Positions 1 through 64,000 of a stretch of DNA of 64,000 nt are shown here, piece after piece. Source of the DNA: an uncultured Dehalococcoidia bacterium (lineage in GTDB: Bacteria > Chloroflexota > Dehalococcoidia > DSTF01 > JALHUB01). A program made the translations under genes and the position numbers. Numbering within the stretch: the stretch's first letter is position 1; the number at the start of each line of letters is the position of its first letter. Under the pieces are notes generated by a model. That model was not told the origin of the DNA. It did not search any database and was given only the letters and a program-made list of their open reading frames with translations. The stretch spans positions 30,079 to 94,078 of the forward strand of contig CAZMGB010000003.1 in NCBI GenBank assembly GCA_964565775.1, in the 5' to 3' direction.

Positions 1-660
1 CGCAAGGTGAAGAACATCAAGGTACCCCAGCACGTCATCCGGCCCTTCTCCGGAGATGACATCGCCCGACTGTTGGGCAGCTGCCAAGCCTCGAACTTCA
101 AGGGCGGCCGCGACCGCGCCATCATCTTCACTTTGCTGGACACAGGCCTGCGCGTCGGCGAGCTTACAGCCCTCGAACTGGCCGACCTCGACTTTGAAAC
201 CCAGCGCCTTCACGTCCGCCACGGCAAGGGGAACAAGGGACGCGTCGTCCGCTTCGGGGAACAGGCCAAGGAGGCGATTGAGCAGTATCTCCGGGAACAT
301 AGGGGGACGGAGCCCGGGCCCCTCTTCCTGACCTGTCGCCGGCAGCCCCTCTGCACCAACGCCGTCCGCACCATCTTCCGGGACCTGAGCCACAAGGCCG
401 GCGTCGATCACGTGCACCCCCACCGCTTCCGCCACACCTTCGCGACCTGGGCCATCGAGATGCATGCCCGCGAGATAGACGTTCAGTACCTGCTGGGCCA
501 CTCGACCCCCGCCATGGTCCGTCGCTACACTGCCACCTATGACGCCGAGAAGGCGGCCAGGGCGCACGCGATGTTCAGCCCAGCCGACCACCTGGAGGAA
601 CGGCTGGCTGAGAGCCCGGAGACGCCGCCCGCTCTGGCCCGGTATCCGGAAGCCCGTTAG
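1..660 (+). CDS. Tyrosine recombinase / phage-type integrase, C-terminal catalytic domain (5' end outside window)
   Basis: Frame is open from nt 1. Catalytic-domain motifs are present: R..HxxR ('HRFRHTFATW'), 'LLGH', and the Tyr in 'VRRYTATY'. 'RPFSGDDIARLL' is the typical start of the catalytic domain. The N-terminal SAM-like domain is missing, so the gene is cut by the window. Confidence 0.85.
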   Translation, partial: RKVKNIKVPQHVIRPFSGDDIARLLGSCQASNFKGGRDRAIIFTLLDTGLRVGELTALELADLDFETQRLHVRHGKGNKGRVVRFGEQAKEAIEQYLREHRGTEPGPLFLTCRRQPLCTNAVRTIFRDLSHKAGVDHVHPHRFRHTFATWAIEMHAREIDVQYLLGHSTPAMVRRYTATYDAEKAARAHAMFSPADHLEERLAESPETPPALARYPEAR

Positions 661-711
661 AGCCGCGGTCCCCGAATCTAGCGCCCACGTGGGCCGAACC
701 TAACGGCGTGC

Positions 712-756
712 CTTTTAATCCGGGTGTCCTGGGTTCGAGCCCCAGAGGGCCCACCA
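712..756 (+). repeat. 45-nt tRNA 3'-half-like direct repeat, copy 1 (att-like): anticodon-loop-like CUUUUAA, variable loop, T-arm CTGGG-TTCGAGC-CCCAG, acceptor 3' strand AGGGCCC-A-CCA
   Basis: Perfect 45/45 identity with 40648-40692 (read directly). The sequence folds as the 3' half of a tRNA (a Lys-UUU-like loop through the CCA end). The 5' flank here is not tRNA-like. It lies 52 nt downstream of the integrase stop. Confidence 0.8.
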
Positions 757-786
757 AACCAGCCTTTTCGAATCTGATTTCGGGGG

Positions 787-812
787 AGGAGCGCATAGCA
801 AGCGCTCCTTTT
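787..812 (+). terminator. Intrinsic-terminator-like hairpin (8-bp stem AGGAGCGC/GCGCTCCT, 7-nt loop) followed by TTTT
   Basis: Perfect inverted repeat with a downstream T-run on the + strand, after the integrase/att repeat. Confidence 0.45.
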
Positions 813-920
813 CGGCTTTGAAGACGACCGGATTTCTTCGTCGATGCCGAAGGGGCAATACCAGTCCTCCAGTCTCCTTGCCCGGCAGACCGAGACGCCG
901 AAAGGAGGCACACGTCATCA

Positions 921-1310
921 TGGCTGTTCGGAGGATCGGTTGGCGCGAGATGGAGAAGAGCGACATCCCCTTCGGCAAGCTGCGCGACGCCTTCGTCGTC
1001 TACAACAAGACCACCGGCAAGTCCCCCAACACCATCCGCTGGTACGAGGAGCGCCTGGAGCTGTTCGAGCGGTTCGTTGGGCCCAGGGCCACCCTGGCGG
1101 ACGTGGCGGTACCCAACGTCCGCGCTTACATCGCCCACCTTCAGGACCGGAAGACGAGGTACGAGAACAACCACTTCATCCGCAACAAGGAGGGGGCGCT
1201 ATCGAGCTCCTACATTCAGGGGTTCGCACGTGCCCTCCGGGCCTTCGCCACCTGGCTCCACGAGGACGGCTGCACCGACACCAACGTCCTGAAGCCCCTG
1301 AAGCCGCCGT
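921..1310 (+). pseudogene. Integrase N-terminal SAM-like domain fragment (truncated; no catalytic domain follows)
   Basis: 'TIRWYEERLELFERFVG...VRAYIAHLQDRK...YIQGFARALRAFATWLHEDGC' matches the phage-integrase N-terminal SAM-like domain. Similarity ends at '...LKPLKPP', directly abutting the 3' end of the convergent cytochrome gene. The missing continuation would resemble the start of the 1-660 fragment ('KVKNIKVPQ...'). Confidence 0.6.
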
Positions 1311-1320
1311 GCACGGGGGG

Positions 1321-2961
1321 TCAGCCTTCGTCTTTCGGCTCGAGACTTGTCGGAGTTGCCTCCACGGGGCTCTCCTTTATCTCGTCCGGGGGCAGGTTGT
1401 AGTGACAGAAGTCGCAGCCCATCTCCGGGACCAAGTCGTGGCCGAGCCCCCGCGGCTGCTGGTCCCACACGTCCGGGGAGTGGCACTTCAGGCACCCCGA
1501 CTCGCCGATGGCGCCGGTCAGCCTCTCTCCGGTGTCGGCGCTCACCAGCGTGCCGTGACAGCGGAAGCAGCCGGGCTCCTGCCTCATCGGTCCCAGATGG
1601 CCCTCGTTGTTGGGGTAGGTGCGCCAGGTCGTATTCACGTTTGGGTAGATGACCAGCTTGGAGATGCGCTTGAGCTCGCTGATAGCCTGCTCTATTGACT
1701 CTTGCCGCGTCTCCGAGATTTCGGGGTAGTTCCGCCAGTAGAAGTCCTTGAGCTGGTCGAACCAGCCGTCATCCCACTCCTCGGCGAGCACCCTGGCGTC
1801 GGGGTTCGGATCGCGGGCGGACAGGAGGCGAAGAGACTCCCTCTTCAGGTAGGGAAGGCTCTGATCCAGACGTCCAGCGGTCAGCGCCTCATCGATGAGC
1901 TGCTCAGGAGAGGGGATCTCGTGCCCAGCCCGGTTGTGGCAGTCTATACAGTCCATCAGCCGAGCTTCCCTGAGCTCTGCGTCTGGGTCGAGATCCGGGT
2001 TCGTCCATTCGCGCGTCCCCTCCGGCCCTTCTACGCGCACCCAGCCGATGGTCTGGCGCTTTTCGTCCGCAGCGCGATACCAAAGCCGGGCGGCGGTGTG
2101 CCAGTGCACGCCGCGAGGCTCATCGCTCCCAGTCCCGACGCGGAAGGCAAGCGCGCGTATCCGCATAGTGTTCTGCTCATCCGGGAGGTACTCCCGATAG
2201 ACCCGCAGTCGCAGCCCGTAGGTGCGTTCCCGCCAGTGGCAATCCTCGCACGTCTCACGGGCGGGCCGAAGGTCCTCGATGGGGGCTGGAATGGGGCGAG
2301 GATACGTGTCCAACGTCACGGCGAGCACCTGCCTCAGTCCGGAGAGCTTCGACCGAACGTACCAGCTCGCTCCCGGTCCGATGTGGCAGGTGGTACAGGG
2401 CACGCGAGCGTGGGGGGAGAGCTTGTAGGCCGTGTATTCGGGCTCCATGACCCTGTGACAGACGTCGCCACAGAACCCAGGAGAGTCCATGAATTCCACA
2501 GCCCGATAGCCGCTCGCGCCGAGCACTCCCAAGATGACGGCGGTGCTCAGACCGAAGAGGAAGATACCTCGCACGTGCCGGGGGTTGCCCAGGTCGATCT
2601 GGAGTGCCGGCGGAATCCCCTTGCCCCGGCGGGCCGCTGTCGCCCGGCGTCGGGCTTCCCACGCCATGCCAGCCGGAATCAGGAGCAGCCCGGCCACCAG
2701 CATGGCTGGCAGTACAAGGAAGGCCAGAGACCCGACGTACACATTGGGACGCACCTGGAGCACCTGCAGCCCCAGGACAAAGCACAGCGCTCCAAGGCCC
2801 ACGAGGGCCAGAAGCGCTCCCAGGTAGCTGACGGGGTTTCGCGCCAGGCTGCCGATGCCGTTCCGCCCCTCGACGCGGTGGGGACGCCCCTCCTCGGCCG
2901 GCGGCGGCTGGCCGCGGAGCGATCTACGGGGCCAGTATCGTCTTCGACGCATTCTCGACAA
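1321..2961 (-). CDS. Membrane-anchored heptahaem c-type cytochrome (NapC/NirT/NrfH-like N-terminal anchor)
   Basis: Seven CXXCH motifs (CGDVCH, CTTCH, CEDCH, CIDCH, CFRCH, CLKCH, CDFCH). Two to three N-terminal transmembrane helices. Arg-rich N-terminus. Confidence 0.75.
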   Translation of the reverse strand: MSRMRRRRYWPRRSLRGQPPPAEEGRPHRVEGRNGIGSLARNPVSYLGALLALVGLGALCFVLGLQVLQVRPNVYVGSLAFLVLPAMLVAGLLLIPAGMAWEARRRATAARRGKGIPPALQIDLGNPRHVRGIFLFGLSTAVILGVLGASGYRAVEFMDSPGFCGDVCHRVMEPEYTAYKLSPHARVPCTTCHIGPGASWYVRSKLSGLRQVLAVTLDTYPRPIPAPIEDLRPARETCEDCHWRERTYGLRLRVYREYLPDEQNTMRIRALAFRVGTGSDEPRGVHWHTAARLWYRAADEKRQTIGWVRVEGPEGTREWTNPDLDPDAELREARLMDCIDCHNRAGHEIPSPEQLIDEALTAGRLDQSLPYLKRESLRLLSARDPNPDARVLAEEWDDGWFDQLKDFYWRNYPEISETRQESIEQAISELKRISKLVIYPNVNTTWRTYPNNEGHLGPMRQEPGCFRCHGTLVSADTGERLTGAIGESGCLKCHSPDVWDQQPRGLGHDLVPEMGCDFCHYNLPPDEIKESPVEATPTSLEPKDEG

Positions 2962-2975
2962 TGCCTCTCCGCACC

Positions 2976-3212
2976 CTACCGCCGCGTACTTGTCCGCGAA
3001 GGGTGAGGAGCCCCCTTGCTCAGCCGGCGGTACCGGCGAGAAGGACGCCTATGTGCCTGAACCATCTCGCGTCGGTCGGCCTCGAAAGCGCCGTTGGCCT
3101 CGCCCTCTGCTCGCGGCCTGCGGTTGATGATAAACTGAGCGAGCAGGTAGGCGACGACGAAGAGGAACGCGGCGACGGCGATAAGGATGGTCAAGAGGAG
3201 AGCTGTCTGCAT
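2976..3212 (-). CDS. Small membrane protein (one N-terminal TM helix), hypothetical
   Basis: Hydrophobic N-terminus 'LLLTILIAVAAFLFVVAYLLAQFII'. Immediately upstream of the heptahaem cytochrome on the same strand. A GC-bias artefact cannot be excluded. Confidence 0.3.
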   Translation of the reverse strand: MQTALLLTILIAVAAFLFVVAYLLAQFIINRRPRAEGEANGAFEADRREMVQAHRRPSRRYRRLSKGAPHPSRTSTRR

Positions 3213-3252
3213 TATTCAGCACCACTCAGCTCGGCTGCTCTTGGGCGCGCGC

Positions 3253-4155
3253 GTGAGGCGAGCGCTCCTGGCCGCCGGCCTGCTGATGCTCGTGGCGACT
3301 GCAGCGTCGGCGGCTCTGGCGCAAACGCCGCGCTCCCAGGCCCAGGAGACCCCTCGGCTGGCGAGCCTCGAAATCGCCATCTGGCCGGAGTACGACCGTC
3401 CGGAAGTCCTCGTCCTGCTGCGCGGCGAACTGGCCGCTGATGTCCCGCTGCCGACCACGGTGTCCGTCAGCATCCCAGCCTCCTCCGGCGGGCCCTCAGC
3501 GGTGGCTTCCGCAGCCACGGCAGACAGCGGCCTCCTCACCAGAGACTATGAGGTCACCGAGACCGGAGACTCGCTCCTGCTGACGCTCACCACGCCCGAT
3601 CCTCTTTTCCATGTGGAATTCTATGACCTGCTGCCCACTGACACGCCGGACCGGACGTACACATACACGTGGCCCGGAGACCTGGCGACAGATAGTCTGA
3701 CCGTGCAGGTTCAGGAGCCCCTGGGCGCCACCGGCCTTTCGGTGGAGCCGGAACTGGGGCCCGGCACCCTTGAGATCGATGGACTCGTCTACCGCGGCGC
3801 CGATATGGGTGCGTTTGAGGCCGGGCAGACCCTCACGATAACGGTGCGTTACCGCAAGACGGACCCGCGCACGTCGGTCGAGATCCTCGCCGCCGAGGAG
3901 GCAGACTCGGGCGGCGGAGTCCCCTCCTGGCTGCCGCCGGTGAGTATCGCCGTGCTTGCCGTTGTGGCCGTGGCGGCGGTCCTCTACTGGCGCTCCAGGC
4001 GCCAGCCGGTGCCGGCTTCGCAGGAGCCCGCGCGAGGCAGCCGCAGGCCAAGAGGCACGTCCGCCGCGCAGGCCTTCTGCACGCAGTGCGGCCACCGGCT
4101 CGCCGAGAGCGACCGCTTCTGCGCCCGCTGCGGCAACAAGGTACGGGGGGCCTGA
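3253..4155 (+). CDS. Secreted/membrane protein with signal peptide, one TM helix and a C-terminal cytoplasmic zinc ribbon (CTQCGH...CARCGN)
   Basis: Signal-peptide-like 'RRALLAAGLLMLVATAASAALA|QTP' (a GTG start at 3253 is assumed; the ORF track starts at 3187). TM helix 'IAVLAVVAVAAVLYW'. C-terminal CxxC...CxxC. Confidence 0.5.
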   Translation: MRRALLAAGLLMLVATAASAALAQTPRSQAQETPRLASLEIAIWPEYDRPEVLVLLRGELAADVPLPTTVSVSIPASSGGPSAVASAATADSGLLTRDYEVTETGDSLLLTLTTPDPLFHVEFYDLLPTDTPDRTYTYTWPGDLATDSLTVQVQEPLGATGLSVEPELGPGTLEIDGLVYRGADMGAFEAGQTLTITVRYRKTDPRTSVEILAAEEADSGGGVPSWLPPVSIAVLAVVAVAAVLYWRSRRQPVPASQEPARGSRRPRGTSAAQAFCTQCGHRLAESDRFCARCGNKVRGA

Positions 4156-4549
4156 CGCCCGCCCTCTGGGCACGATTCTCCTCCTTGGGATTCTGCCTTC
4201 TTCGAACCGCATCGTCCTCTTTCACTCTGCCGCGCCACGCACAAGCCAGCATCCTGCGATGGGTGCATTTCCCCCTGCGCCGAACGATGCATTCGCCGCC
4301 GACCGGCAGGCGGGGCGTCCCAAGCCGACACGCGTCACCAACTGACCGGCACGCAAATGTATCTTCAGGCCGACCCAGATGCGCCGATCGCAGGATGAAC
4401 ACCCGCCGCCCGCGAAGGGATAGTGTCCACAGTAGAGACTGCCCTCGCCCTCGAAGGAGACAGTCTCGGACGCAGACGAGAATCCTCGAAAGCGATACGG
4501 CACAGAGGTTCCCCGCGACCCGGAGCGGCGTTGAGGCAGGAGTACAGCC

Positions 4550-4918
4550 ATGGCAGCCAAGAGGATCGCCGTCCTGTACAGGAATTCGCTCCTCGCTCAG
4601 GGACTGGAGGCGGCGCTTCGCAAAGCGGACGAGGCGGAAGTGCACGGACTGGATCTGGACGCCCCCGACGCCGTGGACCGTCTGGAGGCCCTGGCGCCTT
4701 TTGCCGTCGTGGTTGACCCGCAGGAACTCCGGGGCGAGTCCTGGGCCGGGCTTCTCGGTCTGTTGCAGAACGGTCCGCTTGTCTGCGTCGTCTCGCTCCG
4801 GCCGGGAGAGGACGCGGTCGACATCCTGCGAAAAGGGCGGGTGGAAGTAGCCAGGGCCCGCGACGTGCTGGGGGCCCTCTTCGGCCTGCGGGAGGGGGAA
4901 GTGGCGGTGGGCGAATAG
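4550..4918 (+). CDS. Stand-alone atypical receiver-like (REC) domain protein
   Basis: About 120 aa with an (alpha/beta)5 receiver-like pattern. 'VVVD' is the putative phospho-acceptor, but the N-terminal acidic pair is replaced ('YRNS'). Paralogue of 22094-22447. Confidence 0.45.
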   Translation: MAAKRIAVLYRNSLLAQGLEAALRKADEAEVHGLDLDAPDAVDRLEALAPFAVVVDPQELRGESWAGLLGLLQNGPLVCVVSLRPGEDAVDILRKGRVEVARARDVLGALFGLREGEVAVGE

Positions 4919-4935
4919 GAGAGGCGAGTGCGCAG

Positions 4936-5178
4936 ATGCCCATGCCCTTTCCCTTCATCCTTTCCTGGTTGATTATCGGGGCCGGCCTGTTTCTAGCGTT
5001 CGAGGCCACCCTCGACCCGCGGCTTCGCGGTTCAGCGGCGGCGGTTCTGGGGCATGCCCTTCCCCTCGGGAGACGGCGCTCCCTGGCGGAGGCTTTCGCC
5101 GCAGGCGTGCTGCTGGCGGTCGGGTTCGTGCTAATGGCGAGCGGCGGCTTCCTGCTGCGAGGCGCCATACCATGGTAG
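4936..5178 (+). CDS. Small membrane protein (2 TM), hypothetical
   Basis: Two hydrophobic helices. Directly precedes the pentahaem cytochrome gene. Confidence 0.35.
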   Translation: MPMPFPFILSWLIIGAGLFLAFEATLDPRLRGSAAAVLGHALPLGRRRSLAEAFAAGVLLAVGFVLMASGGFLLRGAIPW

Positions 5179-5981
5179 ACGTGTCCGGAAGGTGGCTAAG
5201 CCTTCTTCGTGGCCGGGCGATCCCGCCAGTCGTCGGCATCACTGTCGCCGCCGGTGTCCTTCTCGCGGGTGCAGGCCTGCTGGCACTGCTGGCCTTCTGG
5301 TCCGCCTCCCCTGCGGCAGCCCAGGCACCCCCCGAAGTGGCCCAAGATAGCGGAGAGGAAGAGCGAACGGCACAAGATGAGGCGGGAGACTTCAATTCGT
5401 TCTGCTTCATCTGCCACAGCGAGCCCGACTTCGAGACGACGCTGGCCAGCGGCGAGACGCTGCCGCTCTACGTGGATCGAGACGCCTTTGAGGCGTCCAC
5501 CCACGGCAACCTGGAATGCATCGCCTGCCACTCGGACCAGTTCACCATCCCCCACTGGCCACTCGCTGTGGAGGATCGCCGTTCCTTCTCATTGGAGAGG
5601 GTGCGACCCTGCGAGGTCTGTCATGAGGAGGCCACGGAGTCCTACGAGGACAGCATCCACGGGATAACGGTCAGACTGGGACTGAATCGAGCCGCCGCCT
5701 GCGCGGACTGCCACACCAACCACGAGGTGCAGCATCCCGAGGAGTGGTCCAATGAGGAGCGCGCCCAGCGCTGCCAGCAGTGTCACAAGGGTGCCGACGC
5801 CAACTTCGCGAGCGGCTGGCTCGGCCATCGCGAGCCCTCGCCCTCCTGGTTCCCGATAGCCTTCTACGCGGAACGACTCCTCATCATCTTGACCGCCGGC
5901 GCCCTGGGGTTCGGGATCATTCACGTGGAACTGGAACTCATGCGGTGGGCGATCGACAGGTTCTGGAGGAAGAGAAGGTAG
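5172..5981 (+). CDS. Pentahaem c-type cytochrome with N- and C-terminal TM helices (partner of the downstream cytochrome b)
   Basis: Five CXXCH motifs (CFICH, CIACH, CEVCH, CADCH, CQQCH). The C-terminal 'FASGWLGHREPSPSWFPIAFYAERLLIILTAG' is homologous to the C-terminus of the 11196-12434 cytochrome. Confidence 0.8.
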   Translation: MVDVSGRWLSLLRGRAIPPVVGITVAAGVLLAGAGLLALLAFWSASPAAAQAPPEVAQDSGEEERTAQDEAGDFNSFCFICHSEPDFETTLASGETLPLYVDRDAFEASTHGNLECIACHSDQFTIPHWPLAVEDRRSFSLERVRPCEVCHEEATESYEDSIHGITVRLGLNRAAACADCHTNHEVQHPEEWSNEERAQRCQQCHKGADANFASGWLGHREPSPSWFPIAFYAERLLIILTAGALGFGIIHVELELMRWAIDRFWRKRR

Positions 5982-5984
5982 ACG

Positions 5985-6998
5985 ATGTGGCCCCGGTGGC
6001 GGCCAAGACGGGGCAGGCCGGCTCGTAGCGGCTCTGCCAGGACGGCGACGGCAAGGCGCCAGACTGCCGGCGGTGCGCTGAAGCGCACGCCCGCGCGGCG
6101 GAGCGCGGTCGGCGGGGCTCGCGTGGCTACGTCGGCGATGGAGCGGGCCGTACGAGCGCCGGCGCGGCCCGCCGTGCGCGCCGCGCGGCCCAAGGCACCA
6201 CGGCCGGCGCCCGAACCACGGCACATCGTTCGCTTCGACGGCCATCAGCGGCTCCAGCACCTGGTCATGCTCTCCGCGTTCGTTGTCTGCGCCGTCACCG
6301 GCCTGCCTCAGAAGTTCCCCGATGTGGCAGCGAGCCGCTGGTGGGTGGAGTCGCTGGGCGGCATTGACAATGTACGCACGATCCACCACTGGGCCGCGTA
6401 CGTGATGCTGGCAGACTGCGCGTATCACATCTTCTACCTGATGTTCCGCGTCGGCGTACAGGGACGCTTGGATGCCCTCCGCATGATCCCAACGCCGAAA
6501 GACTTCGAGGACGCCGCCAACATGTTCCTCTACTATCTGGGCGCCAGGGAGGACAAACCGAGGTTCGATCGCTTCACATATCTGGAGAAGTTCGATTACT
6601 GGGCAGTGTTCTGGGGGATCGCAATGATCGGCGGCTCCGGGCTGGTACTGTTGTTCCCGGTGACCGCTACCCGCTTCCTGCCCGGGCAATTCCTTCCCAC
6701 GGCACACGCTATCCATAGCGACGAAGCGATGCTGGCTGTCGGCTGGATCGTGATCGCCCATATCTTCTATGTCCACCTATCCCCTCGGTCATTCCCCATC
6801 AACACCTCCATGTTCAGCGGACGGGTGCGCCGCGAGACCTACCGGGAGGAGCACCCCCTCGAGTACGAGCGGCTGGTCGAGAAGCGCCGGCGCGCGGCGC
6901 TAGGTGCGGCAGGCGGCGGCGAGCTCTGCGGTCCGGTCCTGTCAGACGCGGCGCCTCACCCCGAGACCCGCCACGGCACCGGGTCGGCGCTCGGCTGA
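5985..6998 (+). CDS. Dihaem cytochrome b, FdnI/HydC (Ni/Fe-hydrogenase b-type cytochrome) family; putative quinol-oxidising subunit
   Basis: Four TM helices with conserved His residues. 'RFTYLEKFDYWAVFW' and the C-terminal 'FSGRVRRETYREEHPLEY' resemble FdnI 'KYNAGQKMMFW' and 'EGKVSRRWAKKHHPRWY'. Arg-rich N-terminus. The start could be later (for example M at 6136). Confidence 0.8.
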   Translation: MWPRWRPRRGRPARSGSARTATARRQTAGGALKRTPARRSAVGGARVATSAMERAVRAPARPAVRAARPKAPRPAPEPRHIVRFDGHQRLQHLVMLSAFVVCAVTGLPQKFPDVAASRWWVESLGGIDNVRTIHHWAAYVMLADCAYHIFYLMFRVGVQGRLDALRMIPTPKDFEDAANMFLYYLGAREDKPRFDRFTYLEKFDYWAVFWGIAMIGGSGLVLLFPVTATRFLPGQFLPTAHAIHSDEAMLAVGWIVIAHIFYVHLSPRSFPINTSMFSGRVRRETYREEHPLEYERLVEKRRRAALGAAGGGELCGPVLSDAAPHPETRHGTGSALG

Positions 6999-7026
6999 GT
7001 GCGCTGCCGCCGCAAAGGGGACATGG

Positions 7027-7052
7027 AACTGCCCCTCTCCCGAGGGGCAGTT
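7027..7052. terminator. Bidirectional terminator-like hairpin (11-bp perfect stem AACTGCCCCTC/GAGGGGCAGTT, 4-nt loop) between convergent genes
   Basis: Perfect inverted repeat read directly. Located between the + strand cytochrome b stop (6998) and the - strand ORF stop (7099). Confidence 0.4.
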
Positions 7053-7098
7053 GAAGTGATCTCGACGCCCGCGCCGAGTGCGCCTGACGGCCACAAGC

Positions 7099-7383
7099 CT
7101 AGCGAACACCCACCGAACGGACCATCGCCGCCGCAGCCCGCTGCATCCTGCGGGCCGCGAACTGGGCCAGCAACACCGGCACGGCGATGGGCAGGAACAG
7201 CACGTACCCAAGCCCCATGAGGGGCCCGACCACAAGCATGAGAAGTGGGTGGACCCGCACGTGCTCGCCCTCGACCGCGGGCAGAACCCCGCCCTCGTCG
7301 CCGAAGACGACATAGTCACCCGAGTAGAGGTTCCAGTACTTCCCTCCGCGCACCCGCTCTCCAGCGTGATACCGCTTGAACAT
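7099..7383 (-). CDS. Hypothetical small protein with C-terminal TM helix ('MFKRYHAGERVRGGKYWNLYSGDYVVFGDEGG...')
   Basis: ORF with a plausible ATG (MFKRYH). No family recognised. Confidence 0.35.
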   Translation of the reverse strand: MFKRYHAGERVRGGKYWNLYSGDYVVFGDEGGVLPAVEGEHVRVHPLLMLVVGPLMGLGYVLFLPIAVPVLLAQFAARRMQRAAAAMVRSVGVR

Positions 7384-7752
7384 GGCCCGTGATCCTTCTG
7401 CCCTGTTGAGCCTCATTCCCGACTCTAGTCTAGCGCTAGATGCAGCCGTTGCCTATAGGTACTTCGCCCGGGAATGTGAAGGATCAACTACCTGCCCGGA
7501 GGAGGCCGAGAATGGCCGGCAGGCGCCACGGAGGCTCCGTCAAGCCAGCGTCGCCGTGCTCGCGATCAGGGTGGGGAAGGAACTCACAGCCAGAGGCGCG
7601 CCTCAGAGCCTCGCTGGAGGTACCGGGGGAAGGCTTGAGTCAGTTTCGAGGACCTGCGCCCATGGCGCCGACACGATTATCCGCTCGGGGGAAAGAGACA
7701 ATTGCCTCGTAGGCGGAGCGCAAAGCACCCTCCTCGCGCAAGTGGGAGTGTT

Positions 7753-8403
7753 CTACTCTGTCACCTCGACAAGGCCGTGCCGGATGGCGTACTTGACGAG
7801 CTCAGTCCTGTTGTGGATGCCGAGCTTCTCCATCAGGTTGGCTCGGTGGCCCATGACGGTCCTGGCGCTCAGGACGAGGAGCTCAGCGATCTCCTTGTTG
7901 GTGTGTCCCTCCGCGACCAAACGGAGCACCTGCTTCTCTCGGTCAGACAAGGTCTCATACGGGTCCTCAGGGATCTGCTCCTGCGCGAGGTAGCGGTCGA
8001 GCACCGTCCTGGCCACAGTCGGGTAGAGGAAGGACCCGCCCGCGTGCACCGCGCGTATGGCAGACACCAGGTCGGCGGGGTCTCCGTGCTTCAGCATGTA
8101 GCCCGCTGCCCCGGCCTTCAGGATCGGAAAGACGTACTCCCGGTTGTCGTACTGGGTGAGGATGAGGACATTGCACTCCGGGTGCAGCTTTCGGATCTCG
8201 AGGGTGGCCTCCAGGCCTCCCAGGCAGCGCATGGCGATGTCCATGAGAACCACATCCGGCTGCAGTTCCGCTACCTTGTCGATAGCCTCACGGCCGTCCG
8301 CAGCCTCGCCTACCACCTCGATGTCCTCGTAGGCACTGAGGAGGACACGGATGCCCTCCCGGAACATCGTGTGGTCATCGACCAGAAGCACTCTAATAGC
8401 CAT
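7753..8403 (-). CDS. NarL/FixJ-family response regulator (REC + LuxR-type HTH)
   Basis: '[15 protein letters not shown]', 'VVLMDIAM', and a C-terminal 'LSDREKQVLRLVAEGHTNKEIAELLVLSARTV' HTH. Confidence 0.9.
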   Translation of the reverse strand: MAIRVLLVDDHTMFREGIRVLLSAYEDIEVVGEAADGREAIDKVAELQPDVVLMDIAMRCLGGLEATLEIRKLHPECNVLILTQYDNREYVFPILKAGAAGYMLKHGDPADLVSAIRAVHAGGSFLYPTVARTVLDRYLAQEQIPEDPYETLSDREKQVLRLVAEGHTNKEIAELLVLSARTVMGHRANLMEKLGIHNRTELVKYAIRHGLVEVTE

Positions 8404-8404
8404 C

Positions 8405-10309
8405 TTAGGTCTCTCCTTCCGCTTGGATCGGCACCTCAACGCTGATCGTGGTACCGCCGCCTGGCGCCGAATCGATGTTCAGGCTCCCGTCAAGCAGGGC
8501 GATCCGCTCCCGCATGCCCAGAAGCCCAAGACCGCGCGTGCTATCGGCGTTGCGCTCCACGGCCGCCACGTCGAAGCCCTTGCCATCGTCCTCAACCTCG
8601 ACTCGCAGTACGGCGTCCTCAAAGGAGAGGCTGATGGCCGTGTTCTCGGCCTCCGCGTGGCGAGCGACGTTTGTAAGAGCCTCCTGAGTCACTCTGAAGA
8701 CTGCCGTCTCGATCTGGGAAGGCAGGCGCCGCTCCGTGCCCTCCGTCTCCAGGTGGACCCGGGTGCCCACTGGCCCCAGGCGGCTCTCGGCGTACCAGCG
8801 CACTGCTGCCACCAGGCCAAGGTCGTCCAGCACCGACGGCCGGAGGTCGAAGATGAGGCGATGGACGTTGTCGAGAAGGCCGCGAGCCACCGTCTCCAGG
8901 TCGTGTAGCTTGTCCACCAGCCCGGCCTCCGAGGCAGGCACGGCCTGGGAAGCCGTCTTGAGGGAGAGGATGAGGGCGGTGAGGGCCTGGCTGGTCTCAT
9001 CGTGCAACTCACGGGCCATCCGTCGCCGCTCCTCCTCCTGAGCGCCGATGACCTTTCGCAGAAGCTCGCTGCGGAGGGCTTCCTTCTGCTGTAGCTCCTC
9101 GTAGAGGCGCAGGTTCTCCGTGCTTGTCGCCTCCAAACGGTTGCGGGATTCCTCAAGCTCCTTAGTGCGTTCCCGGACCCGCCCCTCCAACTCGCGGTTC
9201 CAGTGGCGGATGCGAGCCAGAGAAGCCCGCAGCCGCAAACGCATGGTATCCAGCGCCTCGCCGAGGCGCCCCACCTCTTCCTCTCCTGAAATCGGGATAG
9301 CCTCACTCAGTCGACCGGCGGCGATCTTCTGAGCGGCGTCGGTGAGCACCCCCACCGGGCGAACCACGCTCTGGGCCAACGCCCAGGCCAGGAGCGGGCC
9401 GACCACCACTATGATCACCCCAATGACGACGAAACGGACGCGGAGGCTCTGCACCGGGCCAAGAATGTCCGTCTTCCCCTCCCAGAGCACCAGGTTCCAG
9501 GGAGCGGTGCGCATGGGGACAAAGGCCATGATCTCCTCTTCCCTCGTACGAGACGCCGGCGGCTCACGGCAGTTGCGGCAACTGCTCACGGTCGCCTCAC
9601 CAGCGTCCACGAGACTGCTGAGCCGGCTCCCCGAGTCCACCCGTGTCAGAAGATCCTCAGGCACGGTGCTGGCGAGGGTGACCCCCTGGGAGTCTATGAT
9701 CTGGATATCGCCGGCAGCCTCTCCGAGGCCGGTGGCCGTGGCCATGCGCTGTAGATCGGAGTTGAGGAGGTCAACGTCGCCGCCAATCACGGCGGCGATG
9801 GAGCCGCTGGCGTCGCGGATGGGAAGTGCCGCCGAGACTACCATGCGGCCGTTCGCCGGGTCCTGGTAGACGTCCGAAACAATGGGCTTGCCGCTGTCCA
9901 GTGCTTCCGTTACGTGAGGCATTGAGGAATACTGGGCGCGCTCCCCTTCAGCCAGCGGCGGCTCCCTCCAGATGAGCACACCGTCGTGGTTCAGCAGATA
10001 GACACCTCCGGTGAACATGGTCGAGAAGTAGGCCTGCTGCAACGCCGCCTTCTCCGGCCCCAGGTCGTCGTCTTCGAGATTCACGTCGGGGAGGAAAGCG
10101 ACTTGTTGTAGCGAGCTAAGGTTCTGCTCGAGGACGTGCTCCGTTTGGGCTGCCAGCGCCTGGGCCAGAGCCAGCCGCCCGTCGAGCTGCCGCTCGGTGC
10201 TGTCCCGCACCGCCAGGTATGCCGACAGGCTGAATGCGGCCAGGGTGACGATCGTGCCCAAGCCAACCAGCGTCAGCATTCGTACTGAGAGACCCTTTCT
10301 GCGCAGCAT
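8405..10309 (-). CDS. Sensor histidine kinase (TM - periplasmic sensor domain with CxxC - TM - HAMP - HisKA_3 - HATPase_c)
   Basis: H-box '[22 protein letters not shown]' (HisKA_3). ATPase motifs '[11 protein letters not shown]'. Two TM segments flank a ~270-aa extracytoplasmic domain that contains 'CRNC'. Start taken at M18 (the ORF-track start at 10360 overlaps the cyt b gene). Confidence 0.85.
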
Positions 10310-10322
10310 CGCTTCCGCACTC

Positions 10323-11186
10323 TCACTTGAGGCCGCGTCTCCCGCCCGCGCGAGGGCCACGCGCCCGGCGCCAGGGCAGGAAGCGACGCCGCTGCTCCGG
10401 CGAAGGCTCGGCCTTAGCAGGTGCAGGCTTTCTCCTTTTCGCAGCGGATCGGAGCCTCGCCAGCTCCAAAGGGTGCTCCTCTTCCATGCGATGGCGCGTG
10501 ATGCGCCCGGTAAAGATGCTCAAGTCCCCCGGGAACTGGCCCGGGCTCAAGAGGACGCTATAGAGATGCCAGGTGGCGATCACCAGCAGGGCCAGCGTCG
10601 CCTCGCCGCCGTGGGCCTCGCGGGCTGCCGCCACCAGCTCCCCTGGGAAGAGCTCCGTGAACACGGTGGGAAACCACAGGATGAGGCCCGTGGCGATCAT
10701 GATGCTGGTGCCGAAGATGACGCCCCAGTACTCGAACTTCTGCCGATACTCATAGCGGTCGAACCTGGGCCGAGCGGGCGCCAGCCCCAACGAGTACCGA
10801 AGCATGGTCAGGGCGTCGAAGAAGTCCTTGACGCTGGGCACCATAGCGGGGCGGAGGCGCCCCCGCAGCGCGGAGAACCCGATCTCGGCAACGTGATAGA
10901 AGGCCTGCCCGATGAGGATCACCGCGAAGACACGGTGGATGAATCGAGCGTTGTCAATGCCGCCCAGTCGATCGATCGTCCACGTCGCCAGAGGCAAGTC
11001 CGGGTATTTCTGCGGCAGGCCGGTAACTACCAGAACTACGAAGCTGGCGAGCAACACAGCGTGCTGAGCCCGCTGACTGACGTTGAAGCGGATGTACCAG
11101 TCTGGCTCGCGCGGCGCAGCGCGGCGCGCCGCCGGTCGCGCGGCCGACCTCGGCCTCCATCGTTCACCCGTCATCGCCGTCCTCAT
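10323..11186 (-). CDS. Dihaem cytochrome b, FdnI/HydC family (paralogue of 5985-6998)
   Basis: Clearly alignable with 5985-6998 ('[10 protein letters not shown]', '[19 protein letters not shown]', '[17 protein letters not shown]'). Confidence 0.8.
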
Positions 11187-11195
11187 GGCAGCCCC

Positions 11196-12434
11196 CTACC
11201 GGTTCCGGGCCAGACGCCACACGTCGAGGGTGATGTGCAATATCAGTCCGCCAATGACCAACGGGATGACGAGCCGGTAGAACCAGCGCACGGCGAAGAC
11301 CATTGGCGTCCGCGACAGGGTGGGTTCATAGTGCGAAAGCCAGGCCGAGGGGAAGTTGGGCCCGGCATCCGGATGGCAGCGCTGGCAGGTAGAAAGCAGA
11401 TTCGCCTTCATAACGGGTGACTGCGAACTCTTCACGCTCACGATGTCATGCACGCCGTGGCAGTCGGTGCAGACGGGCGTGTCCGGCCACACCCGGCTCG
11501 ACTGGCGCTTGTAGAAAGCAAAGGTCTTGCCATGGAAGTCGTCCAGGTAGGTCTTGAGGACGTTGGTGGAGATGCCGTACTTCGACATGCGCTCCTCGTC
11601 ACTGTGGCACTGAGCACAGATGTCCACTGAGCCGAGACGGAAGGCGGGCCTCTCCGGGTTCTCAATCTCATGGACTCCGTGGCAGTCAGTGCACACGGGG
11701 ACGTCCGGGTTGTCTTTGCCCAGAAGAAGGCCGCCGTGGACGCTCTTGGCATATTCGTCGTAGATGGCGCCGTGACAGCTAGCGCACCTCTCCGCTATGC
11801 GCCTTCGGGGCTCGTCCGGCGAGGTGATATCGTGGGACCCGTGGCAGTCGGCGCAGGTCGGAGCCTCCTTTCGTCCCGCCACCAGCACAGCGTAGTGGAC
11901 GCTGTCCAGAGTCTTGGCGTAGTTCTCGAAATGGCAACGGCCGCACACCTGGTAGTAGCCCAGGACATAGTCACGGTGGTTGGCTACCTCGAGCGGCGGG
12001 TGAGGGTAGTGGGTCTGCGCCGGGTGACAGGCGTCGCAGCTCACGCGGCCACCGTGGACCGATTCCTCGAAGGCCTGAATGTCCACGTCGAGGGGAAGCA
12101 CTTCGCCGCTGGCAAATGTGATGCTGAAGCTCCGGTCGCTGTGGCAATCTAGGCACGCGGGCGCGACCTGGGGCTCTCCTCCCCCCTCGTCTGCAGGCGC
12201 TCGGTTCTGAGCAGGCCCGGCGCGAAGGGCTGCGTCGGGCGCGGGCGAGCTGGCAGAGAGCAGTTGCGTCGGACCCTCCGCCTCCGCCGACCCCGAACCC
12301 AGCCACCAGGCTAACCCCCAGCCGAGCATGGCGCAGGCCAGTCCTGCTGCCAGGCCCACCACCCATCGAAGCCACGGTACCGCTCGCGCCGAGGGGTACT
12401 GGCGCCGCGCTCGCATCGTACTACTACCGTTCAC
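11196..12434 (-). CDS. Nonahaem c-type cytochrome with N-terminal anchor and C-terminal TM helix (paralogous, expanded version of 5172-5981)
   Basis: Nine CXXCH motifs. The C-terminal 'FPSAWLSHYEPTLSRTPMVFAVRWFYRLVIPLVIGG' is homologous to the 5172 protein. It sits upstream of cyt b, HK and RR on the same strand with short gaps or overlaps. Confidence 0.8.
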   Translation of the reverse strand: MNGSSTMRARRQYPSARAVPWLRWVVGLAAGLACAMLGWGLAWWLGSGSAEAEGPTQLLSASSPAPDAALRAGPAQNRAPADEGGGEPQVAPACLDCHSDRSFSITFASGEVLPLDVDIQAFEESVHGGRVSCDACHPAQTHYPHPPLEVANHRDYVLGYYQVCGRCHFENYAKTLDSVHYAVLVAGRKEAPTCADCHGSHDITSPDEPRRRIAERCASCHGAIYDEYAKSVHGGLLLGKDNPDVPVCTDCHGVHEIENPERPAFRLGSVDICAQCHSDEERMSKYGISTNVLKTYLDDFHGKTFAFYKRQSSRVWPDTPVCTDCHGVHDIVSVKSSQSPVMKANLLSTCQRCHPDAGPNFPSAWLSHYEPTLSRTPMVFAVRWFYRLVIPLVIGGLILHITLDVWRLARNR

Positions 12435-12698
12435 TTCATTGGCATGCTATCGCGCTCGGGCAGGCGTGGCTATCACCCGGTAGAGCTATTGTGGCTACTC
12501 CCTTTCACATCGCGATGTAGGCCGTTTGGCCCGTCCCCAAAGCTCGCGGAGACGGCAGACACTTCGCCGGCGGCGCCTCAGGTGCACCAGACTCTGCATC
12601 CTTCAGGTGGCCAAATGCATCTGTCGGGGAATAGGCACCGCTGGAGCGTTCCCACTACGATCGATGTCGACGGCAGCCTAGAAATGAAAGGGGTGCAT
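12435..12698. promoter_or_regulatory. Divergent intergenic/promoter region between the cytochrome operon (- strand) and the TPR gene (+ strand)
   Basis: 264-nt non-coding gap between divergent gene starts. A Shine-Dalgarno 'AAAGGGG' lies 7 nt before the ATG at 12699. No promoter consensus could be verified by eye. Confidence 0.3.
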
Positions 12699-13628
12699 AT
12701 GGCGCGAAGCCGCCTCACAGCAATTCTCGAAAGATGGCTGAGCCGTGGCATTCCGCTGGCAGCAGGGCTTGCGATAGTGCTGGGCCTGGCTGCGGCTATC
12801 GTCCTCGTCCAGGACCAGTTCTTCTCCTCTTCCCCCTCCGACTTGGAACGCAACGAGCAGGAGCTACGAGAGGCCATTCTCAAGAGTCCCGACGACCCTG
12901 ACCTTCGCGTGTCGCTGGCCAACGTGTACCTGCAAGAGCAAAAGTACGACGAGGCCATAGCCCAGTACAGCGGCGTGCTGGAGGTCGATGAGAATCGGCA
13001 AGACGCCCTGATGGGCCTGGGTGTGGCGTATCGGGAGACGGGCGACAGCGAGCAGGCCGTCACGGCGTTCACCAAGTTCGTCGAGTTGAACAAGGACAGC
13101 CCGTATGCCGACGTCGACCGCCGGCTGGAGGCCGTTCACTTCTACCTGGGCGAGATCTATTTGGAGCGCAATGAGCCGGACAAGGCGGTGGAGGAGCTGG
13201 AGGCGGCCCTGGCCATTGAGCCTGCCGATGCTGACGCCCTCTACCTCCTGGGCAACGGTCTTCGCGCTCAAGAGGACTACGAAGGGGCGATCGACGCTTA
13301 CGGCCTGGCTACGAGCTTCGTGCCCGACTTCAAGGAAGCGTACGAAGGCATGGCCGCGGCCGCCGATAAGCAGGGCGACTCGCTGACGGCCACCTACGCC
13401 CGCGCCATGGCGCGTCTCTCCTCCGGTGACGTGGACACCGCTGTGCAAGAGCTGGAGGAGGTCGTCGAACAGTCGCCCGACATTGCCGGCGCTTACTTCG
13501 GCCTCGGCTACGGGTACGAGCAACTGGGCCAGACAGACAAAGCCGTAGCCGCGTACCAGAAGTCAGTGGACACCGATCCCCGCCAATACGCGGCCCAAAG
13601 CGCCCTCGCGCGCCTAGGCGCCGAGTAG
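12699..13628 (+). CDS. TPR-repeat protein with N-terminal membrane anchor
   Basis: N-terminal TM 'IPLAAGLAIVLGLAAAIVLV' followed by about seven TPR-like repeats (recurring A..Y...L pattern). The ORF track starts at 12444 but lacks an SD; 12699 is preferred. Confidence 0.7.
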   Translation: MARSRLTAILERWLSRGIPLAAGLAIVLGLAAAIVLVQDQFFSSSPSDLERNEQELREAILKSPDDPDLRVSLANVYLQEQKYDEAIAQYSGVLEVDENRQDALMGLGVAYRETGDSEQAVTAFTKFVELNKDSPYADVDRRLEAVHFYLGEIYLERNEPDKAVEELEAALAIEPADADALYLLGNGLRAQEDYEGAIDAYGLATSFVPDFKEAYEGMAAAADKQGDSLTATYARAMARLSSGDVDTAVQELEEVVEQSPDIAGAYFGLGYGYEQLGQTDKAVAAYQKSVDTDPRQYAAQSALARLGAE

Positions 13629-13636
13629 AAGATCCC

Positions 13637-14686
13637 ATGGCTACCGCCAAGCGCTGGAAGCGCATCGACAGCACCGCCTGGCCCAGCAGACGTGGTCTGC
13701 GGCGTCGCAAGAGGGAACGACGCGGCCTCCTCCTAAGAGGCCTGCTCCTTCTCGTCATCCTCATCTTCGGCGGCTGGGCTGCCTGGTACCTGCTGGGGCA
13801 AGTCGGCGAGAAGATCCAGGTGCTGGGTATCACCGCTGGCGCTGAGGGGCCCAGCTACCGGTCGTCAATACCGGATGTCGGACGGCCACTGGCCGTTGCC
13901 ACCAGCCCCGATGGGCGCCTCGTCTACGCAGGCGAGAGCGGCGGCCGCTACGCAGTCCGCATCTTTGACAGGCAGGGCACGGAGGTGGGGAACATCGGCG
14001 CGCCCGATTCGGCTCGGGGCTGGGTTGCCGTGGACATAGCTGTGGCGAGAACCGGCGAGGTGTACGTGGTAGACGGCGTGGGTGGCGGCATCTACATCTT
14101 CTCCCCGGAGGGCGAGTTCCTACGCACCCTGCCGCCGCCAGAAGGCGTAGAGATGTGGGCACCTTCAGCCCTGGCCTTCGATGACACGGGCAACCTGTAC
14201 GTGACCGAGCGGTTCGAGCTCGCTTCGGAGAGCCGACACCGCGTGCTGGTCTTTGGCCCGGATGGCGAGCTGCTCCGGCAGTTTGGTGAGAAAGGCACTG
14301 GCCCTGGCAAGCTCAACTACCCCAGCGGCATCGCTGTAGACGAGCAAGGCCGGGTGTACGTCACCAACATGACGGGTGGCGTGGATGTGTTCACGTCAGA
14401 GGGCCAGTACATCACCCGCTTCGGAGTGGCGCAAGGGGAAGAAGGAGTAGGAGTTGCCCGCGGGCTCGCCCTGGACCAGGAGGGGCGGCTCTACGTGGTG
14501 GACGTCACGGGCCAGCAAGTGAAAGTGTACGACACCACCAGCGATGAGTTTCCGGCCCTCTACTCATTCGGCTCGTTCGGCCTGGAGGGGGGTGAGTTCC
14601 GCTTCCCGGCAGGCGTCGCAGTGGACGCCAGCGGTCGTATCTACGTGGCCGACAGGGAGAACTACCGGGTACAGATATGGTCCTAG
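13637..14686 (+). CDS. NHL-repeat beta-propeller protein, membrane-anchored
   Basis: N-terminal TM, then six repeats of the 'P.G.AVD..G.(V/L)YV.D..N.R.(V/I)...' NHL pattern. Confidence 0.75.
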   Translation: MATAKRWKRIDSTAWPSRRGLRRRKRERRGLLLRGLLLLVILIFGGWAAWYLLGQVGEKIQVLGITAGAEGPSYRSSIPDVGRPLAVATSPDGRLVYAGESGGRYAVRIFDRQGTEVGNIGAPDSARGWVAVDIAVARTGEVYVVDGVGGGIYIFSPEGEFLRTLPPPEGVEMWAPSALAFDDTGNLYVTERFELASESRHRVLVFGPDGELLRQFGEKGTGPGKLNYPSGIAVDEQGRVYVTNMTGGVDVFTSEGQYITRFGVAQGEEGVGVARGLALDQEGRLYVVDVTGQQVKVYDTTSDEFPALYSFGSFGLEGGEFRFPAGVAVDASGRIYVADRENYRVQIWS

Positions 14687-14799
14687 CCAACGGGCTACCA
14701 GCCTTTGGCGGCCATCCTTGTGTTGACCGTACCGTGCGCAAGTCAGGCGCTTACCGGTTGTCAGAGGGCGCTGATCCTCGAATAGAAAGGAGGTGATAC

Positions 14800-16002
14800 A
14801 TGAGAGTAAGCAAGAAAGCAGGGAAATGGTGTGTTGTTCTCGGCCTGGCGATCGGGCTGGTGTCCGCTGCGGCGTTTGGGGCCGTACCCACGGCCTCGGC
14901 TAACGGTGGCCCCCATGGGGGCTACCTCCCCGACACAGACGCGTGTGCCGGGTGTCACAGGGCACATACCGCCGCCGCCGACTTGCTCTTGAAGGAGGGG
15001 ACCACTTCGGACCTCTGCTTCTCGTGTCACGACACCTCGATGGCGACCACCGACGTTCGGGACGGCGTCATCTACGGTACTACTACCCTTCTCTCCGGTG
15101 GCGGCTTCGCCTACGCCCCCGATCCGAACTGGAATGCGGGCACCAACTCCTGGGACTGGAGCACTTCCAACACCGGAGTCGCCACCCACGGCGTCGGCGC
15201 CAGCGGAACTGCTTGGGGCGGGGCCAGTTCAGGCACGGGAGTCACCGGTGTCCTGGAGTGCACGAGTTGCCACAATCCGCATGGGAGCACCAACTGGCGC
15301 ATCCTGCGGGACAACAACAACGGCTACCCTTACGACCCGGCGAAGCACCGCTGGATCCCGGACAACACGGAGCTACTGGACTGGGTTGGCGAGCAGGTTG
15401 TGGCCGTGCCCGATGACACGGGCGCGAAGAACTACACCCGCCAGGACATCGGACCCTACACCGGGCTCGTCACCTTCGGGGCCGGCGGTGAACCGGCTAC
15501 CACGCTGGGCATGAGCGCGTTCTGCGCCACCTGCCACAAGCAGTACCTGACGAAGAGCGGATCCTACGAGTACCCGTCCACCGACGCGGATCACTACGTG
15601 TACCCGGGCACTCAGGATGCCAACGACGGCAACGGCGACGTGGCAAGGTACCGGCACGCGATGCTGCACAACCACGGCTCCCCGGCGAGCTACAGCCCGC
15701 TGCGCAGGGGCGCGGTCGGCACCATCGCCACCGGAGAGGGCGGTGGCGCGCCCACCACCTGTACCGACGGCTTGGACAATGAAAGCGACGGGAAGATCGA
15801 CCTCGCTGACAGTGACTGTGTCGTCGACTACGGCGCTACACCGACGTACACAGCCATGACGTGCCTGACGTGCCACTTTGCGCACGGCAGTGCTGCCGCG
15901 GCCTCAGGGTACGCTGCAAGCGTGGACCCCACGAACGACAACGCCCTCCTCTACTACGACAACCGTGGCGTGTGCAGGGCCTGCCACCAGAAGGACAAAT
16001 AG
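14800..16002 (+). CDS. Secreted hexahaem c-type cytochrome with Asp-rich Cys-bounded loop
   Basis: Strong SD 'AAAGGAGGTG' 7 nt upstream. Signal peptide. Six CXXCH motifs (CAGCH, CFSCH, CTSCH, CATCH, CLTCH, CRACH). 'CTDGLDNESDGKIDLADSDC' is a Ca-binding-like loop. Confidence 0.85.
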   Translation: MRVSKKAGKWCVVLGLAIGLVSAAAFGAVPTASANGGPHGGYLPDTDACAGCHRAHTAAADLLLKEGTTSDLCFSCHDTSMATTDVRDGVIYGTTTLLSGGGFAYAPDPNWNAGTNSWDWSTSNTGVATHGVGASGTAWGGASSGTGVTGVLECTSCHNPHGSTNWRILRDNNNGYPYDPAKHRWIPDNTELLDWVGEQVVAVPDDTGAKNYTRQDIGPYTGLVTFGAGGEPATTLGMSAFCATCHKQYLTKSGSYEYPSTDADHYVYPGTQDANDGNGDVARYRHAMLHNHGSPASYSPLRRGAVGTIATGEGGGAPTTCTDGLDNESDGKIDLADSDCVVDYGATPTYTAMTCLTCHFAHGSAAAASGYAASVDPTNDNALLYYDNRGVCRACHQKDK

Positions 16003-16019
16003 GCCTGCACCAGGAAGGT

Positions 16020-16050
16020 GGCCGGCTGGGGCTAGCGTGCCCCGCCGGCC
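16020..16050 (+). terminator. GC-rich hairpin (11-bp stem with one bulge) downstream of the hexahaem cytochrome gene
   Basis: GGCCGGC-T-GGGG / CCCC-GCCGGCC inverted repeat. No U-run follows. Confidence 0.3.
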
Positions 16051-16087
16051 GCCCGGCCTTCCCCTTCCGGTAACGGAGCACTAGGCG

Positions 16088-17641
16088 ATGAGGCAGTACA
16101 GGCGGGTAGACAAGACCAGGCCCGCCAGCGGGATGCCTCATGCCGCCCGGAGCGTCTCCCGCTTGTGGACGGACCGCCGCACTCTGCCCCGGGCCTGGCT
16201 GCTGGTTTCTGTCCTCGTCGGCCTGGTGCTCGCCGAAGCGACCGTGTGGGGGTGGTTCACCCTCCGTCCCGAACTCGGCCCCTCCGTCATGACCGACGAG
16301 AACTGCAGTCGCAAGGGCTGCCACCAGCGGGCCGCGGACGACGCCGCCATCTACGTGGCCGTAGACGGCAAGGAGATCCTGCCGAACCAGCCCGTCTCGG
16401 TAACAGCAGGCGACCTCTTCGAAGTTGACTTCCATTTCACCGGGATGGTGGGTGACCCAGACCGGTTCAGCCGGGTGGGGATGGAGATCGTTGTGCCGGA
16501 TGACCCGCCCTGGAGAGTAGCGGCCGGCACTCTCGCGCACCCAGAAGAGTGGTCCTCGTCTGGAATAGGCGGCAGCCTCTGGAGCCCGGCTTGGGATCGC
16601 GCCGCCAACGGCGATGGCCCAACCGTCGCCGAGTGGGTGCAGTCGCCGGACCGAGCCAACGCGTACTACCTGAGCTGGGCGGCGGCCGTCGCTGCTGCGC
16701 CCGTCGGCCAGGAGTTCATCCTCAGCAACACGGTGGCCGACCAGGGCACCGACGGCAACGGAGACCCCGACGGCATCGCGGGACACGCCGGCGCCGACGC
16801 CCTAATCGCCGTCCCTCTGGATGCCGAGCCCGGGCTCTTCCACGTCGAGGTCTCGGGCGTCGGGCACACACTGGGACGGAAGCGGGCCAGAGTCTCGGCC
16901 ACCATAGCCATCTCCGTGACGCGGCCGCTGGCCACCGGGCCTTCGGTCACCACAAGGCCCGTCTCGGGCGTCGAGGTCTATCAGGAGAACTGCACGGGCT
17001 GCCACGGCGCCACACCCAACGCCGGCCTTCTGCAGAGTCTGCCCGCGGACGAAGCGGCAATCGCTCAGGCGATCCGCGAGGGCAACGACACCATGCCGCC
17101 ATACGCCTCCTCGGCGGGTGGCCCGTTGAGCGAGGAGGAGATACAGGCGGCGGTTCAGTACCTGCTGAACCAGGCCGAGCTGGCTGAGGTTCCAGGTGCC
17201 AGGCCCATTCCGCACGATGTCGCCGCAGCTTCTGACTGTCTGGCCTGTCACAGCGGCGAGCGGAAGCCCCCAAGCCACGAGACGTACGACGCCGAACAAT
17301 GCCTGAGCTGCCACACTCAGGGACCCGAGTGGATGAAGGGTCCGCCCATCGTCCACAGCCTGGAGAAACACCAGGATTGCCTGCGCTGTCACGTCGCCGG
17401 GGCGCCGATCGGCGTGCCGGCCACACACGCAGGGCGGACGAACCAGGACTGCTTGATCTGCCACGTGCCTGGCCCTGAGATACCTCCCATCCCCCATCCC
17501 CTTCCACCGGAGCCCATCTGTCTGTTCTGCCACGGGCCGGAGGGTAAGGCGCCGCTGCCCCCAAGCCATGAAGGTCGAGGCGAGGACGTCTGTCTCACGG
17601 CCTGCCACAGCCCGGGTGGCGACTCTCAGTCCGAGCCTTGA
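16088..17641 (+). CDS. Membrane-anchored multihaem c-type cytochrome containing a class-I (mono-haem 'CTGCHG...MPPY') domain plus a cytochrome-c3-like C-terminal region
   Basis: Six canonical CXXCH motifs, plus 'CSRKGCH' (CX4CH) and 'CLTACH' (CX3CH). N-terminal TM 'AWLLVSVLVGLVLA'. A start at M16 (16133) is possible. Confidence 0.8.
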   Translation: MRQYRRVDKTRPASGMPHAARSVSRLWTDRRTLPRAWLLVSVLVGLVLAEATVWGWFTLRPELGPSVMTDENCSRKGCHQRAADDAAIYVAVDGKEILPNQPVSVTAGDLFEVDFHFTGMVGDPDRFSRVGMEIVVPDDPPWRVAAGTLAHPEEWSSSGIGGSLWSPAWDRAANGDGPTVAEWVQSPDRANAYYLSWAAAVAAAPVGQEFILSNTVADQGTDGNGDPDGIAGHAGADALIAVPLDAEPGLFHVEVSGVGHTLGRKRARVSATIAISVTRPLATGPSVTTRPVSGVEVYQENCTGCHGATPNAGLLQSLPADEAAIAQAIREGNDTMPPYASSAGGPLSEEEIQAAVQYLLNQAELAEVPGARPIPHDVAAASDCLACHSGERKPPSHETYDAEQCLSCHTQGPEWMKGPPIVHSLEKHQDCLRCHVAGAPIGVPATHAGRTNQDCLICHVPGPEIPPIPHPLPPEPICLFCHGPEGKAPLPPSHEGRGEDVCLTACHSPGGDSQSEP

Positions 17642-17762
17642 TCCCGCGGGAGCCGGGGCAGCACCGAATCGCCCGAAGGGGCGCGCTCCCTGAACCCAAA
17701 GTAGCCTTCCCGATACACCTTCCGGGCGTTGTCGCGGCACTCGCCGTCTGCGTAGGGTAGTA

Positions 17763-20700
17763 GTGCGGGGATCTTCCTGCTTGCAAGTGAAAGCGAAGTG
17801 GTTGCATCTACTGGGAGCAGCGGCCGCCCTGGCCGCCGCTGCCCGCGTCTCGCGAGCAGCGCGCGTGTCAGTTGCTGCGCGAAGCGAGCCTCGGCCGACG
17901 ACGAAGGACGCGCCAGCCACGCCCCCTGCGGCGGAGCAACGGCGGAGAGGCCGGTTGCTGCTTCTGGGGCTGGCTCTAGCTCTCGGCCTTACACTCGTCC
18001 TCTCCCCAGTCCTCGCCAACGTTGTCCCTTCGAGCCTACCGGCGCTCCGGCGCGTGGCCGGGCAGCCGGAGTCTGCCCAGGTTGACGGGTCGGAGAGCCC
18101 CCACGGTCCTTTCGACGCCAGCACCGACAAGTGCGCGGCGTGTCACGCCAGCCACACTGCCACAGAGGCGGGACTCCTGACGGGTCGCAACGACGAGGAA
18201 TCTCAGAACCAGATCTGCACCCGCTGTCACGGCCCTGGAGGTGGGGCCGTGCAGGTTTCTACACACTCGAACAAGGGCTATGACGGAGCCACGGAGGCCC
18301 CCTTCTATCAGCTATGTACCGACTGCCACGACCCTCACTCCACGCCCAACGATGAATCGGGCGACAGCGTCAACGACCACCTGATCCTCTCCTCCATCGG
18401 CTCTTTCACGGTGCGCCTGGACGCCCAGTCCGGCGAGGACTCCTATGACGACGGGTTCGACGACGGCGAGCAGGACAGCGTTTGCGTCGCCTGTCACACC
18501 ACCACCAACCACAACACCAACACCAGCACTGAGCTCAGGGGCCAGGGTCACAACCCCGTCGGCACCGACTGCATCTCGTGCCATCCTCACGGCGAGGACC
18601 CGTCGACGCCGAGCGGCTTCATGCCCATCGGAGGAGACTGCCTCGGCTGCCACAGCTCGGCCCAGGGCGACCGCCGCCAGATCGTGGACGACCAGCAGAA
18701 CGGCCAGGGAAACGGCGGCGATTTCGTCCGGGCGTCGCACCACGTGCAGTCGGCGACGGGCACAGTGACCGCGACGGACTGTCTGGTCTGCCACGACATC
18801 TCGCAGCACCAGGGCGGCGATGTCCGCCTGAAGGACCCCGACAGCCCGGAGAGTATCATCGTCTACACCGATGGCGCCTCGCTGGAGAACTTCTGCGTCA
18901 ATTGCCACGACGCCGATGGGGCAGCGCAGGACACGACTCCCTTCAGCGACGGTGTGACGGTGCCCAACGTCAAAGGCCTGTCAGGGAGTACGTGGGCGGA
19001 TTCGGCGCACAAGACCGATGCCGAGAACCCACTGACCTGCTTCGGGGACGGGACGACGGGCTGCCACAGCAACGGCCACGGCTCGAACCTCCGCGCGCTG
19101 CTGGCACCCTACGACGGCTCTCCCGGGGAGGGCAACACCAACGAAGACGAAGGGTTCTGTTACTCCTGCCACGACAGCGACGGGCCCGCCTCCAGCGACG
19201 TTCAGAGTGACTTCGCCAGGCTGTCTCACCACATCGTCGACGGCACGAACGGCACGCAGCTAGAGTGCACCAACTGCCACAACCCTCATACCGCCACGAC
19301 CGCCTCACCGCTCGCCGACCCTGACGCTCCTGCGACGGTGTGGACCGGCGACGAACGTGACTTCTGCCTCCGCTGCCACGATGGTGATCCGCCCTCAACG
19401 GTGGTGTTCCCGGAGAGCGCCGCCGGTACAGGCTGGGACAAGAGCGCCATCGTCGGCACGACTCATGACAGCAGCCTGGGCGGTGTCTGCACCTCCTGCC
19501 ACCAGACGCACGGCGCTGACAACCAGTCACTGCTGATGGGGCAGTACAGCCGGCGCGGCAGCAATTGCGCCGATTGCCATAACCCGCATGGGCAGGATCC
19601 TTCCTACGATCCATCGGAGTACACAGCCTGTTGGCAGTGTCACGATCAGAACCTCGTCGTGCAACAGCCGAACGCCTTTGGCAACAACCACGATGAGCAC
19701 GTCGCAGGCGCCAACACGCCCTGCATCACCTGCCACGATGTCCACGCCCCCTACGACGCCGGAGAGAGCGGCCTCATCGACTTCGGCTGGGCAGACGAGA
19801 ACCGAATCGGCTTCAACTTGTCCTGGGACGGGAACAGCTATGACCTCAGCTCATCCTTCGTCGATAGCGGGGAGAACAAGGGCGAGTGCTACCTGAGCTG
19901 TCACAGCGAGGAGCACGTGCCCGAGGCGTACGAGGGTGTGGAAGTCGACACGACGTTCGGTGGAGCCAGCGCATCCCTACTGGCTCCATCCGTAACGCCT
20001 ACGGCGTCCCTTACGCCCAGCCCGGCAGTCGAAGCCAGTCCGACCCCCACCTCCGTCTTCCCGCCCACGCCGACACCGACACCCACGCCCACGCCGACGG
20101 CGTCGCCCACAGCCACCCTTTCGCCTACGCCATCAGCGACGCCTACTGCCACTCACACCCCTACGCCGACAGCGACAGCGTCGCCCACAGCTCTCGCCAC
20201 GCCGACGGCCTCGCCGTTGCCGGTGCCGGCTCCCGGTCCCGGCCTCCGCCTCGACGGAGACCAGGATCTCTCCGTCCTCGGCGGCGCGCCGGGCGATGGC
20301 GCAGGCTATGCCCTGGCCAGGGGCGATGTCAACGGAGACGGCAGGGGCGATCTGATCATCGGGGCCCGCGACGCCGATGCCGGAGCAAGGATCGACGCCG
20401 GCAAGACCTACGTTATCTTCGGCGCCACCGATCTCCCGCCGACGCTGGATCTATCGGGAGATTCGGTGGGGCTCACCGTCACCGGCCGGGGCGCCGGGGG
20501 CCGCTCCGGAACATCGTTGGCGGCGGCCGACCTGAACGGAGACGGTATCGACGACCTGATAATCGGTGCGCCGGGCGCCGATGCGAACGGCGCGGCGTAC
20601 GGCGGACGAGGCGAAACCTACGTCATCTATGGCGGCGACGATCTGCCCTCGACCATCGACCTCGCGTCCGACTCCGCCGACGTCACCATCTCCGACGGCG

Positions 20701-21932
20701 CTCCGCACGACCTCCTGGGCCATGCCCTGGCGACCGGCGACCTCAACGGCGACGGCCTGGATGACCTGATCGTCGGCGCGCCCTACGCCGACGCCCTGGG
20801 CCGCGGCGGCATCGGCGCGACCTACGTCGTCTTCGGCGCCGACGACCTGCCTTCGCTCGTCGACCTGAGCTCCGCGGCGGACTTCACGCTCTACGGTGAC
20901 GACCCGTACGACCACTCGGGCAGCGCCGTCGCCTCCGCTGACCTCAACGCGGACGGGGTCGACGACCTGATAGTGGGCGCGCCCGCCGCAACAACGTTCG
21001 CTGGCGACGAGGCCGGTGACACGTACGTCCTCTACGGCAACCCCGCCCTGTCGGGCACCTTCGACCTCAGTGGGCGCGCCGCCGACGCGACCATCGCCGG
21101 ACACACCGCCCGCGGGCGCTCCGGCCACGCGCTGGCCGCCGGTGATGTCAACGCCGATGGGCGGGCGGATCTCGTGATCGGAGTGCCTGATGGGGGCGCT
21201 CCGAAGAGGTCCGGCGCCGGGGAAGTCTACATCTTCTACAACGGCAGCCTGCCTCAGGGCAGCCAAGTGAGCGTGAGCGCCGCGAACCTAGCAGTCATGG
21301 GTGACAACACGACTGATCGGGCGGGCTACGCGCTGGCCATCGGCGACGTCAGCGGAGACGGCGTCAGCGACCTCGTTGTGGGGGCACCGGCCGCCGGCGA
21401 GACTTACGTGTTGCGCGGCCGCCCTGACCTTCCCACAGTCCTCGACCTACGCTCTACACCAGCCGATCTGACGGTCTTCGGCGGCCAGAGCGGCGACCGC
21501 TCGGGGTCCGCCCTGGTTGCGGGCGACATCAACGGCGACGGGGCGGGAGACCTTATCATCGGGGCTCCCGGCGCCGACCCGGACGGCCGCGTCGACGCCG
21601 GCGCCGTTCACGCGGTGTATGGCCACGGGGGGGCGGCGCCGGCACCGACGCCTCTGGCGACGGCCACACCCACGCCTCTGGCGACGGCCACACCCACGCC
21701 TGCGCCATCCGCCACCCCAAGCAGCACCCCTTCGCCGACGGACACACCCACGCCTGAGCCAACGATCACACCCACGCTTGCACCGACGAACACATACACG
21801 CCGACGCCGACTGTCACATCGACGCCCACGCCATCCATCACCCCAAGAAGCACCCCTTCGCCGACAGCGAGTCCCTCACCCCCACCGACGGACACGCCAA
21901 TGCCTCCGCCCGTGCCGCCGCCGAGCCCTTAG
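17763..21932 (+). CDS. Giant (1389 aa) cell-surface multihaem cytochrome c fused to a seven-repeat FG-GAP beta-propeller through Pro/Thr-rich linkers
   Basis: N-terminal signal/anchor. About 15 CXXCH motifs plus CX3CH ('CYLSCH'). A PT-rich linker at roughly 19975-20230. Seven FG-GAP repeats ('GDVNGDGRGDLIIGA', 'ADLNGDGIDDLIIGAPGAD', and so on). A C-terminal ~95-aa PT/S-rich tail. Start uncertain (GTG at 17763 or 17787). Confidence 0.85.
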   Translation: MRGSSCLQVKAKWLHLLGAAAALAAAARVSRAARVSVAARSEPRPTTKDAPATPPAAEQRRRGRLLLLGLALALGLTLVLSPVLANVVPSSLPALRRVAGQPESAQVDGSESPHGPFDASTDKCAACHASHTATEAGLLTGRNDEESQNQICTRCHGPGGGAVQVSTHSNKGYDGATEAPFYQLCTDCHDPHSTPNDESGDSVNDHLILSSIGSFTVRLDAQSGEDSYDDGFDDGEQDSVCVACHTTTNHNTNTSTELRGQGHNPVGTDCISCHPHGEDPSTPSGFMPIGGDCLGCHSSAQGDRRQIVDDQQNGQGNGGDFVRASHHVQSATGTVTATDCLVCHDISQHQGGDVRLKDPDSPESIIVYTDGASLENFCVNCHDADGAAQDTTPFSDGVTVPNVKGLSGSTWADSAHKTDAENPLTCFGDGTTGCHSNGHGSNLRALLAPYDGSPGEGNTNEDEGFCYSCHDSDGPASSDVQSDFARLSHHIVDGTNGTQLECTNCHNPHTATTASPLADPDAPATVWTGDERDFCLRCHDGDPPSTVVFPESAAGTGWDKSAIVGTTHDSSLGGVCTSCHQTHGADNQSLLMGQYSRRGSNCADCHNPHGQDPSYDPSEYTACWQCHDQNLVVQQPNAFGNNHDEHVAGANTPCITCHDVHAPYDAGESGLIDFGWADENRIGFNLSWDGNSYDLSSSFVDSGENKGECYLSCHSEEHVPEAYEGVEVDTTFGGASASLLAPSVTPTASLTPSPAVEASPTPTSVFPPTPTPTPTPTPTASPTATLSPTPSATPTATHTPTPTATASPTALATPTASPLPVPAPGPGLRLDGDQDLSVLGGAPGDGAGYALARGDVNGDGRGDLIIGARDADAGARIDAGKTYVIFGATDLPPTLDLSGDSVGLTVTGRGAGGRSGTSLAAADLNGDGIDDLIIGAPGADANGAAYGGRGETYVIYGGDDLPSTIDLASDSADVTISDGAPHDLLGHALATGDLNGDGLDDLIVGAPYADALGRGGIGATYVVFGADDLPSLVDLSSAADFTLYGDDPYDHSGSAVASADLNADGVDDLIVGAPAATTFAGDEAGDTYVLYGNPALSGTFDLSGRAADATIAGHTARGRSGHALAAGDVNADGRADLVIGVPDGGAPKRSGAGEVYIFYNGSLPQGSQVSVSAANLAVMGDNTTDRAGYALAIGDVSGDGVSDLVVGAPAAGETYVLRGRPDLPTVLDLRSTPADLTVFGGQSGDRSGSALVAGDINGDGAGDLIIGAPGADPDGRVDAGAVHAVYGHGGAAPAPTPLATATPTPLATATPTPAPSATPSSTPSPTDTPTPEPTITPTLAPTNTYTPTPTVTSTPTPSITPRSTPSPTASPSPPPTDTPMPPPVPPPSP
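20030..20230 (+). repeat. Low-complexity ACGCC/ACNCC-rich DNA encoding the first Pro/Thr linker
   Basis: Read directly: iterated 'acgcc(g/c)ac' units encoding TPTPTPTPTPTASPTAT... Confidence 0.6.
21648..21695 (+). repeat. Perfect 24-nt tandem duplication (acgcctctggcgacggccacaccc x2) within the C-terminal PT tail
   Basis: Read directly. It encodes TPLATATP twice. Confidence 0.8.
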
Positions 21933-22093
21933 CTTGACACACCGTGACGCCGACCGCCGCCGTCCCTGGTTAGCGCCGTACCCCGGCTTACCCCTATTGG
22001 GTGTTCCGGCGTCGGCCAGTCCAACGCATGGGCAGCAGGAGACGCGCGCCGGGCCGGACCGCCCGCGGGCACCCTGCCTGGCGGCAACAGGAG

Positions 22094-22447
22094 CTAGGAG
22101 GGGGAGGCGCTCCCAACGACGGCTGTGAGAAGATCGTCGGAATCGTTGATGGGCACCAGATGCTTGCTGTAGATGCTGACCGTGTCTTCGCTGGGGTGAA
22201 TGAGAATGATCGACAGGTTGGAGCATTCCTCGAGAAGCCGCCAGAGGGCGTTCCGCCCGCCCTGCTCGACGCTGGCCGGCTCGATGAGCACGGCGGCGGG
22301 TTCGCAGCGGCGCAGGCGCTCCCAGGCATCGGGCTCCCCAAGGTCAATGCCAATTACGTCGATGGAGGGCGAATCGCGGAGGAGCGCCTCGAGCCCTTGG
22401 GCCATCAACGAGCTTCCGCGCAGCACCACGACCCTCCGGCGGCTCAT
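22094..22447 (-). CDS. Stand-alone atypical receiver-like (REC) domain protein, paralogue of 4550-4918
   Basis: 'RRVVVLRGSSLMAQGLEALLR' parallels 'KRIAVLYRNSLLAQGLEAALR'. The putative phospho-acceptor position is Glu ('AAVLIEP'). Confidence 0.45.
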   Translation of the reverse strand: MSRRRVVVLRGSSLMAQGLEALLRDSPSIDVIGIDLGEPDAWERLRRCEPAAVLIEPASVEQGGRNALWRLLEECSNLSIILIHPSEDTVSIYSKHLVPINDSDDLLTAVVGSASPS

Positions 22448-22640
22448 GGACGGGCTCCCTCCCTGTCTCCTTTCGCCCGCTGACGTATCCGGGACGAGGC
22501 TAGCACGAGCGCGAGGCCGACACATGCTTCGGCCGAGTCATTTGTTTGAGCTGTTGGATGCAACGGAGCCTGCATCCCGGCACGAACTCGCACCGACGCC
22601 CCCGGAGACCACGGCGCCCTCAGTGCTACCGGCGGGCGCC

Positions 22641-23309
22641 TCAGGTTTGACCGGGAGGGGAAAGGGTGGCGAGACCGGTGCGCACAGCATAGGCCGCAGC
22701 CTGAGCCCGGTTCTGCATCTGAAGCTTCTCCAGGATGTTGTGGAGGTGACGCTTGACTGTGCTCTCAGCGATGCTCAGGGAGAGGCCGATCTCCCGGTTG
22801 CTGCACCCTTCCACTACTAGCTGCAAGACTTCCTTCTCGCGTTCGGTGATGCCGCCCTGCTGAGCCGCCCCTCCCGACCGAGACAGGCGGGCGAATTCTT
22901 GTAGCACCCGCGTTGCCATGTAAGGGGTGAGAGCCGCCTCCCCGCTGAGAACGCCCCGCAGCTTCTCGAAGAGACGCGAGGCCTTCAGGTTCTTGAGGAG
23001 GTAGCCATCAGCCCCGGCCTTTATCGCCTCGAACAGGTCGTCATCAGTCTCAGAGACCGTCAGGATGATGATCCTTGTCTCCGGAAGCGCCTCCTTGATG
23101 CGGCGGGTGGCCTCCAGGCCATTCATGCGCGGCATGTTGATGTCCATAAGGATGAGGTCAGGGCGGTAGGACATGGCGAGGTCCACAGCCTGCTGGCCAT
23201 CGCCGGCTTCGGCCACGACCCGCACGTCATCCTGGGCGGCGAGAAGCTGCGCGACGCCCTCGCGGAACAACACCTGGTCGTCAGCCAGAATCACTCTCGC
23301 TGCTGGCAT
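22641..23309 (-). CDS. NarL/FixJ-family response regulator
   Basis: 'RVILADDQVLFREG', 'LILMDINMP', LuxR HTH 'ITEREKEVLQLVVEGCSNREIG'. Confidence 0.9.
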   Translation of the reverse strand: MPAARVILADDQVLFREGVAQLLAAQDDVRVVAEAGDGQQAVDLAMSYRPDLILMDINMPRMNGLEATRRIKEALPETRIIILTVSETDDDLFEAIKAGADGYLLKNLKASRLFEKLRGVLSGEAALTPYMATRVLQEFARLSRSGGAAQQGGITEREKEVLQLVVEGCSNREIGLSLSIAESTVKRHLHNILEKLQMQNRAQAAAYAVRTGLATLSPPGQT

Positions 23310-25428
23310 TACTCACTCCTCCTTTGCCGCTGCTGGGTATACGCGCGGCGACAGTGGTCCCTGCTCCCGGCGCGGTCTCGATCTCCAGTTCGCCGCCGAT
23401 GCTCTCGACGCGCTCCCGCATGGTCTGAAGGCCGAAGTGCGACCCGCGCTCAGCCAGCGCCTCGTGCAGGTCGAAACCGCGGCCGTCGTCCCATACGGAG
23501 GCGAGCATGTGGCCGTCGACGACCTCCAGGCGTACCAGAGCCCGCCCGGCGCTGGCATGCTTGCGCACGTTGGCCAGCGCCTCCTGGACTATGCGGATGA
23601 GCTGGATCTCCGCCGCCGCCGATATGGGGCCAGGAGCCCCGTCTCCCACCAGTATCTCTGCCTGGATGCCAGTCTCCGCCCTGAACTTCGCCACGTACTC
23701 GACTAGCCCCTGGAGTAGCCCTTGCTCCGCGAAGGCCCTGCTTCGCAGCTCAAGGATGGAAGCACGGACGTCGCCGTAGCCGCTTTCGGCGGCTTCCTCG
23801 ATCTTGTCGAGCTGGCTTCGCAGTCCCGCGAGGTCGCCCCGAGCCAGGAGCTCGGCGGCAAGGCCGACCTTGAGCCCCAGGAAACCCAACACCTGGGCGA
23901 GACTGTCGTGCATCTCCCTGGCGATACGGTCCCGCTCCTCGAGGACGGCCAAACGCTGGGACTCCGCGTAGAGGCGGGCGTTCTCGAGTACCAAAGAGGT
24001 AGCGCTGGCGAGCCGCGAGAGGATCGGGCGGGCCTCCGCCGGAAAAGCTCGCCGGCCGCGGCTGCCCACGAGCAGCAGCCCCTCCCGCCGGCCTCCCGCC
24101 ATCAGGGGCGCCGCCAGGAGCATCCGCAACCGGTCCTGCGCCATGGCGGCGGCGAGCTCGGGCGCCAGCGCCTGGGCTGCCCGCCAGCCCAACTGGGCAG
24201 GCTCGTCCCCGCCTGCGAGACCGCCCCCCACCTCCACAGCGGCCGGAGCGAGACGCAAAGCGGCCAGGCTCTTCATCCCGTCTCCACTGGCCGCCCGCGT
24301 GACCAACTCTTCCATCGGCTCGTCGCGCAGCAAGAGCGCCGCCACGTCGGCCCTGAGGAGCCCCCGCGCGCGCTCCACCACCGTGGACAACACCTCGTCC
24401 AGGGCTGTGAGGGCCGAGACATCAGAAGTGATCTTGTAGAAGGCTTCCAGCTCATCGGTGCGCTCCTCCACCACTCTCTCCAGGCGCTGGTTCCAGCGCT
24501 GGGCCTGTCGGTGAGCCCGAGTCCGCGCCCGAAGCGCCTCCTCTTGCGCTTGCAGGCGCTCGGCCGTCGCTCGACGGAGCTGCCGGTCGCGCTCCAACTC
24601 GAATACGTTCAGGATGCGTACGACGAAGAACGAGACCGCCGCCGCCGAAAGAGCCCAGAGGATCTGGGGCGGAATGGCGGTCCAGGTAGTGAAGGTAGCA
24701 TAGTTGAGGACGGAGGCCGGGGGATAGGGCACGGGCGCCACTACGATCGCGGCGACCACCGCCGTCAGCAGGAAGGCCCCCGCTGCCCAGATCGTTTGCC
24801 GGGCGATGTGAGGCATGTTGAGAGCGCGGAAGCCGGAAGCCTGCGTCGCAAGGCCGGCCGCCGCGATGACCGAGCCAGGCAGGAAGAGGAGGTAGCGCGA
24901 CCAGACACCGGCGCTGGTGAGCCACTCCTTGCTGGCGACTACGTATGATGCCGAGGCCTCCCAATGGCAACCCAGGCACGGGCCGGTGGCCGGGAGGCTT
25001 GCGTCGCTGATGGAGGCGTAGAGGCCGCGCACCTGCGGGACGGCGAAGCTCGCCACCCAGATCCCCATCAGACCCACAGGCACCCAGCGGACCCAGCGCG
25101 CCTCCACCGAGCTTCCTTGCAGAAGGCTCACGCCGAACTGGAGGAGAAAGAGGGCCGAGAGGGAGGAGAGGGCAAACGCCAGAACTCTTGCTCCCATGCT
25201 GCCCTCGACGCTCACCCCGTCGGTCGCGACCAGGAGGAACATTACCACCCACTGGGCCGCACCCTGCAACAAGCCGAACGCCGCGAGGTAGCGAAGGCTG
25301 AGGGCAAGCCTGGTGCTGGAGCGTCGCGCCTCCAACGCCACGGCCAGCCCCATGGCGAAAAAGATCAGGCCGCAGACGAAGAAGAGCGCTATCGTGTTGG
25401 TTTGGCTGAGAGTCATTCCGCTCGGCAC
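23281..25428 (-). CDS. Membrane sensor histidine kinase (multi-TM N-terminal domain with CXXCH haem-c motif, GAF, HisKA_3, HATPase_c)
   Basis: Seven to eight predicted TM helices. 'PATGPCLGCHWEAS' lies in a loop at nt ~24964-24978. A GAF-like region. H-box 'ERDRIAREMHDSLAQVLGFL'. 'GRGFD...GLQTMRER'. Confidence 0.85.
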   Translation of the reverse strand: MPSGMTLSQTNTIALFFVCGLIFFAMGLAVALEARRSSTRLALSLRYLAAFGLLQGAAQWVVMFLLVATDGVSVEGSMGARVLAFALSSLSALFLLQFGVSLLQGSSVEARWVRWVPVGLMGIWVASFAVPQVRGLYASISDASLPATGPCLGCHWEASASYVVASKEWLTSAGVWSRYLLFLPGSVIAAAGLATQASGFRALNMPHIARQTIWAAGAFLLTAVVAAIVVAPVPYPPASVLNYATFTTWTAIPPQILWALSAAAVSFFVVRILNVFELERDRQLRRATAERLQAQEEALRARTRAHRQAQRWNQRLERVVEERTDELEAFYKITSDVSALTALDEVLSTVVERARGLLRADVAALLLRDEPMEELVTRAASGDGMKSLAALRLAPAAVEVGGGLAGGDEPAQLGWRAAQALAPELAAAMAQDRLRMLLAAPLMAGGRREGLLLVGSRGRRAFPAEARPILSRLASATSLVLENARLYAESQRLAVLEERDRIAREMHDSLAQVLGFLGLKVGLAAELLARGDLAGLRSQLDKIEEAAESGYGDVRASILELRSRAFAEQGLLQGLVEYVAKFRAETGIQAEILVGDGAPGPISAAAEIQLIRIVQEALANVRKHASAGRALVRLEVVDGHMLASVWDDGRGFDLHEALAERGSHFGLQTMRERVESIGGELEIETAPGAGTTVAARIPSSGKGGVSNASSESDSG

Positions 25429-25611
25429 CCCCGCCTTCGCGACCGCTCAGGGGGACGCGGTATCCACCTTCCGCATCTCCATCCGAAGGAGTAGGCGAGG
25501 CTACACACACTTTAGGGGGTCGCGCCCGCGATGGGCGTCGCCCAAAGCCGGTATATGTCGAAGTAAAGGCTGTATCTTGGCGTAGGGTGCTGCCGGCGGA
25601 GGACGAAGGCG

Positions 25612-26271
25612 CTAGGGGTTCAGGTCTATGAGGCCGCTGCGGATGGCGTACTTCACCAGATCGGCGCGCTTGTGCAGGTCCAGCTTGCGCATGAGGCGCG
25701 TGCGGTGGACCTCGACGGTATTGATGCTGATGACCAGACGCTCGGCGATGTCCCGGTTGGAGTGGCCGGCGGCGATCAGCGAAAGCACCTCCCGCTCACG
25801 CGGGGTGAGGCCGTTATAGCTCTGCCGCTCCTCACCCGAGCGGGCCCGCCGCAGGTAGTCGTTGAGGAGCTTTCGGGCCACCGACGGATAGAAATAGGCA
25901 TCGCCGCGACTGGCAGCGCGGATGGCTGTGAAGAGCTCTGAGGGGGCAGCCTCCTTCAACACATAGCCCGAAGCCTCAGCCCCGAGGATCTCGAAGAAGT
26001 ACTCCGGCCTGTCATGGGCGGTGAGGGCCAGCACCTGCACCTCCGGATGTTCGGCGCGGATGCTGCGGGCAACTTCGACACCACCGATTCCGGGCAGCCC
26101 AATGTCCAGCAACACCACATCCGGCGCGAGGGTGGAAACGAGCTCAAGGGCCTCCTCGCCCGTAGACGCCTCCCCCACCACGTCCATGTCTGGCTGTGAT
26201 GCCATGAGAGCCCGGATGCCGGCCCGGAACATCTTATGGTCATCGACCAGGAGGACACGGATGGGCGTCAT
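25612..26271 (-). CDS. NarL/FixJ-family response regulator
   Basis: '[15 protein letters not shown]', 'VVLLDIGLP', LuxR HTH '[22 protein letters not shown]'. Confidence 0.9.
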
Positions 26272-28025
26272 CTCGCCTCAGTCCCATTCTGGAAAGGAAG
26301 CTCTATGTGTAGGCGTGTCCCCTGTTCGGGCCCCGACTGTACATCCATCGTTCCACCGAAGAGGGAGGCGCGTTCCCGCATTCCCAGCAGTCCCAGGCCG
26401 ACCTCGCCCGAGCGCCGACGCCTTAGGCGCGCGATGTCGAAGCCGACGCCATCATCCTCTACATCGGCAATTACGCGCTCGTCCTCCTCCCACAGCCGGA
26501 TGCTCATCGTCTCTGCCCCGGCATGACGAACGGTGTTGTTAACCGCCTCCTGAACGATGCGGAACAGGGCCGTCTCCATCTCCTGGGGCAGGCGGCGCCT
26601 CAGGCCGGTGGCGTCCCAGCGCAGAGTCACGCCGGCCTCCTCAAGGCGTTCGGCTGTGAACGACCGCAGAGCAGGAACAAGGCCCAGGTCATCGAGGGCG
26701 CTGGGCCGCAGGCCGAGCACCGCCTTGCGCACCTCGCTGATGGCCCCGATCATGAGGTTTCGAACCTCGGCTATCTGCTTCCGGGTCTTCGCCCCCGCCC
26801 GAAGCCCCTCCTCAATGGCCCCCAACTGTACAAGGACAGCGGAGAGCGACTGTATGGCTTCATCGTGCAGCTCTCGGGCGATGCGCTTGCGCTCCTCTTC
26901 CTCGGCGGAGATGACTTTGGCCAGCAGCTCGCCGCGCAGGCGCTCCTTCCGCTGCAGCTCCTCGTACAGGAGGGCATTCTCCAGCGCCACGCCGAGCTGG
27001 TTTCCCACGGCACCGAGGAACTCAACCTCCTCCGCGCCAGGGCGCAACCCGGGAGGAAAGGCCAGGACCAGGGCGCCCACGGTGCGGGACTTGGCCGCCA
27101 GAGGCACGCTCACCAGCCACGGCCCACCACCGTCCGCCTCGCCGGTACGGGGGCCGGGTGGAGGGGGCAAACGCTGAGAGACGGGGCGCCGGCTCTGAAT
27201 CGCCTGTTTGGCGATCTCTAGCCTCTCGCCGGCACCATCGGATAGATCGCCCTGGCTCACGCGCAGCGTCGGCTCCTGCCCTGCCGCATCGGCCACGAAG
27301 ACGGCGGCGCCCCTGACGTTGGTCACCTCCAGCAGTGTCGACAGCACGTCGACGAGCATGACATCCGGGTCGAGGGACTGGGACGCCTTCTCGCCGGTGG
27401 AGATCATGATGCGCAGGCCGCGGCTCTGCTCCAGGGCCTCTGCCTCACGCCGTGCCCGCTGGGTGACCTCGCGCCGCTGCTCCGCCGCGAGGTACGCCCC
27501 GAGAAGCCCTACCAGCAAGAAGACAACACCACGCAGAGCCAGCTCGCCTATCTCCAAGACTCCCCCGCCCAGCCACAAGGCTCCGACGTAGCTCAAGAGG
27601 GCTAGACCGATGGTAGAGAGGACGGCCCACAGGGCCAGCGCGGCGGCAGCGAAGAGGACTACGGGCACGTACGTCAAATAGAGTTCAGGGGGTTCGGACT
27701 TGGCCAGTAGCACGACCGCCGAGTTGAAAAGGAGCAGAAGGCCCGTCCAGCCGTAGAACGGCCAGGCGTTGGCAGCGCCTCCCACGGCGCGTCGCCAGGC
27801 CGGCGAGTAGGTGAGAAGGTTGGCCGCCGCAGCCACAGCGAGAAGCCCGGCCAGCCCGCCGAGGTGCAGCGGTCCGTCGTCTCGATGGTCCAGGACGATC
27901 ACCAGGAGCAGCGCGGCAATGGTGATCCAAGCGATGCTGCTGGCCACCGTCGCCAGCCGCAGCCGAAAGGCAGCGTGCAAAGACCGCTCTACGGGCACAA
28001 CGTCATGAGCCAAGACCGTGTCCAT
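26268..28025 (-). CDS. Membrane sensor histidine kinase (multi-TM N-terminus, GAF, HisKA_3, HATPase_c)
   Basis: About six TM helices. A GAF-like domain. H-box '[22 protein letters not shown]'. '[16 protein letters not shown]'. 4-nt overlap with the downstream RR. Confidence 0.85.
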
Positions 28026-28430
28026 TCCGCGGCAGGCCGCACAACATGGCCGGGCACTGCCCCGCGAATCCGAGCGTCACGGGCGCAAGGCCAGGGTGAG
28101 TCCCGCCCTGGATACGCAGAAGCATACAAGAAAGGGTGAATGCCCGTCCAACGCGACATGCAACCAGGATACACCCTCGCCAGTCCACTTGTCGGCCCCT
28201 TCGGACGCTACAGATAAGACACTAGAGAAGGATACTGCCTCCCCTTCCTAGAATAGTCTCTTTGGGTGATAGTCCTTCGATGCACGCGTTCGTATCTTGA
28301 TTGTGACAGACCGATCACGTGGATTGGGCATCTGCCGTCATGGCCCCGCCTCCGATTACCTGACCCGTCCAGTGCCGATGGCCTTCGCCCCGAGCCCTGG
28401 ACATACCATTCACCTAGGAGGGCAGCAGCC
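28026..28430 (+). promoter_or_regulatory. Upstream non-coding region of the ccm operon (lower GC; SD AGGAGG before ccmE)
   Basis: 405-nt gap. 'AGGAGGGCAGCAGCCATGG' is the ribosome-binding site at 28414-28433. Confidence 0.3.
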
Positions 28431-28892
28431 ATGGAATCGTACAGGGTAAGGGCGGAGGAGGCGCCGCCCGCGTCACGCCCTCGCCGTCCACTCTTCATGC
28501 GGGGTCGATTCCTCATCGCCGGGCTGGTTCTTGCGGGCGCCCTCGGATACCTCATCTATGCGGGGGTGCAGAGCGCATCCATGTACTACTTGAGTGTCAG
28601 CGAGCTGACAACCCGAGGCGAAGCAGCCTACACAGAGGATGTCCGCCTGAGCGGGACTGTCATGGAAGGCTCTGTCCTCCAGGACTCCTCCAGTATGATT
28701 GTCGACTTCGTGGTGACGGACGGCCAGAGCTCCTTGCCCGTCCGGTACGAGGGCGTTCTCCCTGACGCCTTCAAGCCGGGCTCCGACGTAGTGGTGGAGG
28801 GGCGGCTCCTGCCCTCCGGGACCTTTCGCGCCTCCACGCTGTTGGCCAAGTGTCCCAGCAAGTACGAGCCAGCCAAGCCAGAGACGAGCTAG
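28431..28892 (+). CDS. ccmE: Cytochrome c maturation haem chaperone CcmE, CXXXY variant
   Basis: N-terminal TM, OB-fold region 'VDFVVTDGQSSLPVRYEGVLPDAFKPGSDVVVEGRL'. 'LAKCPSKYEP' stands in place of the canonical 'LAKHDENYTP' (Cys codon at 28851). Confidence 0.85.
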   Translation: MESYRVRAEEAPPASRPRRPLFMRGRFLIAGLVLAGALGYLIYAGVQSASMYYLSVSELTTRGEAAYTEDVRLSGTVMEGSVLQDSSSMIVDFVVTDGQSSLPVRYEGVLPDAFKPGSDVVVEGRLLPSGTFRASTLLAKCPSKYEPAKPETS

Positions 28893-28910
28893 AGAGGACG
28901 CGCGACCGGA

Positions 28911-30905
28911 GTGGCTGACATCGGGCACGCGGCTCTGCTGGTCGGGCTGATCATGGCCGCCTATGCGGCGGTCAGCTCCCTCGTGGCGGCCCGCTCTGGC
29001 AACGGGGAGTTGTGGCAGAGCGCCCGCAACGGCGCGTTCGCGGCGTTTGCGCTCACGAGCCTGGCTTCCGGGGCGCTCCTGTACGCCCTCTTCACCCACG
29101 ACTTCAGCATCCGATACGTTGCCGAATACTCCAGCTCAAACCTGGCCCCGATATACATCCTTTCCGCATGGTGGGCCGGTCTTGAGGGCTCCCTGCTGCT
29201 CTGGTGCTGGCTGCTGGCGGTGTTTACAGCGCTGGTGCTGCTCCAGACGCAGCGGCAGAACGTTCGACTGGCTCCCTACATCACCGCAACCATGACAGGG
29301 CTCCTAGCCTTCTTCCTGGGCCTCGTGATATTCACCGCCAACCCATTCGAACGGCTTCCCCAGCCCGCCGCCGAAGGCCTGGGCCTGAACCCGCTGCTCG
29401 AAAACCCGGGCATGATCATCCACCCGCCGGCGCTCTACCTCGGGTTCGTAGGCTTCAGCGTCCCCTTCGCCTTCGCCGTAGCCGCGTTGGTCACCGGACG
29501 CGTCGATGACCAGTGGATCCGCTCGAGTCGCCGCTGGACGCTCGTGGCGTGGCTCTTTCTCGGGCTGGGGAACCTGCTCGGCGCGCAGTGGGCATACGTG
29601 GAGCTGGGCTGGGGAGGCTTCTGGGGCTGGGACCCCGTGGAGAACGCCTCCTTCATGCCCTGGCTCACCGGCACGGCATTCCTGCACTCAATCATGATCC
29701 AGCAACGACGGGGAATGCTGAAGGTCTGGAACATGCTCCTCATCATCGCCACCTTCAGCCTCTGTCTGTTCGGGACCATGGTGACCCGAAGCGGCCTCCT
29801 CTCGTCGGTGCACGCGTTCTCGGGCTCCGCCATGGGGCCTCTGCTCATCTTCCTCATCGCCGTGGTGGCACTGGGCTCTCTATGGCTTCTCTGGAAGAGG
29901 CTGCCCTTGCTGCGAAGCGAGGAGCACCTCGACTCGTTCGTCTCCCGCGAGGCCTCCTTCCTTTTCAACAACGTGCTCCTTGTGGGCGCGGCCTTCGCCA
30001 TCTTCTGGGGGACGATCTTCCCCCTGCTTTCTGAGGTGGTGCAGGGAACGCGAAGCACGGTCGGGCCTTCCTTCTTCGAGCAGGTCACGGGGCCGATCTT
30101 CCTGGCGATACTCGTGCTCCTGGGAGTGTGCCCCCGGCTCGGCTGGCGGAAAGCCTCCGCGAGGAATCTGCTTGGCAGCCTTGTCGTGCCGGTAGCGGCC
30201 GGCCTCACGGTCGCTGTCCTGCTGTACGCTCGAGGCCTGCGACCGCTGCACGCGGTGATAGCGTTCGGCGTCTTCGTGTTCGCTGGCACGGTCATCCTCG
30301 CCGAGCTGTACCGGACGCTGCGGCCCCGGCAGGCGACGGGCCCGACGCACTGGCTCTCCACCCTTCCCAGGCTCTTCGCCGCGAATCGGTCTCGCTTCAC
30401 GGCCTTCATTGCCCACGCCGGAGTACTGCTTCTGGCCATGGGTATCCTGGCTTCCATCACATACAGCGAGAGCGTCGAGGCGACGCTGGCGCCGGGGGAG
30501 AGCGCGCGCATCCAGGAGTACGAGCTGACCTTCTTGGGGCTGAGCCAGTCCAACGCGCCCGACCAGACGGTCGTCTCCGCTGAGCTTGCGGTTCAGGACA
30601 ACGGGAAGCCCTCCGGCACCATGACAGCGGAGAAGAACTTCCACCGGACCTACCAGAACCCGGTGACCGAAGTAGGAATCCGTAGCACCCCCATCGAGGA
30701 CCTCTATGTCGTGCTCGGTAACTTGAACGAGGACGGCTCAGCGAGCTTCCGCTTCATCGTCAATCCGCTCGTGATGTGGCTGTGGATCGGTGGCGGAATC
30801 ATCATTGCCGGCACGGCGATCGCCCTCTGGCCCGATCGATACGCGGAGCGGGCCTTCCGCTGGCGCCCAAGAGAGACAGCGGAAATGGAGCTTGGTCGTG
30901 TCTAG
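28911..30905 (+). CDS. ccmF: Cytochrome c-type biogenesis protein CcmF (haem lyase)
   Basis: Multi-TM protein with the WWD domain 'WGGFWGWDPVENASFMPWL'. 664 aa. GTG start. Confidence 0.9.
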   Translation: MADIGHAALLVGLIMAAYAAVSSLVAARSGNGELWQSARNGAFAAFALTSLASGALLYALFTHDFSIRYVAEYSSSNLAPIYILSAWWAGLEGSLLLWCWLLAVFTALVLLQTQRQNVRLAPYITATMTGLLAFFLGLVIFTANPFERLPQPAAEGLGLNPLLENPGMIIHPPALYLGFVGFSVPFAFAVAALVTGRVDDQWIRSSRRWTLVAWLFLGLGNLLGAQWAYVELGWGGFWGWDPVENASFMPWLTGTAFLHSIMIQQRRGMLKVWNMLLIIATFSLCLFGTMVTRSGLLSSVHAFSGSAMGPLLIFLIAVVALGSLWLLWKRLPLLRSEEHLDSFVSREASFLFNNVLLVGAAFAIFWGTIFPLLSEVVQGTRSTVGPSFFEQVTGPIFLAILVLLGVCPRLGWRKASARNLLGSLVVPVAAGLTVAVLLYARGLRPLHAVIAFGVFVFAGTVILAELYRTLRPRQATGPTHWLSTLPRLFAANRSRFTAFIAHAGVLLLAMGILASITYSESVEATLAPGESARIQEYELTFLGLSQSNAPDQTVVSAELAVQDNGKPSGTMTAEKNFHRTYQNPVTEVGIRSTPIEDLYVVLGNLNEDGSASFRFIVNPLVMWLWIGGGIIIAGTAIALWPDRYAERAFRWRPRETAEMELGRV

Positions 30906-31395
30906 ATGGCTGATCGCTCCGCTCGTCCTGGCGCTCCTGTTCGCCCTCGCCCAGCCGGAGACCCCGGTGGCGTACGGCGCGGACCCGACCGATGTGGAGG
31001 CGATAACCTCGGAACTGGTTTGCCCCTGCTCCACCAACCTGTCGGTGGCCGCCTGCCAGAAGTCCATCGAGTGCCCCCTCGCGGCCAAGATGGAGAGCCT
31101 AGCCGACGAGCTCGCCACGTCGGGGATGAGCACCAGAGACGCATTGGACTACTTCGTGGAGATATACGGCGACTCGATCCTCGTATCACCGAGAAAGGAG
31201 GGCTTCGCTCTCTCCGCCTGGGCGGTGCCTTTCATCGGTGTGGGCCTCGGCATCGCCGCCATCTCCTGGCTGTCCTGGAAATGGACCCGCCAGCGACGCG
31301 GCGCGGTCCCCGCGACGTCACAAGGCGACACCGGCGAGCCCGACCTGGCGGCCTACCGCAAGCGCGTGGAGCGAGACCTGGAGCAGCTCGGATGA
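30898..31395 (+). CDS. CcmH/CycL-like cytochrome c biogenesis protein (thiol-redox motif variant LVCPC...C)
   Basis: Signal peptide. 'ELVCPCSTNLSVAACQKSIECP' stands in place of LRCxxC. C-terminal TM anchor. In the canonical position after ccmF. The GTG start overlaps the ccmF stop. Confidence 0.5.
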   Translation: MSRWLIAPLVLALLFALAQPETPVAYGADPTDVEAITSELVCPCSTNLSVAACQKSIECPLAAKMESLADELATSGMSTRDALDYFVEIYGDSILVSPRKEGFALSAWAVPFIGVGLGIAAISWLSWKWTRQRRGAVPATSQGDTGEPDLAAYRKRVERDLEQLG

Positions 31396-31405
31396 GAGGC
31401 AACAG

Positions 31406-31798
31406 ATGGATTCGGTAGCAGCGTTCTTTCTAATGATCGTGGCGTTCGTCGCCATAGGCTACCCCCTGCTGCGACCCGACCACAGCCGCGCCCTGCCCGT
31501 CGATCAGGAAGGGCCGCCGGACGACCTGGAACGTGAGCGCGATGCCGCCTACCGCGCAATTAAGGAGCTGGAGACCGAGCACCGCCTCGGCCACCTCTCG
31601 ACGGAAGACTATGAGGAGCTGCGCGGGCAGTACGTAGAACGGGCCGCCCGCATCCTCAAGCGTCTGGACGCCTCCAGGGCGGCACCGGCCCGCCGCGCCC
31701 GCGCGAAAGCGCCGACCTGCCCGGAGTGCGGGACACGGGGGCATCGACGCGACCGCTTCTGCGGCGCCTGCGGCCACGTGTTGAGGGTAGCGTCATGA
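31406..31798 (+). CDS. Small membrane protein with N-terminal TM helix and C-terminal zinc ribbon (CPECG...CGACG)
   Basis: 'FFLMIVAFVAIGYPLL' TM helix. Two CxxC pairs at the C-terminus. Embedded in the ccm operon. Same architecture class as 3253-4155. Confidence 0.5.
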   Translation: MDSVAAFFLMIVAFVAIGYPLLRPDHSRALPVDQEGPPDDLERERDAAYRAIKELETEHRLGHLSTEDYEELRGQYVERAARILKRLDASRAAPARRARAKAPTCPECGTRGHRRDRFCGACGHVLRVAS

Positions 31799-32850
31799 AG
31801 CGTTGGCTACCGGCGATTGGAGCACTGCTGCTACTCATGCTCGCGCAGGTGCCGGGGGCGGCCGCCGAGGACGGGGAGACGGGCAGCATCGCGGGCCGCG
31901 TGCTCGACGGCACACAGGGGGGAACCCCGGTCGCCGGCCAGGACGTGGTGCTCCAGGGGGTGCGCCACAGCGACGAGGCGACCATCCTTCCCGTGCAGGT
32001 TACGCAGACCGACCCCCAAGGTAACTTCCGTTTCGACGGACTGCCGGTTTCGGAGGAGAACTCATTCCTGGTCTTCGTGACGTACGACAACGTCGAGTAC
32101 GGAAGCAAAGACGTCAAGCTCACCGCGGAAGAGCCCTCGGCGGACCTCGAGATGGAGGTATACGGATCCACGACCGCCGACGACCAGATCCGCGTGTCCC
32201 TGGACCACATCGTGATCGAGGCCGACGCCCAGGCCCAGGTGCTTAGCGTCCTCGAGGTGTTCCAAGTGCTGAACGAGGGCGACCGCGCCTATGTCGGCGA
32301 GAGCGACAACACCGACAGTTCCCCTACCCTCCAGTTGTCTCTACCGGAGGGCGCCACGCAGGTGAGCGTGATAAGCGGGGTGACGTCTCAGAACCTGGTG
32401 CCATCAGCGGCAGGCCTAGCCGACACCACGCCCGTAGTACCGGGAGAGAAGGAGGTCGCCCTGGGCTATGAGCTCCCATACGCTGAGTCCGAGCTGCTCC
32501 TGCAGAAGACTCTCTACTACCCGACGGACAGGCTTGCGATCCTGGTCCAGGACGCTGGCTTCACCATCGACAGCCCGGCGCTCTCGGCGCCCCAACCCAC
32601 GGACATGGGCGAGGAACGCTACCTCCTTCTGACCGGCGAGTCGCTGGCGGCGGGCCAGAGCATCGAAGTGTCGCTCAGTGACCTGCCCACCGCAAGCTCG
32701 AGCGGGGGTCGGCCCGACGTTCTCTGGCCGCTCATGGGCGCAGGCCTGGCGGTGGCCCTCGGCATGGCGGTGCTCTACCCTCGCCTGCGCCGACGCCTGC
32801 GACGGCCGGAGAGCGACGAGCAGCACTGGGCATCGGGGGACCAGCCGTGA
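31795..32850 (+). CDS. Secreted protein with CarboxypepD_reg-like N-terminal domain and C-terminal TM anchor, hypothetical
   Basis: Signal peptide 'MKRWLPAIGALLLLMLAQVPGAAA'. 'GSIAGRVLDGTQGGTPVAGQDVVLQG...TDPQGNFRFDGLP'. C-terminal 'LWPLMGAGLAVALGMAVLY'. ATGA overlap with the upstream gene. Confidence 0.55.
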   Translation: MKRWLPAIGALLLLMLAQVPGAAAEDGETGSIAGRVLDGTQGGTPVAGQDVVLQGVRHSDEATILPVQVTQTDPQGNFRFDGLPVSEENSFLVFVTYDNVEYGSKDVKLTAEEPSADLEMEVYGSTTADDQIRVSLDHIVIEADAQAQVLSVLEVFQVLNEGDRAYVGESDNTDSSPTLQLSLPEGATQVSVISGVTSQNLVPSAAGLADTTPVVPGEKEVALGYELPYAESELLLQKTLYYPTDRLAILVQDAGFTIDSPALSAPQPTDMGEERYLLLTGESLAAGQSIEVSLSDLPTASSSGGRPDVLWPLMGAGLAVALGMAVLYPRLRRRLRRPESDEQHWASGDQP

Positions 32851-33626
32851 GCGGGCCGACGACCGGCCGCGTTCGAAGCGGGGCAGCGCTGGGGCCGGCG
32901 CCGGGACTCCCGGCCGCGGCGGCGATTGAGGTAGACCGCTTGCACAAGACGTTCGGCCACCTGGCCGTCCTGCGGGGCCTGGACCTGCGAGTTCGGTCGG
33001 GCGAGCGCCTTCTCCTGGTAGGCCCCAACGGCTCGGGGAAGACGACGCTCCTCAAGATCCTGGCGACACTGATCCGCCCCAGCGGTGGTCGCGTCCGTGT
33101 TTGCGGCTTTGACGTCCGCCGGGACGCGGCCGCCGTTCGCCGCTGCGTGGGCGTCCTTTCCCACCAGACCTACCTCTACGGGGAGCTCACTGCCCTCGAG
33201 AACCTGAGCTTCTACAGAGACATGTACGGTATATCGAACGGACATCAGCGGCTCCCAGACCTACTTCGTCAGGTTGGACTGGAGCGGCGGGCGCACGTCC
33301 AGGTGCGGACACTCTCCCGAGGCATGCAGCAGCGGCTGGCCCTGGCGCGGGCGCTGCTCCACCGGCCGCCGGTTCTCCTCCTGGACGAACCGGACACCGG
33401 ACTCGACCAGAAGGCCGCTGCTATGCTCGGCGACCTGCTCTCGGCGGTAGCCGCCGAGGGCCGCACGACGGTACTCACCAGCCACAACCTGGAGCGGGGC
33501 CTGGCCCTGGCCGACCGGGTCGCTGTGTTGGCAGGCGGCCGCATCACGTTCGAGGCCGCGAAGGAAGAGCTCCATGCTGGAGACCTGGAGAAGGTTTACC
33601 ATCGCCTTGCCCGTGCCGCGGGCTGA
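32847..33626 (+). CDS. ccmA: Haem exporter ATP-binding protein CcmA (ABC ATPase)
   Basis: Walker A 'GPNGSGKTT'. ABC signature 'LSRGMQQRLALARAL'. Walker B 'LLLDEP'. Confidence 0.85.
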   Translation: MSGPTTGRVRSGAALGPAPGLPAAAAIEVDRLHKTFGHLAVLRGLDLRVRSGERLLLVGPNGSGKTTLLKILATLIRPSGGRVRVCGFDVRRDAAAVRRCVGVLSHQTYLYGELTALENLSFYRDMYGISNGHQRLPDLLRQVGLERRAHVQVRTLSRGMQQRLALARALLHRPPVLLLDEPDTGLDQKAAAMLGDLLSAVAAEGRTTVLTSHNLERGLALADRVAVLAGGRITFEAAKEELHAGDLEKVYHRLARAAG

Positions 33627-34317
33627 CCCGGCGCTGGTCGCGTACCTACGCCAGATAGCGGCGCTGGCCGCCAAGGACATCCGGTCCGAGCTGAGAAGCC
33701 GCCAGGTCGTCGGCACGACCGTGGTCTTCGCTTTGATGATCCTAGTCATCTTCAACTTCGCCTTCGACCTCGAGCGCTCGCAGATGGACAGGCTGGCCCC
33801 GCCCATGCTCTGGGTCGCCGTCACGCTGGCCGCCGTCCTCGGGCTGAACCACGTCTTTGGCAAAGAGAAGGAACAGGCGTCGCTGGAGGGCATCCTCCTG
33901 TGCCCGGCAGACCGCGGCGCGATCTACTTCGGCAAGCTGCTGGGGGCCCTTACCTTCACCACGGCCATGGAGGCAGCGGTCCTGCCCATCTTCGTAGTCT
34001 TCACCGACCAATCGATGTTCTCGGTAGGGCCGTTGCTGGCGCTTCTGCTGGGAACCGTGGGCTTTCTTGCCGTGGGCACTCTCTTCGCCGCCGTCAGCAG
34101 CAATGCGAGGACCCGCGAGATCCTCCTGCCCATCCTGCTCTTCCCCATCGCGACGCCGATCCTGGTGGCAGGGGTCGAGGTGACAGGCATGGGTCTGAGA
34201 GGAGAACCGTTCAGCGAGTTGGCCGGCTGGTTGGGGCTGCTGGCCGCCTTCGACCTCGTGTTCCTGGTTCTCTGCCCCATGCTGTTTGAGTACGTCGTGG
34301 AGGAGATGAGCCCCTGA
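33574..34317 (+). CDS. ccmB: Haem exporter protein CcmB (ABC permease); start uncertain (33574 or GTG 33613)
   Basis: Six TM helices. Position and size match CcmB. Overlaps the ccmA 3' end. Confidence 0.75.
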   Translation: MLETWRRFTIALPVPRADPALVAYLRQIAALAAKDIRSELRSRQVVGTTVVFALMILVIFNFAFDLERSQMDRLAPPMLWVAVTLAAVLGLNHVFGKEKEQASLEGILLCPADRGAIYFGKLLGALTFTTAMEAAVLPIFVVFTDQSMFSVGPLLALLLGTVGFLAVGTLFAAVSSNARTREILLPILLFPIATPILVAGVEVTGMGLRGEPFSELAGWLGLLAAFDLVFLVLCPMLFEYVVEEMSP

Positions 34318-34336
34318 GCGGCCCTGGCTAGGAGGG

Positions 34337-35077
34337 ATGTCGAGTATGATTTCATCGCATGCAACGAGCGTCCGCAGCCATGCGACGCTTGAGCGCGTTC
34401 AGCCCTGGCTTCTGGCGGCGTCATGCCTGTCCATCCTCGTGGCGCTCTATGCCGCTTTCGTCTACGCCCCTGAGGAAGCCACGATGGGACAAGTGCAGCG
34501 CATCTTCTACTTTCACGTGCCGGCCGCGTGGGTCGCTTTCCTGGCGTACTTCGGGGTCTTCGTCGCCGGGATTGGCTATCTGAAGACACGGCGGATGGGG
34601 TGGGACATCGTGGCCCGCTCCTCCGCCGAGATCGGCGTGCTTTTCACCACGCTCGCCCTGATCACGGGCTCTCTCTGGGCCAAGCCTGTCTGGGGCACTT
34701 GGTGGACGTGGGACCCGCGCCTCACCACCACGCTGGTGCTCTGGCTGATCTACGTGTCCTATCTCCTCCTGCGAAGCGCGCTCCCGGAGCCGGAGCGGCG
34801 TGCGGCCTTCGCCTCTGTGGTCGGCATCGTCGGATTCGTCGACGTGCCGATCGTATTCGGCTCGATACGGTGGTGGCGCACGATCCACCCCGTTGTCATG
34901 GACACCGGCGGCTTCGACCTGGCGCGTCCGATGCTCGTGGCGCTACTCGTGGCCCTGTCAGCATTCACCATCCTGTACCTGGCTCTCCTCTCGGTTCGCA
35001 TATCCCTGGAGCGCAGCAAGGAGGACCTGGAGCGGCTGAGGTACAAGGTGGGTCTCTACGAAGAAGAGGGGGTGTGA
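34337..35077 (+). CDS. ccmC: Haem exporter protein CcmC
   Basis: WWD motif 'WGTWWTWDPRLT'. 'YFHVPAAW'. Multi-TM. Confidence 0.85.
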   Translation: MSSMISSHATSVRSHATLERVQPWLLAASCLSILVALYAAFVYAPEEATMGQVQRIFYFHVPAAWVAFLAYFGVFVAGIGYLKTRRMGWDIVARSSAEIGVLFTTLALITGSLWAKPVWGTWWTWDPRLTTTLVLWLIYVSYLLLRSALPEPERRAAFASVVGIVGFVDVPIVFGSIRWWRTIHPVVMDTGGFDLARPMLVALLVALSAFTILYLALLSVRISLERSKEDLERLRYKVGLYEEEGV

Positions 35078-35079
35078 GG

Positions 35080-35328
35080 ATGGACAGCATTTGGTATCTG
35101 ACTCTGGCGTACGCCGTCATCTGGGTGGGCCTGTTCGCCTACCTGCTCAACCTAGCTCGGGAAGGACGGAGCATCCGCCAACAGATGGACCTACTGCGAG
35201 ACCTCGTCGATGGGAGCGGCATCGCATCCGAGATGGAGCTTCCAGCGGCGGAGACGTGGGAACAACAGCCGGAACCGACGACGACTGCCGCAAGACTCGG
35301 CGACGGCTGGCCGGCTCTGGAGCGCTGA
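35080..35328 (+). CDS. ccmD: Haem exporter protein CcmD (small single-TM)
   Basis: 'MDSIWYLTLAYAVIWVGLFAYLL'. 82 aa. Sits between ccmC and ccmG. Confidence 0.6.
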   Translation: MDSIWYLTLAYAVIWVGLFAYLLNLAREGRSIRQQMDLLRDLVDGSGIASEMELPAAETWEQQPEPTTTAARLGDGWPALER

Positions 35329-35329
35329 C

Positions 35330-35947
35330 GTGTCCGGGCCCAAAACCGACATCTCTGCCGACATGGCCGCCCGCCCCATGGGCGACGACGGCCTGGATAC
35401 GACTGAAGGGCAAGGCGGACTTCGGAGCTCGCTGAGATACGTGCCATTGGCCTTCGTGGGGCTCGTTGTGGTGGCGCTGCTTGCCCTTCTCCTCTACGGG
35501 GTCTTCGCGGGCGGCGGCGACGACACTCTCGCCGTGAGGAAGCGCCCTGCGCCTGATTTCGTGCTGTCCCTTTTCGACGGCCGGGAGATCAGCCTCGCCG
35601 ATTTCGCCGGCAAGGTGGTGGTCCTCAACTTCTGGGCCTCGTGGTGCGACCCCTGCGAAGCGGAGGCCCCGGTACTGGAGGACGGCTGGCAGGCGTACGC
35701 CGACCAGGGCGTCGCGGTCATCGGCGTGGACACGGACGATACAGACGAGGACGCCCGCGCCTTTATTGAGCGACATAACTTGACCTATTACAACGGCCCC
35801 GAGTCAGGCAACCTCTCGGTCAAGTACGGCGTGCTGGGACTGCCGGAGACCTACTTCATCGATCAGGAGGGGATGATCGTGCGGCGCTGGGTGGGCGAAA
35901 TCAGCGACGAGCAACTTGCGTCATTCGTGAAGGAGCTGCTCCCCTGA
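35330..35947 (+). CDS. ccmG: Thiol:disulfide oxidoreductase CcmG/DsbE/ResA (TlpA family thioredoxin)
   Basis: 'LNFWASWCDPCEAEAP' (WCxxC). TM anchor. The GTG start directly follows the ccmD stop. Confidence 0.85.
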   Translation: MSGPKTDISADMAARPMGDDGLDTTEGQGGLRSSLRYVPLAFVGLVVVALLALLLYGVFAGGGDDTLAVRKRPAPDFVLSLFDGREISLADFAGKVVVLNFWASWCDPCEAEAPVLEDGWQAYADQGVAVIGVDTDDTDEDARAFIERHNLTYYNGPESGNLSVKYGVLGLPETYFIDQEGMIVRRWVGEISDEQLASFVKELLP

Positions 35948-36018
35948 GCCCGGCAGTCGACGCACCGGGATGGGGGCTGGCCTTCGGGGCGGGGCTGATC
36001 TCCTCGCTGAGTCCCTGT

Positions 36019-36669
36019 GTGCTGCCGCTGATTCCCGTCTATATGGCCTACATCTCGGGCGTTTCGCTTCAGGGGGCGGGCCAGTCGAGTGGCCTCCGCA
36101 ACACTTTGGATGCCCTAAGCGCTACCCTGCTCTTCACGCTTGGCTTCACCTTTGTCTTCGTTGCTCTGGGCACCTCGGCTTCTCTCCTGGGAGGCGTCCT
36201 GGACGAGCACCGGCGTCTGCTCTACCAGATCTCCGGCGGCGTGATGGTGGTCATGGGGATTCTGATGGCGGGGCTGCTGCGGGTGCCCCTTCTCAAACGC
36301 GAGTACCGGCCGGCATTCAACGCGGCCTCCCTGGGCTCGACCGGCCCGGTGCTCTTTGGCATGGCCTTCGCACTGGGGTGGACGCCCTGCGTGGGCCCTG
36401 TGCTGGCCTCAGTTCTCTTCTACGCCGGTACCTCTGAGACCGCCGGCCAGGGAGGTCTCCTGCTCTTCGTCTACTCGCTCGGGTTCGCGCTGCCGCTGGT
36501 CATCGGCGGCGTGGCATGGGCGCACGGGCTGCGACTATCATCGTGGCTCCAGCGCTGCTACGGCAAGCTCACCCTGGCGGGCGGCATCCTCCTCATGGTG
36601 GTCGGCGCCCTCTTCATTGCGGACCAGTGGTACCGGGTGAACGTCTGGACGGACAAGCTGCTGGGTTAG
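36019..36669 (+). CDS. ccdA: Cytochrome c biogenesis transmembrane thiol-disulfide transporter CcdA/DsbD-core (N-terminus unresolved)
   Basis: 'LSPCVLPLIPVY' and 'GWTPCVGPVL' conserved Cys pairs. The in-frame upstream sequence continues as '...GWGLAFGAGLISSLSPC' without a canonical start; see finding. Confidence 0.8.
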   Translation: MLPLIPVYMAYISGVSLQGAGQSSGLRNTLDALSATLLFTLGFTFVFVALGTSASLLGGVLDEHRRLLYQISGGVMVVMGILMAGLLRVPLLKREYRPAFNAASLGSTGPVLFGMAFALGWTPCVGPVLASVLFYAGTSETAGQGGLLLFVYSLGFALPLVIGGVAWAHGLRLSSWLQRCYGKLTLAGGILLMVVGALFIADQWYRVNVWTDKLLG

Positions 36670-37178
36670 GCCGAGTGCTGGGAGCGCGGCCCAAGCGTGA
36701 GCCGGAAGGTGCAGGAGTTGGAGCCGGTCGCGACTGACTCCACTATCTCGATTGTCACCGGCCCGCCGTGGAACTGCTCCACCAGACTCCGCGTCCACTC
36801 CGCGGAGCAGGCGCACATCTTCGCGTCCAGATCGATGATTTTGCGTCGCACAAGCGGGCACATGCACTGGCCTTCGCGCTCCTCGCGCCACATGATTTCG
36901 TCCCCCGTCCGGGAGATCTCGATACGCTCCGGCCCGGCGCGGCGAAACCACTCGAGCATCCCATCCAGGTCGAGGTCGGTCGGCATGTTGGACACGCGCA
37001 GGAAGCGGGCGCGGCAGGCCGAAGCCATCTCCCCTGTCAGGGCGTTCAGGGATGACTCGTCAAGCGCGAAGATGCCACGAAAGAGTCCCCGGACAATATC
37101 GTCCTGGTGGGATCGGAGCAGTTCCTCAACGAACTCCTGCGATCTGTCGGCGCTCATGAGATGGTGGTCCTGCTTCAA
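36666..37178 (-). CDS. Hypothetical Cys-rich cytoplasmic protein (CMCP...CACS...C)
   Basis: 170-aa ORF with no TM helices and several Cys clusters. Function unknown. Confidence 0.4.
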   Translation of the reverse strand: MKQDHHLMSADRSQEFVEELLRSHQDDIVRGLFRGIFALDESSLNALTGEMASACRARFLRVSNMPTDLDLDGMLEWFRRAGPERIEISRTGDEIMWREEREGQCMCPLVRRKIIDLDAKMCACSAEWTRSLVEQFHGGPVTIEIVESVATGSNSCTFRLTLGPRSQHSA

Positions 37179-37180
37179 TT

Positions 37181-37192
37181 CTACATCTGTAG
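37181..37192. promoter_or_regulatory. Palindrome CTACA-TC-TGTAG at the start of the - strand gene 36666-37178 (operator-like)
   Basis: Read directly. Related 'ATCTGTAG' motifs recur at 37374-37386. Confidence 0.2.
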
Positions 37193-37637
37193 ACTACCAT
37201 GTGTCGTCAGCGACTTCCGGAGTTGCGGGGTGGCAATACCCCATCCGCATCTGGAACGCCGGCTGGCTGAACCGCCCACACGAGTTCTCCCTGGCCAGGC
37301 GTCGGATCAGATGTTGTCCTCTCCGGCGACGCGCTCGCCCCGGGGCCCGGGCTGCAGGGCGCGAGTATTCCATCTGTATCTGTAGGGTAGCCGCTGGGCT
37401 GATTCGGCCGGCCTCCGGTCTGGAGCGTGACCCTTTGGGGCCCACGAATTCGATCAGTATGGCTGTGATCCGTGCCGATCGAGTTCCTAGACCCGACAAG
37501 TGAGGCTCGCGAGGACGCCGTCTGCGCTCATCCAGTTAGATTCGGATTAGATTCCTGGCCCCCATAGGCGGGTTGGACGCGGGGGCGAATAGATGATAAA
37601 CTGAATCCAGTTACTCCACAGTACCGGGGGAGGGATC

Positions 37638-37973
37638 ATGGCCTACAAGGATCCGGCGGAACCGTTCACCAGGCTCAGCGCGGCTGAAGTGAGGCAGATG
37701 ATGGTGAACGGCGATGTCCAACTGATTGACGTGGGCGAGGCCAAGGAATATGGGCTGAAACACCTGCCGGGTGCCGTCCACATCCCCGTGGGCAAGGTCT
37801 ACGCCCGCCGCGATGAGCTGAGCGAGGACCGGGACATCGTTTTTGTCTGCCCCATTGGACAGCGCAGCGCCCTGGCCTGTGAGATGGCAGCGGCGGCGGG
37901 CCTCACGCGGCTCTACAACATGGAGGGTGGTATTGAGGCCTGGATCAAAGAAGGCTATCCCGTTGAGGAGTAG
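37638..37973 (+). CDS. Single-domain rhodanese-like sulfurtransferase
   Basis: SD 'GGGGGAGGG'. Active-site loop 'VCPIGQRS' (Cys-X4-Arg). About 110 aa. Confidence 0.8.
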   Translation: MAYKDPAEPFTRLSAAEVRQMMVNGDVQLIDVGEAKEYGLKHLPGAVHIPVGKVYARRDELSEDRDIVFVCPIGQRSALACEMAAAAGLTRLYNMEGGIEAWIKEGYPVEE

Positions 37974-38313
37974 AGCCGTTGCCGCTTTGGCCGTGCTCGA
38001 CGCCTGCTGGCCGCCGCGGCCTTCGCGCGGACCGAGCATGCCACTCGGTGGCTATGTTCGGGTGAGGCAACGTCTGCCAGACCGGCGGTCTCGTATGAGA
38101 CCTGCCGAGGATAGGGAGGCCAGACTGGAAAGCGGGACTCCCCCGACCGGGCTTCGAGGCCCTCCAGCCGGAACGGTGCCCACCTCGGACCGCCAGGTCA
38201 AAAGGGGAATTCCGGCTGGAGGGCGAGCTCGGGCTTCGCCGTCGGTCGCGGGCAACTGGGAACCGGGAGAGCGACATCAGCCAGCCTCGTTAGAAGGGAG
38301 GGGGTCTTAGCCG

Positions 38314-39240
<927 letters not shown>

Positions 39241-39549
39241 GGTAGTGTGCTGACATCCAGGGGGCCGGGCGCGGAGAGAGACCCGACGAGAAGTGTAGGT
39301 CACTTCCGTTGCGTGAGCGGCCAGGGCGCGGAACCGCGGTTGCGCTCGGCCCCTTCTTCGTTGGGGCGGGCGGGCCTCCCCAGCCCGGAGTCGTTCGCCT
39401 GGCATGAAGTCAAGGGCAGGAAAGATGTATCCTAGAGGGACATGACTATGCCTGCCGGGTAACCCCCTCGATACCCTGTCTTCGCTATCGTGTGGGGGAC
39501 AGGGACAGCCTGTCTATTCCTTTCGGCCACAAGATAAGGAGGCGCAAAC

Positions 39550-39921
39550 GTGTTCAAAGGTTGGCCGCCCTGCGACATCTGTGGCAAGCCTGTTGGCGAA
39601 AGGGATGGGACTCTCTCCGTCTGCTATCGCCGCATCGCCGCCTTCGACACGGCCCTCATGGAGTGGGAAAAGGAGCACCCTCACAAACTCGTCGACATGG
39701 GTTATCCTACCTTCCCCAATTCCGTTCCCTGGTTCTGGGGCCACAAGACCTGCTCCCCCGAAGCCTGCGATGGCAGCTGCAACTTCTGGATCGACGCCGT
39801 GACCCTGAACAGCGAGGGCAAAGTCCTCAACATGACCCTCCGCCTCCTGGAGAAGCCCTGGTTCCCAAACACCAATTGGGAACACGCCGTTCGCCGCCTA
39901 TATGACCTACCCCACGCCTAG
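39550..39921 (+). CDS. Hypothetical Cys-rich small protein
   Basis: SD 'AAGGAGG' 8 nt before the GTG. 'PPCDICGKPV...CYRR...CSPEACDGSCNFW'. No family recognised. Confidence 0.45.
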   Translation: MFKGWPPCDICGKPVGERDGTLSVCYRRIAAFDTALMEWEKEHPHKLVDMGYPTFPNSVPWFWGHKTCSPEACDGSCNFWIDAVTLNSEGKVLNMTLRLLEKPWFPNTNWEHAVRRLYDLPHA

Positions 39922-40533
39922 GAAGAATGCGACCGACCAAACGGGGCGGTTCTGAGATAGAGGAAGGCGCAGCAGAGCGATATTCCCTGTCCCTCAACGG
40001 AGCTGTGGGGTGCCAATACTCCATCCGTATCTGGGCACTTCGAACTGACCTTGTGCCTGGTACAAGAGCACAGGCCACGGATCCCTGAGCGGTGGCATCC
40101 GACCCTCTGTGTGATAGGCAGAAGTTCCCCGGTCCCCTTGCAGACCGCTCTGCGGCCAAGATAGAATCCCCTCGTCAGCCGATGGGCAGGGCGACTAGCG
40201 GATTCGCCCATATCCCAGGGTCTCTGGGTTGCCTCAGCACACTTCGGCAGGCAAGTTCATGGTCGATTGTTGTCGAAGGGACCCACAAGCCCTTGGCCGA
40301 GCCGCTAGGCAGACGATTCAAGAGGACAGGAGGCCCGAAAAGTCGCACCGCTTGAATCGACTCGCCGGGGAAGAGATCGCTGAATACAAAACAGGAGTCT
40401 GCCGCGGGATTTCTGCCCTGTTGAATGGGGTTCAAGAGGATGCGCGAAGACCCCTTCTCTTGGTTCTAGCGTGCCTGACGCATCGGCAGGCTCGTACGAG
40501 CAGCCAGTATGGCCCCGAATCCGGCACTCCGGC

Positions 40534-40692
40534 GGGCCCTCAAACCAGGGCGCCGGAGTCGGCTGGAAATCGGTCGGTTTCCGGCGGTCAAGACAGCGGA
40601 ATTCGAATCTGCGTTAGAGGCAGAAGGCTCGACCTCAAAACCCAGGACTTTTAATCCGGGTGTCCTGGGTTCGAGCCCCAGAGGGCCCACCA
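40534..40692 (+). ncRNA. tRNA-like structured element: perfect 7-nt complement (GGGCCCT) to the 3' acceptor strand lies 149 nt upstream of a canonical T-arm/acceptor/CCA terminus; not a canonical tRNA or recognisable tmRNA
   Basis: The 3' 45 nt fold as anticodon loop (CUUUUAA, Lys-UUU-like) through T-arm, AGGGCCC-A-CCA. The 5' region lacks a D-arm and has nested hairpins (GGCTCGA/TCGAGCC; CCCAGGA/TCCTGGG). A further 600 nt upstream (39922-40533) is ORF-poor and hairpin-rich. Confidence 0.35.
40648..40692 (+). repeat. 45-nt tRNA 3'-half-like direct repeat, copy 2 (identical to 712-756)
   Basis: 45/45 identity. Identity begins exactly at the first nucleotide of the anticodon-loop-like CUUUUAA and ends at CCA. 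Confidence 0.8.
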
Positions 40693-40827
40693 CCCCCAGA
40701 ATCGCCCCGAACCCGTAAGCAGCGACCCCTCCGGCACGCCTCAGACCGCCCCAAACGCGGGATGTGGATCCGGGCCTCTCGGACCGGCTCTCGACCGCGG
40801 TCTCTGTGGACGACAGGCAGCCTTGGC

Positions 40828-41481
40828 CTACTTCACGACGCCCACCGGCAGAACCTGGCGACCCCAGGTCTCGTTCACGACGATCGCGAAGGACGCGTAG
40901 AGCGCCGTGCCGGCGCAGATCATCCCTTCCCAGCCGGCGATCTTCTCCCAGGTCTCGTCGTGCGCGCCGATGGCCAGCAGGAAGAACAGAATGGTCAGGG
41001 TTGCGAAGACGGCCTGCACCGCCCTCGAGACCTTCAGCGCGCCCACCGTCATGTAGGCGGTGAAGATACCCCAGGCGACCAGGAAGAGTGACGCGCCTTC
41101 CGGCGTCACCCCCTCTATGGTCCCGGTGTTCTCAAGGATCTTGGTCAGCGCCAGGAACATCCAGAAGGCGCCAAAGGAGCTGAAGGCGGTGAAGCCGAAG
41201 GTGTTGTTCTTCTTCGCTTCCCACATGCCGGCTGCGAACTGGGCCATGCCACCAAAGAAGATGCCCAGCGGCCAGACCAGGCCCTCGCTTGTCTTGTCGA
41301 CCACTCCCGCGTTGAACGCGTTCAGTACCAGGGTGGTGAGTCCGAAAGCAGCCAGGCCAAGAGGAGCGGGATTACAGATGCGCTCCGCGATTTCCACAAC
41401 CCCTGCTTTCTCCTTGAGGGCAGCCACCTCCTTCTTGAGCTTCTCCAGGGCTTCGCCAAAGTCTTCCTGAGCATCCGCCAC
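40828..41481 (-). CDS. satP: GPR1/FUN34/YaaH family succinate-acetate/proton symporter
   Basis: Family signature 'NPAPLGLAAFGLTTLVLNAFNAG'. Six TM helices. Confidence 0.85.
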   Translation of the reverse strand: MADAQEDFGEALEKLKKEVAALKEKAGVVEIAERICNPAPLGLAAFGLTTLVLNAFNAGVVDKTSEGLVWPLGIFFGGMAQFAAGMWEAKKNNTFGFTAFSSFGAFWMFLALTKILENTGTIEGVTPEGASLFLVAWGIFTAYMTVGALKVSRAVQAVFATLTILFFLLAIGAHDETWEKIAGWEGMICAGTALYASFAIVVNETWGRQVLPVGVVK

Positions 41482-41737
41482 GACCCGACCACCTCCTTTT
41501 CTGCTTTTCTCCAGCTAGGAGGGCGATCCCGGCAGGCGCCGCTGGGCCTGATGGCCCGGCAGCTCACCGCGTCAACGCTCTAGGTCCAGATACGGACGGA
41601 TTCCTATCACCGCAAGCCCACCAAAGCACGTCCCTCGGATTTGCCGCTTCAGCCCCTCGTAGGCGGCCTTCACGTAATGCACGGAGGGCCGCACTGCAAC
41701 GTCGTCACGCCGCCGATGGGCATCTCACAAGCTGACA

Positions 41738-43309
41738 TCATTCACTCGGCCCCTCGCTCCGAGCGCGCTCCCGCTGAATGAGTTCGCGCCGCAGGATCTC
41801 CCCCATGGCTGACTTGGGTATCTCCCAGACGAACTCCACCTCCCTGATCCGCTTGTGGGGCGCCACCCGGTCTTCGACGAACTGCATGATGTCGCTCTTG
41901 GTGGCGCGCTGGCCTGGCCGGGCGACGACGAACGCCTTGGGGACCTGCCCTGCGTTGGGGTCGCTCTTGGGAATAACGGCAGCGTCCATGACGAAGGGAT
42001 GCTGACGAAGGACAGCCTCTAACTCGGCCGGGGCGACCTCAAAGCCTTTGTAGTTTATGGCATCCTTCTTGCGGTCCAGCACATAGACGTATCCGTCCTC
42101 GTCAAAGCTACAGATATCACCCGTCCGCAACCAGCCATCCTCAGTGAGAGCATCGGCGGTGGCCTCAGGCTGGTTCCAGTAGCCCAGCATCACCTGGGGC
42201 CCCTGGATCAGCAGTTCGCCGATCTCGCCGGTGGACAGCTCTCTGCCCGTCTCCGTGCTCACCACCTTCTCGTTGGTGTCGCTGACAGGCGGACCCACAG
42301 AGTCCAGCTTCGGACGATCCAAGGGATTCAGGTTGGTGGTAGGGCTGGTCTCCGTGAGGCCGTATCCCTGGATCACCGGGCACGAGAAGAGGCGCTGGGC
42401 CGCTTCGGCGGTGCGCGGCAACAGTCTGGCGGCGCCGGAGATGATGAAGCGCAGGGAGGAAGTGTCGTACTTCTGGCCTTGCTCCGCCAGGTCGGTGAGG
42501 CTGCGCAGGGCGGGCGGCACGACAAACAAGTCGGTGACGCTGTACTTATGGATCAGGTAGAGAACCAGGTGGGGGTCGAAGTTGGGGATGATGACCTGAG
42601 CCGAGGCATTGGCAAGGCCCACGTTCATCACCGGAATGAGCCCAAAGATCTGGTAGAAGGGGAGGAAGTCCAGGCTGACCGCGCCCGGCTGCGCCAGACC
42701 GGAGGCGAGGTTCTGACTAACGTTGCAGCAGACGTTGTGGTGCGTGAGCATGACCCCCTTGGGCAGACCGGTGGTGCCGCTGGAGTAGGGAAGAAAAGCC
42801 AGGTCCTTTTCCGGATCGATCGCCACGGGTTCAGCGTACCCGGCCGCGTTCGCCGCCTTGTCCCAGATGTCGCCGATGGGAAAGGCGCTCCGAAGTCCCG
42901 GCAATTCGTCCCTCACCATGCCCACCAGGGGGCAATTCTCAGGCGCGCAGAACACAGCGACGGCACCGCAATCGCCGAGCTGGTGGAGCAACTCCTGCTC
43001 TTTGAGCCTTGGGTTCACGGTAGTGACCACGCCGCCGGCCAGGAGGATGCTATGCACGGCCACGACGTACTCCGGGCAGCTATCAGCGAAGATAGCCACT
43101 ACGTCGCCTTTGCGTACGCCGACCTCGTCCTGGAGCACTCGGGCCATGCGACGGGCGGCATCCCAGATCTCCCCGAAGCTGTAGAACCGCTCGTCGGGGC
43201 CGATGAGAGCCGTCTTGTCCGGTTGTTGCTCAGCGCCCTCTCTGAGGCAGTCAGTGAGCGGCCGCTTGGGATAGGGCGCCTGGCTGGGCCATGGGCTGCT
43301 GATCGTCAT
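41738..43309 (-). CDS. AMP-dependent acyl-CoA synthetase/ligase (long-chain fatty acid or aromatic acid CoA ligase family)
   Basis: 'LPYSSGTTGLPKGVMLTHHNV' AMP-binding motif. 'GYGLTETS'. 'GWLRTGDI'. Confidence 0.85.
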   Translation of the reverse strand: MTISSPWPSQAPYPKRPLTDCLREGAEQQPDKTALIGPDERFYSFGEIWDAARRMARVLQDEVGVRKGDVVAIFADSCPEYVVAVHSILLAGGVVTTVNPRLKEQELLHQLGDCGAVAVFCAPENCPLVGMVRDELPGLRSAFPIGDIWDKAANAAGYAEPVAIDPEKDLAFLPYSSGTTGLPKGVMLTHHNVCCNVSQNLASGLAQPGAVSLDFLPFYQIFGLIPVMNVGLANASAQVIIPNFDPHLVLYLIHKYSVTDLFVVPPALRSLTDLAEQGQKYDTSSLRFIISGAARLLPRTAEAAQRLFSCPVIQGYGLTETSPTTNLNPLDRPKLDSVGPPVSDTNEKVVSTETGRELSTGEIGELLIQGPQVMLGYWNQPEATADALTEDGWLRTGDICSFDEDGYVYVLDRKKDAINYKGFEVAPAELEAVLRQHPFVMDAAVIPKSDPNAGQVPKAFVVARPGQRATKSDIMQFVEDRVAPHKRIREVEFVWEIPKSAMGEILRRELIQRERARSEGPSE

Positions 43310-43352
43310 CTCACACCTCCCTGAGCTTGGTCCCGCTCACTGCGGGTGGTAG

Positions 43353-45272
43353 CTAGACCTCCGTCCGGAGCGCCTCGTAGGCAGCCTTCACTTCCTCCAC
43401 AGAAGCCCCGTCCTCCAAAGTCGTCACGTCGCCGATGACCGCGTCGGTAGCCACCGCCTTGAGCAGTCGCCGCATGATCTTTCCACTGCGGGTCTTGGGC
43501 AGCTTCTTGACGAAGAACACCCTCTCCGGAGCGGCAATCGGCCCCACGGTCTTGCGGATGTGGTTATTGAGTTCCTTCTCCAGCTCGGGCGAAGGATCAT
43601 ACCCCTCTCGGAGAATGGCGAAGATGACGATCGCTTCGCCCTTCACCGGGTCAGGCTTGCTGACGGCCGCTGCCTCCGCCACCGGAGGGAAGTCCACAGC
43701 GGCGTTCTCCAGCTCAAGCGTTCCCAGGCGGTGTCCGGCAACCTTAATCACCTCGTCTGCGCGGCCGAGGAGCCAGAAATAGCCATCCTCGTCCTGCACA
43801 GCGTAGTCGCCGGTGAGGTAGTTGCCCGGAAAACGACTCCAGTATACCTGCGCGTACCTCTCGGGGTCGTTGTACAGGGTCATCAGCATGCCGGGCCACG
43901 GCTTTCTAAGGATCAGAAGCCCTCGCTCACCGGCGGCCGCAGGCTCGCCATTCTCGTTCACTACCTCCGGGTCGATGCCAGGCAGGGGCAGGCTGGCGGA
44001 ACCGGGCTTCAGAGGTGGGAGCTCGATGGCCGGGGCCTGGGAGATCATCATGCCGCCGGTCTCCGTCTGCCACCAGGTGTCCACGATGGGGCAGCGCTCA
44101 GCGCCGATGTACTTGAAGTACCACAGCCACGCCTCGGGGTTGATGGGCTCTCCCACCGTCCCCAACAGGTCCAGGCTGCTCAGGTCGTACTTGGCCGGCC
44201 ACTCCTCGCCGGCCTGCATGAACATGCGAATGGCAGTGGGCGAGGTGTAGAGGATGTTGACCCGATAGGTCTGGATGATATCCCACCAGCGGCCCAGGTC
44301 CGGATAGTTGGGCGCGCCCTCGTACATGACGCTGGTGGCGCCGAAAGCCAGGGGAGCGTACACGATGTAGCTATGGCCGGTGACCCAGCCGATGTCCGCC
44401 GTGCACCAATACACTGTATCTTCCTTGGCATCGAACACCCACCTGAACGTCGAATGCGCATACACCATGTAGCCGCCCGTACTGTGGACGACACCCTTGG
44501 GCTTCCCGGTGGTCCCTGATGTGTAGAGGACGTACAGGGGATGGCTGGCCTCCACCGGTTCCGGGTCCACGCGGTCCGACGCTTCGGTGAGCAAGTGGTG
44601 ATACCAGAAATCCCTGCCCGGCTTCATATCCACCTCCAGGCCAAGCCGGTTAATCACCACCGCTTTCTCGATGGTCGGCGAGAGGTCCATCGCCTCGTCC
44701 GCTGTCCGCTTGAGCGGCACGGGAGAGCCCCGACGGTAGCCGCCGTTGGCGGTGACCAGAAGCTTAGCCTGCACGTCGTTGATCCGGTCGGCCAGGGCCT
44801 CGCCACTAAAGCCAGAGAAGACGACGGTGAAGGTGGCGCCGATGCGGCTGCAGGCCAGCATGAAGATGGGCAGCTCTGGGATCATCGGCAGATAGAGCGC
44901 TACCCTATCGCCTTTGGCCACGCCCAGGTTCTTCAACACCGACGCGCAGCGGTTGACCTCTCGATAGAGGGTGGCATAGCTCAGGACGCGGGTGTCGCCG
45001 GGTTCCCCCTCCCAGTAAAGGGCGACCTTGTTCTTCCTCCCGTTCTCGATGTGGCGGTCCACGCAGAGATAGCAGGCGTTCAGCATTCCGCCCTCGAACC
45101 ACTTGGCGAAGGGCGGCGACCAGTCCAGCACCTTGTCCCAGGTGTGGAACCAGTCCAGCTTGCGAGCCTCGTCCCCCCAAAAGCCCTCCGGATCACTCAG
45201 CGACCTATCATGTACCTCAGAATACCTCCTGCGAGGCCAGTACTTGTTTTCGCCGACGCTAGGGCTGGTCAT
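43353..45272 (-). CDS. acs: Acetyl-CoA synthetase (AMP-forming)
   Basis: 'YTSGTTGKPKGVVHSTGGYMVYA'. 'WWQTETGG'. 'KTRSGKIMRRLLK'. 639 aa. Confidence 0.9.
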   Translation of the reverse strand: MTSPSVGENKYWPRRRYSEVHDRSLSDPEGFWGDEARKLDWFHTWDKVLDWSPPFAKWFEGGMLNACYLCVDRHIENGRKNKVALYWEGEPGDTRVLSYATLYREVNRCASVLKNLGVAKGDRVALYLPMIPELPIFMLACSRIGATFTVVFSGFSGEALADRINDVQAKLLVTANGGYRRGSPVPLKRTADEAMDLSPTIEKAVVINRLGLEVDMKPGRDFWYHHLLTEASDRVDPEPVEASHPLYVLYTSGTTGKPKGVVHSTGGYMVYAHSTFRWVFDAKEDTVYWCTADIGWVTGHSYIVYAPLAFGATSVMYEGAPNYPDLGRWWDIIQTYRVNILYTSPTAIRMFMQAGEEWPAKYDLSSLDLLGTVGEPINPEAWLWYFKYIGAERCPIVDTWWQTETGGMMISQAPAIELPPLKPGSASLPLPGIDPEVVNENGEPAAAGERGLLILRKPWPGMLMTLYNDPERYAQVYWSRFPGNYLTGDYAVQDEDGYFWLLGRADEVIKVAGHRLGTLELENAAVDFPPVAEAAAVSKPDPVKGEAIVIFAILREGYDPSPELEKELNNHIRKTVGPIAAPERVFFVKKLPKTRSGKIMRRLLKAVATDAVIGDVTTLEDGASVEEVKAAYEALRTEV

Positions 45273-45815
45273 GCCAGTTCACCTCCCGAACGTTCACTCC
45301 ATACTCTGAGCGTACCACATATGAGCAGGTCCCGGCACAGCGCTGGGGCCCCCTCGGTGGGGTCGAAGAAGTTGCCCAGATAGGTGCCTGGAGACCCATA
45401 TCGCCGTATCGCCTCCTCTCGCCTGAGGGTGGAGAGGGCTACTCAGGCGGGTGCGCCCCGTCAAGGCATCAGCCGAGCAGCTTCGCGACGCCATCGTCGT
45501 CTTCGACCACAAGCACCCTTGGAGACACCCCTCCAGTCTTGCGCCGCATCCGACGGGTTCATCCTAGAGGTTACTTGTGCAGGCGGCGTCAACTTCGGCG
45601 CCCCAGTCGTCAAGGCTGCGTGGGTGTGCTGAGGAGACGCGAAGTCCGCGTAGCCTCGGGCATTGAGTGACTCGGCGAAGCGGCCGCGGGAAGACATCTC
45701 GAACTACCGTCATCGGGGCAGGCAACGGCCCGAAGTCAGGGCCGACCAGGTCCCAGCCTTTTCATCCGGCTGTCCTCGGATCCGCTCTCGAGCGCGGTCT
45801 CCGCGGGAGTCGATT

Positions 45816-47078
45816 CTAGCGCATTCTCCACTCAGTCCCGCTCCGCTTGTCCTCAAGGACAATCCCCAGCCCAGATAGCCCGTCGCGGATCTCGTCCGCC
45901 AACGACCAATTCTGATCAGCACGCGCCCGCGAGCGTAGAGCGATGAGCAAATCCACGAAGGGCGCGATGCTCGCCTCCGTCGCGGAAGGCGAAGGGGCCA
46001 GTTCGTTGCTCCAGGCGATCAGAAACTGGCGCAGGCTGGCTTGGGCCTGGAGAATCAGGCTCTCCTCCGCGCCGGCCTCTTGCGCTTGATCCAGAACCTG
46101 CGCTAGACGGTAGATATCGTCAGCCACTCCAGCCAGGCCCGAGTGCCTGGCGCCTCCGGCAGAAACCTGTTCCACGGTCCTGGCGACTTCCTGGAGCAGG
46201 GACTCACGTGCCACGGCTCGAGCCCTCTCACCCTCATCGGAGGCCCCGGTGGGCGTCACGCCACCTTCGACAACGACCTGGTCCCGCAAGCGGTCGAGGC
46301 TGAAAGAGGTACCCGCCTTGAAGCTCATCTCATGACGCCGCCGGCGGACCGTCACCTGGCCAGCACCCATCACGCGGCACTCATCGCTGGCAAGGTCCAG
46401 GATACACGCGGTGTACTCGTCCACGCCCAGCACAAGCGTAGAATCGGGCAGAAGCTGCTCCAACACCTCGAAGCGAGGCTGGCCCATGAAGCAGTATCGC
46501 GTGTCGAAGGTGCCGCCCTCCGCATTGTTCCAGTGGCTGACGATGGCCAGGTCCAGGCCGTAGGGCCCCATGAGATTCAGCCCTTCCACCCAATGGGGCT
46601 CTTCACCGACTTTGTAGATCTCATACACGGGCAAGGCATATCTGCCGACCGCAATCGCTGCCGCGCTGGCCAAGACCAGGTGCGCCCCCTGGCCGACCCG
46701 CCTCGCCACCAGGTCGAACACGGGAGTCTGCCGCCAGTTGCGGACCGCGTACGTTGGACTCCCCGGACCCGCAAAGATGTAATTAGCGCGCGCCAGCTTT
46801 CTGAGGGCATTCTCCATTTCGCGGTCAGTGGCCCCTTTGGCTGACCTGAAGGAGGCAACGGAGCAGGGAATGCCCATGTATTCGGTAACATAGGCGCACG
46901 CCCTCCCGGAGATCTCGTCGGCGTTGAGCTCGAATCCCGCGGGCGTGTCCAGGAACACTGCTGTCACAGGTTCCTCGATCCTGGACGTCACCCAGCGGTG
47001 CACCCTGCTCATGGCCCTCGTCATCTCACCTGAGCCCATGAGTGTGACCGTTCCCGGCGAGTCAGGACGCGCTACCAT
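45816..47078 (-). CDS. Cyanophycinase-like (peptidase S51 fold) domain fused to a CysRS-C-terminal-like helical domain
   Basis: 'YIFAGPGSPTYAVRN...GAHLVLASAAAIAVG' aligns with the cyanophycinase 'IFIGGGNTFRLL...GAVYIGTSAGAM'. The C-terminal 'LADEIRDGLSGLGIVLEDKRSGTEWRMR' resembles the CysRS C-terminus. Confidence 0.45.
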   Translation of the reverse strand: MVARPDSPGTVTLMGSGEMTRAMSRVHRWVTSRIEEPVTAVFLDTPAGFELNADEISGRACAYVTEYMGIPCSVASFRSAKGATDREMENALRKLARANYIFAGPGSPTYAVRNWRQTPVFDLVARRVGQGAHLVLASAAAIAVGRYALPVYEIYKVGEEPHWVEGLNLMGPYGLDLAIVSHWNNAEGGTFDTRYCFMGQPRFEVLEQLLPDSTLVLGVDEYTACILDLASDECRVMGAGQVTVRRRRHEMSFKAGTSFSLDRLRDQVVVEGGVTPTGASDEGERARAVARESLLQEVARTVEQVSAGGARHSGLAGVADDIYRLAQVLDQAQEAGAEESLILQAQASLRQFLIAWSNELAPSPSATEASIAPFVDLLIALRSRARADQNWSLADEIRDGLSGLGIVLEDKRSGTEWRMR

Positions 47079-47216
47079 GACTCCCTCTCGACGACGCCAA
47101 GAGCTACTCTGCCCGGAACTCCGAACGGAAGCTCGCGCTGCACGCGATCGCGCATTACGGTCTGCCCCTCATAATCCTCGAAAACGTCGTCGTAGCGACC
47201 GCGCGCCGGGGCAGCA

Positions 47217-49523
47217 TTATGCCGCCAAACCCCTCTCCCCAGGCAGGGACGGCAACTGCTCCTCCTCGCCCACAGTGGCCGGCCGGCGGAAACGTAGCTT
47301 GGCCGCCAGATCGAGCAGCACCAGCAGTCCGCCCAGGCCGAAGGCCACGTCGCCGGGCATCCGCAGCCACTGGAATACCGTCCAGTCATCGTAGAAGGCG
47401 AGGCTGCGCGAGTACCAGAAGCCGTGCTCGATACCGGAGGCGAGCTGAGCGAAGCCTATAGGCAGGATGTTCAGCGCCAGCCACAGCACTATGGCCCCAT
47501 GGAAGCAACCCAGCGCCCATTGAGGTACGCGGTCGCTCCATCGCTCGGTCGGCACCATGCCTCGCACCGAAAAGTACAGCAGGCCGATAGCGAGCAGCCC
47601 GAATGTGCCCATCATGCTGGCGTGGCCGTGCGCCAGAGTGAGGAACTGCCCATGCTCGAAGTAGCTCATGATAGGCGGGTTGATGATGCCACCCAGCACA
47701 CCAGCGCCCAGCACGTTCCAGACGGCCGCGCCCGTGAAGTACATGAAGGCCGTACGCTGCGGGAAATCCCGCCCCGCCGCCCGCACGGCCCGGTACTCAC
47801 GCCAGGCTCCCACCATCATTACCCCCAGGGGGATAACCTCCAGGAAGGAGAACATGCTTCCCAAGGCGATCCACACGGCCGGCTCGCCCACCCAGTAGTA
47901 GTGGTGACCGGTGCCGAGGATGCCGGAGCCAAAGATGAGGATCACCTCGAAGTAGACAGTGCGCTCAACGAACCGGCGCGAGAGCAACCCCATGCTCAGC
48001 ACGGCATAGCCGATGACGGCCACGGTGAAGAACTCAAACATGTTCTCCACCCAAAGGTGAACCACCCACCAGCGCCAGAAGTCGGTGAGGGTCACGCTCG
48101 CCATGATGCGATTCAACGGCAGCATGCCGAAGACGTACACGAGGCCAATGGCGGCACCGCTGTAGAGCAGCAGATGCTCCAGGCTGCCCCAAGTCCGTCT
48201 GGCGCGCAGGCCTGGCCAGAAGGCGCGGAGGAGAATGGCCGCCCAGATGAGCAAGCCCAGAAAAAGAGCTATCTGGAAGGCCCGGCCGAGCTGGATGTAC
48301 TCCAACCCCTGGTTTCCGATCCAGAACCAACTCCCACGCATGTTGCTCTTGACCCCAAACCAGAGCCCGATGGACGCGCCCACGACCACCACGACCACCG
48401 CCGCCCACAGCACGTTCGCCAGGAGGCGCTGGTGGTGCGGCTCACGGCGGCCGACGATGGGAGCGAGAAAGAGGCCAGCCCCCAGCCAGGCCGCAGCAAG
48501 CCAGGCGATAGCCAGTTGGATGTGCCAGGCCTTGAGGACGTTGAACGGGAGTACGTTCTTGAGATCGAAACCGAAGAAGCTGCCGCGGTCGGCGTAGTAG
48601 TGCGCGATGAGCATACCGGCCAGGGCCTGAAGCAGGAGCAGGACCGGCACCAGCAAGAACCACTTGGCGGTCGATGTCTGGCTCGGGGTGAGCGGTGTTT
48701 CCGCTGGCACGGCCGCAGCTTCCACCGCCTCGGCCGGTGGGGCGATGAAGCGGCGGTAGAACAAGTAGACGGCAGCGCTCATGGCCACCAGCCCGGCCAC
48801 TGAACCCCAGGTCCACCAGTACATGCCCCGGGTTGGTTCATTGCCCACTGAGGCATCGTGGGGCCAGTTGTTGGTGTAGGAGAAGCCCTCGCCGGGGCGC
48901 TGTGCCGCGCTGGTCCACGCGACCCAGCCAAAGAAGGCGGCAAGCTGATCGGCCTCCGCGGCACTGCGGACAGTGTCCGCAGGAAGGCCCAGCTCCTCGT
49001 CGCCCTCAATAAACAGGGTGTGGTAGTAGCTTCGTAGCTCCCGGTGCGCCGCCGCCTGGCCGCTCGTCATGGTTAAGACGCCACCGGAGTAGCGGTTCGT
49101 CTTCAGCTCGTCGATTACCTGCCGGTCGACGGCGGCGCGCCGGGTAGCGCCCAGGGCGTCGTATGACGAGCCGAAACGCTGCTCCGCATAGAAGCCCCGC
49201 ATCAACTGGCCCTCGCGGTGGAGGTAGTCGGCGCCCCAGTCCGGGCCGAAATAGGCACCGTTACCGTACAGCGAGCCGAAGTCCATGAGGTCGGTGCGCT
49301 GGAAGACGCCCTTGCCATCGACAACGTCGTCCTTCGTGTAGAGCACGTCCCCGCTCGGGCTGACCACCTGGTCAGGGATAGGTGGGCGCTCTCGGTGCAC
49401 CATCACCGTCCCATAGATGAGGACGGCCACGGCGGCGGCCAGCGTGACGATCAGGCCCCAGCGCAGGAATCGGTCAATTCGAGCTTCCAGACCCTGGTAT
49501 GAACGTCCTGTCTGAGCGCTCAT
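47217..49523 (-). CDS. norZ: Quinol-dependent nitric oxide reductase (qNOR, NorZ; haem-copper oxidase superfamily with N-terminal periplasmic extension)
   Basis: 768 aa. One TM plus a ~200-aa periplasmic domain, then a 12-TM core with conserved His ('GHHYYW', 'HLWVENMFE', 'LAHGHASMMG'). Confidence 0.85.
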   Translation of the reverse strand: MSAQTGRSYQGLEARIDRFLRWGLIVTLAAAVAVLIYGTVMVHRERPPIPDQVVSPSGDVLYTKDDVVDGKGVFQRTDLMDFGSLYGNGAYFGPDWGADYLHREGQLMRGFYAEQRFGSSYDALGATRRAAVDRQVIDELKTNRYSGGVLTMTSGQAAAHRELRSYYHTLFIEGDEELGLPADTVRSAAEADQLAAFFGWVAWTSAAQRPGEGFSYTNNWPHDASVGNEPTRGMYWWTWGSVAGLVAMSAAVYLFYRRFIAPPAEAVEAAAVPAETPLTPSQTSTAKWFLLVPVLLLLQALAGMLIAHYYADRGSFFGFDLKNVLPFNVLKAWHIQLAIAWLAAAWLGAGLFLAPIVGRREPHHQRLLANVLWAAVVVVVVGASIGLWFGVKSNMRGSWFWIGNQGLEYIQLGRAFQIALFLGLLIWAAILLRAFWPGLRARRTWGSLEHLLLYSGAAIGLVYVFGMLPLNRIMASVTLTDFWRWWVVHLWVENMFEFFTVAVIGYAVLSMGLLSRRFVERTVYFEVILIFGSGILGTGHHYYWVGEPAVWIALGSMFSFLEVIPLGVMMVGAWREYRAVRAAGRDFPQRTAFMYFTGAAVWNVLGAGVLGGIINPPIMSYFEHGQFLTLAHGHASMMGTFGLLAIGLLYFSVRGMVPTERWSDRVPQWALGCFHGAIVLWLALNILPIGFAQLASGIEHGFWYSRSLAFYDDWTVFQWLRMPGDVAFGLGGLLVLLDLAAKLRFRRPATVGEEEQLPSLPGERGLAA

Positions 49524-49887
49524 GAGCCATCACGCTCCTTCCGTCGACTCACTTGCCGTATACAATGGCCTCCATCACTGGCCCATCCCACGCGCTTCTA
49601 GCGAACGCAGTCCCCGCCGGTTTGTATGAACGCTACTCTGCCTTCGCGATGAACGCAACCATCTCTCCGTCTAGGCGTGGCTCCTCGTCATCCGGCGGAG
49701 TGTGCCAAAGGCAGCGGTCTCCTAATGCAAGCGGACGACCCCGAGGCGGCACCCCGACCCTCGAGGGACTGCGGCTGGCGTCTCGGCCGATGAGGAACGC
49801 ACCTAGGGGTAATTGTCAAGTAGCGCTGAGCGTCAAGAGGCGGCTGAGAACGGCAGCTCGCGAGCGCAACCGGCTGAGGACTGTGAC

Positions 49888-52770
49888 CTAGCGCGACGTG
49901 CCGGAAAGCAGAGCAACCGGGAAGCGGCTGAACACGTCGCCCACGCGAATCAACTTCCCTCGAGCATCTGGGACGGCCTCTATGGCCTCGCCGGTGAGAA
50001 CGTGCGACCAGTGCATGGGAGCGCCCTCGGGAAGGCTGAGAGCAGTCCCCAACCAGATCCTGCGCCCCGCAGGCGATCTCTTTCGAGCGGAAAGCCTGGC
50101 CAGGAACCTGGGTACCGCCACGATTGCCCACACCTTCCCTCTTCGCCGCGCCCACGCTACGACGTGCTCCTTCCTTGGGCCGGAACAGAACAAGGGGAGA
50201 TAGTCCCCCTTCAGGAAGAGTCCGGCGTGAGCCCGGCGGAAGCCCAGGGCTATCGCCATGACGTAGAGCTTCACCCGGCCGTCCCGCCAGTGGGAGAGGA
50301 GCTCCTGAGCGAGAGGCACACCTTCGTCCGTTTCCCGCCGTCTCAGTACCTCGAGGAGGTCCATACGTTTGGCAAAGTCCACGGGCCGTCGGTTGTCTGG
50401 ATCAACGAGGCTGAGGTCCCACAGCTCGGTGCCCTGGTAGAAGTCGGGTACCCCCGGTGAGGTGAGCTTCAGAAGGACCTGGGCGAGTGAGTTCATCGCA
50501 CCATGATAGGCAACCTTCTCTTGAAACCGCAGGAAATCGGTAGGGAACCTGCTCTCGGCGAAAGCGTCCAGGATCGAGTCAACGAACTCCGCAAGAGCCC
50601 GTTCGTAGCTAGCGTCGGGCTGTATCCAGCTCGTGTGGTCTTTGGCTTCGCGGGCCGCCTTGACCACATAGGCCTTGACGCGCTCCTTGAACGCAGGTGT
50701 GTCCTCATCGTCCAAGGGCCAGGCGCCTATCAGGGTCTGGTAGAGGAGGAGCTCTTCGTTTGCGTCCGGCACCAGGCGACCGTCGACCGGCCGCTTCTTC
50801 TTCCGGTTCCACCGACTCCAGCGACTCAGGCACCTCGCCCACTCCTCCGGAAGCTCCGAAAGCACGTCGATCCTGGCCCGAACGTCCTCTCCCCGCTTCG
50901 TATCATGCGTCGACGTGGCGTTCAGAGTGTGCGGCCAGCAAGCGAGCCTGGCCTGATTCAGGCGGTGAAATGCCTCAACGGCGTGCGGGACGCCCGCTCC
51001 CTCCGGATCGCCGCCGACTTCGTTGAGGGAGAGCAGGCGGTTGTACACGTAGAGCGCGGTGTCTTCGACCCCCTTGGCCATGACCGGGCCGGTGAACTGC
51101 TGCCAACGCATGACGAACCGGAGCCATTCGTGCCTTTCATCCGGTGACAGCTCCCGTGGGAGATCGAGGAGGAAGACGCGTCGGAGGAACTCGAACAGCA
51201 GTGCGGCCGAAGAGCGATACCGGCGCCGGGCTTCCGCAATGGCGCGCTCGATGTACATCCGGTCCTGCGCACCCACTTCGAAGCCACGGACGTAGATCCG
51301 ATATACGGGCAGGCAAGCCGTGACCTCTACAAGAGCCTCGACGAGTTCCGTCGACACGAGGCCGCGCGCATCCTGAGCCTGCGCAGCCAGCCGGCCCAAC
51401 TCCCGGCCCAGGGTCGCCACCTCGCCCGCGAAGAGCTCCTCCATGACCTGCTTCTTGCGCGCGTAGCGGACATCGGCGAAGCTTCCCTCGGCACCCGTGA
51501 ACCGAGCGTAGATGCCGTCCAGGGCCTTGAGGCCTTCAGGATCGATAAAGAGAGCGTTCACAGCGTTGAGGAAGTCATAGCTGGTCGTGCCGGCCGCCGG
51601 CCACTCTCCAGGCAAAGACTCATCGCTCGCCAGGATCTTCTCGACGACCACATAGAAGGCCGACCCCTTGCGCTTCCTTCCCTCATCGCCGGACGGGACC
51701 CGGCTTCGAAGCTGTCGAAGGTAGCCCAGCGGATCGTACAGCCCGTCCACGTGGTCAATCCTCAGACCGCTGATCTTCCGTTCCTTCGCCAGCCCGAGGA
51801 TCAGCGCATGGGTCGCTGCGAACACCTCCGGGTCCTCAAGCCGAAGACACACGAGGTCGCTGATGTCGAAGAAGCGTCTGTAGTTGATTCGAGCCATCGC
51901 CTCGCGCCAGAAGGCCAGGTGGTACGGCTGGTCGGCCAGAAGGCGGTCCAGCAGGCCAAAGCTGCCGGCGTCTTCCTTCGTGCCGTTGAAGACCCTAATG
52001 TTCTCATCGAGGAACTCTCGCACTTCAGGATGGGTGTTGTAGAGGCGCCATAGCTTCCGTTTGATGGTCTCCCGGTTTCGCCGTCTTTCCCCTTTCCGTG
52101 CCGGGTCTGTGGTCGTACGGTCGGGCAACCGCCTGATCGAGTCGATTGAACGCGCAAACCGCCGGAAGGCTGAGCTGTCCCCGCCGAGGACATCGCGCAA
52201 CGTCTCCAATCGGTACGCGAGCAGAGCGCAGCACGACTTCGGGTCCAGGGGCAGCCTCAGGTCGTGATAGCGGACGAAGAAGCCATGCTGGTCGAACGCG
52301 AGGGCAAACTCTTGCTCCAGGAGGGCCTGGTTGTAGGGTCGGCCGAGGACTGGTAGGAGGACCTTGTTCTCCAGGGCTCCGCCACCGGCCGGGTGCCAAT
52401 CGATGTCGAAGTAGGAAGCGTATTGGGAACTGGGCCCGTTTTCGAGCACGTCCCTCCACCAGGGATTCTCCGGGCTCGCGGCCATGTGGTTGGGTACGAT
52501 GTCGAGGAGGAGCCCCATCCCGTGGCGTTCGAGCTCTCGAACGAGCGACTCGAATTCTTCCGCGGTGCCCAGCTCAGGGTTGAGGCGCGTCGGGTCGGTT
52601 ACATCGTATCCGTGGGTGCTGCCCCGCCGTGCCTGGAGGAGAGGGGAGGCGTAGAGGTCGCTGATGCCGAGCTCGCGGAGATAGGGCACGAGTCTCCGAG
52701 CGTCATCGAACCGAAAGCTGCGGTTGAACTGAATACGGTAGGTGGCTACGGCGACCCGAGGGACGGTCAT
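49888..52770 (-). CDS. treY: Malto-oligosyltrehalose synthase
   Basis: N-terminus 'ATYRIQFNRSFRFDDARRLVPYLRELGISDLYASPLL'. 'LDIVPNHMA'. 960 aa. Confidence 0.8.
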   Translation of the reverse strand: MTVPRVAVATYRIQFNRSFRFDDARRLVPYLRELGISDLYASPLLQARRGSTHGYDVTDPTRLNPELGTAEEFESLVRELERHGMGLLLDIVPNHMAASPENPWWRDVLENGPSSQYASYFDIDWHPAGGGALENKVLLPVLGRPYNQALLEQEFALAFDQHGFFVRYHDLRLPLDPKSCCALLAYRLETLRDVLGGDSSAFRRFARSIDSIRRLPDRTTTDPARKGERRRNRETIKRKLWRLYNTHPEVREFLDENIRVFNGTKEDAGSFGLLDRLLADQPYHLAFWREAMARINYRRFFDISDLVCLRLEDPEVFAATHALILGLAKERKISGLRIDHVDGLYDPLGYLRQLRSRVPSGDEGRKRKGSAFYVVVEKILASDESLPGEWPAAGTTSYDFLNAVNALFIDPEGLKALDGIYARFTGAEGSFADVRYARKKQVMEELFAGEVATLGRELGRLAAQAQDARGLVSTELVEALVEVTACLPVYRIYVRGFEVGAQDRMYIERAIAEARRRYRSSAALLFEFLRRVFLLDLPRELSPDERHEWLRFVMRWQQFTGPVMAKGVEDTALYVYNRLLSLNEVGGDPEGAGVPHAVEAFHRLNQARLACWPHTLNATSTHDTKRGEDVRARIDVLSELPEEWARCLSRWSRWNRKKKRPVDGRLVPDANEELLLYQTLIGAWPLDDEDTPAFKERVKAYVVKAAREAKDHTSWIQPDASYERALAEFVDSILDAFAESRFPTDFLRFQEKVAYHGAMNSLAQVLLKLTSPGVPDFYQGTELWDLSLVDPDNRRPVDFAKRMDLLEVLRRRETDEGVPLAQELLSHWRDGRVKLYVMAIALGFRRAHAGLFLKGDYLPLFCSGPRKEHVVAWARRRGKVWAIVAVPRFLARLSARKRSPAGRRIWLGTALSLPEGAPMHWSHVLTGEAIEAVPDARGKLIRVGDVFSRFPVALLSGTSR

Positions 52771-55197
52771 CTACTCGACGCGGACCGACAGCTGATCGCC
52801 CAGGGCCACGAAGCGCCCGGCCCAGTCTCGCGCGATCTCATCTCCCTCATCGGCCCTGGCACGCGACTCGGGATAAGCGCTGTGCAGCACCTCGTAGTAG
52901 GCATTCTGGGCTTTCCAGAGGTCTACCTCGAATGGCAGGGTATGCGCCAGGCCAACCGCCCCTTCCAGCGTTTCGAGCGCGATAGGATCGCCAGGCTGCG
53001 CGCGGAACCTCTCGGCCAGCCGCCCGATGGTCTGATTGATCGTGTATGCGATCCCCTGCACGTCCAGCTCGAGGCCCCAGGTGGCCGTCTCCTCGAAGAG
53101 GCTGCGAACACGGTCCAGATCGGGGGTCTCCAACTGGAAGGCGCGGCGAACGTCTGCGTTCATCATCGCCTCCGCGGCCGAGCAGAGCTCCCTGGGAATG
53201 GGAACCCTTATATCGGCGAGGAAGTGCATGAGCGGGGCGTGATGCTCGTACGTCTGGCGATAGGCGGCCTCGGCCTCAGCCAGCGTCGACGCCAGTATCA
53301 TGTTTATGACCCTACGCTGCTCGTCCCGGAAGAGCGACTTCAGGGAGTAGGTAAGCTCCAGGAAGTGTTTGTCCAGGAGACGGATGACCTCGGGCAGGTC
53401 TCCTCGGGAGAAGGCGTCTGTGACTTCATCGACCATCGTCTGGTAAGCCCTCTGCCCGCGGAACGCGCGCACACCCCCGTTCAGGTTGTGGTCGCCGAAG
53501 TGGAGGACGCCAAAGCTCAGGAGCGCCGATTCCCTCGTGATCTCTGAGGTGACGCGGACGCGTCCGACAACCAGTCTCGTTTCGCCCACCTCTACCTTGC
53601 GGTAATCGTCGCGATTCACGGTGTAGCAGTGGATGTTTGTGCTTTCACCGTAAGGTTCAAACAGAGAGCTTACGGCGTAGTGAGCCACTACCTGCGAGAG
53701 GTCGACCTTTGTCGGCTTGACGGATCTCTCGTAGATGCGCCGACCATCCCTGTACCAGGCGATGTTGCTCTTCGCCATCTGGAGCCTCTCGAGGAAATCC
53801 GACTCGGTATCATCGTTCCACAGCTCCTCCGCCAGCTGGATGGCGCGTCCCGCGTACTGGATGACCTGCACCGCCTCGATACCTGACAGCTCGTCGAAGA
53901 ACCAGCCGCAGCTAGCGTACATGAGCATGGCGTGGTGCTGGAGCTCAAGGAGCTTGAGCACCGTGATCTCCTCGGCTTCGTCTAGCGGCCGAGCGCTGTG
54001 CTCGGCGAGAAACCGGCTTACGTTCTCCGGCGAGCGGTCCAGAATGACGTTGACATAGTCGTCACGGGCCGCCCAAGGCTCCCTCAGTAGCTCGCGCCCT
54101 GTCTCCTCGTAGCGCGATGCCAGCGAGTCCCGCAGCCAGTCCAGAGCCTCTCGCAAGGGGGCCCGCCAGGCCTGGTTCCACTCCGAGTGCCCACCCGTGT
54201 TGCATCCGCAGTCGCTGCGCCAGCGCTCGACGCCGTGAGCGCAGCTCCATGAGCTGTTCTCAACGATCACCACTTCGTGGACGGGCGGAGAGCTCTCAAG
54301 GTACTGTCCGTAGTTGGTCAGGCGCGCCAGGTTGTTGGACTCGATGTAATCGAGCGCGAAGGCCAATGCCATGTCGCCATGCGGGCGGTGGTGTCCGTAG
54401 GTCTCGCCATCGGTGGCGATGTTGACGAGCTGGGGCCAGCTACGCTCATCTGAGAACGCGGCGGCAAGCCGGTTCGCAAACTGCTCTCCCCTGGTGAGCA
54501 GCTCCTCGAAGGCAACAGCCCGGGCGATGGGGTCGTCGTAGAAGAACAGGCTCATCCGCCGGCCGGACGGAAGGCGGCACATGTAGGCCCGCGTGGGGTC
54601 GATGCGCCCGTCGCTCAGGTCCCGCCAGCCACGACGGCCGATCCTGCGCACTCTGCTCGCTTGATGAGGCGCAAGAATCGTGAACTGGATCCCCAGCTCG
54701 GCCATGATATCCAGCGTCTCCAGGTCCACGGCCGTCTCTGGAAGCCACATGCCCTCCGGCGAACGACCAAAGCGATGCTCGAAGTCGCGGATGCCCCAAA
54801 GAACCTGAGTATACTTGTCGCGGCGATTCGCGAGAGGCATGATCATGTGGTTGTATGCCTGGGCCAGCGCCGAGCCGTGCCCCCCGAATCTCTCCTGGCT
54901 CATCCGGTCGGCTGCCAGGACTGCCTCGTAGACGTCCGGCGCCTTCTCCTGCAGCCAGAGGAGGAGCGTCGGGCCGAAGTTGAAGCTCATCCTGGCATAG
55001 TTGTTCACAATCTTCACGATCCGGCCCTCGCCGTCGAGAATGCGAGAGGCCGTGTTGGGCGCATAGCACTCGGTCGTGACCCGCTCGTTCCAGTCGTGGT
55101 ACGGATACGCCGAGTCCTGGAGCTCGATGGTCCGAAGCCAGGGGTTCTCGCGCGGCGGCTGGTAGAAGTGCCCGTGGATGCAGACGTACCGCTCCAT
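52771..55197 (-). CDS. Glycoside hydrolase family 57 protein (alpha-glucan active; C-terminal DUF3536-like region)
   Basis: 'YVCIHGHFYQPPRENPW' GH57 N-terminal signature. The start codon overlaps the treZ stop (TGATG). Confidence 0.7.
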   Translation of the reverse strand: MERYVCIHGHFYQPPRENPWLRTIELQDSAYPYHDWNERVTTECYAPNTASRILDGEGRIVKIVNNYARMSFNFGPTLLLWLQEKAPDVYEAVLAADRMSQERFGGHGSALAQAYNHMIMPLANRRDKYTQVLWGIRDFEHRFGRSPEGMWLPETAVDLETLDIMAELGIQFTILAPHQASRVRRIGRRGWRDLSDGRIDPTRAYMCRLPSGRRMSLFFYDDPIARAVAFEELLTRGEQFANRLAAAFSDERSWPQLVNIATDGETYGHHRPHGDMALAFALDYIESNNLARLTNYGQYLESSPPVHEVVIVENSSWSCAHGVERWRSDCGCNTGGHSEWNQAWRAPLREALDWLRDSLASRYEETGRELLREPWAARDDYVNVILDRSPENVSRFLAEHSARPLDEAEEITVLKLLELQHHAMLMYASCGWFFDELSGIEAVQVIQYAGRAIQLAEELWNDDTESDFLERLQMAKSNIAWYRDGRRIYERSVKPTKVDLSQVVAHYAVSSLFEPYGESTNIHCYTVNRDDYRKVEVGETRLVVGRVRVTSEITRESALLSFGVLHFGDHNLNGGVRAFRGQRAYQTMVDEVTDAFSRGDLPEVIRLLDKHFLELTYSLKSLFRDEQRRVINMILASTLAEAEAAYRQTYEHHAPLMHFLADIRVPIPRELCSAAEAMMNADVRRAFQLETPDLDRVRSLFEETATWGLELDVQGIAYTINQTIGRLAERFRAQPGDPIALETLEGAVGLAHTLPFEVDLWKAQNAYYEVLHSAYPESRARADEGDEIARDWAGRFVALGDQLSVRVE

Positions 55198-57050
55198 CAG
55201 GGCCGGCCCTCCTTCACGAAAAGAGCAAGAGCCGTGGGGCTCAGGATAAGGGTCGCGTCGCCTTCCGTCCGCAGCGTCGCGGAGACCGAGCTTCCGCCTC
55301 CACGCCATTGCTCATCCGCCGAGTCGAGCTGTTTGCGCCAGCGACCGCGGGGTATGGGCAGGTTCACGGTGTTCGGAGCCTTGCTGAAGTTGAGGACGGC
55401 AAAGGTATCGCTGCTTCCGCTCCAGCGCCGAACGAACAGGACCCGCTCATCCTCGTAACCCACAACTTCCATCTCCTTCTTGTTCATGGACGCCAGGGCG
55501 GGAAGCGCCTTACGCAGCCGCATCACCTCTTGGTAGAACCTATGGAGTGCTCTGTGGTTACCATGGCGCCGCAGGTTGTGGTCGAGCTTGCAGCGCAGGA
55601 ACGTCGCCTCGTCCTGCGGGTCGGGCGGCTCCCCTCGCCAGGCGAAAGCCGCGAACTCCTCCCGCCGCCCCTGTCGCACCGCCTCCACCAACCCGGGATC
55701 CGAGTGGCTGATGAAATAGAGGAGGGGCGCCGTCTCTCCGTACTCCTCTCCCATGAAGAGCAGAGGGATGAAAGGTGAGAGCATCACAGCGCCGGCCGCC
55801 AGCTTGAGCTCTTCGAAAGAGACGAGCTGGCTGAGCCGCTCACCCAGCATGCGGTTGCCCACCTGATCGTGGTTCTGCGCGAAGACGACGAACCTCTCGG
55901 CAGGCACGTCGCGTGAGGAGGCACCGTGCCGTCGCTGGCGATAGGGAGAGTACTGGCCAGAGTATACGAAACCTTCTCTGTAGGCCTTGGCTAGATCCTC
56001 GACACGGCCGAAATCCTCATAATATCCTACCGTCTCGCCAGTTAGCAGGACGTGCAGGGCGTGGTGGAAATCGTCGTTCCACTGGGCGTCCGCGCCATAG
56101 CCACCCTCCTTGCGTGACCGAATGAGGCGGGGATCGCTGAGGGTGCTCTCGGGTATGCAGTAGACGCGCCGGTTGAGCCGCTCAGCCTCGACGTGAACCG
56201 CCTCGGCCAGCTCCTCAATGAACAGCCGGGCCGAGTGGTCGACTATTGCGTGGACCGCATCCAGTCGAAGGGCGTCGATGTGGAACTCCGACACCCAGCA
56301 GCTCGCGTTGTCTATGAAGAAGCGGCGGACCTCGTCGCTGTGGGGCCCGTCGAAGTTGAGCGCCGAGCCCCAGGGCGTCTTGTACCGGTCAGTGAAATAG
56401 GGGCCGAACTCGGCCAGGCAGTTCCCCTCCGGTCCGAGGTGGTTGTACACGACATCAAGGACAACGGCGAGGGCACGCTCGTGGCAGGAGTTCACCAGCC
56501 GTCTCAGACCTGTCGGGCCCCCATACGAGTTCTGGACCGCGAAGGGGCATGCTCCATCGTAGCCCCAGTTGCGCGTCCCCGGGAACTGGGCGACGGGCAT
56601 CAGCTCTATCGCCGTGATGCCCAGATCCTTGAGCTCGTCTAGGTGCGGGATTATCGCTTCGAATGTGCCCGCCGGGGTGAAGAGACCGACGTGCAGCTCG
56701 TAGATAATGTAGTCGCTGAGGGGCAGCCCAGTCCAGGCGCCATCCGCCCAGTCGAAGTGCGGGTCCACCACCTGCGAAGGACCGTGGACGCCCTGCGGCT
56801 GCGATCGAGAGGCGGGATCCGGGCGTTCGGCCTCCTCGTCGAGTCGACAGAGATAGAGGCTTCCGGAATCGATCTTATCGACGACTGCCTGATAGTACCC
56901 CCGCTCCTTCCGCTCCATCGGCACAAGTCGCTCCCGAGGCGTCAGGACGTGCAAGTCAACCCGTTCGGCCAGCGGAGCCCAGACACAGACGCGGCACCGG
57001 CCGTCCCCTAAGTAGGTCGCGCCAAGACGGGCGTCCCGGCCCTGCACCAC
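55197..57050 (-). CDS. treZ: Malto-oligosyltrehalose trehalohydrolase (GH13, N-terminal CBM48)
   Basis: 'LGATYLGDGRCRVCVWAP' CBM48 start. GH13 core 'LDVVYNH', 'GFRLDAVHAI'. Confidence 0.85.
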   Translation of the reverse strand: MVQGRDARLGATYLGDGRCRVCVWAPLAERVDLHVLTPRERLVPMERKERGYYQAVVDKIDSGSLYLCRLDEEAERPDPASRSQPQGVHGPSQVVDPHFDWADGAWTGLPLSDYIIYELHVGLFTPAGTFEAIIPHLDELKDLGITAIELMPVAQFPGTRNWGYDGACPFAVQNSYGGPTGLRRLVNSCHERALAVVLDVVYNHLGPEGNCLAEFGPYFTDRYKTPWGSALNFDGPHSDEVRRFFIDNASCWVSEFHIDALRLDAVHAIVDHSARLFIEELAEAVHVEAERLNRRVYCIPESTLSDPRLIRSRKEGGYGADAQWNDDFHHALHVLLTGETVGYYEDFGRVEDLAKAYREGFVYSGQYSPYRQRRHGASSRDVPAERFVVFAQNHDQVGNRMLGERLSQLVSFEELKLAAGAVMLSPFIPLLFMGEEYGETAPLLYFISHSDPGLVEAVRQGRREEFAAFAWRGEPPDPQDEATFLRCKLDHNLRRHGNHRALHRFYQEVMRLRKALPALASMNKKEMEVVGYEDERVLFVRRWSGSSDTFAVLNFSKAPNTVNLPIPRGRWRKQLDSADEQWRGGGSSVSATLRTEGDATLILSPTALALFVKEGRP

Positions 57051-57052
57051 GG

Positions 57053-59029
57053 CTACTGCCCCGCGCTCTTGAAGAAGACGGCGGCCAGGGGCGGGAGGGT
57101 AAGGTTGATGGAGTGTGGCCGGCCGTGGAATCGAATCGGCGCCGCCTCCACGCTGCCGAGGTTGCCCTCGCCGCTGCCCCAGTACTCCTTGGCGTCGCTG
57201 TTGAGAAGCTCTATCCAGAACCCCCCGCGCGGGACGCCGACCCGGTGGTTGTAGCGGGCGACAGGCGTGAAGTTGCAGACAGCAAGCACGATGTCATCGT
57301 CTGACTTTCCTTTTCGGATGAAGCTGATGGCGCTGTTATCGGCGTCACTGGCGTCGACCCATTCGAAGCCCGCCGGGTCGCAGTCGAGCTCATGGAGTGC
57401 GGGCTCGCTCCTGTAGAGCCGGTTCAGGTCCTCCACCCACGTCTGGAGGCACGCATGCCGGTCGAAACCGGCCAGGTGCCAGTCCAGGCTCTCGTCGTGG
57501 TGCCACTCGCGCCACTGGCCGAACTCTCCGCCCATGAAGAGCAGCTTCTTCCCCGGCTGGGCGTACATGTACCCAAGCAGGAGCCTGAGGTTGGCGAACT
57601 TCTGCCAGTCGTCTCCGGGCATCTTGGCGAGAAGTGCGCCCTTGCCGTGTACCACCTCGTCATGGGAGAGCGGAAGGGCGAAGTTCTCGTTGAAGGCATA
57701 GATCATGCGGAACGTGAGCTCGTTGTGATGATACCTTCGGTGTATGGGGTCCTTGGTGATGTACTCAAGCGTATCGTGCATCCAGCCCATGTCCCACTTG
57801 AGGCCGAAGCCCAGACCCCCCACGTAGGTCGGCCGCGAGACCATGGGCCAGGCTGTCGACTCCTCGGCGATGGTCTGGACATCGGGATGGGCCATGTAGA
57901 CCTCCTCGTTGAGACGCCGGAGGAACGCGACGGCCTCCAGGTTTTCGTTTCCTCCGTACTGGTTGGGCATCCACTCTCCTTTCTTGCGAGAGTAGTCCAG
58001 GTAGAGCATGGAGGCCACTGCATCCACGCGCAGCCCGTCGACGTGGTACTTGTCCAGCCAGAAGAGGGCGCTGCTGAGGAGAAAGCTCCGGACCTCGTGG
58101 CGGCCGTAGTTGAAGATGAAGCTGTCCCAGTCCGGGTGGAAGCCTTTCTGAGGGTAGCCGTGCTCGTACAGGTGCGTACCGTCGAAGAAGCCCAGCCCGA
58201 ACTCGTCCGTCGGGAAGTGCGAAGGCACCCAGTCCAGGATCACGCCGATACCGTTCTGGTGGAGGCAGTCGACCAGGTGCATGAAGTCCTGCGGAGTCCC
58301 ATAGCGGCTCGTCGGAGCAAAATAGCCGGTGGTCTGGTAGCCCCAGGAGCCGTAGAACGGGTGCTCCATGACGGGGAGGAACTCCACGTGAGTGAAGCCC
58401 AGGCGCTTGACGTACTCGGCCAGCCTGGGGGCCAGCTCTCGGTAGCTGAGGGAGCGGTCTCCGTCCTCAGACACCCGCATCCAGGAGCCGAGATGCACTT
58501 CGTAGATGGCGATGGGTGAGTCGAGCGCGTTGCGGGCACGCCGGCTCTCGAGCCAGTCTTTGTCCCCCCACTCGTAGTCCAGGTCCCATACGATCGACGC
58601 CGTCTTGGGGGGCGTCTCACTGTGGAACGCCAGAGGGTCGGCCTTGTCTACCCGGTAGCCCCTGTGCCTCGACACAACGCGATACTTGTAGATGGCCGGG
58701 CTCTTCACGCCGGGGACGAAACCCTCCCAGATGCCCGACTGGCCGCGTTGACCGAGGGGATGGCTGGACTTGTTCCAGCCATTGAAGTCCCCCATGACGA
58801 AGACCTGCTCGGCGTTCGGCGCCCACACGGCGAAGTATGTCCCTGCCTTCCTGTCGACGGTCAAGAGGTGGGCGCCCAGCTTGTCGTACAGCCGGAGGTG
58901 GCTTCCCTCGTTGAACAGGTAGAGGTCATCGTCGGCCAGGAGCGTGACATCATACCAGACCGCGTGTCTTCGTGCCTCAGCCTTGGCGGGTCGAGCTGGT
59001 CTTCTGCTTCCCTTCTTCGGGGTCGTCAT
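57053..59029 (-). CDS. glgB: 1,4-alpha-glucan branching enzyme
   Basis: '[21 protein letters not shown]', 'ILDWVPSHF', '[12 protein letters not shown]'. 658 aa. Confidence 0.9.
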
Positions 59030-61158
59030 CGGCCCCTCCTTCCCTTCCTCACACGGTCGACCTCACGGAGGGCCCCCAGTACTGCGGGCATCTCGCGGAC
59101 TGCATCGAGACTGTAGCGCGCCTTGCGTTGCCAGTTCGGGTGCTCATTCCGGGTTCCTGGTACGTTCTGAGGTTGCGTCTCCAGCCACAGGTCTTCCAAG
59201 TTTACCAGAACGACCCGGGCCGGGCTGGCGCTCAGGAATGCGAGTACAGCCCTCATCACAGACTCGACATCTGCGGACGCATCTCCTACCAGCCCCTTGC
59301 ATTTCAGGAAACGTAGGAGGGCTCTCCGTTGCTGTCGGCGGGTTTGCCGCTCCGACCGAGCGCCGGCCTCATCCAGCACCCCCAGCCGCAGCCTGTCTTC
59401 GATGTCCAGGTCCCGCCAGAAAGCCGCGAACGGAGCCATGTCGTGCGTGTTGAGACTGGCGATGGAGTCTGCGGGCACAGCTCGAAGTGCCCTAGCCCTG
59501 TCCGAGGCCAGCTCGTAGTGCACCACATACATACGCTGGATGTCGTGGCGGGCCATGGCGCGATTCACGTAGGTGGGCACCGTCCCGAGGTTCTCCCCAA
59601 CGATCCGTGCTCTGTGTCGGTGGGACTCGAGACTCAAGATAGCATAGAGCTCCTCCGCCGGATAATGGACGTAGACCCCCTCCCCAGCGTCGAGCCCTTG
59701 CGGGATCCAGAAGAGGCGGTGCAGACCCATCACGTGGTCGATGCGGAGGATACGCGCGTGGCGCAGGTGATGCCGGATGTAGGCGATCACGTAGCGATAG
59801 CCCTGTTCCCTGACTCTCTCCGGGTGTAACGGTGGAAAGCCCCAGTCCTGTCCCTTGGTGAAGACAGTGTCCGGCGGCGCACCCCCCCGCGCCTCTGTGG
59901 CAAAGACTTCGCGGTGGCGCCACGCGTCGTACCCGTGCGGGTGAACGCCGAGCGGGAGGTCGAGATACATCAACTGGCCGACCTGATCGGCTTTCTCTGA
60001 CAGCCGCCTAATCTGCCCGCTCGCCACCCACTGCGCGTAAAGGTGATAGCGCTCCGCCTCCTCGTCGTAGTCCGCAGGGCTCAACTCCCCGTCCCGAAGC
60101 GGCTTCGGCCACACGGGCCAGGGGGCGCGCTGTCGCTCGCAGGCGGCTCGAAAGCGCGCGTAGTCCTCCGCCTCGGGATTTGCCTCGACGAACTCGCGGA
60201 GAGCCGTACGACGTTCAGACCCGCCGGCATGGAAGCAGCGCGCGAGCTCCTCGAGTACCTGCCGTTTCAGCGCCATCTGCCGGCGGTAGTCGACACGACC
60301 CGAGGAGCGAAATGCGTCGAGCTGCGCCTCGACGTGAGCCGAAGCGAGAAGCGATCTTGCCGCCTGGCACTGTGCCAGCTCCGGCACTCGGGTCACGTCC
60401 ACGTAGAACTCGTTCCAGAACAGACGGCTCACCGGGGCGTAGGGGCTGGGGTTGAAGGGCTCCTCGATGAAGGAGGCGAGCATGGGAAGTGTCGCCACCA
60501 CCGTCCCTCCCAGGCCGGCGACCCAGTCCATGAGCGATTCCAGGTCAGAGAAATCGCCGGCCCCCCAGCTCCGTTTGGAGTGCAGAGCATAAAGGGGAAG
60601 GAATGCGCCCCAGACCCGGCTCGCTGGCCCGTCAGGCGCCACATATGCACGTGTCGGCGCGCTGAAGATGATCGTCTCGAAGTGGCAACGCTCGAGCCGC
60701 AGACCGAGTCGGTGATACCCAAACGGCAAGCCGGGTAGGGCGATGCTCTTGGCCACGTAGCGGACGCCCTCGACTTCGTCGGCAGCAACGGTGGGCAAAG
60801 CGGAGAGCTCCAGATGCCACCGGCGCTCTTCCCCTTGCTCAAGGCTCAGCGCACAAGCGAGGGAGCCAGCCGCCTGCTCCGCCGGGAGAGACAGCTTGAC
60901 CTCGGCGGGGCGGCCGTCCCAGGCGACGATCACCGGCTCGACGCCCCGCCGCCAGAGAGCCTGCCGGCGCTCCCTTACGGCCGCCGGGATATCCCGAGGC
61001 GTCTCCACCGGCGCACCCAGCGCCATCAGCGCACGTAGCAGACTCTCGCGCGACGCCTCCCTCCGGCGATGGTTCACGTCGTAGTAGGCCGTCTGGACGC
61101 CGTAGAGACTGGCGAGGCGACGAATCGACTGTCCAGGAGCGGTCGCCGCAGAGGTCAT
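59026..61158 (-). CDS. malQ: 4-alpha-glucanotransferase (amylomaltase, GH77, long form)
   Basis: '[17 protein letters not shown]'. '[16 protein letters not shown]'. 4-nt overlaps with neighbouring genes. Confidence 0.85.
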
Positions 61159-64000
61159 GCGCCCATCTCCAGTAGCTGGAGAATCCCCTGGACGGGAACC
61201 CGTAGCCAGTTGGGACGGTTGTTCAGTTCGTAGCCGAGCTCGTAGACGGCCTTTTCCAGCAGGAAGGCATCCAGCAATGCCTGCAGGTCATCGCGATTTC
61301 GCGGCAAGAACCCGGCCTCGCCCGCTACCTCGAGGTACCGCTTGAGGAATACGGCGCTGACCCACACGTGCCAGAGCCGCGCCCACGACTCGAGCGACGG
61401 GCGCTCCTCCGCGGCGACCAGGCCACCCTGCTCCTGCCGGAAGAGCGCCGCGTATGCCGCGTAGTGGAACGAGCGAAGCATACCCGCCACGTCCCGCAGG
61501 GGCGATCGCTTGAGCCGACGCTCGCTGAGCGCGCGAGCCGGTTCGCCCTCGAAGTCGATAATGACGAAATCCTTGCCCGTGCAGAGGACCTGCCCCAGGT
61601 GGTAGTCGCCGTGGCAGCGGATGCGCTTGGCCGCAACTGGATGCTCGAGCACGCGCCGGAACCGACCAAGAATCTCCGCCTCCAGGTCAAGCACTCGCGC
61701 TGCCTCGTCCCTTGCAGGCGCCGAAAGCTCCTTCAGCCGGCCTCGCAGGAGCTGGAAGCTCTGGGCCGTGAGCTTACGCATCGACTGATACAGGGACCGG
61801 CGATAGAAGTCGGAGAACGGCTCGGCTCGGAAATCCGGGTTGTCCGGGTCCTGGGCGAGCGCCACATGAAGCTCGGCTGTGCGCTGGCCCAGCAGCTTCG
61901 CCGACTCCAAGTAGGGGCCAATGAGGTCAGCGGCCTCCGCCGGTATCTCTTCCTCAGCCATCAGCAGGAGCGGCTTGTCAGGAACGGGAACCCCTTCCTC
62001 CTCCACCCGCCGCGAGAGGACTTGCTCAAAGTAGCGTGCTACCTCGTCCAGTGTGTACTGCCAGGCGTCCCCTTCGTTGGCAATGAGACCCTGGAGGACG
62101 CCGAGGGTAACAGGCTCAGCGCGCCCCCTTCGATACTCCAGAGCGCCCGCCACCGGCGGTACGTGGGCGAAAGCCGTCTTCTCAGTAAGGAAGCGACCGA
62201 TCTCCAGGTCTGGGTTGGCTCCGGTCTCCGGGCGCCTGAAGAGCTTGAGAATCAGCCGGTCCCCGTAGAGCACCGACGTGTTGCTCTGCTCAGCTTTCAG
62301 GACCGACGGTTGCAGATTTCCCTCGGCCGGGCCGCGGAGCTGCCGGAAGGCCGCGGTCGGCCAGGCGACGAGCTCGCCCGCCGCTCCCTTGAAGTTCCGC
62401 CGGCGGCCGATGGATTGAAGGAGCAGTTCGCAGAATCGACCGTCCCACAGGGCATCGTAGAGAACGCCGCCGCTGCCACCTTCGACCTCGATGCGGACTA
62501 TCGCGGTCTGGGGAATGTCGCTCAGGATCTCCTGAGCGCGATCTTCCGGTGCGAAGGAGAGGGGCAGGACGTAGGTCTCCGGCTCGCCCTCCATGTACTC
62601 GACCCTCACCAGGGCAACATACGATCGCGTCGACTCCCGATTGGCGGACATAGGAACAATGTCGGTTATCGTCGCCGACTGTATCCTGCGCGCCTTGCCG
62701 CCGAACCAGCGGCACGTCCGCAGGTAGGTGGGAAGCGTTGCTTCGAGCCCGGCCTTTGCCCTGCCGCTGAGAACAGCCTCCCAGGTTCCCCTCACTTTTA
62801 TGACGGGCAGTTGCCCCTCCAGCCCGGCGAGTGTCACGGCCTCCGCGCGCTGCTGTTCCAGGGAGAACCAGTAGAATGCGTGGGGCCCCAGCGTGAGGAA
62901 GTACGGTGTCTCGCCGATAGGGGGCAACTCGGTGCGGCCGAACATCTCGACCGGCACCAGCCCTTCGAACTGGGACAGGTCCAGCTCCACACCCTGGACG
63001 AAGCGCGAGAGATTGGCCACGACCAGTATGCACTCGCCGTCGTAGCGGCGGAGGAAGGCCAGAACCTTGCGGCTCTCCGGGTGAAGGAACTCCAGGCTGC
63101 CCCGTCCGAACGCCTTGTGCCGTGTGCGAAGGGCGATGAGACGCTTCGTCCACCACAGAAGCGAGTGGAGGTTGCCCTGCTGAGACTCCGCGTTGACGGT
63201 CTCATAGTGGTACTCAGGGTCGATGATCACGGGCAGATAGAGCTGCTGCGGGTTCGCGCGGGAAAACCCCGCATTCCGGTCGGCGCTCCACTGCATGGGG
63301 GTGCGGACGCCGTTGCGGTCGCCCTGGTATACGTTGTCGCCCATCCCGATCTCGTCCCCGTAGTAGATGACTGGCGTGCCCGGAAGCGAGAAGAGGAGGC
63401 CGTTCATCAACTCGATCCGTCGCCGGTGATTGCCGAGCAAAGGGGCGAGCCGGCGTCGAATGCCGAGGTTGATGCGCGCCTGTGTGTCCTGCGCGTAGGC
63501 GCGGTACATGTAGTCCCTGTCCTCGTCCGTGACCATCTCAAGCGTGAGCTCGTCGTGGTTGCGCAGGAAGAGCGCCCACTGGCAGTTGTCCGGGATAGCG
63601 GGGGTCTGCGTCAGGATCTCGAGAACGGGGAAGCGATCCTCCATGCGGATCGCCATGAACAAGCGCGGCATGAGCGGGAAGTGGAAGGCCATCTGACAGG
63701 CGTCGCCGTCACTGAAATAGGCGACGGCGTCCTCCGGCCACTGATTAGCTTCCGCAAGGAACATCCGGTTCGTGAATCGCTGGTCTACGTGACTTCGCAG
63801 CCGGCGGAGGAACTCGTAGGTCTCGGGAAGGTTCTCGCAGCTCGTCCCCTCCCGTTCGTAGAGGTAAGGGACGGCGTCAAGGCGGACGCCGTCGACGCCC
63901 AGCCTGAGCCAGAAGTCAACCACCCTGAGAACGGCCCGCTCGACGGCCGGATGGTCGTAGTTGAGGTCCGGCTGGTGGGTGTAGAAGCGGTGCCAGTAGT
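61155..64000 (-). CDS. treS: Trehalose synthase fused to maltokinase (TreS-Mak/Pep2), N-terminus beyond window end
   Basis: 'GVDGVRLDAVPYLYEREGTSCENLPETYEFL' (TreS). The C-terminal half carries a kinase motif 'IRCHGDYHLGQVLCTGKDFVIIDFEGEP' (maltokinase). The reading frame continues open upstream of the GTG at 63923 to the window end. Confidence 0.85.
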   Translation of the reverse strand, partial: YWHRFYTHQPDLNYDHPAVERAVLRVVDFWLRLGVDGVRLDAVPYLYEREGTSCENLPETYEFLRRLRSHVDQRFTNRMFLAEANQWPEDAVAYFSDGDACQMAFHFPLMPRLFMAIRMEDRFPVLEILTQTPAIPDNCQWALFLRNHDELTLEMVTDEDRDYMYRAYAQDTQARINLGIRRRLAPLLGNHRRRIELMNGLLFSLPGTPVIYYGDEIGMGDNVYQGDRNGVRTPMQWSADRNAGFSRANPQQLYLPVIIDPEYHYETVNAESQQGNLHSLLWWTKRLIALRTRHKAFGRGSLEFLHPESRKVLAFLRRYDGECILVVANLSRFVQGVELDLSQFEGLVPVEMFGRTELPPIGETPYFLTLGPHAFYWFSLEQQRAEAVTLAGLEGQLPVIKVRGTWEAVLSGRAKAGLEATLPTYLRTCRWFGGKARRIQSATITDIVPMSANRESTRSYVALVRVEYMEGEPETYVLPLSFAPEDRAQEILSDIPQTAIVRIEVEGGSGGVLYDALWDGRFCELLLQSIGRRRNFKGAAGELVAWPTAAFRQLRGPAEGNLQPSVLKAEQSNTSVLYGDRLILKLFRRPETGANPDLEIGRFLTEKTAFAHVPPVAGALEYRRGRAEPVTLGVLQGLIANEGDAWQYTLDEVARYFEQVLSRRVEEEGVPVPDKPLLLMAEEEIPAEAADLIGPYLESAKLLGQRTAELHVALAQDPDNPDFRAEPFSDFYRRSLYQSMRKLTAQSFQLLRGRLKELSAPARDEAARVLDLEAEILGRFRRVLEHPVAAKRIRCHGDYHLGQVLCTGKDFVIIDFEGEPARALSERRLKRSPLRDVAGMLRSFHYAAYAALFRQEQGGLVAAEERPSLESWARLWHVWVSAVFLKRYLEVAGEAGFLPRNRDDLQALLDAFLLEKAVYELGYELNNRPNWLRVPVQGILQLLEMGA

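Follow-up and report, generated by a model that had tools for sequence, protein, structure and literature searches.

A displaced tRNA-Lys fragment as the probable right junction of a 40-kb integrated island in an uncultured Chloroflexota-like bacterium

Introduction

A region that holds no gene and closes with the last half of a tRNA can be read in several ways: as a structured RNA of its own, as a tRNA gene gone to ruin, or as a scar left by an element that inserted there. Positions 39922-40692 of the window (by which we mean the whole 64,000-nt stretch of DNA analyzed here) raise this question. The first-pass annotation proposed a novel, hairpin-rich structured RNA with a tRNA-like end and listed, among its alternatives, a highly degraded tRNA and the attP-derived end of an element. 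Here we argue that the terminal 45 nt (40648-40692) are probably a displaced 3′ fragment of tRNA-Lys(UUU), in which the segment of identity is the att core, and that they mark the right junction of an island of about 40 kb inserted by a tyrosine integrase. The last of those alternatives was essentially right: the end is an attR-type junction.

A gene-free region with a tRNA-like end

The claim that no gene lies in 39922-40692 was borne out. GC content is flat across codon phases (0.52-0.67, vs. third positions of 0.8-0.9 in the flanking genes), the 8 ORFs tested gave no Pfam match with E below 0.1, and an independent gene caller found zero genes on a Logan contig (L027) covering window positions 39922-40674. 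With codon periodicity, Pfam matches and gene calls all absent, a hidden protein gene or pseudogene was rejected. The tRNA-like end, for its part, is real:

40648..40692, + strand: copy 2, a 45-nt 3′ fragment of tRNA-Lys(UUU), the right island end; this is the T-arm, acceptor and CCA seen in the first-pass annotation

Its parts are a T-arm (CTGGG/TTCGAGC/CCCAG, 40665-40681), the 3′ strand of an acceptor stem (AGGGCCC, 40682-40688), an A, and the CCA that ends at 40692. As had been supposed, this is neither a normal tRNA nor a tmRNA: ARAGORN called 0 tRNA and 0 tmRNA genes in the window, no Rfam family matched the window at gathering thresholds, and a permissive Rfam search (E up to 10, 39700-40900) returned chance-level matches only and left the tRNA family itself unmatched. 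A functional tRNA gene is rejected with its missing cloverleaf (the place of the 5′ half is only about 44-47% identical to tRNA-Lys), as is a group I intron or other Rfam family. A tmRNA, one-piece or permuted, is rejected on both searches and on the lack of a tag reading frame and of G3-U70; the sequence ends as tRNA-Lys does, GGGCCCT, the sole candidate 5′ partner, would make G3-C70, and a GGATTCGAC-like motif seen in members of the metagenome family described below is one side of a local hairpin, its 3′ strand. An intron-containing or split tRNA was also rejected: the region has no 5′ half, and the GGGCCCT at 40534 occurs at chance level and has no D-arm after it.

How much structure the region holds is a separate matter. 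Taken as a whole, the region is only marginally hairpin-rich on the + strand (z = -1.8, with 2 of 20 shuffles folding equally well), and the - strand reaches z = -3.3; of the hairpins that had been listed, one fell away, its CCCTGGG strand being absent from the region. The sole subregion with an outstanding fold is 40515-40695 (z about -4.0 to -4.45), and this strength comes from a window-specific inverted repeat, AACCCAGGAC/GTCCTGGGTT together with GGCTCGA/TCGAGCC, which competes with the T-arm.

A single structured RNA of about 770 nt, given its tRNA-like end by pairing of 40534-40540 with 40682-40688, is in our judgment barely credible. The 7-nt complement is indeed present (GGGCCCT, 40534-40540) and is paired in one minimum-energy fold; in the homologous metagenome family described below the corresponding columns are 82% paired, with GGGC/GCCC in three of four sequences and one two-sided change, and the - strand fold counts on the same side. 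The significance attached to the complement did not hold, however: dinucleotide shuffling of the 726 nt upstream yields this 7-mer in 11.5% of cases, or in 41% when G-U pairs are allowed. It falls within the apex of a local hairpin that is stronger (ACTCCGGCG/CGCCGGAGT plus GCCCT/AGGGC). In two of three family sequences a G to C change in the 3′ strand is uncompensated by the partner, and the complement is absent from the native leaders of two intact tRNA-Lys genes (L001 and L002, below). Homologues elsewhere are limited to the last ~180 nt of the region, with nothing upstream of about 40500 conserved in the family (L004-L010), and, as noted, the region in its entirety folds unremarkably on the + strand.

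An exact repeat 40 kb upstream

What the first-pass annotation overlooked is that the last 45 nt of the region have a twin near the left edge of the window:

712..756, + strand: copy 1, a 45-nt 3′ fragment of tRNA-Lys(UUU), from anticodon loop to CCA, matching 40648-40692 exactly

The two copies form a direct repeat (45/45 identity, same orientation, spacing 39,936 nt) of a kind found in none of the shuffles; the window contains no third copy, and ARAGORN called no tRNA at copy 1. In two Chloroflexota MAGs (L001 and L002) the 45-mer corresponds base for base to positions 32-76 of an intact tRNA-Lys(UUU) gene; both genes were called by ARAGORN and scored by Rfam at 74 and 72 bits. The identity starts at the first base of the anticodon loop and ends with CCA. 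Two Logan short-read contigs (L003 and L027, SRR14802573), one per island end, both end inside the repeat. The end of the supposed 770-nt RNA is thus a duplicated tRNA-Lys(UUU) fragment, and the long-range acceptor stem is unsupported.

When an island integrates into a tRNA gene it splits the gene and restores it with its own sequence, leaving the displaced fragment as a marker of where the island ends (Islander, PMC4383910). An exact 45-nt tRNA-Lys repeat 40 kb upstream therefore points to copy 2 as the right-hand attachment site of an integrated island. We infer that strand exchange took place in or near the anticodon loop, in the "anticodon-centred" class of attachment sites; such sites, and tandem arrays of islands, are common (Islander, PMC4383910).

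Integrases and a tandem array at the left end

Copy 1 lies between two tyrosine integrase genes, both incomplete in the window:

1..660, + strand: int_A, a tyrosine integrase gene cut by the left edge of the window, with only its 3′ part inside (Pfam Phage_integrase, E = 5.1e-38)
757..919, + strand: island-side flank (P′ arm) from the repeat to int_B, 69-72% identical to the corresponding spacers of L018, L019 and L020
920..1402, + strand: int_B, a truncated tyrosine integrase gene of 160 aa with the N-terminal SAM-like domain only (Pfam Phage_int_SAM_1, E = 6.8e-7)

The gene int_A reads towards copy 1. Its best homologue is P0153 in locus L025 (full-length, 328 aa, 92% identity), whose gene ends 18 nt ahead of an identical 45-mer and has mobile-element-type genes on its 5′ side (ParB-like/DNA methylase, JAB, HTH). 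We assign int_A to a neighboring, left-hand island, and copy 1 is then the junction between that island and the 40-kb one. Copy 1 is no more than a tRNA fragment, and a further integrase gene stands before it. The window therefore probably shows an inner and a right-hand member of a tandem island array, with the intact tRNA-Lys gene further left, beyond the edge of the window. The lack of an intact tRNA-Lys in the window (ARAGORN) counts against the island reading, and L025 has no tRNA within 10 kb to the left of its int_A counterpart.

On the other side of copy 1, the integrase remnant and the conserved flank lie just inside the left repeat, as they do beside intact tRNA-Lys genes elsewhere, which speaks for an island. 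The homology of 757..919 to the spacers between tRNA-Lys and integrase in L018, L019 and L020 runs unbroken into the integrase coding start. Of these int_B homologues, the one in L018 follows an intact tRNA-Lys and the flank; in L019 a tRNA-Lys T-arm at the contig start is followed by the integrase, a relaxase and a coupling-protein-like gene; and in L020 a degenerate tRNA-like sequence precedes the flank and the integrase. The flank also contains a G+C-rich hairpin, GGAGCGC (788)/GCGCTCC (802), followed by TTTTCGGCTTT, which a terminator scan left uncalled, just under its T-run threshold.

Cargo and right-hand flank

Between int_B and the gene-free region lies the cargo, and beyond copy 2 the flank outside the island:

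1321..39921, no strand: island cargo (Pfam scans, GC)
40693..40720, + strand: flank right of the repeat, CCCCCAGAATCGCCCCGAACCCGTAAGC, conserved in L016, L017 and L025
40828..41481, - strand: acetate/succinate transporter gene of the GPR1/FUN34/YaaH family (Pfam E = 8.2e-39)

According to Pfam the cargo has a set of respiratory genes: multihaem cytochromes, cytochrome b subunits, and cytochrome c maturation genes for CcmF, CcmB, a CcmC-like protein and an ABC ATPase. It further holds DsbD, a thioredoxin-like protein, three two-component systems and a 1389-aa FG-GAP/multihaem protein, as well as a rhodanese, a PLP-dependent enzyme and a 123-aa protein. No gene for transfer or excision turned up among the ORFs scanned in the 39-kb cargo, and int_B is truncated, which counts against the island reading in that any mobility is historical at best; given the truncation, the island is probably immobile now. 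GC content is 65.7% in the island vs. 63.9% to its right (2-kb windows, Mann-Whitney p = 2e-4). The YaaH-family gene, the first beyond the island, is convergent with the tRNA fragment.

Relatives depart at the repeat

If copy 2 is a junction, close relatives might differ from the window precisely there, and they do: presence/absence polymorphism among L016, L017 and L025 has its breakpoints at the repeat. L016 and L017 are 92-94% identical to the window over 40648-42575 (the YaaH-family protein is 100% identical on both), and this homology breaks off exactly at 40648. Their tRNA fragment has decayed by 2 substitutions and 1 insertion, as expected of a displaced fragment without selection. More distant yaaH homologues (L011-L014, 83-88% identity) lie in loci that are not syntenic and lack the ~130-nt block found left of copy 2 (below).

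L025 contains the same two junctions 583 nt apart, with the 39-kb cytochrome cargo absent: its order is int_A, a perfect 45-mer, 36 nt of the same flank, about 500 nt, a second 45-mer (2 mismatches), and the 28-nt right flank. It aligns with the window over 40645-40720 and diverges after 40720. The sequence left of its right-hand repeat is a decaying tRNA 5′ part, which Rfam still scores as a partial tRNA (11571-11622, 32.8 bits, model positions 10-63).

What lies before copy 2, and a resident gene as its improbable source

The 726 nt before copy 2 look like a patchwork of decayed island-end DNA, in which four stretches can be told apart:

40003..40156, + strand: fragment of a small dispersed repeat, starting with the 31-nt motif CTGTGGGGTGCCAATACTCCATCCGTATCTG (metagenome locus L007)
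40137..40204, + strand: promoter-like remnant, TTGCAG, 18 nt, TAGAAT, and transcript start (CCCCTCGTCAG...), by alignment to L025
40205..40515, no strand: about 310 nt of non-coding DNA with no homologue in the fetched loci, no coding periodicity and no Pfam match
40516..40647, + strand: block of about 130 nt derived from the upstream region of a tRNA-Lys gene, homologous to the L001 leader and to L004-L010

The 31-nt motif has three copies in L007, one of them inverted, and one copy aligns over about 124 nt with the window; this repeat was the only match when 39922-40520 was compared by blastn with all fetched loci. The promoter-like remnant, missed by a promoter scan for its poor -35 hexamer, matches L025 (11433-11501) with a local alignment z of 7.3, which exceeds 200 of 200 shuffles. 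Its counterpart in L025 and L016 (TTGATG-18-TACAAT-CCCCTCGTCAGATGTCA) stands ahead of the right-hand tRNA-Lys fragment. The 130-nt block consists of a leader-like part with a 5′ hairpin (~40516-40616) followed by about 31 nt (~40617-40647) that sit where the 5′ half of the tRNA belongs, yet are not tRNA-like. Its upstream part aligns with the native tRNA-Lys leader in L001 (upstream-only z = 8.1), and the left flank of L016 shows marginal similarity to native leaders (z up to 4.5). A highly degraded tRNA, as the first-pass annotation had it, is therefore half of the truth: non-tRNA sequence has taken the place of the 5′ half, and the 3′ half is perfect.

A side observation concerns GAATC/GATTC, which occurs 7 times in 39922-40760 against 1.05 expected, making this the densest 839-nt stretch of the window for a motif that was picked post hoc; the cluster could represent putative integrase-binding sites.

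The native upstream homology left of copy 2 would also fit a second, resident tRNA-Lys gene that decayed in place on the yaaH side. Under this explanation, which we consider improbable, copy 1 would be no more than the fragment displaced by the left-hand island, and the 39 kb would be ordinary chromosome or an unrelated insertion. Besides the alignment to the L001 leader, it can draw on L025, where a near-complete pseudo-tRNA with its own promoter stands at the corresponding position, 583 nt beyond the first fragment, and on the first 36-38 nt after copy 1, which follow not only the L025 45-mer but also the intact tRNA-Lys of L002 (96%), where an integrase is absent. Several features argue otherwise. 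First, the 3′ 45 nt are perfect and the ~31 nt before them reach only the low identity given above, with the boundary exactly at the anticodon loop; so sharp a boundary speaks for recombination rather than decay by point mutation. Second, close relatives depart from the window exactly from 40648 leftwards. Third, the flank of copy 1 is unbroken into int_B, as in three unrelated tRNA-Lys/integrase contigs. Fourth, the block in the window is of the L004-L010 type and not of the promoter/leader type of the closest relatives, which survives in the window only as the 68-nt remnant at 40137-40204.

The integrated island thus remains our preferred reading, and the block suggests how its end could have formed. 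As the simplest origin, we infer that the island-side arms derive from a whole tRNA-Lys transcription unit, comprising promoter, leader and tRNA. Islands of this kind would carry a copy of the unit as their attachment region; on integration the right junction would receive promoter, leader and 5′ half from the island and the 3′ half from the host, and this redundant tRNA-Lys unit would decay. L025 (with its partial tRNA score), L016 and the window may represent stages of this decay, the ~130-nt block being a tRNA-Lys leader in origin whose tRNA 5′ half was lost or replaced.

A family of promoter-leader-tRNA-half units

Homologues of the block were found in seven metagenome loci (L004-L010, five distinct), none with a tRNA, and all in the order promoter, leader, non-tRNA segment, tRNA-Lys 3′ half. 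What they have in common covers about 220 nt: it begins with the promoter and stops exactly at CCA, and the flanks are unrelated. In the leader, with the search pattern set aside, the window is 61-72% identical to them; in the pseudo-5′ half the figure is 45-55%. Searches of viral, plasmid and phage collections gave no further members (only chance or plain tRNA-Lys matches), and at the protein level there is no synteny between the left-hand genes of the window and L004-L010.

Such a family raises a different possibility: that 40516-40692 belong to a functional, tRNA-Lys-derived small-RNA family of about 180-190 nt (with its own sigma-70 promoter, a 5′-terminal hairpin, a non-tRNA middle and a tRNA-Lys 3′ half), or to a transcribed part of an attachment site. 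The product might be a tRNA mimic, or the promoter might act outward like Pcirc of ICEclc, a precedent for promoters that face outward from the end of an island (PMC5812530). We regard this as unlikely, though it has more in its favor than a resident gene.

Conservation argues for function, and it also weighs against the island reading as a matter of pure decay: the family promoter (TTGAAA/TTGAAG-17-TACAAT/TGCAAT) is kept while the spacers diverge, and the family loci, like L016 and L025, direct good -35 and -10 boxes at the repeat. The anticodon stays Lys (UUU or CUU). In the alignment of the five sequences, pairing stands at 96% in the 5′ hairpin, with 3 two-sided changes, and at 95% in the T-arm, with 2, a covariation score reached in 1 of 500 shuffles at what is a very low depth. 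Between the close strains L009 and L006, the promoter and RNA block differ by 4 changes in 198 nt vs. 10 in 106 nt of adjacent spacer (p = 0.007, or 0.054 once adjacent changes are merged), a slower rate that hints at selection on the block, which pure decay would leave unexplained.

These numbers describe five distinct sequences from closely related samples, with 26 positions fixed by the search pattern, and the T-arm covariation may just follow differing host tRNAs. Member folds are not unusual (z = -1.45, -1.65 and -1.93). The copy in the window lacks the TTGAAA-17-TACAAT promoter (nothing at the threshold of the promoter scan) and its middle part is poorly conserved, which together with the empty viral, plasmid and phage searches weakens the case for a functional RNA here; the G+C-rich hairpin and T-run between copy 1 and int_B argue against read-through into the integrase gene.

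Our assessment of the unit itself is correspondingly guarded. A small family of tRNA-Lys-derived units under some constraint appears to exist, and there is a small chance, judged from sequence comparison, that the L004-L010 unit (~180-190 nt), decayed at 40516-40692, is a functional tRNA-Lys-derived gene family of uncultured Chloroflexota. It would then be either a tRNA-half mimic RNA or an island-carried, promoter-bearing attachment-site module that is also a secondary integration target. Were the constraint genuine, it would mean a new tRNA-derived RNA or a new attachment-site architecture.

Meaning and comparison with known systems

For annotation, reading the "tRNA-like RNA" as an attachment-site scar removes a false lead. 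It also delimits, in an uncultured Chloroflexota-like bacterium, an island of about 40 kb whose cargo includes genes for multihaem cytochromes and cytochrome c maturation; this suggests horizontal exchange of respiratory or electron-transfer capacity, with tRNA-Lys as the hotspot.

Compared with tRNA, tmRNA and tRNA-like RNAs in Rfam, the end has a T-arm, acceptor 3′ strand and CCA identical to tRNA-Lys, but the acceptor 5′ strand, D-arm, tag frame and G3-U70 are all missing. Closer parallels are found among integrative elements. In some of these the attachment site has an extended part, or almost the whole, of the tRNA gene that they target, as in SLP1 of Streptomyces with tRNA-Tyr. The resemblance lies in the arm beside the repeat, which holds sequence of the rest of the tRNA gene: L025 has a partial tRNA, and the window and L004-L010 keep the leader. 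Unlike in SLP1-type elements, the homology here reaches the promoter and a leader of about 115 nt, and the 5′ half of the tRNA is degenerate.

In ICEclc the integrase gene is driven, once the element is circular, by Pcirc, an outward promoter at the island end (PMC5812530). By sequence, the family and relatives have a comparable predicted arrangement, with an arm promoter pointing across the attachment site, just beyond which the integrase gene of this island type lies in the same orientation. The window copy differs in having no good promoter and a terminator-like hairpin between the repeat and the integrase gene.

The islands cataloged by Islander differ from this locus in three respects: the window has no intact tRNA-Lys, the integrase is truncated and the scanned ORFs include no transfer or excision genes, and the cargo is respiratory (multihaem cytochromes, cytochrome c maturation) in an uncultured Chloroflexota-like genome. 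In the rest they agree: the 40-kb segment is bordered by an exact direct repeat of a tRNA 3′ end that begins in the anticodon loop; just within one border lies a tyrosine integrase gene; relatives are polymorphic at the repeat boundary; and a second integrase with a second fragment points to a tandem array. The feature at the right end is of an ordinary and well-known kind.

Displaced 3′ fragments of tRNA-Lys

The feature at 39922-40692 is a displaced tRNA-gene fragment with a decayed attachment arm, ending a tRNA-Lys-targeted genomic island. Its final 45 nt, CTTTTAATCCGGGTGTCCTGGGTTCGAGCCCCAGAGGGCCCACCA, are present in two copies, at 712-756 (copy 1) and 40648-40692 (copy 2), which are identical, share one orientation and are spaced 39,936 nt apart; the window has no third copy. 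A search of one genome per species matched the 45-mer in two Chloroflexota MAGs, each time within an intact tRNA-Lys(UUU), called by ARAGORN, whose 3′ part it forms (L001 1064-1139, Rfam tRNA 74 bits; L002 4791-4866, 72 bits). In tRNA numbering it runs from position 32, the first anticodon-loop base, to position 76, the end of the CCA. The match to the real tRNA extends over 48 nt for copy 2 and 45 nt for copy 1, and no tRNA likeness is seen upstream of it at either copy. Both native genes have a sigma-70-like promoter (L001 900-1063, TTGAGT-18-TAGAAT; L002 4650-4790, a -10 box TAGAAT preceded by TTGTTG) some 95-115 nt ahead of the mature 5′ end, implying an unusually long, partly conserved tRNA-Lys 5′ leader.

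The first-pass annotation had proposed a hairpin-rich, novel structured RNA or, alternatively, the attP-derived end of an element, and is partly confirmed. There is indeed no coding signal: GC is flat across the three codon phases (0.52-0.67; third-position GC of neighbouring genes is 0.8-0.9), ORFs inside the interval have no Pfam matches, and a gene caller found no gene in this part of L027, an independent short-read contig from the same sample that spans window 38434-40674. The tRNA-like 3′ end is present (T-arm CTGGG-TTCGAGC-CCCAG, acceptor 3′ strand AGGGCCC, A, CCA) and ARAGORN found no tRNA or tmRNA in the entire window. Rfam at gathering thresholds matched no family in the window, and a permissive search of 39700-40900 gave chance-level matches only. 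The structural claims fared worse. One listed hairpin partner, CCCTGGG, is absent from the region; folding is not unusual on the + strand (z = -1.8), the - strand giving z = -3.3; and the 7-nt acceptor complement, GGGCCCT at 40534, exists but is at chance level, since 11.5% of dinucleotide-shuffled versions of the upstream sequence contain it (41% with G-U pairs allowed). The structured-RNA reading is unsupported, and the attP alternative is correct in substance.

Left end of the island

1-660: int_A, 3′ part of a tyrosine integrase gene, reading towards copy 1 (Pfam E = 5e-38)
712-756: copy 1
757-919: flank between copy 1 and int_B, 163 nt
920-1402: int_B, truncated integrase gene with the N-terminal SAM-like domain only

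Homologues of int_B in other contigs are arranged exactly as at copy 1. In L018 an intact tRNA-Lys(UUU) is followed by the flank and integrase; L019 starts inside the tRNA-Lys T-arm and continues through flank, integrase, relaxase and a coupling-protein-like gene, and its element is an integrative mobilisable or conjugative element; L020 has a degenerate tRNA-like sequence, flank and integrase. Window 712-1000 is 69-72% identical to the flank and integrase start of these loci. Together, arrangement and identity identify copy 1, 757-919 and int_B as the integrase-proximal end of a tRNA-Lys-specific island. Because copy 1 is only a fragment and has a second integrase gene alongside, the window most likely holds an inner island of a tandem array, and an intact tRNA-Lys should lie beyond its left edge.

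In the int_A type of island the integrase frame is directed into the attachment site and nearly touches it, ending 51 nt before the 45-nt core in the window (1-711) and 18 nt before it in the relative L025 (10001-11005). The L020 tRNA-like sequence (1448-1525), adjoining the int_B homologue, is chimeric: a good 5′ half, with an anticodon loop (CTTCTAA) that would read UCU (Arg), is joined to a degenerate T-arm and acceptor. ARAGORN makes no call here. The sequence may record integration without restoration of the target.

Right end and its relatives

The first gene right of the island (40828-41481, - strand) has a yaaH-family product that two JGI contigs, L016 and L017, encode with 100% identity. 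Their DNA is 92-94% identical to window 40648-42575, and the alignment breaks off precisely where the repeat begins on its left, at 40648. Their tRNA-Lys fragment carries two substitutions and one insertion, no tRNA is called at it, and the DNA before it differs from the window. L025, from the same sample as L017, reads:

10001-10987: full-length int_A homologue, 92% identity
11006-11050: perfect 45-mer, 18 nt past the int_A homologue
next 36 nt: flank as after window copy 1
about 500 nt: unrelated sequence
11589-11633: second 45-mer, 2 mismatches
next 28 nt: right flank as window 40693-40720

This layout places the window's left and right junctions only 583 nt apart in a relative, which lacks the 39-kb cargo between them. 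In sample SRR14802573, the Logan short-read contigs L003 and L027 break within the repeat on both sides. The L025 DNA before the right-hand fragment is a partial tRNA in Rfam (32.8 bits, model positions 10-63), and its L016 equivalent is more decayed. L025 11434-11633 holds a pseudo-tRNA-Lys that has a promoter of its own (TTGATG-18-TACAAT), a ~100-nt leader, insertions in the 5′ half and an A-to-G change in the anticodon loop.

In the window, the 726 nt before copy 2 contain:

40003 to ~40156: small-dispersed-repeat-like stretch; its opening 31-nt motif occurs three times in L007, once inverted
40137-40204: promoter and transcript-start homologue, TTGCAG-18 nt-TAGAAT-CCCCTCGTCAG...
40205-40515: no homologue in any of the loci compared
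40516-40647: tRNA-Lys leader-homologous block (upstream-only alignment to L001, z = 8.1)

The promoter homologue has its counterpart before the right-hand fragment of L025 and L016 (TTGATG-18-TACAAT-CCCCTCGTCAGATGTCA; alignment z = 7.3). The leader block matches the ~115 nt between promoter and intact tRNA-Lys in L001 and is closer still to seven metagenome loci, five of them distinct (L004-L010). On the simplest reading, such islands would carry a copy of the whole tRNA-Lys transcription unit as attachment region; integration would join island promoter, leader and 5′ half to the host 3′ half at the right junction, and the copy there, being redundant, would decay. Read this way, the 726 nt look like the leftovers of two attachment arms plus a repeat fragment, a pattern that integrations and deletions following one another at a hotspot could produce.

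The 31-32-nt motif C(C)TGTGGGGTGCCAATAYTNCATCCGTATCTG (window 40003-40033; L007 209-240, 1763-1794 and, inverted, 2088-2118) recurs in unrelated contigs; two L007 copies form an inverted pair about 355 nt apart, and the motif resembles a terminal repeat from a small non-autonomous transposable element. GAATC/GATTC, a motif picked after looking, occurs 7 times in the 839 nt of 39922-40760 (1.05 expected), the window's densest such stretch, and also at 673 and 769; CGAATCT is found 39 nt ahead of copy 1, 13 nt past it and 44 nt ahead of copy 2. Integrase or an accessory protein may bind at such sites.

Island cargo

Pfam scans of the cargo (1321-39921) found several multihaem cytochromes (NapC/NirT-like and MtrC/MtrF-like domains among them), cytochrome b subunits of b561 type, cytochrome c maturation genes (CcmF/CcmB/CcmC-like), DsbD, a thioredoxin-like protein, three two-component systems (LuxR-type), a rhodanese and a PLP-dependent enzyme. 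This coherent respiratory set points to an electron-transfer module gained by horizontal transfer. Scanning of cargo ORFs revealed no transfer genes. GC is 65.7% in the island and 63.9% to its right (p = 2e-4).

In a 1389-aa protein (17763-21932), paired-CXXCH multihaem motifs occur together with seven or more FG-GAP repeats, to which the 78-nt internal DNA repeats D2 (20297-21574) correspond. A 64-nt repeat family (8341-8404, 23244-23307, 26206-26269; 63-77% identity) sits at the starts of three response-regulator genes on the - strand, indicating that the island's two-component systems are paralogous.

A family of tRNA-Lys-derived units

L004-L010 were retrieved by a pattern taken from the leader. 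They share about 220 nt that end exactly at CCA between unrelated flanks: a TTGAAA-17-TACAAT promoter, a 5′ hairpin, the leader, ~31 nt in the place of the tRNA 5′ half yet not tRNA-like, and a tRNA-Lys-like 3′ half. No tRNA is found in any of the seven. The window copy lacks the family promoter and is 61-72% identical to them in the leader outside the search pattern, 45-55% in the pseudo-5′ half and 76-82% in the 3′ half.

Helix pairing in a five-sequence alignment
5′ hairpin: 96% of cells paired, 3 two-sided changes
T-arm: 95% of cells paired, 2 two-sided changes
Long-range helix of the first-pass annotation: 82% of cells paired, 1 two-sided change

The observed helix score in this alignment was reached by 1 of 500 shuffles. 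In the long-range helix, two of three family sequences have a 3′-strand change without partner compensation, and the 5′ strand sits apically in a stronger local hairpin. Fold energies of family members are unremarkable (z = -1.45, -1.65, -1.93); the window's better score (z = -4.0) is due to a window-specific inverted repeat, which competes with the T-arm. The close strains L009 and L006 show 4 differences over 198 nt of promoter and RNA block and 10 over 106 nt of the spacer next to it (p = 0.007; 0.054 with adjacent changes merged). Sequence comparison thus hints at constraint on the family, which may act on either RNA or DNA sites. That these units are functional in their own right is improbable. 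As a small family of promoter, leader and tRNA 3′ half, they are the residual novelty here.

L006 (1165) and L009 (824), from strains 97% identical, share the left flank and the unit up to the T-loop GGGTTC and then diverge; farther on, L006 carries inverted, diverged copies of L009 downstream DNA, placing a rearrangement breakpoint within the unit's T-loop.

Comparison with known islands

In ICEclc, an outward promoter drives the integrase gene after circularisation (PMC5812530). Here, a G+C-rich hairpin and T-run between repeat and int_B argue against simple read-through. In the usual course of events, a tRNA gene split by integration is restored by the island, and the displaced fragment is left as a marker of the island's end; anticodon-loop-centred attachment sites and tandem arrays are both common (PMC4383910). 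The window's repeat and integrase and the junctions of its relatives fit this course, and the window supplies a new example of a well-known kind of island end.
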